A stretch of 64,000 bases of DNA from a virus. Taxonomy: Duplodnaviria > Caudoviricetes. Location of the stretch: positions 1,217 through 65,216 of IMG/VR virus record IMGVR_UViG_3300021602_000008. The stretch is one strand, 5' to 3'. The number at the start of each line of letters is the position of its first letter. The first letter of the stretch is position 1. The notes beneath the pieces are model-generated. The model did not search any database. It was not told where the DNA came from and worked only from the letters and a program-made list of their open reading frames with translations. The translations under genes and the position numbers were made by a program. Positions 1-64,000 of the stretch are shown piece by piece.

Positions 1-63
1 GGCAAGGGACGTTTCCTTACCAATGAACTTGTACCTTGGAAAAACGATGGACAATCAAACTGA
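1..63 (+). CDS. 3' end of a gene entering from the left edge (partial)
   Basis: Frame 1 is open from base 1 (GKGRFLTNELVPWKNDGQSN*) and ends at TGA 61-63, overlapping the next start. Confidence 0.45.
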   Translation, partial: GKGRFLTNELVPWKNDGQSN

Positions 64-577
64 TATCTTCGACATCTTGAATGAGATTCCTGTCCTTACT
101 CCTGAAGGTCGGTCTGTTCCACAATTCAAGAATCTTGCAAAGAAACATGATGTTGCTGAGTTCGATCAGTTATGCATGTATCTGTATTTTGTTTACCACA
201 AGAAGAGTGTGTATTTTGATATGCTTCCCATTGAGAGGAAGCAGTTGGTATGCAAGGATCGCCTCAAGGTTAAGTCAGGTGATTGGAAGAAGTGGGATAT
301 GCAGGAAGGTGTTTGTGAATGTGCAGAGTTCATGAATAACATACAGTTCAATGTAACTGAGAAGTTGTTCAATGGCATCAGTAAAAAGATCGAGGAGTAT
401 TTAAAGTTTTGGCAAGACACTGAAATATCGGAAAAAAATCATAATATTGTTGCTGATAGCGTGAAGAACGCGTCTATGCTTGTCAAGTTGCGTGATGATT
501 TGGAGAAACAGATCTTTCGCAAGAGTGATGAGGACAGGGCATATGGCGGTTCCAAATCAACACGCTTCGAGGGATAA
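47..577 (+). CDS. Conserved crAss-like protein, possible terminase small subunit
   Basis: Helical ORF (LYFVY..S.Y motif, C-terminal RAYGG) resembling the gene usually found upstream of TerL in crAss-like phages; start moved from 23 to ATG 47 to limit overlap with the upstream gene. Confidence 0.45.
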   Translation: MDNQTDIFDILNEIPVLTPEGRSVPQFKNLAKKHDVAEFDQLCMYLYFVYHKKSVYFDMLPIERKQLVCKDRLKVKSGDWKKWDMQEGVCECAEFMNNIQFNVTEKLFNGISKKIEEYLKFWQDTEISEKNHNIVADSVKNASMLVKLRDDLEKQIFRKSDEDRAYGGSKSTRFEG

Positions 578-580
578 ACC

Positions 581-817
581 ATGTGGTGGAATAAGGACAA
601 CGCTACTACCCCAAGTCCATTCAACACCGGCACTGCCGATGATGAATTGGGCCTTTTTTACAAAAGACAATCCTGTACACAATGCGATGATGATTGTTGC
701 ATACTTCTTGAAGGGGTTAATGAACCAATTATTCTTGAGGCAAGTGAGTCATGTATTATGCTTGAGGGTTGTGATGAAGAATTGGATATTTATTATCTTC
801 GTGCAATAACAAGTTAA
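581..817 (+). CDS. Small acidic Cys-rich protein with I(L/I/M)LE repeats, probable fibre-associated virion protein
   Basis: 78 aa, 6 Cys, ILLE/IILE/IMLE repeats; packs 3 nt after the previous stop. Confidence 0.6.
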   Translation: MWWNKDNATTPSPFNTGTADDELGLFYKRQSCTQCDDDCCILLEGVNEPIILEASESCIMLEGCDEELDIYYLRAITS

Positions 818-827
818 AGCAAAAACC

Positions 828-1370
828 ATGTCAGGAATCCCGATATCATTGATGCCATTAGTATTGCAACCAAATGCAACAGATAAGATTCCACTTTCAC
901 AGGGTGTTAATCTTGGTGACAACAAGAGCATTGAATGGCAACAGTTGGTGAACCTTCTTTCTTCTTTATGCATACAGGCAGGACAGACATCCAATTATAC
1001 AAACACGAATACCACACCTGTTGTAATACCGAATTTCTATACCATCATACCTCAAGGTAAATGGTTATTGACATTCACATCGTGCATTGGTGGCAATGGA
1101 ATCACAAGTGATTTATTGTCGTACTATCTTGCAACGAATTCAAATGTGTCATTGGTTTCCTATGATGCAAGTGATGTTTCCTTATTGGAAACAGAACGTA
1201 CACAATCCTATCCTATTACAGGACTTGGGATATTCACCATTGCAACACAATCATTTGTACTCACCGTTCCTGTTGGGGAGCAACGCATCATCAAGCCTAC
1301 ATTCACTTCGGCTACGGGAGTATCCTATACAGTTTATTCACGTGTTCTTACCGCACAAAAAACAATATAA
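828..1370 (+). CDS. Putative fibre/structural protein
   Basis: N-terminus IPISLMP...ATDKIPLSQG resembles fibre attachment segments; Thr/Ser-rich beta C-terminus. Confidence 0.55.
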   Translation: MSGIPISLMPLVLQPNATDKIPLSQGVNLGDNKSIEWQQLVNLLSSLCIQAGQTSNYTNTNTTPVVIPNFYTIIPQGKWLLTFTSCIGGNGITSDLLSYYLATNSNVSLVSYDASDVSLLETERTQSYPITGLGIFTIATQSFVLTVPVGEQRIIKPTFTSATGVSYTVYSRVLTAQKTI

Positions 1371-1372
1371 TC

Positions 1373-2659
1373 ATGGGACCAAATTTCTTTCCTGCCGGAT
1401 TCAGCAAAGTCTTCAATAGAAGTACAAGCAATCCTGTACCAAATCCTATCAAGGATATTGACATTCCATATGCTCCATTGATTTCAATCACTTATGGAAA
1501 CCTTCAGACTCTAATTTCCAATAGACAGATTTCTCCAGGACAACATTATCTTATCAATGATAAGGGTGACGAAGGTGTAATTGTAACGGGTGCAACAGAT
1601 TCATCCGTTTCTGAAGAGGCCATTGCAAATATGTTGAATGCTGACTTTCAAAAAGTTGGTGATTACTCAGGAATTTCAGGATTTGTTTTTGGTACTAACC
1701 TACAACTTGGAATTTGGACAATAGCACTTACTCCAAACAAGAATGATATCTGTATTTGGAACAATGACCATTACATCAATAAATTAGGTGCCAATGATAT
1801 CACTTCACCTGATATTGATGGGGTGAATTGGAAGAAGATCTCAACAAGAGATGTGGTATCAGGATTTATCCGCGAGTCAAGGAATATTATGTTCTCAATG
1901 GATTATGGCTTATGGTTTTCAGAAAAGGATTTTACTGGCAATGATGTATTCGGAAACCATCATTTGTTCCCTTGGGGAAACACATTGATTTCAAAGACAA
2001 CTGCATTGCTTGGAAATACCAATACCGATCTGAGAAATTTTCTCGGATCTATGAATGACAATAACTTTGATCTTGAATTTGGTGCATCAGCAATCATTGC
2101 TGACAATACAACAACAGCACAGATCATCACCACAACAATCAAGGGTGATGCATTGAATCCAACAACTGTTGATTTCACTAATTGTGAAGGAAGCATTACC
2201 AATTGTTGGTTCAGCAATGGATGCCATCTGACAATTCCAATGCAACCGGCGTCGGCACTTACCAATATCAAAATACACTTGCCTTTCATAATCAGTTTTG
2301 ATCCCAATACAACACTTACTGATATTACCATTGAAAATGGATTCAGCAATTATACAGGGATTATAGATATTACAGCTTTGGATACCATTGATCTTGTAAC
2401 CAATGAGGCTGCAGGAATCATTTCATTGTTCAGTTCAAATGCCACAGAAACAATAAAGACAATATCAATGTCTCAGGAATATTTTCCTGTAAGATTCTAT
2501 GTTGAGCCAGGATTGACAGTGACATTTATTTCTCTTGGAATAACAGGGATTAAATTAGTTGGTGGCGGCCCTGCCATTATCAATGGTACAACCGGTGATT
2601 GGATTGAATTCCAATCAATAGGTGGAGTAATCTATGAAACAAATAAAGGACAATACTAA
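1373..2659 (+). CDS. Putative tail fibre/spike (receptor-binding) protein
   Basis: 428 aa; ITYGNLQTLISNRQISPGQHYLIND segment typical of Bacteroidetes phage fibres; Asn/Thr/Ile-rich beta-helix-like middle region. Confidence 0.6.
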   Translation: MGPNFFPAGFSKVFNRSTSNPVPNPIKDIDIPYAPLISITYGNLQTLISNRQISPGQHYLINDKGDEGVIVTGATDSSVSEEAIANMLNADFQKVGDYSGISGFVFGTNLQLGIWTIALTPNKNDICIWNNDHYINKLGANDITSPDIDGVNWKKISTRDVVSGFIRESRNIMFSMDYGLWFSEKDFTGNDVFGNHHLFPWGNTLISKTTALLGNTNTDLRNFLGSMNDNNFDLEFGASAIIADNTTTAQIITTTIKGDALNPTTVDFTNCEGSITNCWFSNGCHLTIPMQPASALTNIKIHLPFIISFDPNTTLTDITIENGFSNYTGIIDITALDTIDLVTNEAAGIISLFSSNATETIKTISMSQEYFPVRFYVEPGLTVTFISLGITGIKLVGGGPAIINGTTGDWIEFQSIGGVIYETNKGQY

Positions 2660-2670
2660 AACAGAAAACA

Positions 2671-3138
2671 ATGGAAGTAGTACACTCAGAAAAAAAGAAA
2701 GAAATGAAAACAGAAAACGGAAGAAAAACGATTTCAATTGCAAATATTGAGATCCTTACAGACCTTGCTCCTGCATTGCAGTTGTTCAAGGCAATCACAT
2801 TGCCTGGTGCGGTAACGTATTGTGGTGTAAAATCACTCAATGCCTGTACCCAAAAACTCCTTGAATATGACAAGGATAGAATGGAAATCCTTAATCGTTA
2901 TTGCAAGAAAGACGAAGCAGGTAACTCAGTTAAGATCATTACCGATGGAAAGGAATGGTTTGATTTTAACGATGACGAGAACAAGGAAAAAGCGAATATC
3001 GAGATACAGGCGTGTCTTGAGAGAAAGGTTTCATTTGAGATACGACAAGTGAGAATGAGTGACATCAAACAGATTAGCATCTCAGGCGAATTGCTTGAAC
3101 GATTGATTGAACGACAATTCATTATTGATGACCTTTAA
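2671..3138 (+). CDS. Hypothetical protein, DUF1617-like, possible fibre chaperone
   Basis: 155 aa charged helical protein with R.EIL.RYCKKDE.G motif, directly after a fibre gene. Confidence 0.5.
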   Translation: MEVVHSEKKKEMKTENGRKTISIANIEILTDLAPALQLFKAITLPGAVTYCGVKSLNACTQKLLEYDKDRMEILNRYCKKDEAGNSVKIITDGKEWFDFNDDENKEKANIEIQACLERKVSFEIRQVRMSDIKQISISGELLERLIERQFIIDDL

Positions 3139-3154
3139 ATAAAAAATAAAAACC

Positions 3155-3412
3155 ATGAGTATCTTCTCCAATTTCCATTCAAAAAGAACAGACTTCACAT
3201 TGTGGGTTCCTGTTCTATCTTGTTGTTCAATTCCCCAAGATGAATCACGTGAAACAAATTTGACTTACAACAAATGTTGTATCGACAAGTTTCTTCATGA
3301 TCGTGGACAGAATGTTGGAAATGGGATGATACGCAGTGGTGCTCCATTCCGTGCACAAATAGTTTCAATTTCAGTAGGACCAGGAAATGCAATATCATTG
3401 GCTATACATTAA
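3155..3412 (+). CDS. Hypothetical protein with two CC pairs
   Basis: 85-aa ORF with A-rich leader, fills the operon gap. Confidence 0.55.
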   Translation: MSIFSNFHSKRTDFTLWVPVLSCCSIPQDESRETNLTYNKCCIDKFLHDRGQNVGNGMIRSGAPFRAQIVSISVGPGNAISLAIH

Positions 3413-3441
3413 TAATCCCTAACCACGTAGAGATACGAAAA

Positions 3442-3726
3442 ATGAAAACTATTGTGACAAACCTAGATAGCCATCCTTTTGTAAGCTTCATGCTCTCGAT
3501 AATGTTGCTTCTAACAGGTCATGGATTACATGACTTACAATTGCAGGCACCGAACATAAGTGAACTTCATATGCACATATCACCGGTAATTATAGAACTC
3601 TTGCAGTGTGTAGCGTATATTGGTGCGGGTGTAACTGGAGGTGTATCAGGTCACGGATGGATGATCAAGCAGAAATGGTATGTTAAATACACACAAAAGA
3701 AAATAGAAACCAAGAAAAAGAAATGA
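3442..3726 (+). CDS. Small membrane protein, possible holin
   Basis: Two hydrophobic segments and a very basic C-terminus (KKIETKKKK). Confidence 0.5.
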   Translation: MKTIVTNLDSHPFVSFMLSIMLLLTGHGLHDLQLQAPNISELHMHISPVIIELLQCVAYIGAGVTGGVSGHGWMIKQKWYVKYTQKKIETKKKK

Positions 3727-3944
3727 CAGATCCAAAGAAAGTGCCATTCTCAAAGATAGATGGAGTAGTTGTATTTGAAGACAACGATGGTATGGTTGTG
3801 CAATATGACAACAATGATATTGCACAATGTGATCGCATCAAGTTCCTTGAAAAGGATCCCGAAAAACTCGATGCGATGTTCAAGATAATCTATAATCTCA
3901 AAAAGGAATTCGGTTGCAGTATCGGTTTGGTAATGAAGGATTGA
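3723..3944 (+). CDS. Hypothetical protein
   Basis: 73-aa ORF with ATGA overlap to the previous gene. Confidence 0.55.
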   Translation: MTDPKKVPFSKIDGVVVFEDNDGMVVQYDNNDIAQCDRIKFLEKDPEKLDAMFKIIYNLKKEFGCSIGLVMKD

Positions 3945-3956
3945 AATTGAAAGCAT

Positions 3957-5828
3957 ATGTTCAAGGACACGCATCTATTCTCTCCTGTAATCTTGGATGG
4001 CTTAACACGTGCACATCCAAGAAGCATTGATTATGCCGAATGGTGGGATGAACAGTTCCGCAGATGCAAGGAAGGTTATATTATTGATGATGTACGTATA
4101 ACCGGAAACCATTATTTCTATCTTAATTTTTGGAAGATACGTGGTGTTGATAAGAAGACAGGACGTAAGGATTTAATTGCCCCCGATTTCATTGACATGG
4201 ACTATGAATTCTTCCATGACATCGAGGATGCCCGACTAACAGGAAAGAACCAATGTTTCGCAAAACGAAGACAGGTAGGTTACTCTGAAAAGGTCGCTTC
4301 GCTAGCAGGACACGAATTCACTTTTTTCAATAACTCACAGACTGTTATTCTCGCGGGTGAAGAAAAGTATTCAAACAATACCATGCGGATGGTTATCCGT
4401 GGACTGAATTCCTTGAAGGGAACTGAATTCTACAAGCGTAGAAGTCCAGATACATTGGATCACATTCAGGCACGATATAAGGTTGTCGAGAATGGTGTTC
4501 CAATTTTCCGTGGTTCCAATAGTGAGATCTACAATATTACCTGTAAAAATAATCCGCAGGCTACTGCAGGTAAGTCACCATCATTAGCCATCTTCGAGGA
4601 GAGTGGTCGTTTTCCAGGAATACGTGCCACTTATCGTTACCTACAACCGTCATTGGAAACAAACTTCGTGAAGACGGGATTTGCCGTTATGATCGGAACA
4701 GGTGGTGAGATGGATAATGGTGCCGATGAATTGGAAGATATCTTCTATGATCCTGAAGGATACGATATGTATTCTTATGAGAATCATTGGGGAGAGGGAT
4801 TGAGTGACAAACTGATTTGTCGTTTTGTTCCTGCATGGAAATTCGCGGTAATCGATAAGGATGGCAATTCATTGAAGGAACCTTCAATGGAAAAGATCAA
4901 TGAGTCAAGATCAAAATCATTGAAGAGCAAGGATCCCAATTCATGGATCCAACAACTTACGCAGATGCCACTTACTCCTGAAGAGTGTTTCATGCGTACA
5001 GGTGGAAACATGTTCGATGCAGGAAAACTCAATGCACGTTTGGCTGAGATACGCAGATCGCGTGAACTCTCATCACTTGCACAGAAAGGTGATCTTGAAT
5101 GGGTACGCGATAACAATGGAAAGATAACAGGTGTTGAATGGACACCGAATGTGATAAGTGGAAAGTTCCTTATTTATGAACATCCAATGAAGGATGGTAA
5201 TGGGAATGTATTCCTGAATCTATACAAGGCCGCTACCGATAGTTACGATAAGGATCAGGCAAACACATCCAAATCAAAGGGATCTTGCCAGGTATTCAAG
5301 ACTTTCAAGGACATCAATACAAGTGCAAATAAATTCGTTGCACGTTGTACGGAACGCCCTGAGAAAGCGGAAGAGTTTCATGAGATGAGTGCCAAGTTGT
5401 GTTACTACTACATGTGTGCAAATCTAATTGAGTGGTCCAACATTAGCATATTCAATTGGTATGAACGTCATGGACTTACACATTTCCTTAAGGAACGACC
5501 GCGTGTTGCGTATGCAAATGTGAAGGATAGCAAGGTTAATAATAAGTTCGGAGTTGATCCATCGACAAAAGAATATTGGTTGATAAAATACAGGGATTAC
5601 ATCAAGGATAATGTTGACAAGATGGATGATATTGACCAAATCATTGCAGCGATAAACTATCGTGATGAGAAAGGTTATAACTGTGACGTTACAATTTCAT
5701 CTTCACTTTGTCTTGTACATGCAGAGGATGACATGAGCATCACCGTCAAGGCGAAGGAAACAAAAAAAACAGAGTTCTTCCATTACACCACAGGTAAGGA
5801 TGGAAGATTCCAACACAAGTTCAATTAA
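3957..5828 (+). CDS. terL: Terminase large subunit
   Basis: crAss-type N-terminus (ITGNHYFYLNF), Walker A KRRQVGYS, Walker B IFEESG, GTGG motif, RNase H-like nuclease with TDSYD. Confidence 0.93.
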   Translation: MFKDTHLFSPVILDGLTRAHPRSIDYAEWWDEQFRRCKEGYIIDDVRITGNHYFYLNFWKIRGVDKKTGRKDLIAPDFIDMDYEFFHDIEDARLTGKNQCFAKRRQVGYSEKVASLAGHEFTFFNNSQTVILAGEEKYSNNTMRMVIRGLNSLKGTEFYKRRSPDTLDHIQARYKVVENGVPIFRGSNSEIYNITCKNNPQATAGKSPSLAIFEESGRFPGIRATYRYLQPSLETNFVKTGFAVMIGTGGEMDNGADELEDIFYDPEGYDMYSYENHWGEGLSDKLICRFVPAWKFAVIDKDGNSLKEPSMEKINESRSKSLKSKDPNSWIQQLTQMPLTPEECFMRTGGNMFDAGKLNARLAEIRRSRELSSLAQKGDLEWVRDNNGKITGVEWTPNVISGKFLIYEHPMKDGNGNVFLNLYKAATDSYDKDQANTSKSKGSCQVFKTFKDINTSANKFVARCTERPEKAEEFHEMSAKLCYYYMCANLIEWSNISIFNWYERHGLTHFLKERPRVAYANVKDSKVNNKFGVDPSTKEYWLIKYRDYIKDNVDKMDDIDQIIAAINYRDEKGYNCDVTISSSLCLVHAEDDMSITVKAKETKKTEFFHYTTGKDGRFQHKFN

Positions 5829-5846
5829 AAATAATATCTTTATATC

Positions 5847-8363
5847 ATGGGATTGCCAAGTCAGAATATACCGGAAAAAGAGAAAGACTTCAATTGGGGC
5901 AAGAGTTGCGTTACATCAATCATAAAGATGGTAGGCAATTCGTATTTGCTGAAGATGAAGGATAAGTTCTGTTTTGATATGTACAATGGTGTATTCAATG
6001 AAGCTGATTATGATTATCTACGTAAGGTTGATTCATATGAATATCCTGCAAAGATCCGTTTCATTCCGCTTCTAAGACCAAAGGCAGATCTTCTACGCAG
6101 TCAGGAAATACAACGTCCATTTAAATTCCGTCCATATACCGTTGATCAAACAAGTGTTGAACAGAAAAGTGATGCTGTTACACGCGAGGTTCTTGGAGTG
6201 ATCAAGAACAAGATGATGATGAAACTTCAATTGATCACATCTGCAAAGGAGCAACTTGAACAGGTACGTGGTCAGATTGATCAAATGCAACAACAGGCAC
6301 AACAGGAAGGAAAGCAGATTCCACCTCAACAGATGGCCGCCATGAAACAAGCTCAGAATGAATTGGATCTCGCCATGAGTCCATTGAGTTCAGAACAGAT
6401 TCTTTCACAGGCAGAACTTGAAAAGATAGATACTTACTACAAATACACACACCGTGATTTCCTTGAAGTTATCGGTGAGAATTCCCTGAACTACATGATT
6501 GCAAAGTATCGCATACGTGATATGTTCAATCGTGGTTTTGAGGACAAGATGTGTACCGATAAGGAATATTACTATGCACACTATCATCCAGGGGATCCGG
6601 ATCCTGTGGTACGCCGTGTTAATCCATTGAACTTCTATTATTCGAATGATGAGGAATCAACATGGGTTGGTGATGCAGAGTGGACAATGGAAGAGCGTTA
6701 CATGACACTAAATCAGATAATCGATGAGTTCAAGTTCGACATCAAGGAGGAGCATATGGAAATCCTCAAGAAGAAATTCTTCTATTACTATGACGCTTCG
6801 CGTTTCGCATTTTATCCAAATACATTCCAATATGGAAACCCTGCAGACTATAACACAGACAACTGTTTTGGTACTTCATTATACGCAGGTACTATGGACT
6901 TGTCCAACAAGATCCGTGTGTGTTATGCAACATGGAAAAGTACACGCGAACTGAAATTCAAACAATCACCAAATAAATATATTCCTGATATGCCATTCAC
7001 CCATTGGATGAATGATGATGATGATGCACCACGAAAGGAAGAGACATTAGTTGCCCGTTATGTAAATGATATTTGGGAAGGTGTTGCGATCGATAGCAAT
7101 ATTTTTCTTAGAATACAAAAGATGCCTTACCAATTGCGTGAGATCGATACTTATGGAAAGGTAAGCAATCCTTATATCGGATGGGCCCATAACAATATTG
7201 AACGCAGACCATACTCATTGATTTGGGCTGCCAAGGACATTCAGATCCTTTATAACCTGATCCATTACCACAAGGAATTGTGGCTTGCTCTTTCAGGTGT
7301 AAAGGGTTTCATCATGGATAAATCACAGATGCCTGATGGTATGTCAATGCAAGAATGGTTATACCAACGTAAACTTGGTATGGGATGGATACAAAGTGTA
7401 CGCGAAGGACTCACACGGCAACCTACCTATAATCAATTCCAATCCTTTGACGATTCCATTTCTCCGGCAATACAATATCTAACTGGAATCCTAAGTCATC
7501 TTGAAGAACTCGCAAGTAATATAATGGGAGTATCAAGACAACGATTGGGAGCAATGAATAACAGTGATGGAAAAGGTACATCAGAGATGGCAATATCTCA
7601 GAGTGCCTTGGTTACTGAAATCATCTTTCATCAACATGATCAGGTAAAACGAAGGGTTCTTGAACGCACATTGAATCTTTGCCGATTGGCATGGAAAGGT
7701 GGAAAGCGAGGACAATATGTTATTGGTGAAATGGCACAGGCTATATTGAATGTTCCTGAAGGAGCATTGAATAGTGCTCAGTTTGAGGTATGGATGGATG
7801 ATAATGGAAAACAGGAGCGTCTCATTACGGACCTTCGCCAGGTCGCTGCACAACAATATGGAAAAGGTGCGGTGACATTAAATCAATTGGTTCATTTCTT
7901 TACCCTTGATAACTTAAAGGATCTTGAACATACACTTGAAAAGTATGGTGATCTTGCCGAGCAAAAGGCAGGTCAGGCATTTGAAAGTCAGCAACAGGCA
8001 GATGCAGCAAAGGATAAGGCTAATGCCGATCTTCAGATCATGCTTGAGAAAATAAAGGCAGGTTATCAGAATGCTGATATTGAAATACAACAGAAGAAAC
8101 TTGATCTTGATTCAATGAAATTCAAGGAAGAAACCCGTCTTCGTGAAATGGAGATCACTACAAGAAGCAGTGACTCACGTTACACAACAGATGAAAAAGC
8201 TTCTGTGGATCTTAAGTATCTTGAAAGTGAAAACCAACAATCGCTTCTTGAATATCAGAATGAACGCGAGAAGATTGCAATGGATATGCATATAAAAAAC
8301 AAGGATATTGCAAGCAAGAATGCGATGGGTGTGAAAAAACAAAATGCTTCTAAAAGAAGTTGA
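5847..8363 (+). CDS. Portal protein
   Basis: 838 aa directly after TerL; LPSQ..P.KEK..W N-terminus, GVSRQRLG motif and coiled-coil C-terminus as in crAss-like portals. Confidence 0.9.
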   Translation: MGLPSQNIPEKEKDFNWGKSCVTSIIKMVGNSYLLKMKDKFCFDMYNGVFNEADYDYLRKVDSYEYPAKIRFIPLLRPKADLLRSQEIQRPFKFRPYTVDQTSVEQKSDAVTREVLGVIKNKMMMKLQLITSAKEQLEQVRGQIDQMQQQAQQEGKQIPPQQMAAMKQAQNELDLAMSPLSSEQILSQAELEKIDTYYKYTHRDFLEVIGENSLNYMIAKYRIRDMFNRGFEDKMCTDKEYYYAHYHPGDPDPVVRRVNPLNFYYSNDEESTWVGDAEWTMEERYMTLNQIIDEFKFDIKEEHMEILKKKFFYYYDASRFAFYPNTFQYGNPADYNTDNCFGTSLYAGTMDLSNKIRVCYATWKSTRELKFKQSPNKYIPDMPFTHWMNDDDDAPRKEETLVARYVNDIWEGVAIDSNIFLRIQKMPYQLREIDTYGKVSNPYIGWAHNNIERRPYSLIWAAKDIQILYNLIHYHKELWLALSGVKGFIMDKSQMPDGMSMQEWLYQRKLGMGWIQSVREGLTRQPTYNQFQSFDDSISPAIQYLTGILSHLEELASNIMGVSRQRLGAMNNSDGKGTSEMAISQSALVTEIIFHQHDQVKRRVLERTLNLCRLAWKGGKRGQYVIGEMAQAILNVPEGALNSAQFEVWMDDNGKQERLITDLRQVAAQQYGKGAVTLNQLVHFFTLDNLKDLEHTLEKYGDLAEQKAGQAFESQQQADAAKDKANADLQIMLEKIKAGYQNADIEIQQKKLDLDSMKFKEETRLREMEITTRSSDSRYTTDEKASVDLKYLESENQQSLLEYQNEREKIAMDMHIKNKDIASKNAMGVKKQNASKRS

Positions 8364-8377
8364 TAATAAGGATTTTG

Positions 8378-8385
8378 TATATTTG
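8378..8385 (+). promoter_or_regulatory. Bacteroidetes -7 promoter element (TAnnTTTG)
   Basis: TATATTTG in the intergenic gap 24 nt before the ATG at 8410. Confidence 0.5.
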
Positions 8386-8409
8386 ACAATAAAATAAAAT
8401 AAAAAAACC

Positions 8410-9597
8410 ATGGCACGCAATGTCGACATGAACAAAGTAAGTAAAGTTGAAACTCCTTATGGTAATGGATATTATCATGATGGAAAACTTTATTCTGAAG
8501 ATGATTGGCACAAGTATCTGAGTGATGGTGGTAATATTGGACAACAATATCACTCTCCTTCAGGTGATGCAAGAATCATTAATGTTGGTGGAGGATCAGG
8601 TGCAGGAGCAGGTGCTATTGGTAAAAAATCATTTTTTGATGGTGGTACTCCAATGTTGAAAAAAGGTGGATCACCTCAATTGAAACCCGGTGATACAGGT
8701 TATGTGAATCCAAACAAACCAAAACCTAATTATTCATTGTTGAATTCAATGTCAACAAATCAGACTGTTAATCAAGCACCTAATGAAGAGTCAACTGAAC
8801 CTGTTGATAATGCTGCTGAAGAGAATCAGGAAAGACCTATTGCAAATAGCAATGCTACACCTAATGATTGGCAGGAAAATATTGGTGTAAACAGTAAAAA
8901 ATATTTAGAACAAAATGTATATGATAATCAGTATGCAGCTAAGAATGGGCAAGCATATAAGTATTCTTCTGAAACATTAACTCCTGAACAAAAACGTGAT
9001 GAATTTGCTAATAGTGATTATGCAAAGATTCTAATGGGAGGAAATACTACACCTCCTGCAAATGCGACAGCATTGAATACTTCAGCAAAAGCAAATAGTG
9101 ATAGTAATGATGTTATTGAATCGCCACCTGCAGGAGCAAAAATATTTCAACCAAACGATAAAGGAACACAGTTAACAGGTAATAATGGTCAACCACAAGG
9201 TCAACCTACACAAAAAACAAGTGCACCTGCAAAGAAATCTGCACCTACAACTGCACAACCTAAAGTTTCTGCACCAGGTGGAAGCGGATTAGGAACAACA
9301 GATGCTTTTTCTATTAGTACACCTTCACCAAGATATCAAGGAATTGGAACACAAGAACCTGGAATGACAGTTAATGGATTTACTGATCCAATGGAAAGAT
9401 GGAATGCAAATGTAAATCCCAATACTTCTGCGGATACACATGTAAAAGGATATGGTGAACTAAATAAAAATAATCAATTATACAATAAATGGACAGGAGA
9501 TCATTTTGTTGTTATTGATGTAAATGGAAATGTTATAAGAAAGTCATCAGATAATGATATTAAATCATATCCTAAGACACAGACTTCCAATCACTAA
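8410..9597 (+). CDS. Low-complexity Cys-free protein, probable internal virion/cargo protein
   Basis: 395 aa, N/P/T/Q/G-rich, with xxxGG motifs (LSDGG, FFDGG, LKKGG); lies between portal and scaffold. Confidence 0.6.
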   Translation: MARNVDMNKVSKVETPYGNGYYHDGKLYSEDDWHKYLSDGGNIGQQYHSPSGDARIINVGGGSGAGAGAIGKKSFFDGGTPMLKKGGSPQLKPGDTGYVNPNKPKPNYSLLNSMSTNQTVNQAPNEESTEPVDNAAEENQERPIANSNATPNDWQENIGVNSKKYLEQNVYDNQYAAKNGQAYKYSSETLTPEQKRDEFANSDYAKILMGGNTTPPANATALNTSAKANSDSNDVIESPPAGAKIFQPNDKGTQLTGNNGQPQGQPTQKTSAPAKKSAPTTAQPKVSAPGGSGLGTTDAFSISTPSPRYQGIGTQEPGMTVNGFTDPMERWNANVNPNTSADTHVKGYGELNKNNQLYNKWTGDHFVVIDVNGNVIRKSSDNDIKSYPKTQTSNH

Positions 9598-9621
9598 GAA
9601 CAAACCAAATAAAAACAGACA

Positions 9622-10710
9622 ATGGAGAATCAGAACCAAAACAATCCAGCACAACCCGCAGCGACAGAATTCGATCTTTCGCCAAATCTTGATTTGATGG
9701 CAGCACCTGACAATGGTGGTGATCCAAACAATCCTTCTACTGACATGATCAGTGGTTTGCCAAACCTTGATGCAGACAAGAATCTCAATAACCCGCCGTC
9801 ACAAATTGATTCACCGAATACGAATCAAAATATTACGAATAACCAACAAGCTTCTGTTACTAATCCTGTATTTGAAAAATATCGGGAAAGGTTAAAAACT
9901 GAGTATGAAAAATCAGGAAGGCAATTGCCTGAAGATCTTTCTGAAGATAATCTTCTTGATCGTGCAAGTGAATTATATGCACAACCACGACAGTTACATC
10001 CTGAAGTTGATAAGTTCAACAAGGCAATTGAAAATGGTGTTGATCCCGAGCAGTATTTCAAGACCATGCAGGGAATCATGGAAGTCGAGAGTATGGAGTC
10101 TCATGCCCTTGTGGAACTTTCATTGAGACAGAACTTCGGCAAGTCTGAGCAACGACCAAATGGTTGGGATGATGCAAAGATAAAATCCACACTTGATAAA
10201 ATGGAGAACGCAGGATTTCTCGATATCGAGGCTGAGAAAATAAAGACAACCTATTCAGAACAAAAGCAACAGGTTGCTGATAATCTCATTCGTGAGAACA
10301 ACATCAGACAAAATGAAAACATTTCACGTAACAATGTGGAACGTGAAAATGGTATTAAGCAAACGCTTCAGTACCTTGATAAGATTGACAATATTGGTGG
10401 ACTTCCAATTTCACAAAGTGATAAAGCGGAATTTGCCAATGAATTTAGATACCTTGTCACACCTGACGAGAAAACCGGTACATCACCACTATTGGACATG
10501 TTGCAAAGCGACGAGACTTTATTGAAGGTGGCCTTATTCCTCAGACAGGGTGAGACAAAAGTGAAAGAACACCTCACAAGAGCCAAGGAGGGAGTTAAGA
10601 AGGATTTCTTCAGTAGATTAGATCCAGAACCAAGAATGCCGAATCGAGGCAATAGTACGCCATCGTCAGAAATAGATTTCGATGCTCTATCGGCACCCGC
10701 AACAAATTAA
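9622..10710 (+). CDS. Putative capsid scaffolding protein
   Basis: Acidic disordered N-terminus plus helical coiled coil, immediately upstream of the MCP. Confidence 0.7.
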   Translation: MENQNQNNPAQPAATEFDLSPNLDLMAAPDNGGDPNNPSTDMISGLPNLDADKNLNNPPSQIDSPNTNQNITNNQQASVTNPVFEKYRERLKTEYEKSGRQLPEDLSEDNLLDRASELYAQPRQLHPEVDKFNKAIENGVDPEQYFKTMQGIMEVESMESHALVELSLRQNFGKSEQRPNGWDDAKIKSTLDKMENAGFLDIEAEKIKTTYSEQKQQVADNLIRENNIRQNENISRNNVERENGIKQTLQYLDKIDNIGGLPISQSDKAEFANEFRYLVTPDEKTGTSPLLDMLQSDETLLKVALFLRQGETKVKEHLTRAKEGVKKDFFSRLDPEPRMPNRGNSTPSSEIDFDALSAPATN

Positions 10711-10730
10711 AAACCTAAACTTAAAAAAGA

Positions 10731-12161
10731 ATGAAACTTATCGGCACAGGCACTTACGATGCTAACCGCACCACAATGACAAACTCATTGGCTGCTGCAT
10801 TGTTGACACGACCTGAAATCGCGATGAACGTAGTGAACCTTTTCGAGAATAACTTCTCGGCATTTTCGTCTTACCTTGCTCGTCGTGGTATGGCTAAAAA
10901 AGGTCTTGCTCCCGACATGTCAACCGAAAACTTTAAGGTGATCGGAAACCGTAAGTACATGTGGGCATTGAAAGGCTATCCGTTCCGTAAGGGAACTTTG
11001 GTCTCTACAGTGGCTTCACCTACTACGGCTACTGTCCTTGGACAGATTTTCACAATTGATGTAGACACAAACTACTTCTCTCCAAACGATGTACTTGAGT
11101 TGAAAGACCGCCGTACACAATTGTTGGTGATGAATGAGTATCCTGTTGAAAACACACCTAATGTATGGACATACAAGGTGAAATTGATGAGTAATGTTGC
11201 AGGTGCTTTTGTTCCTGCTGCTCTTATCACTGCAGGTGCAGAAATCGGATTCTCAAGTACCGCGTTTCCTGAGTTATCAGAAACAGGTTACGAGAAGAAT
11301 ACCTTCCCTGAGTGGCACACAAACTACATGACTATCCAACGCATGCAATACTCGATCTCAGGATCAGCACAGAATACCGTGTTATGGGTAGAGCATAATG
11401 GACAACGCTTGTGGTTCAAACAACAAGAACTTGAAATGATGCGTCGTTGGGCGTATGCACGCGAGAATCAACTTATCTTCGGAAAAGCGACTATCGATGC
11501 AAACGATACAACTTATGTGCGTGACTTACAAGGTCGCGAGATCATTTCCGGAGACGGTTTGCTTGCACAAGGTGATGGATCATTGAAATACCAATACAAT
11601 ACTCTTAACGTCCGCGTTATCGAGAATGTAATGCAGAACCTTCAATTGATGACTAATGGTGACGGTGTTACTGAAGTTTTCGTTATGGGTGGTCAAGCAT
11701 TCATTTGGAATTTCCAACGTTTGATGCGTGATGTATTCAAATACAATCCACTTCCTTTGTTTGTTTCTGAATCAGATATCAAACAAGGTGTAAAAGTTGC
11801 TTTCAATGCATACGAAATGGGCGGTGTCCGTTTGGTTACTGCTTGGAACCAAGCATTTGATGCAGCATGGAGACCGCAAGACCGCGATATCTATGGACAA
11901 AGCAAAGAATCTTCCCGTGCTATTTTCTGTTCACTTGGAAATACAATCGGTGGAGATCCAATGACAGAACTTATCGCTCTCGGAAACGGAAGTGAAGATC
12001 GTCGTTTTGTTAAAAAGATCATCGATGGAATGGCTTCCCCTGATGGCAACAAACGTGCAACAGCATCCAACTCAATGGACGGTTACCAAGTACAAGTGCT
12101 TAGTGAAACAGGCATTTGCATGAAGAACCCATTCGGTGTTGCTGAATTGTTCAAGCCTTAA
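10731..12161 (+). CDS. Major capsid protein (crAss-like, HK97 fold)
   Basis: 476 aa; TMTNSL N-terminus, NYMTIQR, ISGSA, SGDGLL and NP.G..EL C-terminus typical of crAss MCPs; codon choice suggests high expression. Confidence 0.9.
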   Translation: MKLIGTGTYDANRTTMTNSLAAALLTRPEIAMNVVNLFENNFSAFSSYLARRGMAKKGLAPDMSTENFKVIGNRKYMWALKGYPFRKGTLVSTVASPTTATVLGQIFTIDVDTNYFSPNDVLELKDRRTQLLVMNEYPVENTPNVWTYKVKLMSNVAGAFVPAALITAGAEIGFSSTAFPELSETGYEKNTFPEWHTNYMTIQRMQYSISGSAQNTVLWVEHNGQRLWFKQQELEMMRRWAYARENQLIFGKATIDANDTTYVRDLQGREIISGDGLLAQGDGSLKYQYNTLNVRVIENVMQNLQLMTNGDGVTEVFVMGGQAFIWNFQRLMRDVFKYNPLPLFVSESDIKQGVKVAFNAYEMGGVRLVTAWNQAFDAAWRPQDRDIYGQSKESSRAIFCSLGNTIGGDPMTELIALGNGSEDRRFVKKIIDGMASPDGNKRATASNSMDGYQVQVLSETGICMKNPFGVAELFKP

Positions 12162-12193
12162 TAGTTCATTTGCAATAATAACCATAGAAAAAA

Positions 12194-12991
12194 ATGACAC
12201 AAGAAGACCTCAAGGAAATGACAAGCGGAACAGTCCGTCTTGTCGGTGTGAACAACAAATACCATGTTGCTCCAGTATTCATTGCCCCTAAATTTAACGA
12301 TGTCACAAAGACATTTACAATTGGTGGCAAGGAATACAAGACAAAAATTGCAGAGGAAAATAATGAGAAAATCTTTGTAGCGGACGGAACCCCCATCCGG
12401 ATCACTGATCTGGATGCTTTCCGTTATACACATTTGCAAAGTTTTGATCTTGCTTTTGAAGAACAACGTTTCCTTCTTTCAATGGCGTTGGATGATGCAA
12501 TGGTCGCTCCTAACAAGGAAGCGGTCAATCCTGATTCTGAACACCGTTATTATATAGAAGACAAGGAAAGTGAAGCTTTGGATGCCATCAAGAAGAGTAC
12601 ACTTGTGTACGATGCGATGCAGAAGATCAAGGATATGCCTTTGGAAGAACAAGTTGATTATGCACGATTACTCGGAATCTATCGTCCTGATATTTCCAAG
12701 ACGAGAATTGAAGCCGAACTCATGCGTATTGCAATGGAAAAACCGAGTGAGATTACCAAGATCGCAAATGATCGTGATAGTAAACACAAGGTGTTTCTAA
12801 AGAAACTTGTCAATGCGGGAATCGTCCGTGTTGCCAATGGCAAATACCTCAATGGAACCGAACTTGTCGGTGCCAATGAAGACTTTGCAATTCAATTCCT
12901 TCGTGATGAGCACAATTCAAAACTCATTGCAGATTGGACAAAGATGCTCACATCAAATTCAAAAGAGAAAACGGTTGCCTCCAAAAAATAA
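12194..12991 (+). CDS. Conserved crAss-like protein downstream of the MCP
   Basis: Position after MCP; YYIEDKE.EA motif and C-terminal G...G.ELVG....AI.FL. Confidence 0.65.
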   Translation: MTQEDLKEMTSGTVRLVGVNNKYHVAPVFIAPKFNDVTKTFTIGGKEYKTKIAEENNEKIFVADGTPIRITDLDAFRYTHLQSFDLAFEEQRFLLSMALDDAMVAPNKEAVNPDSEHRYYIEDKESEALDAIKKSTLVYDAMQKIKDMPLEEQVDYARLLGIYRPDISKTRIEAELMRIAMEKPSEITKIANDRDSKHKVFLKKLVNAGIVRVANGKYLNGTELVGANEDFAIQFLRDEHNSKLIADWTKMLTSNSKEKTVASKK

Positions 12992-12997
12992 AAGATC

Positions 12998-13711
12998 ATG
13001 ATTGTCACTGCCCTTGATATGTACGATGCATTTTTGTCTAACCTGAATAAGGATAAGACAGGAACGGTATTTCCCGAGGAATTTGAGATCTTGATCAATC
13101 AGGCACAAATGGAATATGTAAAGAATAAATATGATGCCGTTGAAGTCACTGAGAAACGTATTGATGACCTTCGGGAAATCATTGTTCTCAATGAGATCAT
13201 AGCGAATACGGGAGCGAACATTTCCGGTCAGGAGTTGTTTCAACTTCCGTATTCCGCTACAGGTTTTATCTCTACTCCAAAAAATCCGAGTGGAGATAAT
13301 CATGGTTATCTTTTCATGCTCAGATGTGCTATGCAGATTAAATTCGTCAACAGTCCATGTAAGCAAACAGGATTGTCCGATTACAGGAAAACAAAGGTTA
13401 TGTCATCAGATAAGCATGAAGAGATCTTGAGAGATCCTTTCAATAAGCCAACTGAAGAACGTCTTTACTACCAAACAACGGGAGATGCATTTATCTGTTT
13501 TACAGGAACGCAATCATATGGTGTTAGTGCAGAAATCGATTACCTGCGTTACCCACGTGACATTAAAATTATTGGAGTGCCTGTTGATTGTGAATTGTCC
13601 ATTCATGGCCGTCAGGAGATTGTTGACATTGCAGTGCGTAAGAAACTGCAACAGATTGAATCTCCAAGATATCCAGGAAATGTAAATGAAGGTCGTCAGG
13701 TTGTTACATAA
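12998..13711 (+). CDS. Tail ring/head-tail adaptor protein
   Basis: INQAQ, EKRIDDL, DPFNKP, YLRYP and CEL...EIVDIAV motifs of crAss ring proteins. Confidence 0.75.
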   Translation: MIVTALDMYDAFLSNLNKDKTGTVFPEEFEILINQAQMEYVKNKYDAVEVTEKRIDDLREIIVLNEIIANTGANISGQELFQLPYSATGFISTPKNPSGDNHGYLFMLRCAMQIKFVNSPCKQTGLSDYRKTKVMSSDKHEEILRDPFNKPTEERLYYQTTGDAFICFTGTQSYGVSAEIDYLRYPRDIKIIGVPVDCELSIHGRQEIVDIAVRKKLQQIESPRYPGNVNEGRQVVT

Positions 13712-13736
13712 TGCAGTAATCATGTTTGAAAATTTC

Positions 13737-13744
13737 TATCTTCG
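13737..13744 (+). promoter_or_regulatory. Possible Bacteroidetes -7 promoter element
   Basis: TATCTTCG (one mismatch to TAnnTTTG) in the gap before 13773. Confidence 0.35.
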
Positions 13745-13772
13745 TATAAACAAATACTAAAACCTAATAAAG

Positions 13773-14591
13773 ATGCTTTTGCGTCCAGCAGAAAAAATCC
13801 TAATCAACTCCTTCTCGGCAAACTCAGTTGTGCCGATTTCAGGAGGCGTTACCGTAGAAGGCTATGGTGATATCCTTGCAACAGAAATCATTGAAGCGTA
13901 TTGCATTTGTCCATCTGATTGCGTAGCACAGGTGAGCGTTGTATGTATTACAATTCCTGATTCTTGCGAGTGTCCATACGAATGGCCTTTGACAATCCGT
14001 ACACTTCCTTGTTTGAATGATTACACAGTTCAACAAACATTTGGTTCAAAGAAGTATTATGGTTATCAGAACCCATCCGGTGCAACACCAACAGCGAATG
14101 AGACTGCCCTTGCGGTTGCGGCTTCCATCAACAACGATCCTACGTCACTTGTGACTGCGGTAGTTGGATCATGGGCTTCCCCAACATTCACACCATCAGG
14201 TGCAGGTACTTGCATCCAACTCACAGAGAAGGATTGTCAGAAAACTTGTGGCTTTGAAGTGTACACAGATGCAGGCGTTATCACATTGGCTATACCGCAT
14301 GAAAATGCTGTATTGAGTTCAATTGATCTTGCTAAATTGTTCCCAATCCAATGGGGTGTATTTGGATCCCGTCCAAATCTTCCTAATTGCGGAGACTATT
14401 GCAAATATCACTTCAAACTTCGTAAATCATGCAGCGTGCAGGACATCAGTCAGGCAAACGCTTTTGATTGCTACGAGCAAGAAGTTGATTTTTATGTGAA
14501 CAACACAAGTGGAGATTACGTAACCTATTGGTACACAGAAATGCAATCAGCATTTACTGCATACCTAACAGGATGCGTTATTGTACCTTAA
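13773..14591 (+). CDS. Cys-rich structural protein, possible auxiliary capsid protein
   Basis: 272 aa with 15 Cys, beta-rich, AASINND motif, inside the head/tail block. Confidence 0.6.
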   Translation: MLLRPAEKILINSFSANSVVPISGGVTVEGYGDILATEIIEAYCICPSDCVAQVSVVCITIPDSCECPYEWPLTIRTLPCLNDYTVQQTFGSKKYYGYQNPSGATPTANETALAVAASINNDPTSLVTAVVGSWASPTFTPSGAGTCIQLTEKDCQKTCGFEVYTDAGVITLAIPHENAVLSSIDLAKLFPIQWGVFGSRPNLPNCGDYCKYHFKLRKSCSVQDISQANAFDCYEQEVDFYVNNTSGDYVTYWYTEMQSAFTAYLTGCVIVP

Positions 14592-14597
14592 ACTTCG

Positions 14598-14936
14598 ATG
14601 ATGGAATTTTGGGAAACCATATCCATTATATGTATTTTCTGTCTTGGATTGAGAGCCATTTCCTCCGAAGAAATGGTTCTCTTTCCGGTCAGGAATTACT
14701 TCATTGAACGTTGGGATAAATTCGCTGCAATGAAAATAAACATTGCAAAACCTATTATCCTTTGTGTGGTATGCATGCCGAGTGTTTGGGGAACTCCAAT
14801 ATGGTGGTCTCATTTTATCATTAGGGAATATGTCTTCCATTGGTGGACAATTCCTATTTACATCATTAGTCTTTGTGCTTGTTCATTCATCAATTGGTTT
14901 GTATGGTCATTGTTTGAATTGATCAGAAAGTATTAG
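14598..14936 (+). CDS. Small membrane protein with CxxC motifs (DUF1360-like)
   Basis: About three hydrophobic segments; CIFC, KPIILCVVCMPSVWG and CAC motifs. Confidence 0.65.
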   Translation: MMEFWETISIICIFCLGLRAISSEEMVLFPVRNYFIERWDKFAAMKINIAKPIILCVVCMPSVWGTPIWWSHFIIREYVFHWWTIPIYIISLCACSFINWFVWSLFELIRKY

Positions 14937-14972
14937 GGATATGAAAAACAAAACCTTAACTTGTAAGTCCAT

Positions 14973-15638
14973 ATGAGTACACTTGCTGAAATAGGATTTT
15001 CCATCCGTAACCAAGTAAAGGGTTTCTTTCAAAGTGATGATGAACGCATCGACATTGAACTCATCTATAAGATGGTTCGTCAGATTCGTTCAGTATTGAT
15101 TCGTGAACGCTATAAGGAAACACAGACTGTTGATGATCAAATGTATCAACGGATTTGTTGCATTGAGGTACAATGTAGAAACATCCAATGTAATGGTGTT
15201 GATTCAGGAGTTATCGAATATTATGCTGAGATTCCTTCATTGGAAAGTCTTGGTGGAATTGAGATAAAATATGTTGGTACTGCTGACATGCTTCATGAAT
15301 TCAAGTATCGTAATTGGTCAGCAAAACTTTATGGTGACTACTCTCCCTGGACAGGAAACAAACCATTCTATACACAATATGATTCACAGATGATATTGGG
15401 AAACATGCCTACCAAAGGCATGAAGTACATTTGTATGATAGTATTGCTTGATGATCCTATTGGAACAGGATGTTATTTATTGACAGAGAATGACCAATAT
15501 CCAATTTCAGGAAATATGATTCATCAACTTGAACTTATTGCCATCAAACAGTTGATGTCATCTCTGAAGGAAATTCCTGATATGAAGAATAACGCATCGG
15601 AAATATCTCCGATCGACCAAAATATTAAAAGCACATGA
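14973..15638 (+). CDS. Tail ring protein
   Basis: MSTLAEI...SDD....ELI...V...RS.LI N-terminus and YPIS motif of crAss ring proteins. Confidence 0.7.
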   Translation: MSTLAEIGFSIRNQVKGFFQSDDERIDIELIYKMVRQIRSVLIRERYKETQTVDDQMYQRICCIEVQCRNIQCNGVDSGVIEYYAEIPSLESLGGIEIKYVGTADMLHEFKYRNWSAKLYGDYSPWTGNKPFYTQYDSQMILGNMPTKGMKYICMIVLLDDPIGTGCYLLTENDQYPISGNMIHQLELIAIKQLMSSLKEIPDMKNNASEISPIDQNIKST

Positions 15639-16030
15639 GTGATATAATCATGCAGTCGCAACCGCAGGCGGTTCCGTTATCTGCAAATCTCATTACGATT
15701 ACACATCCAATCAATGTCAAGGGATTCATGTTTGTAATCAACACACAGTATTGCTACCAAACAGAACTTGTTGTATTGGTTGGATGCGGATGTGGTGGAA
15801 AGAAGAAGAAGGAAGTGAATCATTTTCGCGTAGTAATGAATGGTATATTCTATGATATTCCCGATACGCATGCGGTACATACAACACAACCTATCGCGTG
15901 TGAAGATCAGGATTTCCTGAATAAACGTTCCGCTATTGGTGATACAAATATTGTACAGGATTTCAATATGTTCCGAAACAATAATGATCCAATGGCAATT
16001 GCTGCAAAGGCAAATCGAAACCCCATGTAA
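15635..16030 (+). CDS. Hypothetical protein with GCGCGG motif
   Basis: 131-aa ORF overlapping both neighbours (ATGA at its start, TAATG at its end). Confidence 0.6.
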   Translation: MSDIIMQSQPQAVPLSANLITITHPINVKGFMFVINTQYCYQTELVVLVGCGCGGKKKKEVNHFRVVMNGIFYDIPDTHAVHTTQPIACEDQDFLNKRSAIGDTNIVQDFNMFRNNNDPMAIAAKANRNPM

Positions 16031-16485
16031 TGAAACTCAAGAAGTATAAGGACGCGAAGACAGGTACTGAATTTTGGTACCAGATAAATAATGTCGAGGA
16101 CCTTATTGATCTTGAGGATAATCCTTATTTCAAATACAATTCATTTGCTGAATTCTTTGATATGACAAAGGAACGTCAGGCAAAACAAAAGGCAAAGGAT
16201 ATCATTTCAGATTTTTTTTCCATGATTGCCGATGATATGATAGAAAATAATGACTTCTTCGTATTCCCTCAGTATCGTTTTGGAAGAATGTATGTTGGTG
16301 ATATTTCAAGTTTTACCTGGAAACGACAGGGAGACATCATTGAGACAGGTGGAAAGCGTATGGGACTGAAGCTTATCATAAATCAAATGACCAATAGATA
16401 TTCATCAAAAATGTTCCGTGGTCGATTTAATCGAGTAAATTCGCAAAGGGTATTGAACAACGTCCTCAAAGGACACAAATATTGA
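16030..16485 (+). CDS. Basic protein, possible IHF/HU-like crAss structural-block gene
   Basis: Helix followed by F.FP..FGRM.V beta pattern; sits just upstream of the tail tubular gene, as in crAss-like genomes. Confidence 0.45.
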   Translation: MKLKKYKDAKTGTEFWYQINNVEDLIDLEDNPYFKYNSFAEFFDMTKERQAKQKAKDIISDFFSMIADDMIENNDFFVFPQYRFGRMYVGDISSFTWKRQGDIIETGGKRMGLKLIINQMTNRYSSKMFRGRFNRVNSQRVLNNVLKGHKY

Positions 16486-16488
16486 TCC

Positions 16489-17127
16489 ATGTTACAGGGA
16501 AAATATGTACCGATCGAAGCAATTGCCGCGAAAGTGGCCCGTGATGCAAGAAACACACCATTCGATTTCTATGATATCGTTGAGTGGTGTGTGGAGGCTG
16601 AAAACAACATCGGAGATTTCGAGGAATTCATGCCGTATAGAAATGTTCCTTTGGAGATTACCGACAAAAAAGCATATTTGCCATGTAACGTATATCGTCT
16701 CCTCAGTGTGAAGGGAATGAATTGTACCGTTTTCAATTATGACAATAATGGAACCTATTTACTTTTTGGAGATAACTCTCTTGTAAATCGCGGTAACCCT
16801 TCACAACCTATTCCTGCTGATGGAACAGTATCTGTATTGATAGATTACATTGGTGTTCCAATTGATGAGAAGACCGGTTATCCATTAATCAAGGATGGTC
16901 ATCAGGAAGCGTGTTATTGGTATTGCATGAAGAAACTGCTATTTGAGGATTACATGTCAGGCAAGATCAATGAAAGCAAGTATCAGTATATTGATTCGCA
17001 ATATGGTCATTATGTAATCAAGGCGAAGTCATCCTTCAGATTCGTATCGCGTGACGATATGGAACGTATGATGATGAGTCGAATGAATATGGTTCCAAAA
17101 TTGAGATTTCCAAAAAACATGAAGTAA
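16489..17127 (+). CDS. Tail tubular (ring) protein
   Basis: DIVEW..EA...IG, KAYLPC, Y.G.P.DE.TGYPLI motifs; directly upstream of the muzzle gene. Confidence 0.75.
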   Translation: MLQGKYVPIEAIAAKVARDARNTPFDFYDIVEWCVEAENNIGDFEEFMPYRNVPLEITDKKAYLPCNVYRLLSVKGMNCTVFNYDNNGTYLLFGDNSLVNRGNPSQPIPADGTVSVLIDYIGVPIDEKTGYPLIKDGHQEACYWYCMKKLLFEDYMSGKINESKYQYIDSQYGHYVIKAKSSFRFVSRDDMERMMMSRMNMVPKLRFPKNMK

Positions 17128-17128
17128 C

Positions 17129-20100
17129 ATGCCCAATCAGGTAAACGAATTCTATAAGGGAATTGATGCTGACACCGATCCCATGAAGACGGCTCCCGAT
17201 TCCTTGCGTGATGCCCATAACATTCGGATCATAAATAATAAGGGACAGGGATTTGTCATTACCAATATTGGTGGAAATGAATATGAATACAGTCTCTCTC
17301 TTGGATTCATCCCATTGGGATCATGTCAATTCAATGGTATTGAATACATTTTCAGTATCAACCCAATAACACTTTCAGGAGAGATTGGGACATATCCTTC
17401 GCCACTACGTGGAGTCAATAACAGTTGTAATCCTACAGGTGGATTTGATCATACTTACAAACCATTGAATAATTTCACATTGGCGGTTAACCCATTGGTT
17501 AATCCCAATGCTCAACTATATGATTTCAGGACAACATTGTTCGATTTTGATTGCGAACATCAGATTGAATGTTTTGCACGTATCGATTACGATGACTCTG
17601 TTAACCTTTATTTTACTGACAATAAGAATCCTTACAGGACCATAAATAGTGGTTTCAATCAAAGTGGTATATGTAACGGACGTAACTATTGGAATGGAAG
17701 TTTCCCAAATGGAATCGAAGCTTTGTCTGAAACCTGTTCTGCACCTATTGTAGATAGTATTGCACTTGATCAGTCAGGATGTTTGCGTGCCGGAAACTGG
17801 ATATTCTATGCACGTTACAATACACTTAATTTCAATCCTACAAGTTTCTTGGGAGAGAGTAATGCGGTAGAGATATTTGCCGATGCACTTTCTGCAGGAA
17901 TTGTCATTGATGGTGATATTTCACAATTGGATTGTGGTAAGTCGATAACATTGAATTTCAGCAATATCGATACTACGTATCCTTATTTGGAGATTGGTTA
18001 TTCATATCACTTTGATGGTACTTTTGAAACTGCATTGGTTGATTTTCTATTTCCTATAAATCCAAACTCAACTACACTTCAGATAAAGATTACGGGTTGT
18101 GAGGATACCGTTGATATCATTGCTGATGATATCATTTCAAGAAAAACAAGTGATGATATCTTCAAGACAATTACCCAACTGGAGAATAGGTTTTGGGGTG
18201 CGAATGTAAAAACGCGTGCCAAGTTCCATCCTGATCTTCTTGCATTTGCCAAAGCCACCATAGCAAAACCAAATGACTCACTTTCCATATTTGATAAGCA
18301 GTTTGCAGTTGGTGATGGTGCCCCTCCATATGGACAATACAAGGATTACCAAAAGACATATAAGGAAACCGGTTATTTCCGTTCTGAGGCATATGCACTT
18401 TCAATGATATTTGTTTTCAAGTCAGGACGCGAAAGTGAACCATTGCCATTATCATCCTATGACTATTGGTTTGATCCGACATTGCTTAATATCAATGATC
18501 AGGGTATCATTCGTTTTCCTGCACCAAGTGCTGACGCAGGACAATCGCCATTACAACAATCACAAAATTCACTTTCCATCATGGGAATTGAATTTGACAT
18601 GACTGCGTGCGTATTCACACAATGGATGAAGAATAATGTCTGTGGTTTCTATTTCATGCGTGGTGAGCGTAATCCAAATATGATGTATCAGGGAATGACA
18701 CTTGATACATTCAATGCGGTAGGATTACATAATAATATGTCTCTTTTGAGTTATGGTGGAATGTGGCCCACATGTGCAGGTGGACTATTGATTCCTGGAA
18801 TGACAGATGTTAATCATGAGACATTGAATAGAATTCCTCTTTTTGGAGGTACTGCACCATTCCTTGGAACATGTAACCCTACAATAGGTGCTTCTCATAC
18901 AGCAGTGAGTGAATATCATGTTCCTGTTGTTGCACGACAATTTGGGATGTATTCTCCTGATCATTTCTTCAACAAGGGATTAACGGATAAACAATACACC
19001 ATCTACAAGATGGCTCAATGTACTTATAGTTCAACTACATTATCATCTGATCATACTCCCAATAGATTATATGAGGTTCAGGCTATAACTCCGATTGCCG
19101 CACAACGAGAGCAACCGATATGCCATAATATCAAGGAATGGACTGTACAACCCAATCCAAGTGGAACGGGATTCGTCAGTTATTTTGAAGAACCTACAGA
19201 TGAGAATAATGCCAATTCATTTTATTACAGAAAGAAACATGAATTTGCATTGCCAGGATATTTCTTGTGGGCAAACCGTTCATTTGCAACTACCCGTTAT
19301 ATTGGAATAGATGCTACCGCCACCCCTACTAACATTGCAAATTATAGTGAGGCATTGATAAGCATTTTCAAGGAAGATCCTGATCCATTAAATGGATTCA
19401 TCTATACAGATCAGTATGATGTGAAGAATACAAAGTATTTCAAGATCTCCAATTTCATTGATATCAATACTTATACATCAGTAATTCCTGGTGCTGTTTT
19501 CTATAGAGGAGATTGTTTCCTTCAAAGAACATACATCAAGCAGTTGCAGAATCCTTCTGTATATTCAAATACAAAACAGGATGATTTCAACAACTATTTC
19601 AGTTTTGGCATCCTTATGTCTGTTGTTACCGAAAACTCTGTTAATACGGCAATGCGTAGACAAGATGCCTCATACAGTTATTATCCTGCTACAGGACTTG
19701 GTAATCCAAATCTATTTGTAACACAGAATAATTCACTTGAAAGTGAACTATACAACAAGGGGTACCAACAGGTGCTTTCCCTATATGCCATATTCGGCTA
19801 TGATTCATCTATTCCTTATCGTGGTGTTCACTATCCAACAAGGATAAAATACTCCAACCTGCACACTCCTAATGCGTTTTCCGATGCATATCGTACAATT
19901 GACAAGGCGGCATACAAGGATTTTGATTTCAGGATGGGATCAATCAATAAGATACTTGACTTAAATGCAAAGCTTATCTCGATTCAGGATCAGGGAATGA
20001 ATCTCCATTATGTGAATGATCGTGCAATGCTTTCACAGGGCAATGCCTCAGCAGGGCAATTGCTTTTGGGTGCCGGAGATATCCTGGCACAGAAAGCAGA

Positions 20101-21013
20101 GAATATCACGGATTTCTTTGGTACACAACATCAATGGAGTGTGGTAAAGACAGATAATGCCGCTTATGGTATTGATGCCAACAAGAGAAAAATATGGAGA
20201 TTGGTGGTAGGTCAGGGATTGGAATTGATTTCAGATACAAAACATTATCGTGCAAAGCTATATGAGATCCTTGAACAAGGTCCCAATTCCTTTCATTCCG
20301 ATATCATTGAAAGCATTCCTGATAATCCTGTTTGTAAGGGAGGGATAGTTGGTGCTTTTTCACGAAGCAATAATGACATCATCTTTGCATTCATGTTTGA
20401 TCAGACCATACAAAAGCCATTGAATAACTATTGTATAAAATTCAATGAGAGTGGTGATTCATTTACGGGAACATATGGTCATAAGTCACCATTCTATATG
20501 GCATTGAATAATGATTTCTTCTCATTCAATCCCAATATCTTTCCTTCACAGAATATCATTCCTACAGGACAGGGTGATTTCTATCGTGAGGGCGTGGATG
20601 TTACCACTACAGGAAATGATAATCGTTCAACCTTTTATGGTGTACTTGAACCGATGACTTTCTCATTCAATGTAAATGCAGGAAGTGATTTCATCAAGAT
20701 CTTTGATCATTATTATATCAATAGTGATCCTAACACTCCTGACAATGTACAATATGAGACTGTTCAACAATTGTGTGTACAGAATCCATTTCTACAACCG
20801 GTAATATCAAATTACCTTCGTCCTGCGTATAAGGAGAATCAATGGATGGTTCCGATCTCGCGTGCTACGGCTATCACAAATATGACCAATAACATCTATG
20901 CTGTAGGATCGCCAATGAGAGGACAATTCATCAAAACCACATTGGAATATATGTTGAACAAACCTATATTTGTAAAGTCAGTTGATACACATTTTAGACT
21001 ATCATCAAAATGA
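17129..21013 (+). CDS. Tail stabilization/muzzle protein
   Basis: 1294 aa; N.F.KG.D.D...DA.N.R start, YFTDN.NP.R.IN, GYFRSE.Y, GD.F, FGTQHQWSV and Y.ID..KRKIW motifs. Confidence 0.85.
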   Translation: MPNQVNEFYKGIDADTDPMKTAPDSLRDAHNIRIINNKGQGFVITNIGGNEYEYSLSLGFIPLGSCQFNGIEYIFSINPITLSGEIGTYPSPLRGVNNSCNPTGGFDHTYKPLNNFTLAVNPLVNPNAQLYDFRTTLFDFDCEHQIECFARIDYDDSVNLYFTDNKNPYRTINSGFNQSGICNGRNYWNGSFPNGIEALSETCSAPIVDSIALDQSGCLRAGNWIFYARYNTLNFNPTSFLGESNAVEIFADALSAGIVIDGDISQLDCGKSITLNFSNIDTTYPYLEIGYSYHFDGTFETALVDFLFPINPNSTTLQIKITGCEDTVDIIADDIISRKTSDDIFKTITQLENRFWGANVKTRAKFHPDLLAFAKATIAKPNDSLSIFDKQFAVGDGAPPYGQYKDYQKTYKETGYFRSEAYALSMIFVFKSGRESEPLPLSSYDYWFDPTLLNINDQGIIRFPAPSADAGQSPLQQSQNSLSIMGIEFDMTACVFTQWMKNNVCGFYFMRGERNPNMMYQGMTLDTFNAVGLHNNMSLLSYGGMWPTCAGGLLIPGMTDVNHETLNRIPLFGGTAPFLGTCNPTIGASHTAVSEYHVPVVARQFGMYSPDHFFNKGLTDKQYTIYKMAQCTYSSTTLSSDHTPNRLYEVQAITPIAAQREQPICHNIKEWTVQPNPSGTGFVSYFEEPTDENNANSFYYRKKHEFALPGYFLWANRSFATTRYIGIDATATPTNIANYSEALISIFKEDPDPLNGFIYTDQYDVKNTKYFKISNFIDINTYTSVIPGAVFYRGDCFLQRTYIKQLQNPSVYSNTKQDDFNNYFSFGILMSVVTENSVNTAMRRQDASYSYYPATGLGNPNLFVTQNNSLESELYNKGYQQVLSLYAIFGYDSSIPYRGVHYPTRIKYSNLHTPNAFSDAYRTIDKAAYKDFDFRMGSINKILDLNAKLISIQDQGMNLHYVNDRAMLSQGNASAGQLLLGAGDILAQKAENITDFFGTQHQWSVVKTDNAAYGIDANKRKIWRLVVGQGLELISDTKHYRAKLYEILEQGPNSFHSDIIESIPDNPVCKGGIVGAFSRSNNDIIFAFMFDQTIQKPLNNYCIKFNESGDSFTGTYGHKSPFYMALNNDFFSFNPNIFPSQNIIPTGQGDFYREGVDVTTTGNDNRSTFYGVLEPMTFSFNVNAGSDFIKIFDHYYINSDPNTPDNVQYETVQQLCVQNPFLQPVISNYLRPAYKENQWMVPISRATAITNMTNNIYAVGSPMRGQFIKTTLEYMLNKPIFVKSVDTHFRLSSK

Positions 21014-24000
21014 GTAAAAAATCATTATATTCTCTTGCTAAATATCAAACTGGTGGAGGTCGACCTCCTATTTATACACAGGATCCAAATGATGAAAGAC
21101 TCAAAATGTATTCTGATTCTTTAAACCTTTATAAGGCATACAAGTATCAGAAGAAAAATATGGGTCCTGTTTATGACCAATGGTTAAATAGTATAGGAAA
21201 CGCGTCACATATGGATCCTAAACAATTAAAAAATATACGTGATGCAAATGGTTGGACACCAGGAAAAGTAGTTGAACCTGGTAATAGTACTTCTGATTAC
21301 AATAAACCTCCATCTTATTTTACACAGTTTGATCCTTTAACTAATCTGGAGAAAGATACTGTGGTAAATTATTACAAAAGTCTTCCATTCAATTATCCTA
21401 CAAAAATAGGAATGCATGTGAGTTCTGATTTATGGCACAGTAAAATAAATCCAATTGCAGAATATACAGATGGTCTTGCATTAAGTCCTGTTTACAAAAA
21501 ACCTGTACAGCCAGTTGTTCTCGGAAATCCTCCAGTAGATAATACTACACCTGATCCAAGAAGTCAGAATGCAAAACCAACTCCAACGCCAACTCCCGTT
21601 CCAGTACAAACTGCACCAGCTACTCCTGTGGTATCACAGGCTCGATTCAGAAAACAGACAACTAACTTTGGACAGACTTATTATTGGGCAAAAGATGCAG
21701 AAGGAAGATGGTATCAGACAGGTGAAATTCCAAGAGGGACATTACCTTCAGAAATTGAACCTGAGATTACTGCAGAACAAACAAAAAATTTAGCAAACGG
21801 TGGTCCATTTGGTTCAAATAATGAACGTCAAATGGAAAATCCAGGTGCTCCAATTGCAAAAGGAATAAGCAATCCAAACTATCAAGGACAATTCTTACCT
21901 TTTGATCAAAATGCAGATGGATCAAAGAGAATAAGAAATTCTGATAATCAAACTGAATATACAATTGGAATATCAACTCCATTTGGAGAATTCAATATTC
22001 CAACTGTTGTAAATGGAGTACAATTATCACAACAGGAAGCTGTTGATAGATTCAAAAAAACAGGTGAACATACTGGAAAATATAATACTCAAGAAGAGGC
22101 AGATTTAGGATCAGAAAGTAGAGAAAAAGTAAATATTGCTTATGGATCAACAGGACTTTATAATAAAGGAGGACAAATGAAAAAATCACTATATTCAATG
22201 AGTAAAAGTTATAATGGAGGCGGTCCAGGAGATCCCCCATCAACAAGTGGTGGCGGTTGGTATAGGGAAAAAGGTACGTGGAAACAATTTAATTATGGGA
22301 CAAAAGAAAATATACCAAAAGGTGAAGGTTGGGTATGGATGGATTCTAATCCCACGACTGCTAACCCCACGATAGTTGTTGATCCAAATAAGATGCCTGG
22401 TCAGGATAACATGTTTGGACAGAATGATGAAAGGAAATGGTTAGATAGGACACAATCAATACCATTAAACGATGATAAAGCAAAGTCACAACCTTTTTTT
22501 ACAACAGATAATGTTACACCATCTGCAATAGGACCAGATTTTCTTCCTAATACACAGGCTAAGCCACGTCCAGCATATGCTTATCCTGAAAGATATTATG
22601 ATGAAATCGATAATCATAATAAATATTATGGTCAGAACAACGATACTTACAATAATGGAGGACCAGCAAAAAAATCATTGTATTCAATGGGCAACAACTA
22701 TAATGCAGGTGGTCCAAAATACTTTGTCAATGGAGGTGCAAATACACCTTCTTCTTGGGCATCATTTCCACCTGTGCAACAAGATGATGTTGCAGAACAG
22801 ATGAAGAGAATGTCCATGCAACAAGGCACAGATCCATTTCAACAGAAATCACAATTACAGGATCCTACTCAGATGTTCAATCAGATGTCAAGCAAGACAC
22901 AAGGACCTCCTTCAGGATTACAGGCAGTAGGTCAGGTAGAAGGACAAATTGGTAAGATGATAGGTCAACAAGGTGCTAATCCTTATCAGCAACAATCTCA
23001 GATGCAGGATCCTTACAAGATGAATTTTGGTGCCACTAAAACTTTAGTTGGGGCGGCGGCCACAACAGGAAATCCTTTCATAATAGCAGGAAGTGCTGTT
23101 GCAGGAGTTGCACTTGATGCGTCTAATCATGTAAAGAGCATGAAGAAATCTCAAATTGCAAATGAGCAAATAGGTGAAGGTAATCGTCAATATCAGGCAA
23201 ACAATAGTGTGTATGCACAACAAGGTGGTTATCAACAACAATTCAGTGCGGCTGATGGTGGAAGTCCTGGACGTTCACTTTGGCAATTGAATCAGTCTGA
23301 TTTCGAAATGGACAATGAAGATCAACAACGCAATAACAATAATAACTACAATAAAGGTGGTGCTGGCAATCAACAACAGAATACCGCACATGTTGTTCCT
23401 AATGACCGTTTGGAGTTCGCGAAGAATCTCCTTAATTTCATTGGTATTGATGGTGACAAGAAAATACATAATGGATCACACGTAGGACCTGATGATGTTG
23501 GTGTAACGACAGGTGAAGGAATGAGTAATCCTGGAGGTGTAAAGGATGATCACATGCAAGTCAATATCGAAGGTTCGGATGCACGCGTTTCTCCAAAGGA
23601 ATTGGTAATGGGTGGAAATATAAAATCACAAATCAAATCTGCAACAGGTTGGGATGAAGGTGATATAGAGAAGAATTTCTCACCTAATTCTCCTTATAAT
23701 AAGTTCCATACTTCTACAGGTGGAGGTAATGATGAACATCGTAATGAGAATATCCAATATAATGCTCAAGGTGGTGGTATATTTGGCAAGATGAAAAATT
23801 TCTCATATGGAGGATCAGATGAACCATATACAGGAATTCGTGATTTTATTTACAGTCATACACATTCAGGTGATTATAGAAATGATCCAACACATTTTTC
23901 TCCAACCCAAAGGAACTTATTGAAAAGTACGGATCCTACACTTGATCCAAGTGATGTTTGGACACAAGGACAAATAGATACCAATGCAAATAATGAATAT

Positions 24001-24753
24001 AAAAAAAATAATCCTGATCCAACTGCACCTCCTGTAACAACACCTCCTCCTCCAGGTACTCCAGAGGATCCGATGTTCAGTAAGTACAGGAAGATGAATA
24101 ATCAATTATTTGGTGCAAGTATGGTTGTTGGTGGAGCCGAGACATTATGGAATATGCTAAATAAAAATCAACCATATGCAAAACCTGAAGAATTTCATGC
24201 TAAATTCGAAGATCAGAATTTCAATGCAATTGCTGCAGCGAAAAAATCAGAATCTCAATTGGCAGGAAATACTGCAAGATACAATGCACGAAATGTAAAT
24301 CAAACTCCTGAGACAAATGTTGGAATTCATGCAAATGAACTTCAAGTTGGTCAACAGAATGCGGCTGAAATGGAAGCAATGCGTAATGAACAACAAAAGA
24401 CAAATGTTGGAATAGCAAACAATGCAAATATGTTCAATTTACAATCACGTAATAAATGGACACGCGATAATGAGGATTCTGAATATCAATTAAGACAAGC
24501 AAAAGGAGCCGCAGTTGGTGCAGAACTTGGTCAGATGCTTAAGGCAGGACAAGGTTATGGAAATTCAATTTATGCAGGAATGGCATTACAGGGAGGAATG
24601 AATGCAATGGATAATGCAAATGCAATTTATTCTAAAATGAAATCCGGAACACAAGTTAGTTATGATGAATTTTCTCAGGCTTTAAAATCACAAGGAAACA
24701 TTGCTACACCAGAAATGTATCAACAGTATTTGACAGCAATAGGTAAAGGATAA
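21010..24753 (+). CDS. Internal virion (cargo/ejection) protein with repeated xxxGG motifs
   Basis: 1247 aa, no Cys seen, N/Q/G/P-rich, hydrophobic Gly/Ala segments; lies between muzzle and vRNAP genes. Confidence 0.7.
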   Translation: MSKKSLYSLAKYQTGGGRPPIYTQDPNDERLKMYSDSLNLYKAYKYQKKNMGPVYDQWLNSIGNASHMDPKQLKNIRDANGWTPGKVVEPGNSTSDYNKPPSYFTQFDPLTNLEKDTVVNYYKSLPFNYPTKIGMHVSSDLWHSKINPIAEYTDGLALSPVYKKPVQPVVLGNPPVDNTTPDPRSQNAKPTPTPTPVPVQTAPATPVVSQARFRKQTTNFGQTYYWAKDAEGRWYQTGEIPRGTLPSEIEPEITAEQTKNLANGGPFGSNNERQMENPGAPIAKGISNPNYQGQFLPFDQNADGSKRIRNSDNQTEYTIGISTPFGEFNIPTVVNGVQLSQQEAVDRFKKTGEHTGKYNTQEEADLGSESREKVNIAYGSTGLYNKGGQMKKSLYSMSKSYNGGGPGDPPSTSGGGWYREKGTWKQFNYGTKENIPKGEGWVWMDSNPTTANPTIVVDPNKMPGQDNMFGQNDERKWLDRTQSIPLNDDKAKSQPFFTTDNVTPSAIGPDFLPNTQAKPRPAYAYPERYYDEIDNHNKYYGQNNDTYNNGGPAKKSLYSMGNNYNAGGPKYFVNGGANTPSSWASFPPVQQDDVAEQMKRMSMQQGTDPFQQKSQLQDPTQMFNQMSSKTQGPPSGLQAVGQVEGQIGKMIGQQGANPYQQQSQMQDPYKMNFGATKTLVGAAATTGNPFIIAGSAVAGVALDASNHVKSMKKSQIANEQIGEGNRQYQANNSVYAQQGGYQQQFSAADGGSPGRSLWQLNQSDFEMDNEDQQRNNNNNYNKGGAGNQQQNTAHVVPNDRLEFAKNLLNFIGIDGDKKIHNGSHVGPDDVGVTTGEGMSNPGGVKDDHMQVNIEGSDARVSPKELVMGGNIKSQIKSATGWDEGDIEKNFSPNSPYNKFHTSTGGGNDEHRNENIQYNAQGGGIFGKMKNFSYGGSDEPYTGIRDFIYSHTHSGDYRNDPTHFSPTQRNLLKSTDPTLDPSDVWTQGQIDTNANNEYKKNNPDPTAPPVTTPPPPGTPEDPMFSKYRKMNNQLFGASMVVGGAETLWNMLNKNQPYAKPEEFHAKFEDQNFNAIAAAKKSESQLAGNTARYNARNVNQTPETNVGIHANELQVGQQNAAEMEAMRNEQQKTNVGIANNANMFNLQSRNKWTRDNEDSEYQLRQAKGAAVGAELGQMLKAGQGYGNSIYAGMALQGGMNAMDNANAIYSKMKSGTQVSYDEFSQALKSQGNIATPEMYQQYLTAIGKG

Positions 24754-24757
24754 TAAT

Positions 24758-26719
24758 ATGGGACTATTTTCATCCTTGGGAACAGGAAGTTCCCCTTTAT
24801 TCATAAATAGTGAATTGTCGGCAGGAATAGATTCTTCTCCATTGAAATATTATGTGGACAAGAAAGAGGATGCAAAGGATGCATTGGCAAAAAAGTTGGC
24901 TGCTGACACACCTACTATCCCAAAGTTTGATGTTGATGGTCTTCCAGGAAATGCACAGGCATTAGAGAATAAATACAATACTGCTGTAAATAATGTTTCT
25001 GAAGGTGTAAAGAAATATGGTGGGCTCTGGACAATATATACAAATACAGATGAGGGAAAAAGTGCATTAGGAAAGGTTGCAACAACGGTCTATGATGCTA
25101 ATATGGCTAAACAGAATAAGAAGCAATATGAGGCACAAGCTGAATTTGTTGACAAGAATAATCTTGGTGGATTAATTTATATTGATCGTTCAACAGGTGC
25201 CCCATTGCGGGATAAGACTGGATTTGCAAAGAATGCAACTTATCTTGATTATCAGACAGGATCCAATGAATGGGATGAAAATGGTAATATAGCAAAAAAG
25301 GATTTGACTATTCTTGAAGGTGATAGTGGAACCGTGAATGCTGAATTCAAGAATTACATGACTCAGTTAGGTACCACTGAGAATATGAGCGAGAGTGAGA
25401 AACAGGCGAAACTTACAGGTGGTGCTTATGATTATGATGGATTGATTAAAAACAAGAATTCCAAGAAAAACAATTTCAGTCAGTTATTGTCAATGTCCAG
25501 GAATCTTTATAGCAATATGTCACAATCTTCGAAAACAGGTATGTTGCGTGAGGTTTATGATATTGGAGAAAAGGAAGGTGCTGCAGGAATTGAGAATGTC
25601 TTGAATGATGGATTAGCAGAAAAGGATAAGATCAAGATTGATATGGATCGTCTCTCATCAAATGATCCAAAGGATATCAGTTATCGCAATGGTGTCATGG
25701 CATTATATACAATGAAACGTGTTGACAATGCAGTTCCTTCCTATATACAATCGGAAGAGGGCCATAGTCAAACCATGACTCAAGGAACAAAAATTGCCAA
25801 TGAGAAAGCTGCGAATGTTGAAGCTGATAAACGCGGTTATATTGCACAGGTACAGGCTGGAAATATCATTCCAAAACAATTGGATGACAGGAATGTGAAG
25901 TATTATAATCCCACCACAAAATTATGGGAAACCAGAAAGGTTTCCGGTGGAGTTCAATATAGTGGTTTGGCTGCAGTACAGGGATTGGCAGATATAAACA
26001 AGGATATTATAGGAAAGACACTTGAATCATTAGGTATTGATGCGATTCGTTTTGGTGATTCCGGAACAGTGAATAACCTAAGTACAAGTTCTAATTTGAA
26101 GAATGCAACAATAGTTTCCGCTAATCGTATTGTTACTGATGATGCACTTGTATATGATCCAACGAATCATACCTATCGTGCTCCTACTTCCCAAGAGAAG
26201 GATCATGCACAAGAAGTAATTTCAAATGCAGTACCAGATCCCAATGATCCATTGGTGATGCTTTATCAAAGGGGTAATAATGCAGGACAACCACTTACTG
26301 ATGAGGATTTGAAGACCTATCAGGGAAGTCAGGCAAATTACATGGAATATACCATTGACCTTGGTCCTTCGGGCGAAGCCGGACTTGATCTTCACCATAA
26401 TGATTTTGTCGATAATACGGATTCTCCAAAAACCGTTGACGCAACCGATAATTATTATTTGGGACCATTGAGCATTAATGATGTCAATAGTACCCTTACC
26501 TATGAACAAAAGGGTGCTGATGGAAAAACACATTATTATACCAAAATTTCAGCACCAATGCAACCATCAGATGTTGCAACCGGAAATGAGAATGCTAACC
26601 TTTATGCAGGTTATGGAAGTATGAAATCCATTTATGACAAGGATGCGGAACAACAGGCCGCACAAACAAAGGCAAGGGAAAAAATATTGAGTAGTCCATT
26701 TTTTCAAATTGATAATTAA
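24758..26719 (+). CDS. Internal virion (cargo/ejection) protein
   Basis: 653 aa, no Cys seen; position immediately upstream of the vRNAP polyprotein. Confidence 0.65.
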   Translation: MGLFSSLGTGSSPLFINSELSAGIDSSPLKYYVDKKEDAKDALAKKLAADTPTIPKFDVDGLPGNAQALENKYNTAVNNVSEGVKKYGGLWTIYTNTDEGKSALGKVATTVYDANMAKQNKKQYEAQAEFVDKNNLGGLIYIDRSTGAPLRDKTGFAKNATYLDYQTGSNEWDENGNIAKKDLTILEGDSGTVNAEFKNYMTQLGTTENMSESEKQAKLTGGAYDYDGLIKNKNSKKNNFSQLLSMSRNLYSNMSQSSKTGMLREVYDIGEKEGAAGIENVLNDGLAEKDKIKIDMDRLSSNDPKDISYRNGVMALYTMKRVDNAVPSYIQSEEGHSQTMTQGTKIANEKAANVEADKRGYIAQVQAGNIIPKQLDDRNVKYYNPTTKLWETRKVSGGVQYSGLAAVQGLADINKDIIGKTLESLGIDAIRFGDSGTVNNLSTSSNLKNATIVSANRIVTDDALVYDPTNHTYRAPTSQEKDHAQEVISNAVPDPNDPLVMLYQRGNNAGQPLTDEDLKTYQGSQANYMEYTIDLGPSGEAGLDLHHNDFVDNTDSPKTVDATDNYYLGPLSINDVNSTLTYEQKGADGKTHYYTKISAPMQPSDVATGNENANLYAGYGSMKSIYDKDAEQQAAQTKAREKILSSPFFQIDN

Positions 26720-26767
26720 TAATTAATTCAGGTCAGATGTAAATGCTGATTTGATAAAAACAATTTT

Positions 26768-29700
26768 ATGACACCACCTCCTACACCACCACTCAATCCA
26801 TCAAACATTCAAACACCGACAATCACACCTGCTCCAAAAAAATTGGATTATATGGGATTGCGTCTTTCAGGGGTTGATAACAATTCTATTCTTGATTATT
26901 CCGCGAAAACCAATCAGGTTCCAACCATGCTTTCAAAAGAGGATGCGTGGTCAAAGTACGGTGAATCCGTATATGGTAATGACAAGATGAAGTTTGGATT
27001 GGCATATGATAGTTCCAATGAAGCGTATAATGCTTACAATACAAGTGTTCATGAAGGTACAATGCAGAAAGTGCAATACCGTTCAAATGATGCCATTCCA
27101 AGTAATGTCTCAACTCCATTTTCAAGGATGGAACATGGTTATTCCAATTTTGCACCTCCAACATCACAAAAAACCATTGATGATCGTTTCATAGGATCTG
27201 CAACAGGGGCATATACACAAATCAAATCCGATGAGATATTTGCTGATGGGCGTAATATTGTATCGACAAAGGATGGCAATGTAAGTAAAGATGAATATTA
27301 CAGGAACCAATTACATAGGATGTCGGGTGGTACTGATAAGACAAGTGATGTATGGTTTAATAGTGCATTGTTTGCAGGAACAATGGGACTTGCAAAACAG
27401 GATGAATCTGCTCATATGCTTGCCCTTGATTATGATGAACAGGGATTACCCATATGGAGGGATAAATCCCTTACGGAGTCATTGAAAGGATCTACTATCC
27501 GTTCTGCGTGGGGATCACGCACGATGCACAATAATTGGTTTGAGGATATTGGTGGCACTGCAGTAAATGAATTCGTAACCAATGTACCTTCCATATTCGG
27601 ATCACTTGCCGAAACGGGAATGTATCTTGTAAAGGGACAAGTCATTGATCCTTATTTGGCACATTCTGGCATATCACCAAAAGAACAGAAGTCATTCGAT
27701 GAAGGGTTTGCCAACAATCCATTGATGCGTTGGGCAAACATTGCACAAAATGTTTCATCCGCAGGTTATTTCAATGAATCTCAAAATCAACAACGTGGAC
27801 TTGAAGGGACATCTGGAAGAATGATTGGTGGTGCAATTGGAATGATGCTACAAGCTGTAGCAACAGGTGGAATTGGTGAGGTAGGTGGATTATTGAAAGG
27901 TGGAATAGGATTGAGTGATGAAGCATTTCAATTATCGGCTAAAATTGCAATAGATGAAGGCAAGTCGCCATTGATAGCTGAATTACATTCCATTGCAAGA
28001 CAGGGTATTACAAAGAATGTTTCTGAACGTTTAAACCGTGGTTTCTTTACTATTGCAATGGCTGATGGTTTTCATCAGGGAGCAAAGGAAATGGGAATTT
28101 CTCCCGAGAAAGCCGCAATGGGTTATCTTGGTTCAGCAGTGACAACATATGCATTGATGGGTATTGGACATAAATGGTTCTCTCCTGCCACATCTTCAAT
28201 GATTACAAGACAATCGACCGAATCATCCATGAAGGATATCGTGAAGGAAACTTTCATGGACTATTCAAAGAAGATGTTTCCTGATGTCGCTCCTGCTGAA
28301 TTGACCGGAACACAAATTGATGCCGTTGTAAAGGAAACATCAAAAGGTGTTTTTAGAAAAATGGCTGAAGCTGCAAAAAAAGGTGGCAATGCATTATTGA
28401 ATGGAAGGATTGTCCCTGTTTCAAACATAGCATCGGCAACATCTGAAATGGGTTTGATTCACATGGCGAATAATTCCATTCAGATCATGCAGGATTATTA
28501 CAGCAAATATGCAGGTGATGATACTTCAGGAATTGATGGGATGTATGGAGATGTTAATGAAAATGTATTTTCAAGAATCACCAATGGATTAGGTGGTGCA
28601 CTTGAGAATGGTCTGTTGATGGGTGCGATATCAACTGGAATACATTTTTACAAGGGTGGAAAATTAATGAGTCCACAGGAACAGTCACGCAGAATGACAC
28701 TTGGTGATGCAACAGTCAATAACATGTTGCCTGAATTGGAGAAGACTGCAGATGCGATGTACAAGAATGGTGAGATTGGTGCACATTGGGCCAATGCAAA
28801 AACCGGTGAGGTTATCCGTGATGGTGAGATTGATCCGCAAACAGGAGTGCGTCCAACATCTATTGCAGATGAATCATACAGTAACTTCAAACAGGATATC
28901 CGAAATTACAAAAAGATCTATGATGAGAGTGGACTGAAAAAATGGAATGATAGTGCCACAAAAGATAAATACATTAAGAAATCCGGTACAGAAAATCTTG
29001 ATGCACATACATCCAAGATGCTTGATGAATTGGTTGATCCAAATATGCTTGCACGTGAGGGTATTGAACATGCGGTTAACATCAGGGATCTTAATAAAAA
29101 ACTTGTTGATGCAAAGACTGACTTAGAAAAATCCACTATCAAAAAACAATTGGATATTGCCAATGAAAAACTGAATGACATCATTACTGATAAGCGTTCA
29201 AATGAAATCATTCGTGATGGAATTGTGCGTGATTATATTGCTGATACAAATAAGGCTTATGACTATGGTTCTTCAGGAGTAAAAGAAGCTATTGCATTAC
29301 AGAAAAAAGAGGGTTTTCATAAGGTTGTTGATGTCTTTAATACTTCTGTTTCAAATGGAATTGCAAAATTCCTTAATGATAAGAATGACGCAGAAGAGAC
29401 AATGGGTAATGCTATTTCTCAGATAAAAGAAATCACATCATCAATTTCAAAAGGTAATAATGAGAAAATAGTTAAAGTTGCATCTGATCTTGTGAAAACA
29501 GGATCTGTTGCTGCTGCAGAACATCTCGCTAATCTTAATAATGGAATAAAGGCTGCTGCTGAAAAACACATCAACGAGACTATTTCCGATATAAAGGCAA
29601 AACATCCAGAAGAGGTAAAGAATGTTGAGGTTGATCCTGAAGATGAACCAATGGATACACTTGAAGAACATATTAGGTTATTGCCTGATAGTGCAAAGGG

Positions 29701-32700
29701 TGAATTTAAGAGTCGATTTGATGACATACATTCCGCATTGGGAATTGCAAATAATATTGCAAATATGAAACCCGAGGCACGTACACAGGAACAGGTTAAA
29801 ACTGAGGCTTTTCTTTCATCTAATGTAGGAACCTCACAAGATCCAATATTGAAATCATTCGAATCAAGTATAAAGGATTTCAAGGAATCAAACCTTTCTA
29901 CAATACAGGACGCTCATTTAGTTGCAATAAAACTTGAAGAAGTGCAATCAAGGATTCTTGCAATGCTATTGAATAAAGAAGCATATTCAAAATTATCTGA
30001 TAGCACTTCTGGACTGAATGATGTTAATAGGGCTCCTGATTCATATTATGATGAGGAAAACAAGGATTCTGTAATTTCAAAATTGAATGATTATAAGAAT
30101 CAGTTGCTTGATATTGTACAGAAATCAAGTATAGCTTCCGAATCTGCACGTTTAGATAATGAAGCAAATGTGAAGATCGGTTTCATTAATAATGCTAATA
30201 GGGTTAATTCTCAAATCATTGAAAATCTTAAGAATTTTTATCCTGACAATGCGATTATTCTTGGTACACACAAAACTATTGATGAATTCAATAATCTTGT
30301 AAAACAGATTTCTGATATAAAGACTGCTGCTGGAACTAATGAGGATGGTACATCAAAAATCACATTTGAGGATACAAAGAAAGTTTACGATATACATGAT
30401 CGTTTGCTTGAATCCATTGCAAAAATGGAATCACAAATCCATATTGCATTCAAGACAATAAAAGGTTCTGCAGAAACAATACATACCGTTTTCTTCAAAG
30501 AAGGCATTGAGGGTAATTATTCATATGATCCAGGATTTGGTGGTCTTACCGATGTAAATTATATCCAATGGGAACCTGAAACATTTGACAAGACAGGAAC
30601 CCGACTTTTCCCATTGTATAATTCATCACAGGCTTATCATGAGGTAAGAACAGGTGAATCCAATTGTCTTCCTGCAGCAAAGGCGTACCTATACAAAACC
30701 GTTTCGGAACATCTTCATAGAATTATGAGGATTTCATCAAAGGAATTCCTTGATAATTACAAGAATTATATTGATCGAAATGTGAAATTGGATCCTAAGT
30801 ATATTGTTCCTTCATTCGAACAACGCCAGGCAATACATACGCTTGTTGCTTTCATGAATGACAGTAATAACTTATATGTAGATCATCCAAACAAGACTCA
30901 GTTTGTACGTGATCAAATCAATGTACTTGGTTATGCAGGTGCAGGAAAGACAACATTGGTTGTACCAAGTGCAATCCATGTATTCCGCGATATCCTTGAG
31001 TCACGTGAATCCAAATCAAGTGATTCATTGAAACTTGTTGGAACTGCACCATCAAATCCACAAATTACTAATCTTAGTGATGCATTCAAGTCAAGTGGAC
31101 TGAAAGACTCTTGCACATTTACAACGATTGATGATATTCTTAATGAGAAAGGAATTCTTTCAAAAGAAAAACCATCATTCTTGATTGTTGATGAAGCCAG
31201 TGAATTAAATGCAGAGGAATTGGCAAAAATGACTTCCATTGCACGTGATAATGGAATCAAGATAATCCATGTATGTGATCCATCACAACTTGGTGATATA
31301 AAGGATAGACTTGAGGAAAAGGAACGTAGTTCACAGATTCCCGATGTAATGTATAATCGTGAATCCACCACACCGATTGTCGATGTATTTAGAAGTGGTG
31401 TTTTTGACATTTCCAGGTTGCAACAACAATATCGTGATGTATCACTTTATGCAAATGGAAAGCAGGTTTCATTACTTCAAACACAATATACAGTTGATTC
31501 CGGTGGAAGAACAAGAAGTGGTGTTGTCCTACGTGGTTATGATTCAAAAACCATTTCGGAACAGATGGGTAAATTTGCTTCTGATCTAAAGACCGATGGT
31601 GTTATTCGTACAGGTACGGTTATGATTGTGGCAAATGACAGTGATAGGCTTTCTGTAATCGATGAACTATCAAAGAACCATGGAATTGATCGCAAGATTG
31701 CTGAAAATGCCGTAAAAACGATTATTCGTGGCGAATTCACTGCAAAAGGATTGTCGTTTCCACGTGTATATGTAAATATTGATAAGGAAAAATTAGGTCC
31801 AGATTATAACAAGGCCCAATTGACAGCAGTTTCACGTGCAAAGGAATTTGCAGATGTAGTAACTGATGTTCCAACAAATTCCCTTCCAGGATCACGTGAG
31901 GTTTCACAACTTATTGATGAGAATGCCGATTATATTAAGCTTGAGGATGAACGTAAGCAGAAATATGCACTTTCGGAACAATCACGCCTTTCATCAATGT
32001 CTGAAGCACTTAAGGGTATTGATGTTCCAAAATCTAATGTATCTGTAAAAAGTACTAAGGTTACAAGTAATAAAAAAACAGTTAGTCAGGATGATTTTGA
32101 AGTTGGGAAAAAATACAAGGCTTCAAATGGGGATATTGTTACGGTTGAATCATTGATCGCTAATGATGATGGATTTTTTCATGTGAAACTTTCTGGTTAT
32201 GACAAACCATTTTCCCCTTTAGGAATTCATAGTCTTGGATTGGTGAAGATAGTCAATGCAAGAAAGGGATCTATATTACGTACACGCGTTGACAAATGGG
32301 AAAACAAGAAAAATAATTTTAGTGTTGGTGGTTTGGTTCGTGATGAGAATAATGTAACTGTACGAATCTCCAGTATAGCTGTCGATGCTAAAGGGAATTA
32401 TTATTTTAAAATTTCCGGAAGTGACAAGGAGATAACAAAAACACAATTCCTAAAGAAATATAAATCATTCAAGGCTAACGACATTACAATCTTCAATACC
32501 CATTCCGATAATTCCGCAACGGAAGAAATGTTGTTTGCAACAAAGAGCATACAGAACCATAAGAATGGTCTATCAACATATTCCTCTGCCACAAATCCAT
32601 TTGGCAGAAAGAATATAATGGATAGTAACATGCAGGTTTTGCATGACCGTATAAAGATGTTGGTGCTCAATAAATCAGGTGCATTCAATGGGTATTCAAA

Positions 32701-35700
32701 ACTTATGCTTAAACGTACATATCATCAATCCATTGAATTAAATGGCAAAATGATGAATGATGTCGTTACTGTTTCACTTGATCTTGCAGATAATGCTATG
32801 CGTGATTATCTTGGGAAACAACTCAAGAATAATAATATCCCGGTTACTGATGAGAATCTAAGACGTTTCGCAATAATGGGAACCATGTTCATGCCCAATG
32901 ATAAGGCAAACCATGATTTCAATGGCGAATATAAGGCACCTGTCACAAAACTCATTGGAGAAACTGATGATCAATTTACCGATCGAGTAGCATATGAAAA
33001 ATATAAGTTTGACATTCGCAAGAAAGCATATCAATCAAATGAGAAGGTTGTAGATCTTGGTTATGTTGCAATGAAATCTGCAACACCTGGAAATGTCAAT
33101 TATAACAATGGATCCACAAATGGTAAAGTCGCATTCAGTAAAATGTCAGACTTATTGAAGGATCATGTTGCAACATCAAAGGGAGGAAAGATATATAAAT
33201 CAGGAAATGTATATTTCTATGAACCGATTTTTATTGATAATCCAGATAAGCTTGATTTTACTGTCAACTCTCCATCATTAAAAGGTAACGGGAAATTTGA
33301 ACCTGGCTATTACCTAATGTATTCACATGATGAGACCATGACAAATATTGGTATGGTAAAATTACGTTCACAGAATCTTTCAAATGCAGAATTGCAAAAG
33401 ACACAACAAATTCTCCGTGAGCGTTTTGACCTAAACAAGTCTAATGCTGAAGGAAGTCCTTCACAAGGTAAGTTTTGGGAGCCAATTAATAATTTTGTAA
33501 GTGGGAATAGATATGCATTCTTCAGTGCACCAAGTAAAGAAGGTGGTGAATGGAAAATAAATCCACTCTTTACTGAAGAAGGATTGAAGAAAGCTGCAGC
33601 GAAAACAATGTCTCCACAAGAAATTGCGGAAAAATATGATGGCATTGGTGATCTTGTTGCAATGAAGATAGATAAGAAAACCACTCCAGGAAAGGCTACT
33701 GCACGTTTTAATTTCAAATATTTTGATGGAAATTATGGTGGAAAAGTTACTGATCTTGATAATGTTTCAATCGAGAGAAAATCAAATGCACTTGCTGATG
33801 CAATAAAAATATATACTGAATCAAAACAAAATGTTGCATTGCGTGATTTCGCACTTATTGATCCAACAAATAGTCATATTGCAGAAAAGGATTTTAATAA
33901 ACTTGAGGCGAACATTGCTGGATTTAATATGCCTCAGATACTCACATCATCAGATAGTATAGCAAATGAGACTTCAAAGAATTCAAAAGTTGATATAACA
34001 AATGCACCTCCTGCTGATCCGGATGAGGCAAATGTGAGATTTGATTTCGAATCACATTCATCAACATCAAAGGAATTTGAAGAGCATATTGATTTTGTGC
34101 CATCGGAAACAAAAGATCAGAGACAGGCCGATTCAATTGAAAATGTATCCAATGAAACAACATCCAATTCCATTCCTGTTGAAAAGGAAGAGATTTCACG
34201 CAATAAACGTGCACAGGATTTTGGAAAATTGCTTGATATATTTGACAACAATCAATACAAGATAAATGAGATCTTGTTAAATATAGGTGGTGGTATAGTT
34301 GACCTTTCATCCTATTCACGAAAAATCTTTCCAAAAAGATACGAATGGAATGCTGCAGTGAATCGTTATTATGAACGCTTGACATTCCAGGATGGCACAT
34401 TAAAAAATAAGAAATACATTGTTGTTCGTGATGGTGCAGAGCAAACTGTTGGAATAGATGATTTGAGATACACAGATTCATCTTCTATTTCAAATGCGAA
34501 TACTTCACGTTCAATGCTAAGTGATTATATCGTTCATCAACTTTCAAAAGAGGAGAATTTCGAGAAATTTATAAAGAAGATTTTCCCGAAGGCAATTCTT
34601 TTTACTGATGCGGTTGCAAAGGAAATTCCAATGTCTGATTTTGCTCAACAATTGAAAGGTGCTGTAACGAATATCTTGTCTGATAAAGATGAATCAAGTT
34701 CACAGAGTTCAATCCAAATAGGAAATGACTTAAAGGCACCCTCATTTTCAGATCATGTACGACTGATTCTTGGAAGTATAAGGTTGAATAGTTATGATAT
34801 CAAGGATGATGGATCAAGGAAAATGAATACACGTGGAACAGCATTTATAAATGTTGGTTCTGCTGAAACATTATTGATAAATGCTTCGCGTATAGCACGT
34901 TCAAAAAATGTAGGGAATCCTGATCGTGATTCAATGCGTGAAATTGGCAAGGTGATAAAACAGATGGCTATTGCCGGAATGCCTGGAAACAGATTGACAA
35001 ATCTTGCATGGTCTGTTTATGATTCTATATTCAATGATTCTGAACATTTTGAAAACAAAGAATCTGCAACACTTGGATTGGCAACGGCTGACATGGTTCG
35101 TCCAGATGGTGACATATCATATACAATGTGGGCGAAATATCCTTCAATGGTACATGAGTTCCTTTCTGATGTTGATAATACAAAATTCGATCTTGATGAG
35201 CAAATCATTCCAAAATCGATTGATATGCACACTGTACTTTCGGCAATACATTATAATTATGATTCCATTGTACAGAAGAATGTTTCCGAAATAATACTGA
35301 ATCGTGATAATTCAGCTTATGTTCGTCAACGTCATGGAAATGATCTTGTGAAAATCAAGGAAGGCATTAAGACTGCATTTAGAAATGGGATGTTTGATTT
35401 TGTGGAAACGGAAAGCGGAAAAACAGGTGAGTTAAAACCTCAAAAGAAACAAATGCTTTTCGATACATTCAAGGTAACTTTCATGCCACCAAACGGCAAT
35501 AAGGCTGTTACTTCGATATTTACACAAGATGAGATTAATGAGGCATTGGCATTTGGTATTAAGATTGATCCTAAAAACATAACAAAACAGGGTATAATTG
35601 CAGGATACAGGAATACCGCAAGCGGATTATCACAATTGATGCCAGACGGTGAATTGATTCCATTAATATCTTATGATAAGAATGGTGCAAGGCTTAATCC

Positions 35701-38700
35701 ATCATTCAATGTGGATACTGCAAATTCATTATTGAAATTCCTAAATCTTGGATGGAAGCATATCTCACCAAAAACAATTGATGCATTCCTTCAGGAAAAG
35801 GATTCACATAATTCCATTAAAATGAATTCTGCAATTGAAGGTGTATTAAATACCAAGTTGTCAGATGGTGGTATAAACAGGAATAAGTTTGCTGAGATCA
35901 TCAAGACATGGATGGATCAACTTACTGATAAGAATATAAAGAAACAGCATATAAATTCAGTCATCTCAACGGATTCTGAAGAAGCAAATAGTTCATTTGT
36001 TGGTGATGGCATCAATGATGAATCTGAAACAATTGGAAGTGCAGATGTAAAACATTGGCTTCTTGATGATATTGCTGCCATACAATCATATTCACGTGCC
36101 TCAACAGGAAGTGAAAAAAGTATAACAATTGGCGGTGAGCGTATCTATCTTGAAACAAAGGGATCTGCATTCGATTATCAATTTGGTGGATTTACCGACA
36201 AGATATCTGCCGATGATGGAATCAAAAGTGAATTCTCATTCAAATTTGCTGCTGCACAGGATCCTGATGCTTCAGCTTACTATGCACCAGGTTATGACGA
36301 GGCTGGTAATAAAACAGGACGGTTCCTCAATCCTTTCCTTGATAAAAACAATAAGGATCTTGTATTGAAATCATATACCCGAATGGCATATCTTACAAAG
36401 GGATCTAAGACAATTCCTGTAAGCAAGATGCAGAACAAGGAATATCTCAATGCGATGATCAATGCTTTTTTCATTGATAACATTGTTCAATTTGAGCATT
36501 CAGGAAGTAAGAATGTTAAGTTGATTGATGGTGGTAGGAATTATCATTTACCTACATCGAATATGGCCGATACGCATACGCCAATCGTCATGAATTTCGA
36601 AACAAGTATTGAGCATGCACCATTAAGGATAACCGTAAAGGATGGAGAATATAACGCGTCTGTGAATTGGGATACCGTTTCACAAAATATAATTGATCTT
36701 TTTACTGTACGTGAACGTCATTCTACAAAGGCATTAGGTACAATGGAATCGATATTCCGTCAGAATATTGATCCTACAATTGCCAGATCATATGATGAAT
36801 TGGCGATGAAAAAGGAAAATAGGATATTTAATGAGCGTTCCGTATCACCGGAGTTTCTACAGAGAATGATTGATGACCATATAAATACTCCAGGTCATGC
36901 AAATGAATTCCTTTCTAAACTTAAAGAGGGTTATGCTGAAGTATATTCACATTACAAGTTTGTCCGTTCAAGCAAAGAGGGTGAAAATGACAGGATATTA
37001 TTGGGGAATGATGCCAATATGGAATTCACAAATATTAAAGGTGAACTTGTTGATGACGTATTCACGATGGAAAATCATCGTGAGATAGCGGAATTAGCAA
37101 AGATTGATGATATCAAAACACGCAATATGCTTGTTGAGATGAAGATGAAAAAAATCCTCTCAAAACGCATGAATGGTTTTGTTGATCATATGGTTTCAAC
37201 TGGAATTAAGGTAAATCCTGTTACTGAAAAATTCTTTCAAGGTGATAAATCAGGTCTTGGTTCAGTACGACCATTTAAGAAGGCACCAAAAGATTCAATG
37301 AAGATTGGATATGAAACCAATGATATTCATAATCCTAATGAACAGAAAAAGATGCTTTACATGAATCCATTTTATGAGGCATACTATCTTTCATGGCTTA
37401 CACATAATGCACATGTTTCTGAAATCACTGGAGGAAATCCATTTGCTCAATCAGGATGGGAAGAATTGGGAAAACGTAACTATTCCCTTTTAACACCAGG
37501 AAATCATCTTGATGTAACCAATCCAAATGGTATTGGACGTTATTCACAATATGCAATCATAGATGACAGTGTTGCAACGAATGATGTTGTACGTTTTCTT
37601 ACTGATACATCACCATCACAATCACGTGTTCAGAATACTGATGGTTGGCAATTGAAACTTTCTGCACATGCATGGCTTGAATACATAAGTTCAGGAAATG
37701 GAAATGGATCCATTACCAAGGAGAATATCAATGGATCACAAAAACATATCTATAATGATATTGATCTGCTTACTGGACAACGTAGGTTAATCAAATCATC
37801 TGCATTAATGACTGCTGCACAAAGAAAACATAGTTTATATATAAGGGATCTTGAGAAGAGAATGCTTGGTCCTGAATTGTATTCCAAGTTAGTTGAATTC
37901 AATTTTGATGATGAAAAACTTGCTCATTATATTATTGATAATAACTTACAGGAAACATATACTGCGGCACTTGTTCCAAAATCTTCATTCAAACTTGCGG
38001 GAGATTCGCCAATCAATTCTGTTGATGCAAATGGATTCCAAACATTCCGAACAGACAATAGCAAACACTTGATTATTCTTGATGCAAACAAGGATTATAA
38101 GGATGATTCATCAAAGATGCAACATCAATTGCTTAATACGATGTTTGATGGACCACAGAATAAGGAATTGGCTAATCGCGTTAAAACAGCACAGGCATCC
38201 ATTGTTGATTATCGACTCAATAAAATGATAGATAAAGTAAAGGATAAGTATGATGGAAATTGGGGTGCATATCTCAAAGATCTTGGAAAGGAATCTGCAC
38301 AAAATATGGGATTGCTTACCAATTTCGTTAATATCATTACTGATTCGGGATTCTCAATCCATTCCCCTGGAATTGCAGAAAGGATCCGTCCGTTGCTTAT
38401 ACAACAATTGAATGATATGATAAAACCTGAATTCAATACAGGTGGTTCTCATGTACAGGCTCCTGGAGATTTCATTGACATGATGGATGTGAATGAGAAT
38501 ATCCGTCCTGATAATGCATTATTTCTGAAGCAAGGACAGTCATTCACGAAGTTTGACTATGACAAGAACATAGAGATGTGGAAGAAGAATGGTGTTGATG
38601 AAAATTCCTTTACCCCTCGTACAGGATTGCATTATACCCGTCATTTCACAAAGGATGGAATAGATATAGAAAGTCTTGTTGCACAAGAGTCAAGAGACAA

Positions 38701-41700
38701 TCCAAATTGGAAGCCATCTGTTGAGGAACGTAATCATCTAATTTCGCAAATTCATTCATCAAAATCTGCAGAGGCAATAATTCAATTCAAGGATCCGAAA
38801 AAATTTGGATTTAGTCTTAAGAAGGAAAATCCACTTTATTACAAGAATTTTTCCGTAAACGATATCATGACAATACATCTTTCTGATGGAAGATTGATTC
38901 GTTATGATCATCTTGGTGATACTGTTGAGGAGCGAATGACAAATTTAAAATCATTAATTCCAGATATTGATTTTACCAATTCCGTTGGTGCAGGAATTGT
39001 TATGAAAGACTTGGTAAGTAAAGGCGAAATAAAACTTCCAACAGAAGCAACTGCAAGTGTTGAGTCTAATACAAATCAGATTGATCCGGAAAAATTATTC
39101 CCTGCAATTAAGGATTACTATGAGGGATTCCATAATTATCTTGACAACATCATGTCACGTATTCCTGCCTCATCATCAGGATCTGGAAATAAGTATCGTA
39201 CAGTTGATTTCTCGCATGAAACAACCAATATTGCATTTACTTCAAGCAAGAAGAATGTTATTGATGGTTCCGATTATGACATTGATGAATTGCATTCTAT
39301 TGGAAAGTTTGTTGGCAATATGGGAAAAAGTGACATCATCGGTGATGATGGAAAGGTGATTGATTCTGATAAAATGAACATGAATGTCATCGTAAATAGC
39401 ATGTTTGATTATTATGATAACACACTCAATGTAATTAATTATACAACACCTATCACTACAAATACCATACAGGATATCATCAGTAATCTTAAATTAGATG
39501 AACGTGGAAAGAATGAGGTTTCTAAATTTATAAATGATTTCACATCTAATTCAAAACAGTTCGCAAGTTATCAGGCAGGTGCCAATGTAACAGGTATTCT
39601 TGCAAGTGCAATCCGTACAACAATATATCTGAATAATGCATATGCTGATGTAAAAGGAAATCATTTCAAAATGGTTTTTCGTGGAAGTGTATTTGGTGGA
39701 AAAACCTTTACGAGATTTACCGATAAGGATGGAAATGCATTGCTTGATAATGGGCAATACAAGATTACATGGCTTGGACAATTATTACAGAGTGCTGTGG
39801 ATAATAACCAACTTGATCAACTTGGAAAAATCATGATCAATCCAAGCACATCAAATATGGTTACTGCATTATGTGCAGTTGGTGCCGATCCTGAGAATTC
39901 CATAAGAATGCTTACACATGGAACCACAAGAATGGTATTGAGAGACTTTATGGTTGGACAGGGGTTGGGTGATATGGCTCGAAACAAATACCATGTTGTT
40001 GAATCATGGAATGTCATGTTCAATTCTTATCAGGAACGCATGTCGGATATTCAAAATGATGCTGAATTGTCTGCTGAAGATAAAAACGCACAGATGATTG
40101 ATATCACCGAGGCATTCCGAAAGGCTGCATGGCTTGGCAATAGGTCGATTCCTGTTACTAAATTAAAGTCATATGTTACTGAGGAAGGATATGATGCATC
40201 AAAATCCAATGATGAAGATATATCCGATGAGACATTCACTTCTGATGATTCCATGTATTATGATGAGGATAAGAATTATGAGGGAGGATACGATGACACA
40301 GTTGATTCATTCAGTAATCGTGATGAAAAAGGTAATCTAATACACAAACAGGTTACAAATTATAATTTCTCAAAGGTTGATGATTGGATTGAGAAAAAGA
40401 AGAATGACATTGCAGATATCCATCAATTAATGGTGATGTCTGATGCAATGGGATCGCTTTCCCGGGCATTATCAATTGCAGGTTCAAAGGGAATTCGTTC
40501 TAATTCATTCGAATTATATCAATACATGAATGATCTTAATGAGACACGCGGAAAGAAACGTGATTTCCTTGAGTCAAGACCTACAAAACCAATGGTAAAT
40601 GGCATGGAATTGCCAACTGAAATCCATATGGGTTCAAAGGATATCCCTTCAGAAAAAGCTATCTATGATGATAATTTTGAGAAGATGCGTAAGTTTATTG
40701 ATTTCAATCGCGTATTGAATCATTCACAAAACATTACATCATATTTAAAACTTCTCGATTTCTCACAGGATGTACTTTCAAAATCAATTATCTATGAGAA
40801 TCCTATCATTAAACAGGGTGTATTGAATCGCTCACGATCAATGTTCAATCAGGATCGCATATGGACAAAGGAAAATTATAACAAGATTTTCGGTTCTGTG
40901 AATAATCTCTTGACAAACATGTATATCAATGAGAAATATTCTTCCGGTGCGTTTGATAAACGGAACATGTCATCACAGATTGATTCGAATGGCAAGTTGA
41001 TAGGTGAACTTTATATTTCCTCACCAATTGAACGCTCTTGTTTTCTTTCACAGATAACATCCTTAATGGATGATATCATTGCAAATCCTGAAAAATTCAA
41101 TAAGAATAATCCATCTGCAATTTCAGATAATATAGCCATACAGAATATGATGGTGAATACTGGAAAGAACATGGACAAGTATATCATCATGCATGATAGT
41201 ATGAATTATAGTGATTCCACAAAATCCATGATCACTGATGCATTCAAACGTCTTGATGATGCTGTTGGATTCAATCTTACTGAGCGTCTTGCAATGTATC
41301 AATTGATTAAAAACTCATTCATGTTCCATCAGGGAGATCTCACAGATTTCCTTCCAAATGAACACATGAAGGATTTTGACCAATGGCTTGCAAAAAAAGC
41401 AAACGTATTAAGTTCTGGACAAGGAAGTGAATTTGATGCTCTTTCAAAACAAATCAATGATCGTCTTGATAATATAGCCATACAATTTCAACCAAAGAAA
41501 CATCCATTGACAAAACCGATTCCTGGTTTTAAGGATACAAACTTTGGACATGATTATGTTGAAGATGCTGATGAAACAGGTTATGGTGGAAAGATATTTG
41601 CCAATTCACGTGAAAAGAATAATGGAAATGAATTATATAAGTTATCATCGGATTACCCTGATTTCATAGTAACTCATGTACATGATGCGGGCCAACATAA

Positions 41701-44700
41701 TGGTGATGGAGCAAGACGTATTTTGCAACTTAATCGCGAGACGATGGAGTACAAACCTGTCTATAACAAGTACAAGATTTACACGAATTCATGGGAATCA
41801 GATGCATTGACATCAATGCGTACACTTTCAGAATTGCCGAACCATTCAATTAATGAATTGCTTACAAATGCAAATCATGAGTTGCGTATAAAGGTCCCTA
41901 CTCGTTCTTATTATAAGAATGGGGAATATCAATTGAATGGTATTCTTGTCAATGTACAACGTGATGGAAAATCACACATATTTATTTCTGTACCATTAAA
42001 CAAGAGTGCAATTGATTTTGAATTGAGCAATCATGATATTGATTCCTATATTCCTGATTATGCAGATAAGACAACTGATGAGAAGATTTCACAGGATCAT
42101 ATTATAAAGCAAACCATTTATGATAATGCCACTACAAAGATGGAGGCATTGGAATCAATTGCACAGCATTCTATACGTGAACCATTTCGATTGCTTGCAC
42201 AGGCAATCAGTGAATCTGACTATGCAGGAAAACTTGAAAGTGGTAAATATGATCATGTTGACGGTTCACATCCATTACTTTCATCTGTAGGTAATGTTGC
42301 AAATTCAAGAACTGCAGAAACTCCTACAGAAATTAATAGAACAGTCGGTGGATATTATAATCCAGATTCAGACCATATTGTTATCAATAGTACAAAGGTA
42401 AATAGTGCACGTTCTTTTGAACGCGTATTCTTGCATGAGACTATTCATAATGTAATGCATGATGTATTCAGAAAGAGTAAATCTGAACTCAATGAAATGG
42501 AACTTGAGTTTGTGGATAAAGTGGATCAAATGCGTGCCAAAATGCAAACATATCTTGCAAAGAATAAACTCATGTATGAAGTTAATGGGATAAAATATGC
42601 ATTTGCTTCCCATAATGCATTCAAAAATTCCAAGGAATTCATGTCAGAAGCTTTTTCGAGTCCATTGATACAGGAACAGATGCTTCGTGTTGAATCATTG
42701 GAACCTAAGAAGACAGGTCGTATAAGCATATGGAATGATTTTGTTAATTCTGTAAAGGATTTCTTTTCCAATTCAATGGGATCAAAAGTCGAATATTCAA
42801 TCTTCGAGGAACTTGTACATACTAACAGAGATTTCATATTTGAAAAATCAAGAAATGCGGATTATCCATTTACATTTGATGGTGTTGGTGATGCGTTTTC
42901 GAAAAATGAAATTGAATTTTCTGTTGATGAACACAAGCAAGGTGATTATCATGAGCCTGTTGGAAAATTGGATAATGAGAAGGATCTTATTATTGCTATG
43001 TCTGGTGCAGATTTTTCTGATAGAAATGCTGACAAGATTGGTACAATGAAATCATTAAGCCAATTTGCAAGAAAACTTGATGATGGAAAGTTTGAGTATG
43101 TAACCACAAGTGGAAAGTCATACAAGATCAATAATCCAAGTGATACTTCAGAATTAGAAAAGATTGCAGAACGTATCATAAAAGATCGTGATGCATATGA
43201 ACCTATCATGCGTGAGAATGTTCTTGATTATATTGTGAAAAGATCTGATCGCATACTTGATCAGAATCTTGAACGTAATCGTGATGTAATTGACAGAAAT
43301 TTCAAGGTGTATCCGAATGATAGTGTTGTTTTATTTGATGATATAAAGAAAACAATTCCAACCATGTCTTTCTTTAGTTCAAATTTCAATCCGATCATTA
43401 CATCATCAATCAATGATGGTGTAAAATATATATCCATCCAGGACATTACGAATAAGAATCTCAACATGAAACTTGTTCATAGTAATACTGAACAGCATAT
43501 TGCTGATATTCTATTACGTAATGAAAAAGATGTAACCAACAATATGAATTTACGTCTTTCAAAGACAGAGGGTGGAATGCGTAAATTCAACGTCATTCTT
43601 TCTGCTATGTTGATGAAGGCACATGATCCATCAATCGTTTTCGACAATCTTTTTGTTGCAAAACTTGGTGGACAGGCTGAAGTTCATGGTGTGGAAATTT
43701 CAGATTACATTGATGAGATGAAAACGATTCTCACCAATAAGTCAGTTTATGATAATCTTCCTGTTGAGATCCGTAATGCAATTGATTCAAAAGGATTCTT
43801 TGATACTGAAACATATGGACAGAATTATGTAAAATCTCTGATTAACAGTTATACAGAAACCAAGGAAATGTATCATCAATTATATGAGATGGGTGAACAT
43901 GGTGCATATGGAAAAGAACAGGAATATTCAAAGTTTCTTGATAAGATTCATCCACAGACTGTAGGTAATGATCTGACTACACGTGACATTGAACGACTGA
44001 TAAAGGAACGCATTAATTTCATTACCGATAAGTTCAATGGTAATGAGCAATTGATGAACAATGACAAGAATTATGGTCCGGAAATGTCACATCTTTCAAA
44101 GGCATTGCGATATATTCAGACAGATGGATCTAAATTATCTGATGCAAAAATGGGTGTTGATCTATGGAACATTGATAAGATGTGGAAGATGAGTTACAAT
44201 GTCATGCATCCAATTATGCAATGGTATCGTAAGGAAGTTATGCAGGGTATCAATACTGCCTTAAATAATTTCATGAATAAGTTCCGTTCACAATTCACTA
44301 TTGAATTGGATAAATTCAATGAGTCATATTCTAAATCAGCAATGGATGTTCTTGTTGATCGCGGATACAAGCGTTTTGATAAACTTTTTATAAAAGGGCG
44401 TGCCGTATCAAAAGCGGGTGTTCATGATGTAAATACATACAATATCCATTATTCATATATTAATGAGAATGGTATTGATCAGACTCCACAGGTTACAAAA
44501 GATGCAATAGCAACTGGAAAGTTGAGTAAGAAGGAAGCTGAATTCGGTGGGTTCATAGTAAAGTCAATCAAGGACTCAATGATTAAGAGAATGATGAATA
44601 ATGGATTGGAACAACCTGCCGCACGTGAATGGTATAACAACAATTGGACTGACGGCCGTATGCCTGTAATGTCCCGTCGTGCAAGTGAGAAAATATTCAC

Positions 44701-46579
44701 TAAGGATTGGAAGAGTGGTTTGACACAATATTTGACAAAGTTTTCTTCTGGAGGCGAGATCTATGATTTTGTTGCACAATCTAAGGAAAACAATCCAAAC
44801 AAGATTTCTGATCATTTCATGTTTCAGGCAGGTGCTGGCATATTTGGATCACAATCACGTGAACAGATCATTGGACTCAAGAGCAATAGGGATAATGGCA
44901 ATATCGAGGTAATTGGAAATACTGATTCTGAGATTGCAGCTAACCTACAGAAAAATCAAAGTGATGTTGAGCAGAATCTTGAGACATTGATGTACTATTT
45001 TATGATGAATCATCATACAAAAGAGGCTCTTGACAAGGTAATGCCTGTACATTATGCTGCATTGAACATTATCCATAATTTCGAGCAATCTGAAGGCAAG
45101 GCATTGCCAAACCTAAAGGCTTATATACAGGCTTTCACAAAATTCATCGTTAAGGGTGAACGTGATCAAAGTGATGCTAAAATAATATTACTTGGAACAG
45201 ATTCTGAAGGCAACAAGAGATCCGTCAAGGTTGATGACCTGATAAATAATGTAAGTGGATTCACTGCAACAATGGCAATTGGATTGAATGTGTTTGCAGA
45301 TACCAAGAATTTCATTACAAATAATCTGAACATTATGTCATTTGCCAATTCGAATTCATTGGCAAAAAGTAAAACCTTCTTTAGTGTGGATAATGTGAAT
45401 CATGCAATTAAGAAGATATCATCTAATAATGGAAAGAAATTGGCAATGCATATTGGATGGATATATCGTTCTTCTGGAATGGATCGTAGTAGTATGGCGA
45501 ACAATAAACGTTTTTCCGATACATCAAAAACTATTGGTAATTTCTATTCTACATATGGACAATTTGCGGGTGATTATCAGGCACGGACACTTGTATGGAT
45601 GGCACAAATGGATAAATTAGGATGTCTTGATGCACATTCAATTGGAAAAGATGGTGAACTTGTTTATGATGAAAAATTGGATAAACGTCTTTATGATTCC
45701 AGTGGTAAACTAACTGAAAATGGAAAGGCATTAAAATTCAAATTGCTAAATGATCTTTTTGATGAAGGTGTTTATGATGGGCCAATCACGGAAGACGCAA
45801 AACTTCCACGGGCACTTAATGCAGAATTAATGGAAGGTATCAAGACCATGACTGACAAGTATATCATGGGTGGAGGTTACAATGATGCTTCAAGAAATCC
45901 TGCAGATGCACATTCATTTGGGAAGTTGTTGCTTACTATGAAACGGTATATTACAGATAAAGCACAAAATGTATGGTCAGTACAATCAGGAAAACAATCT
46001 GCAATGGGCGACTATATTTTTGTTGATAAGATGGTAAATGGAAAAATGACCAAGGTTGCTATTTATGATGGAATTGAGATGGAGGGCATATTGAATTCCT
46101 TTGGTGAATTGTATAAGGAATGCAAGCGTATTGGGAAAGGTGATTATTCTGGGTTTAAGGAAATGTGGAATGCACAAGGTGATGTAAGGAAATTAAATGT
46201 TGTCCAAACATTGCATAATGCTCTTGTAGTTGCAGCATTCATGTCATTGGCTCCCGCGATATTCGGTGATGATGATGATGAACGCAATAAGAGACATGAT
46301 GCTTTTATGAGAACAAAAATGTTCCGTTCATTGCAATATTCATTTGCTGATTTGATTTCAGGAATAAATCCAATGGAGTATTATGGTGCCATACAAGAAC
46401 CAATATTTGCTATCAACAAGATAGGGCAAGTTGGTGAATCGTTATATGCACTTGGAACATTAGATGCCCATAAGATAAATCTTGCTGCAGGTCATATGTC
46501 TGGAATGTATTCTTCAATGCAAGCTGCATATAATACTGTTACAGGTGAAACAAATGATTCCAACAAAAAGAGTAAGTAA
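26768..46579 (+). CDS. Giant virion polyprotein: membrane-like N-terminus, SF1 helicase, virion RNA polymerase, zincin metalloprotease
   Basis: 6603-aa uninterrupted ORF; helicase motifs GYAGAGKTT (30929), IVDEAS, CDPSQL, AKGLSF, AVSRAK; RNAP motifs RIP and GSDYDID (DYDID 39272-39286); zincin HETIH (42434-42448) with downstream EFMSE. Confidence 0.88.
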   Translation: MTPPPTPPLNPSNIQTPTITPAPKKLDYMGLRLSGVDNNSILDYSAKTNQVPTMLSKEDAWSKYGESVYGNDKMKFGLAYDSSNEAYNAYNTSVHEGTMQKVQYRSNDAIPSNVSTPFSRMEHGYSNFAPPTSQKTIDDRFIGSATGAYTQIKSDEIFADGRNIVSTKDGNVSKDEYYRNQLHRMSGGTDKTSDVWFNSALFAGTMGLAKQDESAHMLALDYDEQGLPIWRDKSLTESLKGSTIRSAWGSRTMHNNWFEDIGGTAVNEFVTNVPSIFGSLAETGMYLVKGQVIDPYLAHSGISPKEQKSFDEGFANNPLMRWANIAQNVSSAGYFNESQNQQRGLEGTSGRMIGGAIGMMLQAVATGGIGEVGGLLKGGIGLSDEAFQLSAKIAIDEGKSPLIAELHSIARQGITKNVSERLNRGFFTIAMADGFHQGAKEMGISPEKAAMGYLGSAVTTYALMGIGHKWFSPATSSMITRQSTESSMKDIVKETFMDYSKKMFPDVAPAELTGTQIDAVVKETSKGVFRKMAEAAKKGGNALLNGRIVPVSNIASATSEMGLIHMANNSIQIMQDYYSKYAGDDTSGIDGMYGDVNENVFSRITNGLGGALENGLLMGAISTGIHFYKGGKLMSPQEQSRRMTLGDATVNNMLPELEKTADAMYKNGEIGAHWANAKTGEVIRDGEIDPQTGVRPTSIADESYSNFKQDIRNYKKIYDESGLKKWNDSATKDKYIKKSGTENLDAHTSKMLDELVDPNMLAREGIEHAVNIRDLNKKLVDAKTDLEKSTIKKQLDIANEKLNDIITDKRSNEIIRDGIVRDYIADTNKAYDYGSSGVKEAIALQKKEGFHKVVDVFNTSVSNGIAKFLNDKNDAEETMGNAISQIKEITSSISKGNNEKIVKVASDLVKTGSVAAAEHLANLNNGIKAAAEKHINETISDIKAKHPEEVKNVEVDPEDEPMDTLEEHIRLLPDSAKGEFKSRFDDIHSALGIANNIANMKPEARTQEQVKTEAFLSSNVGTSQDPILKSFESSIKDFKESNLSTIQDAHLVAIKLEEVQSRILAMLLNKEAYSKLSDSTSGLNDVNRAPDSYYDEENKDSVISKLNDYKNQLLDIVQKSSIASESARLDNEANVKIGFINNANRVNSQIIENLKNFYPDNAIILGTHKTIDEFNNLVKQISDIKTAAGTNEDGTSKITFEDTKKVYDIHDRLLESIAKMESQIHIAFKTIKGSAETIHTVFFKEGIEGNYSYDPGFGGLTDVNYIQWEPETFDKTGTRLFPLYNSSQAYHEVRTGESNCLPAAKAYLYKTVSEHLHRIMRISSKEFLDNYKNYIDRNVKLDPKYIVPSFEQRQAIHTLVAFMNDSNNLYVDHPNKTQFVRDQINVLGYAGAGKTTLVVPSAIHVFRDILESRESKSSDSLKLVGTAPSNPQITNLSDAFKSSGLKDSCTFTTIDDILNEKGILSKEKPSFLIVDEASELNAEELAKMTSIARDNGIKIIHVCDPSQLGDIKDRLEEKERSSQIPDVMYNRESTTPIVDVFRSGVFDISRLQQQYRDVSLYANGKQVSLLQTQYTVDSGGRTRSGVVLRGYDSKTISEQMGKFASDLKTDGVIRTGTVMIVANDSDRLSVIDELSKNHGIDRKIAENAVKTIIRGEFTAKGLSFPRVYVNIDKEKLGPDYNKAQLTAVSRAKEFADVVTDVPTNSLPGSREVSQLIDENADYIKLEDERKQKYALSEQSRLSSMSEALKGIDVPKSNVSVKSTKVTSNKKTVSQDDFEVGKKYKASNGDIVTVESLIANDDGFFHVKLSGYDKPFSPLGIHSLGLVKIVNARKGSILRTRVDKWENKKNNFSVGGLVRDENNVTVRISSIAVDAKGNYYFKISGSDKEITKTQFLKKYKSFKANDITIFNTHSDNSATEEMLFATKSIQNHKNGLSTYSSATNPFGRKNIMDSNMQVLHDRIKMLVLNKSGAFNGYSKLMLKRTYHQSIELNGKMMNDVVTVSLDLADNAMRDYLGKQLKNNNIPVTDENLRRFAIMGTMFMPNDKANHDFNGEYKAPVTKLIGETDDQFTDRVAYEKYKFDIRKKAYQSNEKVVDLGYVAMKSATPGNVNYNNGSTNGKVAFSKMSDLLKDHVATSKGGKIYKSGNVYFYEPIFIDNPDKLDFTVNSPSLKGNGKFEPGYYLMYSHDETMTNIGMVKLRSQNLSNAELQKTQQILRERFDLNKSNAEGSPSQGKFWEPINNFVSGNRYAFFSAPSKEGGEWKINPLFTEEGLKKAAAKTMSPQEIAEKYDGIGDLVAMKIDKKTTPGKATARFNFKYFDGNYGGKVTDLDNVSIERKSNALADAIKIYTESKQNVALRDFALIDPTNSHIAEKDFNKLEANIAGFNMPQILTSSDSIANETSKNSKVDITNAPPADPDEANVRFDFESHSSTSKEFEEHIDFVPSETKDQRQADSIENVSNETTSNSIPVEKEEISRNKRAQDFGKLLDIFDNNQYKINEILLNIGGGIVDLSSYSRKIFPKRYEWNAAVNRYYERLTFQDGTLKNKKYIVVRDGAEQTVGIDDLRYTDSSSISNANTSRSMLSDYIVHQLSKEENFEKFIKKIFPKAILFTDAVAKEIPMSDFAQQLKGAVTNILSDKDESSSQSSIQIGNDLKAPSFSDHVRLILGSIRLNSYDIKDDGSRKMNTRGTAFINVGSAETLLINASRIARSKNVGNPDRDSMREIGKVIKQMAIAGMPGNRLTNLAWSVYDSIFNDSEHFENKESATLGLATADMVRPDGDISYTMWAKYPSMVHEFLSDVDNTKFDLDEQIIPKSIDMHTVLSAIHYNYDSIVQKNVSEIILNRDNSAYVRQRHGNDLVKIKEGIKTAFRNGMFDFVETESGKTGELKPQKKQMLFDTFKVTFMPPNGNKAVTSIFTQDEINEALAFGIKIDPKNITKQGIIAGYRNTASGLSQLMPDGELIPLISYDKNGARLNPSFNVDTANSLLKFLNLGWKHISPKTIDAFLQEKDSHNSIKMNSAIEGVLNTKLSDGGINRNKFAEIIKTWMDQLTDKNIKKQHINSVISTDSEEANSSFVGDGINDESETIGSADVKHWLLDDIAAIQSYSRASTGSEKSITIGGERIYLETKGSAFDYQFGGFTDKISADDGIKSEFSFKFAAAQDPDASAYYAPGYDEAGNKTGRFLNPFLDKNNKDLVLKSYTRMAYLTKGSKTIPVSKMQNKEYLNAMINAFFIDNIVQFEHSGSKNVKLIDGGRNYHLPTSNMADTHTPIVMNFETSIEHAPLRITVKDGEYNASVNWDTVSQNIIDLFTVRERHSTKALGTMESIFRQNIDPTIARSYDELAMKKENRIFNERSVSPEFLQRMIDDHINTPGHANEFLSKLKEGYAEVYSHYKFVRSSKEGENDRILLGNDANMEFTNIKGELVDDVFTMENHREIAELAKIDDIKTRNMLVEMKMKKILSKRMNGFVDHMVSTGIKVNPVTEKFFQGDKSGLGSVRPFKKAPKDSMKIGYETNDIHNPNEQKKMLYMNPFYEAYYLSWLTHNAHVSEITGGNPFAQSGWEELGKRNYSLLTPGNHLDVTNPNGIGRYSQYAIIDDSVATNDVVRFLTDTSPSQSRVQNTDGWQLKLSAHAWLEYISSGNGNGSITKENINGSQKHIYNDIDLLTGQRRLIKSSALMTAAQRKHSLYIRDLEKRMLGPELYSKLVEFNFDDEKLAHYIIDNNLQETYTAALVPKSSFKLAGDSPINSVDANGFQTFRTDNSKHLIILDANKDYKDDSSKMQHQLLNTMFDGPQNKELANRVKTAQASIVDYRLNKMIDKVKDKYDGNWGAYLKDLGKESAQNMGLLTNFVNIITDSGFSIHSPGIAERIRPLLIQQLNDMIKPEFNTGGSHVQAPGDFIDMMDVNENIRPDNALFLKQGQSFTKFDYDKNIEMWKKNGVDENSFTPRTGLHYTRHFTKDGIDIESLVAQESRDNPNWKPSVEERNHLISQIHSSKSAEAIIQFKDPKKFGFSLKKENPLYYKNFSVNDIMTIHLSDGRLIRYDHLGDTVEERMTNLKSLIPDIDFTNSVGAGIVMKDLVSKGEIKLPTEATASVESNTNQIDPEKLFPAIKDYYEGFHNYLDNIMSRIPASSSGSGNKYRTVDFSHETTNIAFTSSKKNVIDGSDYDIDELHSIGKFVGNMGKSDIIGDDGKVIDSDKMNMNVIVNSMFDYYDNTLNVINYTTPITTNTIQDIISNLKLDERGKNEVSKFINDFTSNSKQFASYQAGANVTGILASAIRTTIYLNNAYADVKGNHFKMVFRGSVFGGKTFTRFTDKDGNALLDNGQYKITWLGQLLQSAVDNNQLDQLGKIMINPSTSNMVTALCAVGADPENSIRMLTHGTTRMVLRDFMVGQGLGDMARNKYHVVESWNVMFNSYQERMSDIQNDAELSAEDKNAQMIDITEAFRKAAWLGNRSIPVTKLKSYVTEEGYDASKSNDEDISDETFTSDDSMYYDEDKNYEGGYDDTVDSFSNRDEKGNLIHKQVTNYNFSKVDDWIEKKKNDIADIHQLMVMSDAMGSLSRALSIAGSKGIRSNSFELYQYMNDLNETRGKKRDFLESRPTKPMVNGMELPTEIHMGSKDIPSEKAIYDDNFEKMRKFIDFNRVLNHSQNITSYLKLLDFSQDVLSKSIIYENPIIKQGVLNRSRSMFNQDRIWTKENYNKIFGSVNNLLTNMYINEKYSSGAFDKRNMSSQIDSNGKLIGELYISSPIERSCFLSQITSLMDDIIANPEKFNKNNPSAISDNIAIQNMMVNTGKNMDKYIIMHDSMNYSDSTKSMITDAFKRLDDAVGFNLTERLAMYQLIKNSFMFHQGDLTDFLPNEHMKDFDQWLAKKANVLSSGQGSEFDALSKQINDRLDNIAIQFQPKKHPLTKPIPGFKDTNFGHDYVEDADETGYGGKIFANSREKNNGNELYKLSSDYPDFIVTHVHDAGQHNGDGARRILQLNRETMEYKPVYNKYKIYTNSWESDALTSMRTLSELPNHSINELLTNANHELRIKVPTRSYYKNGEYQLNGILVNVQRDGKSHIFISVPLNKSAIDFELSNHDIDSYIPDYADKTTDEKISQDHIIKQTIYDNATTKMEALESIAQHSIREPFRLLAQAISESDYAGKLESGKYDHVDGSHPLLSSVGNVANSRTAETPTEINRTVGGYYNPDSDHIVINSTKVNSARSFERVFLHETIHNVMHDVFRKSKSELNEMELEFVDKVDQMRAKMQTYLAKNKLMYEVNGIKYAFASHNAFKNSKEFMSEAFSSPLIQEQMLRVESLEPKKTGRISIWNDFVNSVKDFFSNSMGSKVEYSIFEELVHTNRDFIFEKSRNADYPFTFDGVGDAFSKNEIEFSVDEHKQGDYHEPVGKLDNEKDLIIAMSGADFSDRNADKIGTMKSLSQFARKLDDGKFEYVTTSGKSYKINNPSDTSELEKIAERIIKDRDAYEPIMRENVLDYIVKRSDRILDQNLERNRDVIDRNFKVYPNDSVVLFDDIKKTIPTMSFFSSNFNPIITSSINDGVKYISIQDITNKNLNMKLVHSNTEQHIADILLRNEKDVTNNMNLRLSKTEGGMRKFNVILSAMLMKAHDPSIVFDNLFVAKLGGQAEVHGVEISDYIDEMKTILTNKSVYDNLPVEIRNAIDSKGFFDTETYGQNYVKSLINSYTETKEMYHQLYEMGEHGAYGKEQEYSKFLDKIHPQTVGNDLTTRDIERLIKERINFITDKFNGNEQLMNNDKNYGPEMSHLSKALRYIQTDGSKLSDAKMGVDLWNIDKMWKMSYNVMHPIMQWYRKEVMQGINTALNNFMNKFRSQFTIELDKFNESYSKSAMDVLVDRGYKRFDKLFIKGRAVSKAGVHDVNTYNIHYSYINENGIDQTPQVTKDAIATGKLSKKEAEFGGFIVKSIKDSMIKRMMNNGLEQPAAREWYNNNWTDGRMPVMSRRASEKIFTKDWKSGLTQYLTKFSSGGEIYDFVAQSKENNPNKISDHFMFQAGAGIFGSQSREQIIGLKSNRDNGNIEVIGNTDSEIAANLQKNQSDVEQNLETLMYYFMMNHHTKEALDKVMPVHYAALNIIHNFEQSEGKALPNLKAYIQAFTKFIVKGERDQSDAKIILLGTDSEGNKRSVKVDDLINNVSGFTATMAIGLNVFADTKNFITNNLNIMSFANSNSLAKSKTFFSVDNVNHAIKKISSNNGKKLAMHIGWIYRSSGMDRSSMANNKRFSDTSKTIGNFYSTYGQFAGDYQARTLVWMAQMDKLGCLDAHSIGKDGELVYDEKLDKRLYDSSGKLTENGKALKFKLLNDLFDEGVYDGPITEDAKLPRALNAELMEGIKTMTDKYIMGGGYNDASRNPADAHSFGKLLLTMKRYITDKAQNVWSVQSGKQSAMGDYIFVDKMVNGKMTKVAIYDGIEMEGILNSFGELYKECKRIGKGDYSGFKEMWNAQGDVRKLNVVQTLHNALVVAAFMSLAPAIFGDDDDERNKRHDAFMRTKMFRSLQYSFADLISGINPMEYYGAIQEPIFAINKIGQVGESLYALGTLDAHKINLAAGHMSGMYSSMQAAYNTVTGETNDSNKKSK

Positions 46580-46593
46580 AATGACTATTTTCA

Positions 46594-46601
46594 TATCTTT
46601 G
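46594..46601 (+). promoter_or_regulatory. Bacteroidetes -7 promoter element (TAnnTTTG)
   Basis: TATCTTTG in the 38-nt gap after the vRNAP gene. Confidence 0.5.
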
Positions 46602-46617
46602 ACAAACACATAAGAAA

Positions 46618-48663
46618 ATGACCTGCTTCTCATCTTCATCATGTCCCGATCAAGGCATCTACTTTGCAGATGGCTTTGTTCCTTCGATTATCATTCCTTC
46701 TTCATGCTGTGATCCGGCTACAGATGGTGCAACAGTTGAATTTACGGTAACCGGAATCAACAATCAATCAGGACCTATCTATATCGATGGGACTGCAGGT
46801 GGATGTGGCACATCGTCATCTCCATGCATTGATCCATTCTCTTATCCGCAACCTGATAATATCAGTATTGTCAGTTATACGTTAGGTGCAATTGCCGTTG
46901 GGGATCCATTCAGTGTGGTGATAAGTTTCACCTATCCAAAGTGTGGATCCTATGCAGATCCAAACACTTTCCTGAACATTTATATCTCATCAGCAGGATT
47001 TGAGACATGTTGTAAATTGACAGTTCCAATCAGTGTGGATTGTTCAGACAGATCACCTTTTACGATTACTCCAGTTGGCAAGGTACTTGACTTTGATGCA
47101 TGTGTAAGTGAATGTTCAACACAGACATTTTCCTTTACCAATGATGGATGTGTATCGCGTCATTATGTGATTACAAAGGCTTGCACATCAATAGGCATGG
47201 CGATTACCGAAGAAACCATTACGGTTGATCCTGGTAATTCTTCAGCACTATTGCCTGTTATTTATTGTCCAATGGAAACGGAAAGTGGTATTTGTACCAT
47301 TACCATTACACCTATGACAATTCCTGATCCTTTGGATATTGGAGGTATCAGTTTTCCATGTGGAGATCCCCAATCAATCACTATCAATTACAATGGTCAT
47401 TATACCTATGATTGCATTGATGGGGTATGTACCATAAACGATATATGTTCAGGTAAATATGCTTCATTGGAAGAATGCCAAGCCAATTGTGTTCCTTCAA
47501 CTCCTCCTGCAACACTATGTCTCAATTGCAACTATACGATTGCAATCAACGGAGTGACACAGGAAAGCACTTGTGATAAGATCTGTGCTTCTGTAGGACA
47601 GGAAGTATGTGTGGTAAAGAATATAGGATTCCCTACGCGTGCATTCACGATAATGGATGTCATTACACGATTTGATACATTCGTCATTGATGGTGAATGG
47701 TCAGGTTTCAATGAGGGTGTGACGTTTGTTGTTACAGGAAGTCCTGCAGGTTGCAATGATGGTACATGGACAGTTCTTTCAAGTTCATATGATCCTATTA
47801 CAAATACAACCTCAATCATAACAAATGAGAACATTACATGTTCTGATATTGGTGGAACGATTACCGTTACACAGAATGTCGATTGTCCACGTAATGTCCA
47901 TTTGAATATTGTCAATTCAGTAAGTGGTGAGGTAATTATTGATGCTGATGTTGCCCTTGTAGGTAATTGGGCATATGTGAATTACTGCTTTACCATATCA
48001 TCTTTTGGTGATTATGTAGTTACCCTTAGTGCAAGTGATTGTTTTGAAAGTTACACATGTCAACATACCATTGCAGGTTGCCAACAGTATTCAATTACAA
48101 AAACTGATTGCCACAAGTATCTCATTCAGGACAACGCAAACCCTGCTTCCGGAAAGATCGACACCGTGACGGTAAGTAACCTTGACGGGAGTTATGTCGC
48201 AACTTATACCATTGATTTTTCAACAAGTATGAGCGTAGAGGTCACATTACCTGAAGATGGAGTTTACACGGTTACCATAACAGATAACCTTACATCGAAT
48301 TCATTCCAGGATGTGATTTTTGACCTGTGTGATTTGCTTGTGTGCAGTAAGAAACTGATACTTGATATTTTCTGTAATGAGAAAGATCCATGTTGTAAGG
48401 AATGTGATCAAAAACGCATCAATGCGATGAAGCTTCAGCGTGCAGAGGTAAACAAGTTGATAGCCTTGACAGGAACATTACTTGCCTATATCAATCGTCA
48501 GAAGATAAACTACATGGGTATCTTCACCATTGATCAAACGAGAAGTCTTGACCTTACAATGATCATGGACATCTTTACCAAGATAAATACCATCACGGAC
48601 CGTTGTGGCGAGTGCAAGAAAGCCATGCCTTCTGCAACATCATCAATCTGCAAAACCTGCTAA
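46618..48663 (+). CDS. Very Cys-rich structural protein, possible tail hub with beta-sandwich extensions
   Basis: 681 aa with about 45 Cys; Ig-like Thr/Val/Ile repeats; helical Cys-rich C-terminus ending CKTC. Confidence 0.6.
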   Translation: MTCFSSSSCPDQGIYFADGFVPSIIIPSSCCDPATDGATVEFTVTGINNQSGPIYIDGTAGGCGTSSSPCIDPFSYPQPDNISIVSYTLGAIAVGDPFSVVISFTYPKCGSYADPNTFLNIYISSAGFETCCKLTVPISVDCSDRSPFTITPVGKVLDFDACVSECSTQTFSFTNDGCVSRHYVITKACTSIGMAITEETITVDPGNSSALLPVIYCPMETESGICTITITPMTIPDPLDIGGISFPCGDPQSITINYNGHYTYDCIDGVCTINDICSGKYASLEECQANCVPSTPPATLCLNCNYTIAINGVTQESTCDKICASVGQEVCVVKNIGFPTRAFTIMDVITRFDTFVIDGEWSGFNEGVTFVVTGSPAGCNDGTWTVLSSSYDPITNTTSIITNENITCSDIGGTITVTQNVDCPRNVHLNIVNSVSGEVIIDADVALVGNWAYVNYCFTISSFGDYVVTLSASDCFESYTCQHTIAGCQQYSITKTDCHKYLIQDNANPASGKIDTVTVSNLDGSYVATYTIDFSTSMSVEVTLPEDGVYTVTITDNLTSNSFQDVIFDLCDLLVCSKKLILDIFCNEKDPCCKECDQKRINAMKLQRAEVNKLIALTGTLLAYINRQKINYMGIFTIDQTRSLDLTMIMDIFTKINTITDRCGECKKAMPSATSSICKTC

Positions 48664-48664
48664 C

Positions 48665-49165
48665 ATGAGTTGTGACCTTCTTATTCCATATGATTCAAGT
48701 TGTTGTGACACATCAATAGTTCCTGATGAATTACAACAGATCACTGCCGACTATTATGGTTGTGCAATGGGAAAGATCACTGATTACATGGATCTATTCT
48801 ATGCTGCAGAGGTATTCGGTAATGATGATAGTAGTGAGGAGTTTGCAAATAGCATCAATGATTTTCATTATTTATACGCATACCTTGTAATGATGTATTG
48901 GGAACGCATGGAGGATTCGGCAAACAATCCTCCTTGCTACTCAGATAAGGGTGTACCTTTTTATGTTACAGAATATAATCTTGTATGCATCAAGAAATAC
49001 TTTGAATGCAAGAATACTGATATTACAACCCTTCTAAATGCATTTGGACTTGTTATTACAGGTAAACCTGATGGCATAAATTTCATGTCTTTGGAGAGTG
49101 CCTTTCCTACAACACCTGATTGTCTTGATGATGATGAGATTTTCATAGTAAACAAACCGATCTAA
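48665..49165 (+). CDS. Cys-rich protein, possible second tail hub subunit
   Basis: Likely start at ATG 48665, one nt after the previous stop; 8 Cys; C-terminal GINFMSLE....FIV motif common in crAss-like tail proteins. Confidence 0.55.
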   Translation: MSCDLLIPYDSSCCDTSIVPDELQQITADYYGCAMGKITDYMDLFYAAEVFGNDDSSEEFANSINDFHYLYAYLVMMYWERMEDSANNPPCYSDKGVPFYVTEYNLVCIKKYFECKNTDITTLLNAFGLVITGKPDGINFMSLESAFPTTPDCLDDDEIFIVNKPI

Positions 49166-49175
49166 AACAAACAAC

Positions 49176-50321
49176 ATGCCTTCTCCAAGATTCCTACGCA
49201 ATTTCTTCTTTCTCATAACGGGTGCACCAGGGGTGCGTTTCCGCAAGTTTGATAAGCCAACTGAGGCTACATTCAAACAATTGTTTGATTCAACAGGTTT
49301 CATCAAGGAAAAGGATGATACGGCAAAAACTGTTGACCAAGGATTTGTTAAGATCGCACAAGATCTTGTTGTTCAATCGAGAAATAGCACGCCCGATTCC
49401 GATGGCTTTACAAAGACTGTAATTCCACACCAACTTCCATTTGTTTACAAGGATCCTAACTTCCCATTTACAGGGATAAGTGTTACAGGTAATGTAAACA
49501 TGGTTAATCGTACAGGTGGTTCAGGACTTGATTTCTTTGTTCGCAATACCATGGCTATCTCATCACCTGATGGAAGTATTGTAGTAACACAGAATAATCC
49601 TGGTGAGAATGTACTTCTTCATGTGAACACATTGGTATTGCCATTGAGCAAGGTAAAGGTTAATGTCAATGATCCAACAGACAGTTATCTTGAGGATTCA
49701 TTTGAAAGCACTACAACATGCCGTCTTGGTATCGCTACGCGACCTGATAACGAGAAACTTCAATTAACCTATCGTGATAAGGTACGTGAGATGACCATGT
49801 ATTCTGGAACCAATGTGCAATTTGCCATTGATTTTCCCGGAAACATCGGTATGGGATGTTGGGCAGGTTGGGTAATGGCTGATGGTGGTACTTATGCTAA
49901 TTCATCTTCGATTCCTGTTACCGTTCAGGATATGCGTGGTGTATTCCCTGTAGGTTACTTTCCTGCGGGCCTTTATCCAAATATCCAATCCAATGTTGAT
50001 AGTGGTGCATTGTCAGGAGAGATATCACATTCATTAACTGCTGCAGAAAATGGGGTTCATAATCACGTAATCAGTCCCATTACAACAAGCAATGCAGGAT
50101 CACATACACATGCACATTACTTTGGTTATGATAAAACAAATGATGCAGGCTCCCAATCAAGTCTTAATTGCGGTGTCCCTTCTGATTGCACATTGGAAAC
50201 TGCAAGTGCAGGTGATCATGACCATACCATTTCAGGTGTAACAGAAAATTCAGGTAATGCAGATGCACATGAGAACAGACCTCCATTTAGTGTAGTTGCA
50301 TTTGTTGTTTATATTGGATAG
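49176..50321 (+). CDS. Tail fibre with tail-collar domain and His-rich (HxH) tip
   Basis: KPTEATFKQLFDS N-terminus; GWVMADG...DMRGVFPVG collar motif; HNH/HTH/HDH triplets and HENRPPF end as in gp12-like fibres. Confidence 0.75.
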   Translation: MPSPRFLRNFFFLITGAPGVRFRKFDKPTEATFKQLFDSTGFIKEKDDTAKTVDQGFVKIAQDLVVQSRNSTPDSDGFTKTVIPHQLPFVYKDPNFPFTGISVTGNVNMVNRTGGSGLDFFVRNTMAISSPDGSIVVTQNNPGENVLLHVNTLVLPLSKVKVNVNDPTDSYLEDSFESTTTCRLGIATRPDNEKLQLTYRDKVREMTMYSGTNVQFAIDFPGNIGMGCWAGWVMADGGTYANSSSIPVTVQDMRGVFPVGYFPAGLYPNIQSNVDSGALSGEISHSLTAAENGVHNHVISPITTSNAGSHTHAHYFGYDKTNDAGSQSSLNCGVPSDCTLETASAGDHDHTISGVTENSGNADAHENRPPFSVVAFVVYIG

Positions 50322-50324
50322 AAT

Positions 50325-50762
50325 ATGGGAAACATATCTCAGCATTTTGATCTTGAAGAATTCATTGATCCTGTTACCTTTAAGGAATTAGGAGGACGTT
50401 CCATATTGAAAATTGACAGTAAATTGATAAATATTGCTGAATTGGTACGTTTTTATTGTGACAAGGCAGTAATGATAAACAATTGGAATACTGGAGGTGA
50501 TCATAAGGAATCCGGACTTAGACGGCTTGAATCAAAAATAGGTGCATTACATTCAGCACACAAGGAAGGTAAGGCTATTGATTTCCGTGTTGTAGGAATG
50601 ACACCTGAACAGGTACATGCCATCATAATGGCCCATGAAAAGGATTTTTATAATGCAGGTGTGCGACAAATGGAAGACCTTTCTTTCACTCCTTCATGGA
50701 CTCATTTGGGTATACGCGGAAAAGACAATACCCAATCTAAAATACAAATCATAAAACCATAA
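50325..50762 (+). CDS. Endolysin, peptidase M15 family
   Basis: HFDLEEF start, SGLR, SAHKEGKAID (SxH..G.A.D) and WTH zinc-ligand motifs. Confidence 0.85.
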   Translation: MGNISQHFDLEEFIDPVTFKELGGRSILKIDSKLINIAELVRFYCDKAVMINNWNTGGDHKESGLRRLESKIGALHSAHKEGKAIDFRVVGMTPEQVHAIIMAHEKDFYNAGVRQMEDLSFTPSWTHLGIRGKDNTQSKIQIIKP

Positions 50763-50765
50763 CCT

Positions 50766-51254
50766 ATGCCATTTACATTAAAAGGGATCATAGCAAATCT
50801 TGCGAATAAGGCAGGTGGTGGAATATTAGAAGGTGCTAAAGGCATTCTTCAGACATTCATTGCAGATCCTACTGAACGTGCGAAAGCGGAAGCTGAACTT
50901 GCCAAGTTGGAGATTACTCATCAAGAGACCATGCGTAGTCTTGATATCGAAGAGGAGAAAAACCGTCTTGCCGATATGGATTCTGCACGACAGATGCAGA
51001 TTGCTGCATTGAATCAGTCAGATACCTTTACAAAGCGTTACATCTATTATCTTGCATCGCTTGTCATTGGATTTGTGTTCGTTTATGATGTATGCATGTT
51101 CTTTGTTAAATACCCACAGGAGAATCGTGATATGATCAATATGGTTGCAGGTGTACTCAATTCAACTGCATTGGTAATGGTTCTTTCTTTCTTCTTTGGA
51201 AGCAGTAAATCAAGTCATGATAAGGATGATACCATAAATAGCCTTATAAAATAG
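50766..51254 (+). CDS. Holin-like membrane protein
   Basis: Follows the endolysin; D..SAR.M motif, two C-terminal hydrophobic helices, FFFGSS. Confidence 0.7.
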   Translation: MPFTLKGIIANLANKAGGGILEGAKGILQTFIADPTERAKAEAELAKLEITHQETMRSLDIEEEKNRLADMDSARQMQIAALNQSDTFTKRYIYYLASLVIGFVFVYDVCMFFVKYPQENRDMINMVAGVLNSTALVMVLSFFFGSSKSSHDKDDTINSLIK

Positions 51255-51272
51255 GCAAAACGTAAATAGGTT

Positions 51273-51629
51273 ATGTTGTTGCAACCCAATGTACCGAAGA
51301 AGAGTCGATCACAGATCAATGTCATCAATGTAGATCGGACCGCAAATGCATCCGATAGGTTCATTGATGAACAGGGTAATGTATGGTGTGGAACTCAGTT
51401 TGGAACATTGGTGATTCCTGCACTTGCAAGTGATATTTACAGCAATACGGCTCCTTATAGCGTAGATGAACGCCTTAAAGGTCTTTCTTCATCTTCAGCA
51501 TCGATAGTTTTGGATATAGCGGCATTACAAGCAGAAGACATATATTTACAGAATCAGATTAATGCATTGTCAGGTGGAGCAGATCTAACTGCAAAAATAA
51601 GAACCATTAATACCCTTGGTGTACTATGA
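51273..51629 (+). CDS. Hypothetical fibre-associated protein
   Basis: 118 aa with a C-terminal coiled coil (LQNQIN); ATGA overlap with the next fibre gene. Confidence 0.55.
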   Translation: MLLQPNVPKKSRSQINVINVDRTANASDRFIDEQGNVWCGTQFGTLVIPALASDIYSNTAPYSVDERLKGLSSSSASIVLDIAALQAEDIYLQNQINALSGGADLTAKIRTINTLGVL

Positions 51630-54600
51630 TATTGGATCTTACCACATCATCAATTGAAGCGTTGCTCTCAGGTGCAGTTGTTACTGAATTGAAGGTTACA
51701 TCAACTTATGTTGATATTACACCTACTACTAATCAGGCATATGCCCAACAGACATCTACAAATAGTGTAACTGCCGTAACTATTCTTGCCCCTCCAATTA
51801 CAAGTGTTCAGAGACAATTGAAGGAAATATCAGTATTAAATCCCAATGTTGCTCCTGTAACAATTACGATTCAACGTAATGATTTAGCGACCATCACTCC
51901 ACTTGTAACAGTTACATTACTCACAAATTACACACTCACCTATACTGACATTAATACTTGGAAGACTACTGATGTCAATGGTGCTATGGTCGGTGTTGGT
52001 TCTGCGGGTGCTCCGGGAACTCCAGGTTCAATATGGAGAGATGGTACAGGCGTACCTGCAATTGGATTGGGAATTGACGGAGACTATTACCTTGATGACG
52101 CAACAGGTGATGTTTATTACAAATCGGTAGGCATATATTCTATAGTTGCAAATATCCAAGGAACTCCCGGTGTTGTGGGTTCTGTTTGGTATAATGGTGC
52201 AGGAGTACCCGCTATTGGATTAGGTGTCAATGGAGATTATTACCTCAATGACACCAATGGAGATGTTTATCAGAAGATAACAGGTACATGGACATTGATA
52301 GGCAACATACAAGGACCTGCAGGTACTAACGGTACTAACGGTACCAATGGTACTAACGGCACTAACGGAACGAATGGAACGAATGGTACAAATGGTGCTC
52401 CTGGATCTGTATGGTACAATGGTATAGGAATTCCTGCTATAGGTCTTGGTATTGATGGTGATTACTATCTCAACAATACAAATGATGATGTTTATTTCAA
52501 GGCAGGTGGAATATGGAGTGTTGTTGTCAATATAAAAGGTAGTGCAGGAACAAATGGAACCAACGGTACTAATGGCACTAATGGCACTAATGGTACAAAT
52601 GGAGCCCCAGGCTCAATGTGGTATGAGGGTGTTGGAGTTCCAGGTATGGGACCATGGATTAATGGCGACTACTATTTAAACACAACCAATGGCGATGTCT
52701 ATACGATGATTGCAGGGGTGTGGACGTTGGTAGGAAACATAAAGGGAGCTAATGGTACAAACGGAACCAACGGAACCAATGGAACTAATGGTACTAATGG
52801 AACGAATGGAGTTGTTCCAATAGCGACGGGTGCGGGAACGGTTAACGCAATTACTGCGGTTTATTCTCCTGTACTTACTCTTACAGATAAGGTAATGTGT
52901 GCTGTTGTTACTTCGGGAACAAATACCACAACAACGCCAACATTCTCTCCTGACGGACTTACTGCACATACAATAGTTAGGTCAACGGGAGTACCTGTTT
53001 TTTTAGGAGACATTCCACAGGTAGCAATTTTAGAATATGATTTAGCCTCAACATCATGGGTACTGACAAATCCATACGCATCACTTGTTCCGACATTAAC
53101 GCAAAATGGATGGATTGGTATGACCTTCGATGTGATTGATGCGGTGGTAACTTCTGCGGCAGGTGTTGTTACGCTGACTTTTCAGAAATTAGGTGGTGGT
53201 GATGTGCGTGTATTATTTTCAACAGGGATTACCACAATAGATTGCACCCCTGCGTTAACCATTGCATTAACGGCAGGTACAGATACCGTTCCTCAAGCCA
53301 ATTATGTTTATGTCTTGAAATCTGCACCAACTGTCTTGACATTATCAACAACAGGATTTCCAACTGGTGTGGAGTATTTACAGATCGGACATATGTTAGT
53401 TCCAACGGCATCACGAGTTGCGACTTATGGCGTTTATCAGGAACACATTTATAAAAATGATATTTGGGATGGAGCAAGTGATGGTCATATCGTTGACATT
53501 AACGATTGGATTAGATCACAAAATGCGACATGGGTTAGCGGAACATTGCTTACTCCAACATTAACAAATGGTTCGCCTGATACATTGACCATTGCCATTT
53601 CAAGCGGTTCGGTAAGACAGATTCATGAAAAGGCATATCCTGCTTTCAATTCAGCAACGGCAGGAACTACAAATCTTACCACATTCTTTGTTGTCAACCA
53701 TCCAACGCCATATACAAGCGGAAAGGACTTATATAATTTCAAGTTAACAAGCGGAAACGTAGCGGCGACAAATAACAACAGAATATCTTGGGTGATTTGG
53801 GGTGCAATAGATCAGTATTCAAACGAATCGAAAGTATTTGTAAATCTTCCAAGTGGTTTCTATACTTCCAACGCAGCGGCAATTGCTGACGCATCACATT
53901 ACGCAAATTATAATATTCCATCTCAATACACAGGCGAAGGATTCCTGATTGCTAAATTAACGTACACATACAATTCGGGTGGACAACATCTCACATTAGT
54001 TGAGGCAGTTGATTTACGAGGACAAATTCCATCAATTTTTGCAGGTGGAGCGACATTACCACCTACGATATTTCCTGATAGTACATTTGCCGTTGAAAAT
54101 GTTGTTGATCCGACAAAAGAAGTTCACTTTGATATTAGCGGAAATACTACTGCGGTGATTTCGACCATTGAAACCACTGATACTGCCAATCATACTCATA
54201 CGCTTCCAAACGCAACAGGAACAATTATACAGACGAGCGATTCATTGACCATTACCAATTCAATGATTGCAAATACTACGATTGGTCTTACCACGAAAGT
54301 TACGGGGGTGTTGCCACTTGCAAATTCAAGTGATATTTATTTTACTATTCCATTTTTCAATACAACAGTTTATAATCCTACGGATGGACAAGTAATATAT
54401 GTAGGTAATACTGGACTTGCTCAAGGGGTTATTGGAAGAGCAATAGTGGGAATAGCATTTGATGGAACACTTGTTGGAGCATCATTGACAAGTGTAACTC
54501 AATCTACTTTAGGTTCGGCAGAAGATACAGTTGCCGCCTTTATGCTAAATGGAGGTGTAAGTTTTACAAATATTTTTACCACAGTTAGAAATAATGCTTT

Positions 54601-54742
54601 CGCACTTACTTATACAAGTAATTCTTTGAATGTTAATGTAAGTGCTGGTGATACGTTTGGAATAAGATTAACTCACCCAAGTTGGGCAACAAATCCTGTA
54701 AACGTATTGATTAGCGGACATTTAATCTTCAAACGTAGGTAA
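51626..54742 (+). CDS. Long tail fibre with collagen-like (GTN)n segments
   Basis: 1038 aa; four W..G.GVP...GDYYL....DVY modules, three (GTN)6-8 runs, HTHTLPNATGT motif, Thr-rich beta C-terminal domain. Confidence 0.8.
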   Translation: MILDLTTSSIEALLSGAVVTELKVTSTYVDITPTTNQAYAQQTSTNSVTAVTILAPPITSVQRQLKEISVLNPNVAPVTITIQRNDLATITPLVTVTLLTNYTLTYTDINTWKTTDVNGAMVGVGSAGAPGTPGSIWRDGTGVPAIGLGIDGDYYLDDATGDVYYKSVGIYSIVANIQGTPGVVGSVWYNGAGVPAIGLGVNGDYYLNDTNGDVYQKITGTWTLIGNIQGPAGTNGTNGTNGTNGTNGTNGTNGTNGAPGSVWYNGIGIPAIGLGIDGDYYLNNTNDDVYFKAGGIWSVVVNIKGSAGTNGTNGTNGTNGTNGTNGAPGSMWYEGVGVPGMGPWINGDYYLNTTNGDVYTMIAGVWTLVGNIKGANGTNGTNGTNGTNGTNGTNGVVPIATGAGTVNAITAVYSPVLTLTDKVMCAVVTSGTNTTTTPTFSPDGLTAHTIVRSTGVPVFLGDIPQVAILEYDLASTSWVLTNPYASLVPTLTQNGWIGMTFDVIDAVVTSAAGVVTLTFQKLGGGDVRVLFSTGITTIDCTPALTIALTAGTDTVPQANYVYVLKSAPTVLTLSTTGFPTGVEYLQIGHMLVPTASRVATYGVYQEHIYKNDIWDGASDGHIVDINDWIRSQNATWVSGTLLTPTLTNGSPDTLTIAISSGSVRQIHEKAYPAFNSATAGTTNLTTFFVVNHPTPYTSGKDLYNFKLTSGNVAATNNNRISWVIWGAIDQYSNESKVFVNLPSGFYTSNAAAIADASHYANYNIPSQYTGEGFLIAKLTYTYNSGGQHLTLVEAVDLRGQIPSIFAGGATLPPTIFPDSTFAVENVVDPTKEVHFDISGNTTAVISTIETTDTANHTHTLPNATGTIIQTSDSLTITNSMIANTTIGLTTKVTGVLPLANSSDIYFTIPFFNTTVYNPTDGQVIYVGNTGLAQGVIGRAIVGIAFDGTLVGASLTSVTQSTLGSAEDTVAAFMLNGGVSFTNIFTTVRNNAFALTYTSNSLNVNVSAGDTFGIRLTHPSWATNPVNVLISGHLIFKRR
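52322..52807 (+). repeat. Three Gly-Thr-Asn collagen-like tandem arrays
   Basis: GTN x8 at 52322-52393, GTN x6 at 52547-52600, GAN+GTN x6 at 52745-52807. Confidence 0.9.
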
Positions 54743-54774
54743 GTAGAATGGTCGCACAATAAATAAAAACAAAT

Positions 54775-55158
54775 ATGGAACAATTAGCATTGAAATTACT
54801 GAAAATCCAATGTCAGATCAGAATCTTTCATTGGATGGCAAAACCTGAACCAAAGCATCGTGCATTGGGAAGTTATTATGACTCTATTGATGATCTTACA
54901 GATCGATTGATCGAGAATGTTTCCGGATCACGCGGAGAACTTTTGAAACTTCCAAAGATGGAAGGATTCACATTGGCAAATTTGGGGGATAATGCATCAT
55001 TGGTGAAGTATCTCAAAGACATCAACATTTATATGTTGGATGGTTTTTGGAAAGATGCAGGGCTCAAGAAAGATGAGCATGAGGAGATATTCAATATTGT
55101 ACAGGAGTACATGGGTGCAACTAATAAGTTGCTTTACTTATTGCTTCTTGGAGAATAA
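54775..55158 (+). CDS. Ferritin/Dps-like four-helix protein (DUF5856-like)
   Basis: FHW...H.ALG.YYD.IDDL.D.LIE motif and C-terminal NKLLYLL. Confidence 0.7.
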   Translation: MEQLALKLLKIQCQIRIFHWMAKPEPKHRALGSYYDSIDDLTDRLIENVSGSRGELLKLPKMEGFTLANLGDNASLVKYLKDINIYMLDGFWKDAGLKKDEHEEIFNIVQEYMGATNKLLYLLLLGE

Positions 55159-55254
55159 TCAACATTGTTATGTCACAATTTTCATTTAGAATGTGATATA
55201 AATTCAAATACATTTGTAAAGTCGTTTTGCCATTCTTATTTCCAGTAAGAAAAA

Positions 55255-55306
55255 AAAAGGTCTGCCCAAAGGAGTTCGTAGTTGTCTCCATTTGGGCATT
55301 CCTTTT
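55255..55306. terminator. Probable bidirectional intrinsic terminator between converging modules
   Basis: Stem aaaagg-tc-tgcccaaa-ggag / ctcc-a-tttgggca-tt-cctttt, with an A9 run on the left and a T-rich run on the right. Confidence 0.7.
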
Positions 55307-55330
55307 CTCAAACCACACTAAAACAAAACA

Positions 55331-55555
55331 CTATTCTTTCGATTCCGTAAACTCCTTACATATAGGACAGTTCGGATCCATGCATCTTTCCAAATCATCT
55401 TTTGAAATACACTTGATGATTCGTGTGTAACGCAATTCATTTAATTCTCTTTCATCGTATTCCTGTTCCATTTCAAGAATACGTTCACGTTCCCGTTCTT
55501 CATTGGCACGCTCGAAATAACCATTGTCTTCCATATATTTTTTAATTAGTGACAT
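55331..55555 (-). CDS. Small hypothetical protein with C-terminal C..P.CP.C motif
   Basis: 74 aa, charged helix plus CMDPNCPIC. Confidence 0.55.
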   Translation of the reverse strand: MSLIKKYMEDNGYFERANEERERERILEMEQEYDERELNELRYTRIIKCISKDDLERCMDPNCPICKEFTESKE

Positions 55556-56072
55556 GTTTTTTCTTTTTCTTGTTTTCTATTTTCACTCTTTTCTGCGATC
55601 GGATTATCGTCATGAAATCCTTTAATGAAAAATAATCCTTCTCCTTGAAACCGCTTTCGAAAAGCAGATAGTTATTTATGGATTCTATCTGTTTGCGGAT
55701 ATTTACATCAGTATCAATTAAATTCTGTATGATATCCAATGAATGGCATACTGTTGCATGGTGCTGATTGAATTCAATACCAATCTGTATTACCGACATG
55801 AACTTACCCTTTCGGGTAATGTTCATTTTACGGTAAATCTCAGCAAACTTATGCATGTCCTGTTCATAAACAAGGTGCATGTGATTGGATAAATACATAT
55901 ACATGAAATACATTATTGCTTGCCTTGGCAATGTAATCTCACGCTTACGGGACTTTCTCATCAGTTGATGATGTCCAACATTGAATTGCTTACATACCTC
56001 AACGATGATCATGCCAACTGTGACTGAATTATACCGATGTATTCCAGGATAGGCGTAAGCCGATATATTCAT
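55542..56072 (-). CDS. DnaA C-terminal (domain IV) HTH DNA-binding protein
   Basis: IIVEVC..FNV....L..KSRKREI..PRQ..MY...IG..F...HATV.HS matches DnaA domain IV; start probably ATG 56072 rather than 56147. Confidence 0.75.
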   Translation of the reverse strand: MNISAYAYPGIHRYNSVTVGMIIVEVCKQFNVGHHQLMRKSRKREITLPRQAIMYFMYMYLSNHMHLVYEQDMHKFAEIYRKMNITRKGKFMSVIQIGIEFNQHHATVCHSLDIIQNLIDTDVNIRKQIESINNYLLFESGFKEKDYFSLKDFMTIIRSQKRVKIENKKKKKHVTN

Positions 56073-56080
56073 TTTTGTTT

Positions 56081-56875
56081 TCACACTTCCTCGATTGGCT
56101 TGTATTGGATGAACTGCTTGCATGTTCCATTTTCTTTTAGTGGACAATTCTTACATTTTTCATAGGAAGGATTGGCATTCCATCCATTCTCATTGTAGAA
56201 CGTGATAATCTCCACTGCCTTGCGGACGCTCTCTGTGAACTCAGCTTTGTTGATAGGTTCAATTCGTTTGCGTATGACCTTCAGATTCATCTCAGGTGCA
56301 TAATCAAACACCAAGTAATAGAATGGGAGATCAATGCCATATTTCTCCTTGTAAAGCCAATTATACATGTACGCCTGTGTGTGATCCATATTGAATGGAA
56401 AGGCCCATGAGAAATCACCATATTGCGAATAGATGCTTCCTGTCATCTTCAGATCAACAATTGCATCACCAACAACACCTTCGTTATCGCGGATTGTACC
56501 GGTGAAATCAAGTGTACCGAATAATGTCACTTCCTCATTCCATTTTGCTTCAATATACAATTGCTTTTCTTTCACTTCAATTGCATATTCTTTACATACT
56601 TCATTCTTGAAACGTAATGCCTGTTCCTGGATCCGCTTATAATCAACAGGAATGTTCTTTCCATCCTTCAGGAATGGAATTGTGGCACCATGTGCTGCAG
56701 GGATGTCAAGTGCAAGTGATTCGAAGATGATGCCCTTGTTCATGGCATCGCTTGTCTTTGTAGACAATTGTGAATCCTTGAGCATGCATTCCTTTACCTG
56801 CAATGGGCAATGTGTAGGAGCATCAGGTTTGGCAACTGTCAATTGCTTGATAAGTGTTTGATTTAGATAGATCAT
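56081..56875 (-). CDS. PD-(D/E)XK nuclease, Cas4/AddB-like
   Basis: G..D, IVDLK and Q...Y RecB-type motifs; N-terminal CP and C-terminal CKNCP.....C Fe-S staple pattern. Confidence 0.8.
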   Translation of the reverse strand: MIYLNQTLIKQLTVAKPDAPTHCPLQVKECMLKDSQLSTKTSDAMNKGIIFESLALDIPAAHGATIPFLKDGKNIPVDYKRIQEQALRFKNEVCKEYAIEVKEKQLYIEAKWNEEVTLFGTLDFTGTIRDNEGVVGDAIVDLKMTGSIYSQYGDFSWAFPFNMDHTQAYMYNWLYKEKYGIDLPFYYLVFDYAPEMNLKVIRKRIEPINKAEFTESVRKAVEIITFYNENGWNANPSYEKCKNCPLKENGTCKQFIQYKPIEEV

Positions 56876-56879
56876 AATT

Positions 56880-57956
56880 TTAGATAATTTCTGATATATT
56901 TAGATAATTTCTGATATATTGGTTATTTGATTGTCCAAATCTGAATATGAATTCAGAAATGTCATTACAAGAATCATTAATGCTTGATATTAACTTTGGT
57001 TTGATGCCATAATTATCATGAAGAATGTTGGCATATTTCGCACCTGTCTTGTCATTGTCATACAATGACACGAATGTGCAATCTTCACCGAATGTCTCCT
57101 TTAGCATTAGCCATTGTTCGGAAGAAAGATGTGAACTTTCAGAACTCAATGCTATGGCATATAATCCGAAGTTTGAATGCACGCACATCGCATCCTTTTG
57201 TCCTGCACAGATCACCACAGTTTTCATTCCTGTTACATCAAATGTATCTTTAATGAGTTCAGAGTTTATGTTGGTGATGCCAAAAATGCTTTCCCTTCCG
57301 ACATTCCCGAAATGCTTCAGTCCATTTTTGGGTTGATTTGGACGATAGAAACGTACAACCTGTATTGATGAGTGTTTCCGGAATCCATAATCATACATGA
57401 ACAATGGCTGATCATCATTCCATGGAACAAAGATGTTATTGCCTTGCTTGGAAATGAACTGCACATCCTTCACTGCACGGACAGGATAATAATTCAATGT
57501 GTACTTGTTGATTCCATAGTGTGAATAGTAACGCGAGAGCAGTTCAATCTCATTGATCTTGGTATTATCAAAATAACTGAAATTGAATTCTGTTTTCTCA
57601 ATTGACTCTTCAATGAGATCAACTTTTTTCTTTCGAAACATCAATGATGAAATATCAGTACCTTTTTGTCCAATATTGAAATCATTCGCTATGCGTTGCA
57701 ATGCCTCAACAAATGAGATATTATACATACGCATTACAAAATCAAAACAATCACCACTTTCAACTGCAAAATCCTTATACATCACTTGTCCTGATGGAGA
57801 TTTGTATATGTTGAAACTTGGATGCTTGTCACGTTCACGCAATGGAGACTTCATCACCTTTCCCAATTTAATCGGTTTGCCGATATAATGGGAAAAGATA
57901 TCCCTGGGAGTTATCTCCGCAAGGATACCTTCTTTTGTAATTCTATTACTCTTCAT
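56880..57956 (-). CDS. dnaG: DnaG-type primase (TOPRIM)
   Basis: SPLR.RD.HPSF...YKDF...GDCF.FV N-terminal domain, Y.P motif, GQKDA and YDND.TG TOPRIM motifs, DISE; start probably ATG 57956. Confidence 0.8.
   Translation of the reverse strand: MKSNRITKEGILAEITPRDIFSHYIGKPIKLGKVMKSPLRERDKHPSFNIYKSPSGQVMYKDFAVESGDCFDFVMRMYNISFVEALQRIANDFNIGQKGTDISSLMFRKKKVDLIEESIEKTEFNFSYFDNTKINEIELLSRYYSHYGINKYTLNYYPVRAVKDVQFISKQGNNIFVPWNDDQPLFMYDYGFRKHSSIQVVRFYRPNQPKNGLKHFGNVGRESIFGITNINSELIKDTFDVTGMKTVVICAGQKDAMCVHSNFGLYAIALSSESSHLSSEQWLMLKETFGEDCTFVSLYDNDKTGAKYANILHDNYGIKPKLISSINDSCNDISEFIFRFGQSNNQYIRNYLNISEII
56881..56920. repeat. Perfect 20-bp tandem duplication
   Basis: TAGATAATTTCTGATATATT occurs twice in tandem at the primase 3' end. 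Confidence 0.9.
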
Positions 57957-59757
57957 ATACAATTGAATTGTTAATGCACTTTCCATAAAGAAACTTATTG
58001 TCCTTAAAGAATACGGTTTGTTTGTTTTTTGCAAACCTCATCATTGCCGGACCACGTACATTGGAACAGATCGTCATGATATATGCCTTTGGATCATACT
58101 TATGAACGGTGTCATCACCATCACTTATTACCATTGAAGGAATACCTGTTTGGGCAATGTGATCGATGACATTATCAATTGAGGTACCACCACCATATGA
58201 CATCCATGCTATTTTATTACGATCAACCTTTTCAACCTCATTGTCAAAACCATAAACATCATTGAGGACATTCATGGTCTTCATCTTGAATGCAAGAATC
58301 TTTGCCAAAGTCATTCGATTCATGTATTGTGAATTACCATCCTCGTCCTGACCAAGATAAATGTTACCTGACATACTTCCTGATATATCAATGTAGAGAT
58401 TATACTTCATTGAATGTTCAGCAACCATCACATCCATATCATCAACAAGTTCAAGGGTATTGAGTAAGTGTGCATCAGGGATATCGATCATATCATCACT
58501 ATCAAGAAAACTTTCTTGTTTCATGTATTGACATCCACGAAGGGAAGTCTTCATGTTCTTGATGCTTTTATTGATGAATTTCTCAATAAGCCTCTTGTTT
58601 ACATTGACTTTTCCCATTTGATTCACCATGTCTTCAAATTCCTCTACCTTTTCTTCAGATCCAAGTCCTGCAAGTGAAGAACCAAACATTTCAGCAGCCT
58701 TTTGTTTGTCATTGATTTCGGATATCGCCTTATCAAAAGCTTCTTTTTTGTTTTTTGAAAGCTGCTTTCCATTACCTTGATTGCCTTCTTGTTCACTTGG
58801 ATTTCCATCTTCCCCTTCACCAGGTTGTTCATCAGGGTTACCATTACCGGGAATCTGTGTATTCCATGAACGATTTTTATTGTTTCCCAAGCCATCGCCT
58901 TCTTTTTCTCCTTCTTCTTTTTCACAATCAGAATTCTCAAAATCAAAGATGTTGGCAAGAAGGTTTATGATGGCATGTTTTGCAATAACCATACTTTGAA
59001 GATAGGATTCATTGCATAACATCTTGAGCATGTAATTATCATTCTCTGAAAGGATATCAAACCACCAATGTTTATCATTTGCAATTTCAAACTTGAGGTT
59101 TTTGCAATTGAAATTCTTGAATATATCCACAAGCATCATATCAAATTCCTTTTTCGTTACAAGATCTGTTTTCAATACAAGGAATGACTTAATGCATTTG
59201 ATGAAATATTGGGTTGTTGAATAATTATATTTGCTATTTAAAGAACCGACAAAATAATTATATGTTGCCATGAGTTGATGATGACTCATTTCTGATATTT
59301 CAACATCATTAAATTCATCTTCATCAGTATTAAATCCATATTTACCTATTGTTCCTGTAGCATTCCAATCAGAACTCTCAATATCACCAATAAGATAATC
59401 ATACAACTTGTCGATCAATCTAACTTCCGTATCAGCTTCAATATGTGGACGTACAATGCTATCCTCATTATTCTTTGCATTCCACCATGATCCGAATTTA
59501 CGATTATCGGATTTTATTGAATAACTTGAACCATAAGAAGGATAACGATCCCATGCATCCTGTGAATGATATCCACGTGTAAAATCATCTTCCATCTCAA
59601 CTTCTGAATCAAACCAATCAAGAAGTCTTTTATTGCTTTGTTTCTTGCTTTCGCATGCCTGCTTACGAAGGTTTTCACGATGCAAGTCCTCTGAAGAGAG
59701 GAATCTTGCATCATGAACTTGCCCATCGTCAAACAGGTTTCCCTGTATTATACCCAT
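57946..59757 (-). CDS. vWA-domain protein (ViaA/CoxE-like)
   Basis: MIDAS motif DISGSM, GGGT and ISDG; acidic G/E/N-rich linker. Confidence 0.8.
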   Translation of the reverse strand: MGIIQGNLFDDGQVHDARFLSSEDLHRENLRKQACESKKQSNKRLLDWFDSEVEMEDDFTRGYHSQDAWDRYPSYGSSYSIKSDNRKFGSWWNAKNNEDSIVRPHIEADTEVRLIDKLYDYLIGDIESSDWNATGTIGKYGFNTDEDEFNDVEISEMSHHQLMATYNYFVGSLNSKYNYSTTQYFIKCIKSFLVLKTDLVTKKEFDMMLVDIFKNFNCKNLKFEIANDKHWWFDILSENDNYMLKMLCNESYLQSMVIAKHAIINLLANIFDFENSDCEKEEGEKEGDGLGNNKNRSWNTQIPGNGNPDEQPGEGEDGNPSEQEGNQGNGKQLSKNKKEAFDKAISEINDKQKAAEMFGSSLAGLGSEEKVEEFEDMVNQMGKVNVNKRLIEKFINKSIKNMKTSLRGCQYMKQESFLDSDDMIDIPDAHLLNTLELVDDMDVMVAEHSMKYNLYIDISGSMSGNIYLGQDEDGNSQYMNRMTLAKILAFKMKTMNVLNDVYGFDNEVEKVDRNKIAWMSYGGGTSIDNVIDHIAQTGIPSMVISDGDDTVHKYDPKAYIMTICSNVRGPAMMRFAKNKQTVFFKDNKFLYGKCINNSIVYEE

Positions 59758-59782
59758 TGTGTTTTACGGTTTTAATGTTGGA

Positions 59783-60883
59783 TTAGAATGGAAGGTTATC
59801 TTCAATTGCAGGAGCCTGAACAATCTGTTCTGCTTTTACTGTTGCATTTACCATTGGTTCAGCAACTTGTTTGGCTTTATTAAAGAGTTTCATCGCAATT
59901 GGATTCGATGCAATCACTTTCTTGAGTTCTTTCTTCATGTCAATCAAATCGGATTCATAATCAGCATTCTTGCCCATCTCGAGCATGTCTTTCTGAATGT
60001 CCTTGAACATTGATCCCATGTGATTAACCTCTTTGATACCTGAAATCTGCTTGATGCGATTCTTGAGGTTTGTTATAGCAGGATCCTCAATTGTACCACC
60101 TACGGTTGCAGCCATTGAAGGACAGATGAACTCACATGCCTTGGTAATTGCTTCTGTATCGGAACACTCCCAAATCAATTTACACGCACGTGTAATGATC
60201 GGAACATGATAAAGAGTTCTATCAGTAACATTACCATGGATGTATCGTGCAAATCCTTCCATTTTCTTTGGATTAAAAGGAACACTACGAATCTCAGCCA
60301 TCGTAGGAATGTTGATACGAAAAGAGATTTCATCCTGACTCCATGAATCAATCAGTTTGTTAACCGCAACGCGTTCAACAGAAAACTTGATCATGAAACG
60401 ATCCCAAAATGGAATATCTGCAGTTTCCTGTGTGATCTCATTGCATGATCCTGCAAATAGTTTCCATTTGCAATCACGTACTTCACCACCAAGGAAAAGT
60501 TGACGTTCACGCATGATTGAGAGCAATGTGTTACGTACACCCGAAGAACCTTTATCAACCTCATTGATAAGAACATATTCAGCTTCTGCAATTGGTGCAT
60601 CAATGACATATTTCTTATTCTCAAGCAATTCCTTCATATCAGGACGACCTTTGATCTCTGTATTCTTTGTTGCTTCATCCAATTCAATGATAAAGGTCTT
60701 TGATCTCAAATCTACTGAGTCACCTTCATGCATATTTGCTGCATAATCAAGCAATACATTTGTCTTTGCAACACCAGGAGGTCCAACAAATAATACCGGA
60801 AGTCCTGTACTTTCACCAAGAGCGATGATCTTAAACATTTCTTCTTTGCCGAACATTTTGGTTTTAATGATTCTTTGTTTCAT
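59783..60883 (-). CDS. MoxR/RavA-like AAA+ ATPase
   Basis: Walker A GPPGVAKT, Walker B VLINEVDK, N.LL..M.ER, SCN sensor and DRF; start probably ATG 60883 after an A-rich leader. Confidence 0.82.
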   Translation of the reverse strand: MKQRIIKTKMFGKEEMFKIIALGESTGLPVLFVGPPGVAKTNVLLDYAANMHEGDSVDLRSKTFIIELDEATKNTEIKGRPDMKELLENKKYVIDAPIAEAEYVLINEVDKGSSGVRNTLLSIMRERQLFLGGEVRDCKWKLFAGSCNEITQETADIPFWDRFMIKFSVERVAVNKLIDSWSQDEISFRINIPTMAEIRSVPFNPKKMEGFARYIHGNVTDRTLYHVPIITRACKLIWECSDTEAITKACEFICPSMAATVGGTIEDPAITNLKNRIKQISGIKEVNHMGSMFKDIQKDMLEMGKNADYESDLIDMKKELKKVIASNPIAMKLFNKAKQVAEPMVNATVKAEQIVQAPAIEDNLPF

Positions 60884-60996
60884 AATAGTTGTTTTTGTGG
60901 TTTGTGTTTGATTTAATTCGTCGTTTTGTGTTTTGATTTCCTTAAGAATACTACTGGTTTTTTCCCGCTTTAATTTCCTGTGGATCGAAGCCATGA

Positions 60997-61461
60997 TTAT
61001 CCATTTACCGCATCAGCAATTTCAGGGAATTGCAATGCAAGTGGTACCGACTTAATTTTTGGGTTAAGCATGTTATTGATGCGGGTATATTCACGATCTG
61101 TGATCTCATGGAAGTTTCCCCATCCATCAACCGCTCCCATGATACCATCTGGATGTTCATCCTGATTAAATGAATATATTGTTCCAACTGAGGAATCATT
61201 TTTCATTTCACTGATCATCATTTCAATTCCATTATTGATATACATGTCTACCGCTTCGGTTCCTAAGATATAATAATACATCTTTTGTGGTTCATTGAAA
61301 TTCTCAATCATGTTCCAAAGACGTTTCCAATCGCCTTCGAGTACATCAAGTTTTAATTGGGTAAGTCCATTATTGAACTTATGATCAATCATGATCATTC
61401 CATCATTGAGAGCAAGATGAATTGATCCTGTCCCCTTTTCCTTTTTTCTGCTTTTTTTCAT
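60997..61461 (-). CDS. Hypothetical protein
   Basis: 154-aa ORF whose start lies in junction repeat copy 1. Confidence 0.6.
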   Translation of the reverse strand: MKKSRKKEKGTGSIHLALNDGMIMIDHKFNNGLTQLKLDVLEGDWKRLWNMIENFNEPQKMYYYILGTEAVDMYINNGIEMMISEMKNDSSVGTIYSFNQDEHPDGIMGAVDGWGNFHEITDREYTRINNMLNPKIKSVPLALQFPEIADAVNG

Positions 61462-61462
61462 A

Positions 61463-61981
61463 TTAGTCTTGTTTGTTTAGTGATTTAACATTCCATACAT
61501 CAATAGGCAGGTATTTTCTGCAAATGTCTGCTGTTAGTTCCATGTTTTTATTTTTAGCATCAGCACCAGCACCAGCAGCATAAGCAGAAGCAGCAGCAGC
61601 ACCAGCAGCATCAGAAGCAGCAGCATAAGCAGCAGCATAAGCAGCAGCAGCAGCACCAGCAGCATCAGCAGAAGCAGCAGCAGCATAAGCAGCAGCAGCA
61701 GCACCACTTAATTCTTCTCTTGTTGATTTCCCTTCACCAAATACAATAGCTGCGTCAACTCCTGCAATACTTCGTTCATCTGTCATAAGATGTCTTATTG
61801 TGTTTGCACAATGACCTTTTGCTAATGTAATTAATTGTAAATCATCTGGATTAGTTTTTTTAAATAACCATAACAACCAGTCACCTCTATGGCACGTGTT
61901 ATAAACTTCTTCCCATGTTTTATCTTCAGCCCATTCTTTAGCGTCATTACAAGCATTTAGGTTTATTAAAAATTCTTTCAT
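61463..61981 (-). CDS. Hypothetical protein with Ala-rich (AAYAAA) repeat; in frame with the upstream ORF
   Basis: Own ATG lies in junction repeat copy 2; L.AC.DA..W and WLLW motifs plus Ala repeats as in a common phage protein family; ends SLNKQD*. Confidence 0.6.
   Translation of the reverse strand: MKEFLINLNACNDAKEWAEDKTWEEVYNTCHRGDWLLWLFKKTNPDDLQLITLAKGHCANTIRHLMTDERSIAGVDAAIVFGEGKSTREELSGAAAAAYAAAASADAAGAAAAAYAAAYAAASDAAGAAAASAYAAGAGADAKNKNMELTADICRKYLPIDVWNVKSLNKQD
61556..61705 (-). repeat. GCT-based low-complexity repeat encoding poly-Ala with Tyr/Asp/Gly/Ser
   Basis: Runs of AGC/AGCAGC on the + strand. Confidence 0.85.
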
Positions 61982-62401
61982 ATTATCTTGTTTGTTTAGT
62001 GATTTAATAAATTGCTCTATTTTTTTGCGGTTATACATCGTTATTTCTTTTGGCTTAGGTAGTTTTTTCGCTTTAAATATTTCAAAATCTTTTTCGTTGC
62101 AATCATTCTCCCACATTTTGCAGTTAAACATTTTTGCAATCATTCTAAATGCTTCTGTTTTTATATCGTTTGGTCTATCAGAAGAAAATGAAGAACATTC
62201 TGTTAATTCATTGTTTTTTCCATAAATCCTATTGTCTTTCATAAATGAGCAGTAAATATTTTGACCTTTAAAGTCAAAAGAAATATACTTTAAATCACTT
62301 ATGCTTTCGTGGATTTTGACGTTTTCAAATTTGATTTCAATAATGTTTTTTATTGTTTCAAACTCTTGCTTTTCGTTAAATTGAATGTCTGTTGTTGTCA
62401 T
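61982..62401 (-). CDS. Hypothetical protein whose stop is lost by a 1-nt deletion in the junction repeat
   Basis: Likely start ATG 62401 after AAAACAAACAAAAAT; ends in SLNKQD like its neighbours but reads through. Confidence 0.5.
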
Positions 62402-62472
62402 ATTTTTGTTTGTTTTAAAGTTGTTAATACCCACCGCACCCCACCAAAAAAAAGTTTAAAAAAATTACAGAC

Positions 62473-62556
62473 ACATAACAGCACATAAGCATAAGCCCAA
62501 ATCCCTCGCTAAAGCCAACGCTATTTGTGCCTTCGATTATCTGCAAAACGTTATGC
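62473..62556 (-). other. attC-like imperfect palindrome
   Basis: The - strand reads GCATAAC...GTTATGT, 84 bp, with internal arms matching at 16 of 22 positions; starts 1 nt after a stop codon. Confidence 0.6.
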
Positions 62557-62557
62557 T

Positions 62558-62803
62558 TTATTTAAGAAGCGTATCCGAAATTATTTCCCGATATTCTTCA
62601 AGTAAGTTTAATTGGGTTAATTTTCTTTTATAAATAAAGTCAAGTAACCAATGTTCATCAGTTATGAATGAAAACATCCCCCAATTAGTTTTGTGTTCAT
62701 TTCTTCGATAAGCCTTATTCATTTCATCTCTCGAATATTCAATTGACTTATCAATTTCTTCAAGTTTTATTCTTAGCTGGTCTTTTTCTGTTAAAATTTT
62801 CAT
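62558..62803 (-). CDS. Hypothetical protein (cassette-like)
   Basis: 81 aa, starts in junction repeat copy 3, followed by the attC-like site. Confidence 0.6.
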   Translation of the reverse strand: MKILTEKDQLRIKLEEIDKSIEYSRDEMNKAYRRNEHKTNWGMFSFITDEHWLLDFIYKRKLTQLNLLEEYREIISDTLLK

Positions 62804-62804
62804 A

Positions 62805-63005
62805 TTAGTCTTGTTTGTTTAATAGTTTATTTTCAAATGCTTCCCAATAATAATAATCCCAAAAACTATCTTTGGTATATCTATAAGTACATTCATATTT
62901 TTCCAACCAAACAATGGTATTTTCTATTCTTGTAGGAAACCATGCAAACTTAATTACTGTTTGTTTTTGCCAAAAATATGGTTTGGGTTTTACTTTAAAT
63001 TTCAT
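62805..63005 (-). CDS. Hypothetical protein (cassette-like)
   Basis: 66 aa with FAWFP......VWLE.Y motif; bounded by junction repeats 4 and 3; ends LNKQD*. Confidence 0.65.
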   Translation of the reverse strand: MKFKVKPKPYFWQKQTVIKFAWFPTRIENTIVWLEKYECTYRYTKDSFWDYYYWEAFENKLLNKQD

Positions 63006-63017
63006 ATTAGTCTTGTT

Positions 63018-63419
63018 TTAATTTCTATTGGTAGACATTCCAATTTGTTTTGCAAATATAGGATGAAGTTCAATATATGAGTGACATGTTCTGCATAATG
63101 CTTTCCATGTTGTCATATCAAGATAGTGTTTACCCCTGCCAGAAGCATGGTGAACATCAGTAGCATATATACTGCATCTAGTCAAGTGTGCTTCACACAT
63201 TGCATGTTTAGTCAAGAACTCCTTTCTTAACTTGCTATACTCTTTATCCAATACTAGTTTTTTAGAAGAGCGTGGTGGGATCTTTTTTGCAGATGGTTTA
63301 ATACCTTTATTACCAGAATGGCAACTCCAGCAATTTTTGCAAAACTTATCACCACCACAATTCTTCCAGATAACTTTGAGTTGGTTGCATTTACTGCACT
63401 TCTTCAATTTTTGAATCAT
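63018..63419 (-). CDS. HNH-family endonuclease with N-terminal zinc finger
   Basis: CSKC...CKNC; C.....C...ATDVHH..GRG...W.ALCR.CH. Confidence 0.75.
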   Translation of the reverse strand: MIQKLKKCSKCNQLKVIWKNCGGDKFCKNCWSCHSGNKGIKPSAKKIPPRSSKKLVLDKEYSKLRKEFLTKHAMCEAHLTRCSIYATDVHHASGRGKHYLDMTTWKALCRTCHSYIELHPIFAKQIGMSTNRN

Positions 63420-63615
63420 TGAACTCAGGTTTTTTCATTTTGCTATGAATCAAGACACCATTCCTGAATGTCTTATTGAGAATCACAACACTTGTTCTTA
63501 TCTCACTCATGTCATTATCCTGTTTCATGAGTTGTTTCAACAACTCTTCTTCCATGGGATTTTCAGGAGCAAGCATCAAAGATACTCCTCCATTAACTAG
63601 AAACTCAATTTGCAT
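63391..63615 (-). CDS. Hypothetical protein
   Basis: 74-aa ORF packed within the - strand run. Confidence 0.55.
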   Translation of the reverse strand: MQIEFLVNGGVSLMLAPENPMEEELLKQLMKQDNDMSEIRTSVVILNKTFRNGVLIHSKMKKPEFNDSKIEEVQ

Positions 63616-64000
63616 CTTGTGTAGGAATTAGATCATGAAAATTCTTTGGAAATATCTTTTCAGATATAAGTTTGTTGACAATGTTGTGTTTGTTTATTCC
63701 TAAATCCTTGAAGGACAAAGTACAAATAAAATCAGCATCAACCAAATTATAGCATGGGATTTCACTGGTAAATCCATAACCCTTTGGGAAAAATGTACTC
63801 ATCATTTGATTAGTGATTGAGATTAACTTTTCCTGTTTCCACAAATTCAGAACAGTCTGTGTCTTGCGGTGCAATTTATTAATTCTTTTGACTTTTTCTT
63901 TGCTCATCTCTTGGATTTCAGGTGCAGAATATACTGCTAATCCAAATAGAGCTCTCTTGTAGAGGAAATTTTGTCTGGAGTTATATGAATCTTTTTCATA
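63605..64000 (-). CDS. Hypothetical protein (partial; frame open to the window edge)
   Basis: The frame of 63605-63907 continues without a stop to 64000 (YEKDSYNSRQNFLYKRALFGL...). Confidence 0.6.
   Translation of the reverse strand, partial: YEKDSYNSRQNFLYKRALFGLAVYSAPEIQEMSKEKVKRINKLHRKTQTVLNLWKQEKLISITNQMMSTFFPKGYGFTSEIPCYNLVDADFICTLSFKDLGINKHNIVNKLISEKIFPKNFHDLIPTQDAN

Follow-up and report, generated by a model that had tools for sequence, protein, structure and literature searches.

The window, the whole 64,000-nucleotide stretch of viral DNA that was analysed, carries a block of virion genes on its + strand, where the lysis pair described below also lies. The block includes the major capsid protein gene (10731-12161; Pfam PF23898 Crass_capsid, E 8.1e-41), a gene for an auxiliary, outer-layer capsid protein with 15 Cys in 272 residues (13773-14591) and, directly behind the latter, a gene for a 112-residue membrane protein (14598-14936) that is the main subject of this study. 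Tail ring protein 2 (14973-15638; PF25702 CrAss_Ring_2, E 2.2e-18), in which three Cys are invariant among 12 homologues, is followed by a 131-residue protein (15635-16030) that gave no match in Pfam or PHROG and belongs to the same syntenic block, with homologues at 10 related loci. Further downstream are tail ring protein 1 (16489-17127; PF24228 CrAss_Ring_1, E 3.7e-27) and a muzzle-like virion protein (17129-21013; PHROG 28748 virion structural protein, E 1.8e-18), which occupies the position of crAss001 gp44.

The segment 21010-46579 encodes three large Cys-depleted proteins of 1247, 653 and 6603 residues (0, 0 and 7 Cys), presumed from their gene position to be ejected cargo. Two Cys-rich proteins (46618-49165; 45 Cys in 681 residues and 8 in 166), for which Pfam and PHROG searches gave no family, precede the tail-fibre genes. 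A lysis pair lies at 50325-51254, composed of an endolysin (50325-50762; PHROG 894, E 9.3e-19) and a three-helix holin (50766-51254; PF11351 GTA_holin_3TM, 26.2 bits against a cut-off of 24.8). Searches of 50,697 phage records at nucleotide and protein level returned no match to the region, to the 112-residue protein, to gene 13773 or to a type B member of the family described below.

The auxiliary capsid protein and the distribution of cysteine

The first-pass annotation had presumed the 13773 product to be exposed on the virion, and structural comparison agrees. Its AlphaFold2 (AF2) model (pLDDT 76.5) had as best Foldseek match 7qof_a (E 1.3e-7, probability 1.00, TM 0.48/0.41), a 333-residue chain of the crAss001 capsid equal in length to gp36, and its position after the capsid gene matches that of gp36 in the crAss001 gene order. 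Judged by modelled fold and gene order, it is the crassvirus auxiliary capsid protein and exposed. The two proteins share only about 13% identity and differ sharply in cysteine content, gp36 having 1 Cys in 333 residues. Among 25 distinct homologues of the 13773 product four Cys are invariant, and the column pairs 72/97, 77/126 and 80/159 have identical presence patterns (in 13, 11 and 8 sequences, respectively). The variable cysteines are thus gained and lost in pairs across the alignment, as expected of disulfide partners.

It had also been claimed that presumed exposed virion proteins are rich in Cys and presumed cargo proteins free of it. A script count over the window reproduced every reported number: 15/272 for 13773-14591, 45/681 for 46618-48663, 8/166 for 48665-49165, 6/78 for 581-817, no Cys in the presumed cargo proteins 8410, 9622, 21010 and 24758 (nor in 12194), and 7 in the 6603-residue polyprotein (26768-46579). 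The muzzle-like protein does hold the 19 Cys ascribed to it, but at 19/1294 (1.5%) it is not really Cys-rich. Binomial tails, calculated from the mean Cys frequency of the window (225/20,939 residues, 1.07%), place both enrichment and depletion far from chance. For enrichment, P(>=15) was 3.8e-7 for 13773 and P(>=45) 1.8e-21 for 46618, with 4.8e-4 for 48665 and 2e-4 for 581; for depletion, P(0) was 1.4e-6 for 21010 and 8.6e-4 for 24758, and P(<=7) was 2.2e-22 for 26768. The crAss001 counterparts are equally depleted (gp45 2/842, gp46 0/534, gp47 1/2341, gp49 1/1349), so that Cys depletion is common to a phage without the CxxC gene. The division of crAss-like phage proteins into outer ones rich in Cys and ejected ones free of it keeps its value even if the oxidase idea discussed below is wrong.

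Family, conservation and predicted topology of the 112-residue protein

The 112-residue protein contains C12-I-F-C15, C56-V-V-C59 and C93-A-C95, and the loop ahead of CVVC carries six Lys/Arg (R19, R32, R38, K41, K46, K51), exactly as first described. It belongs to a family, here termed FAM, with at least 380 cluster representatives at E<=0.001, all from viruses, and with no named family in Pfam or PHROG. Conservation is centred on the CVVC motif (codons of C56-x-x-C59 at 14763-14774): C56, C59 and S62 are invariant in all 99 aligned sequences, P52 is found in 98 and G17 in 96. C15 is present in 74 of the 99, while C93 and C95 are not conserved, and this alignment revealed no second conserved Cys pair or cofactor site. 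The residues between the two cysteines are mostly hydrophobic (CVTC 16, CCTC 5, CITC 5), which suggests that the pair lies at or in the membrane. Whatever becomes of the oxidase idea, a large and previously unannotated virus-only membrane family with an invariant CxxC has now been named.

The AF2 model of the protein is of high confidence (pLDDT 94.3), with helices at residues 2-21, 50-55, 60-75 and 84-111. According to DSSP, the CxxC residues are non-helical and stand directly before a helix, and in this confident model the motif lies at the start of membrane helix 2. Across the 99 sequences, loop 1 carries on average 5.64 K+R, the N-terminus 0.02, loop 2 0.31 and the C-tail 2.13. By the positive-inside rule the predicted topology is N-out and C-in, with the CxxC at the cytoplasmic face as the first-pass annotation had argued from one sequence. 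The cytoplasmic loop of about 30 residues has strongly conserved motifs. Structural searches with the model were uninformative: Foldseek returned nothing at E<=0.001, its 48 matches at E<=10 were helical and of noise level, and the best Z of a wide structural search (6.2) was at noise level for helical proteins. A sequence search of the PDB with the FAM profile found nothing.

Genomic contexts and relation to DUF1360

A back-translated motif pattern located 67 FAM loci. In about 20 of them the gene lies between those for the auxiliary capsid protein and ring protein 2, and the same position was seen in 19 of 19 loci found through ring protein 2, eight of which were on new contigs. Members of this Cys-rich crAss-like clade carry the gene as a fixed component. 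Other contexts differ: at 11 loci it follows glycosyltransferase genes, at four it lies between those for SSB and a UvsX-like recombinase, and in the largest non-crAss group its neighbours are Cys-poor, all 16 tape-measure-like proteins being devoid of Cys. Overall, tail or capsid genes are its neighbours in three or more unrelated lineages of phages. The genes upstream of it often encode metal-type Cys motifs, for example a gp32-like SSB with C-x7/8-C-x2-C, a mini-protein with CxxC...CxxxC and a small beta protein whose N-terminus holds a CxxC. A match in Bacteroides phage Versailles was rejected, as it scored 8.5 bits, its ORFs overlapped a 271-residue ORF on the opposite strand, and it had no family features.

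Profile comparison and shared build make FAM a probable, if distant, branch of DUF1360 (PF07098). The DUF1360 Pfam model gave no hmmscan match to the 112-residue protein at E<=10 and none in a six-frame search of the record (cut-off 21 bits). In hhalign, the 99-sequence FAM profile aligned with a 28-sequence DUF1360 alignment at E 0.0025 and a probability of 11.8%, with 88 columns in register; the best cross-match of the FAM HMM, to DUF1360 protein P0253, reached 19.4 bits, with only 71 sequences in the set; and two of the three Atlas clusters nearest to FAM carry DUF1360 on 12-14% of their members. The sequence link is weak, as is that of PDS1 gp55 (see below) to DUF1360. The resemblance in build extends further. 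DUF1360 proteins are likewise small three-helix membrane proteins with the same predicted orientation and a similar K+R bias (0.54 vs 10.3), a conserved Arg-rich and acidic motif behind helix 1, and, where helix 2 begins, an invariant CxxC (CPWC in 28/28) with Trp behind it, and their genes also lie among packaging and morphogenesis genes. They differ from FAM in loop 1 (about 60 residues, against about 30 in the 112-residue protein) and in the motif itself, CPWCxGMW instead of CxxCM[AP]SxWG. The literature searched yielded no functional test of DUF1360.

Two DUF1360-like genes occur in phage groups associated with disulfide-linked virions. Mycobacteriophage PG1 gp7 is a DUF1360 protein (41.4 bits), and the hexamer capsid protein of PG1 has Cys at 263, 273, 339 and 555. 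These correspond, at a constant offset of 8, to the four disulfide cysteines reported for the capsid of phage Jabs (271, 281, 347 and 563; Jabs preprint); the gene was read in PG1, and the disulfides were reported for Jabs. A PDB sequence search with the PG1 capsid protein found nothing. The second case is Parabacteroides phage PDS1, whose 85-residue gp55 carries a DUF1360 annotation from its depositors, with a Pfam score of 17.4 bits that lies below the cut-off. Its build resembles FAM, namely a helix, RK, a loop, CDFCLSFW and two helices, including a CxxC-x-S-x-W motif, with a loop shorter than FAM loop 1; 45 relatives were found in phages of Bacteroidota. The FAM profile detects neither gp55 nor PG1 gp7. 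As in the largest non-crAss FAM group, gp55 lies in the tail module just ahead of the tape-measure region. PDS1 proteins had no close relatives in type B FAM loci, with a single weak tape-measure match, and the common gene order therefore does not come from close kinship. PDS1 has been placed in one proposed genus with PD491P1 (PMC10773633), for which a virion-wide disulfide network is reported; here the CxxC gene was read in PDS1.

The outcome for co-occurrence of the gene with Cys-rich virions, proposed earlier as a check, is mixed. In its favour are the fixation of FAM in the Cys-rich clade and the DUF1360-like genes of the two disulfide-network phage groups; against it are phages in which the gene is absent and loci with Cys-poor or non-structural neighbours. 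Agrobacterium phage Milano is reported to have disulfide links across capsid, neck and tail, but neither FAM nor DUF1360 was found in its genome. FAM was likewise not found in crAss001, where disulfides are described in the tail and portal vertex (PMC10172136), nor in Flavobacterium phage FpV4, whose structural block (1.57% Cys) is close to that of the window (1.69%) and whose virions are probably disulfide-linked without FAM. In five searched genomes that carry FAM or DUF1360, no gene with a thioredoxin fold turned up, so that the CxxC protein is the sole redox-type motif seen there; an Erv/ALR (PF04777) search gave no match in the same five genomes, and none in control genomes either. The Jabs preprint poses spontaneous formation of virion disulfides versus formation by host or phage oxidoreductases as an open question.

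Possible function and comparison with known thiol oxidases

The role that we consider likeliest, though short of probable, is that the 112-residue protein is a redox-active thiol-disulfide centre that helps to oxidise virion cysteines late in infection. The product of 14598-14936 would be a late three-helix inner-membrane protein and part of the virion-building gene block, and its CxxC, located in the cytoplasmic leaflet where helix 2 begins, would be the redox-active centre. The putative substrates are the auxiliary capsid protein and further outer proteins rich in Cys. The protein might act on virion cysteines directly, or it might relay electrons from thiols in the cytoplasm to an acceptor in the membrane, for instance the quinone pool. 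From the interpretation given in the first-pass annotation, this retains the invariant, predicted cytoplasmic CxxC and the disulfide-like capsid cysteines, keeps an oxidase function as a minority prospect, and drops the relationship to DsbB or VKOR. We regard as rather doubtful the wider claim that DUF1360-like CxxC proteins, FAM included, are cytoplasm-facing phage thiol oxidases that feed the quinone pool and have virions cross-linked before lysis. If true, oxidative-folding machinery would be known from bacteriophages for the first time, and these proteins would form a new class of three-helix membrane thiol oxidases, unrelated to DsbB and VKOR. The FAM/DUF1360-like gene is in any case a concrete, widespread and cheaply testable candidate for virion disulfide formation, and cultivable carriers exist among B1-cluster mycobacteriophages of M. 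smegmatis and siphophages of Bacteroides and Parabacteroides.

A non-helical CxxC right before a helix is also typical of zinc knuckles, and the modelled motif shares this geometry. The pair may be a Zn or Cu site, for example between subunits, in a membrane-anchored morphogenesis or metal-handling factor with no role in oxidation, while the disulfides of the virion would arise spontaneously or with the help of host enzymes, either at lysis or later. The single invariant Cys pair per chain, the frequent metal-type motifs in upstream neighbours and the disulfide-linked virions of Milano, crAss001 and probably FpV4 without the gene all fit this explanation, as does the preference of the Jabs preprint authors for disulfide formation during or after lysis. 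On the other hand, the inner residues of the CxxC are hydrophobic and membrane-embedded, unlike those of the usual soluble zinc knuckles, FAM has no conserved third or fourth ligand, and the recurrence of the gene in virion modules of heavily disulfide-linked phage groups would be left unexplained. Taken jointly, a metal site and oxidation by other means are nearly as likely as the oxidase role, and likewise short of probable. An improbable explanation is that the membrane protein times lysis, acts like a holin or excludes superinfecting phages, and that its place among structural genes reflects late expression only. Class I holins have three helices, an N-out/C-in topology and a charged C-tail, and a protein of about 110 residues with the predicted FAM topology fits this description; the contexts of FAM also differ between phage types. 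However, the neighbour of the endolysin in the window is another protein, the PF11351 holin, located 36 kb from the 112-residue gene. In addition, holins are poorly conserved, in contrast to the loop motifs and invariant CxxC of FAM, and the position beside tail or capsid genes is kept in several unrelated lineages.

The first-pass annotation had suggested that the protein may be a minimal, inverted DsbB/VKOR-like oxidase; genuine homology to either family now appears highly improbable. DsbB and VKOR have a CxxC with hydrophobic inner residues at the start of a membrane helix, and the presence of this type of CxxC in FAM is the sole point in favour. The 112-residue protein and three close relatives gave no Pfam match at E<=10, to these two families or any other; DsbB (PF02600) was not among the listed 25 of 34 families in a Pfam scan of the 99 FAM members at E<=1, and VKOR (PF07884) had no Pfam match to FAM. 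Neither family appeared among the listed 48 Foldseek matches (E<=10) or the best 50 of the wide structural search, although absence from such lists does not by itself exclude the fold. The model has three long helices, not four, and the second Cys pair is missing. More generally, Pfam, Foldseek and the wide structural search linked the protein to none of the known thiol oxidases, either by sequence or by fold.

DsbB uses two essential periplasmic Cys pairs and VKOR a loop pair plus the CxxC, whereas FAM has a single conserved pair, predicted to be cytoplasmic. Both enzymes are quinone-coupled, and such a mechanism in FAM would be chemically analogous. The Erv-type oxidases of viruses are soluble or membrane-associated FAD enzymes that work with thioredoxin-like partners. 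In proposed purpose, FAM would resemble the Erv-type pathways of poxviruses and mimiviruses, as a virus-encoded route to disulfides in a reducing compartment.

Cysteine content and the outer capsid

A script count over all ORFs of the window reproduced the per-protein cysteine counts of the first-pass annotation. Proteins 13773 (15/272 aa), 46618 (45/681), 48665 (8/166) and 581 (6/78), each named by ORF start, are Cys-rich, those at 8410, 9622, 21010 and 24758 contain no Cys, and the 6603-aa ORF contains 7. Relative to the window mean of 1.07%, both enrichment and depletion are far outside chance (1.8e-21 for 46618 and 2.2e-22 for the 6603-aa ORF). The muzzle-like protein had also been listed as Cys-rich, a description that hardly suits its 19 Cys in 1294 aa (1.5%). 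An HNH endonuclease in the replication arm (63018-63419, minus strand) has 10 Cys in 133 aa and is likely a zinc protein, which would account for one Cys-rich outlier; a MoxR-type AAA ATPase (PF20030; 59783-60994, minus strand) lies in the same arm. The source record has 65,216 bases and an estimated completeness of 78%, and the window is most of it.

The presumed ejected proteins (21010-46579) are nearly Cys-free (0/1247, 0/653 and 7/6603). Since the gp45-gp49 proteins of crAss001 are likewise Cys-poor (2/842, 0/534, 1/2341 and 1/1349), this depletion looks like a shared crassvirus trait that is independent of the CxxC gene discussed below. The 6603-aa protein is encoded by a single ORF (26768-46579), far longer than the polymerase-like proteins of crAss001.

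The presumption that 13773 is an exposed virion protein is borne out by its structure model (15 homologues, pLDDT 76.5). Its best fold match, at E 1.3e-7, is to a chain of 333 residues in the crAss001 capsid. Gp36, described as the outer capsid layer of that phage (PMC10172136), has the same length. Four Cys are invariant among 25 distinct homologues of this auxiliary capsid protein, and three pairs of Cys columns have identical presence patterns (72/97 in 13 sequences, 77/126 in 11, and 80/159 in 8). Gain and loss of cysteines in twos would be more in keeping with disulfide partners than with four-ligand metal sites, though the independent events are few.

Pfam and PHROGs identified the portal (5847-8363), the crass-type major capsid protein (10731-12161), ring protein 2 (14973-15638), ring protein 1 (16489-17127), the muzzle-like protein (17129-21013) and the endolysin (50325-50762). 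The major capsid protein shares no more than 27% identity with its counterparts in gut crAss-like phages and in Flavobacterium phages, and the window phage therefore belongs to a divergent crass-like lineage. In a 1038-aa tail-fibre-like protein (51626-54742), several collagen-like stretches of GTN tripeptides alternate with a recurring module about 60 residues long.

A virus-only family of CxxC membrane proteins

The 112-aa membrane protein (14598-14936, plus strand) carries the CIFC, CVVC and CAC motifs and the six Lys/Arg ahead of CVVC that had been described. A word-based search found only three relatives, vs 380 at E<=0.001 (55 at E<=1e-10) when 1.84 billion cluster representatives were searched with a profile. 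Our alignment combined the window protein with 98 of the 152 relatives collected, those excluded being mainly two-stretch matches or sequences with long inserts. C56, C59 and S62 are invariant in all 99 sequences, whereas P52 occurs in 98, G17 in 96, G65 in 89, W64 in 79, K51 in 78, R32 in 77 and C15 in 74. Neither Pfam nor PHROGs gave a convincing family for any member. The window protein thus belongs to a family that is large, virus-only and unnamed, and whose three-helix membrane proteins share an invariant CxxC.

The AlphaFold2 model (pLDDT 94.3, pTM 0.85) has helices at 2-21, 29-37, 39-44, 50-55, 60-75 and 84-111, with the four CxxC residues non-helical and directly ahead of helix 60-75. 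Across the 99 sequences, mean Lys+Arg is 0.02 at the N-terminus, 5.64 in loop 1, 0.31 in loop 2 and 2.13 in the C-tail. By the positive-inside rule, this bias predicts an outside N-terminus and a CxxC at the cytoplasmic face of the membrane, in agreement with the orientation first proposed.

A back-translated motif pattern found 67 loci on viral contigs, all 67 encoding a family member, but only a single locus among the 32.2 million contigs of 185,579 prokaryote species, so the family is essentially viral. We sorted the 67 loci by their neighbours into five contexts. In the crass-like context (about 20 loci), the capsid gene is followed by those for two conserved proteins, the auxiliary capsid protein, the CxxC protein and ring protein 2 in this order, and further on by those for ring protein 1 and muzzle. 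A search with ring protein 2 gave 21 distinct loci, 19 of them newly retrieved (8 on contigs unseen before), and the CxxC gene lay between those for the auxiliary capsid protein and ring protein 2 in 19/19. Its position in the virion gene block is therefore constant within this crass-like clade.

In the 27-locus tape-measure group, the order is terminase, a small Cys-bearing beta protein, CxxC protein, a 200-aa protein and a tape-measure-like protein. Genes of similar type recur in the morphogenesis modules of phages that are unrelated to one another. The beta-rich protein just upstream of the CxxC gene (L028:9734-10096, minus strand, and homologues; 104-128 aa) has conserved Cys at 4, 7 and 17 plus another close to the C-terminus and matched no family; some genomes encode it with an extension of 260 aa fused to its C-terminal end. 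Another 11 loci have the gene after two glycosyltransferases, and 5 show other arrangements. At the remaining 4 loci (L048, L033, L053 and L061; G006, estimated 6% complete), its neighbours are a gp32-like SSB carrying a Cys3 motif on one side and a UvsX-like recombinase on the other. These loci appear to come from a very large phage, and a purely morphogenetic role is at odds with such a setting. Among ten named phages, the family profile found nothing credible in crAss001, FpV4, cr272_1, cr4_1, Flavobacterium 11b, Cellulophaga phi10:1, Polaribacter P12002L, Bacteroides Versailles and BS-TP3, or Milano.

DUF1360 and disulfide-linked virions

The family is likely a distant relative of DUF1360, a candidate relation that we infer from several sequence comparisons. 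DUF1360 is found on 12-14% of the members of two of the three nearest ESM Atlas clusters. Gp7 of phage PG1 is a DUF1360 protein (41.4 bits), and a 28-sequence alignment of its relatives ran in register with the family profile over 88 columns (E 0.0025, probability only 11.8%), matching the Arg/Asp motif after helix 1, the CxxC and the Ser of helix 3. In a search of only 71 sequences, the family HMM also matched one DUF1360 protein (19.4 bits). The DUF1360 set shares the charge bias and has an invariant CPWC; the Pfam model itself gives the window protein no score. DUF1360 has no known function, and the literature searched for this term yielded no test of one.

Two leads from the literature served as unplanned tests of the disulfide idea. 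A virion-wide disulfide network is reported for PD491P1 (Cai et al., cited in PMC13576161), which is placed with Parabacteroides phage PDS1 in one proposed genus by a study that quotes 97.37% BLASTn identity from elsewhere and gives 78.5% intergenomic similarity as its own figure (PMC10773633). PDS1 gp55 (85 aa) is annotated as DUF1360 in its record (17.4 bits in Pfam, below cut-off) and has the helix-loop-CxxC-x-S-x-W build of the family. The order gp54, gp55, gp56, tape measure gives it the place held by the CxxC gene in the tape-measure group. A search of 50,697 phage records gave 45 relatives of gp55, 44 from named phages of Bacteroidota hosts. One is an unannotated ORF in the same position in Croceibacter phage P2559Y (NC_023614; L108:3501-3731), where it lies in the gap between P2559Y_0013 and P2559Y_0014 and looks like a gene missed in the public record. 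The second lead is Jabs, for which about 1,700 disulfides and a capsid with distinct hexamer and pentamer proteins are reported, cysteines 271, 281, 347 and 563 of the hexamer protein being disulfide-bonded (Jabs preprint). PG1 has the same two capsid genes, and its hexamer protein (gp12, 9755-11503) has Cys at 263, 273, 339 and 555, a constant offset of 8, so PG1-type phages, which carry DUF1360, probably share this network. Relatives of PG1 gp7 occur in 468 of the 50,697 records, all from Actinobacteria hosts.

Other observations speak against a link between gene and disulfides. Milano is described as disulfide-linked through capsid, neck, collar and tail, and neither DUF1360 nor the CxxC family was found in it; tail and portal-vertex disulfides occur in crAss001 (PMC10172136), again with no family member found. 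Flavobacterium phage FpV4, a crass-like phage without the gene, has 1.57% Cys in the block after its capsid gene (window 1.69%, crAss001 0.75%, cr272_1 0.64%), including proteins with 13/248, 10/260 and 8/237, and Cys richness may therefore track habitat rather than the gene. Large neighbours in the tape-measure group contain little Cys (none in 16/16 tape-measure-like proteins), and a complete 46-kb genome of this group has 1.52% overall. Five carrier genomes searched gave no thioredoxin-fold gene and no Erv match, the control genomes also being without an Erv match. Finally, the putative chain from the family through DUF1360 to gp55 has weak scores throughout.

Possible roles and comparison with known oxidases

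A redox role in virion cysteine oxidation ranks first, as a tentative choice, because no other reading accounts for both the invariant CxxC at the membrane edge and the link to disulfide-linked virions. Almost equally likely is a membrane-anchored assembly factor in which the CxxC forms a metal site. A role in lysis or exclusion is less likely, since the phage has a separate three-helix holin (50766-51254; PF11351, above its cut-off), which lies with the endolysin 36 kb downstream, and since the cytoplasmic loop is conserved. We infer the orientation of the CxxC protein and every chemical statement made about it here. If the redox role is correct, one may speculate from the half-buried Cys pair and the lack of a shuttle pair that the protein acts on small thiols or thioredoxin and not directly on capsids.

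The protein had been proposed to be a minimal, inverted DsbB/VKOR-like oxidase, a likeness that the comparisons did not bear out. DsbB and VKOR gave no Pfam match at E<=10 and were absent from the matches listed of 48 Foldseek hits at E<=10 (none reached E<=0.001) and from the best 50 of a structural search over 48,161 chains, in which the top Z of 6.2 is noise level for helical proteins. They have four helices, whereas the 112-aa protein has three and, unlike them, a single conserved Cys pair. It is thus very unlikely to descend from a true DsbB or VKOR. Searches of literature on DUF1360, on sulfhydryl oxidases and disulfide formation in phage capsids, and on phage CxxC, DsbB or VKOR proteins returned no description of a phage-encoded thiol-oxidation function for virions. 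New membrane disulfide routes are still emerging, as a MauE preprint and a paper on a giant-virus VKOR indicate.
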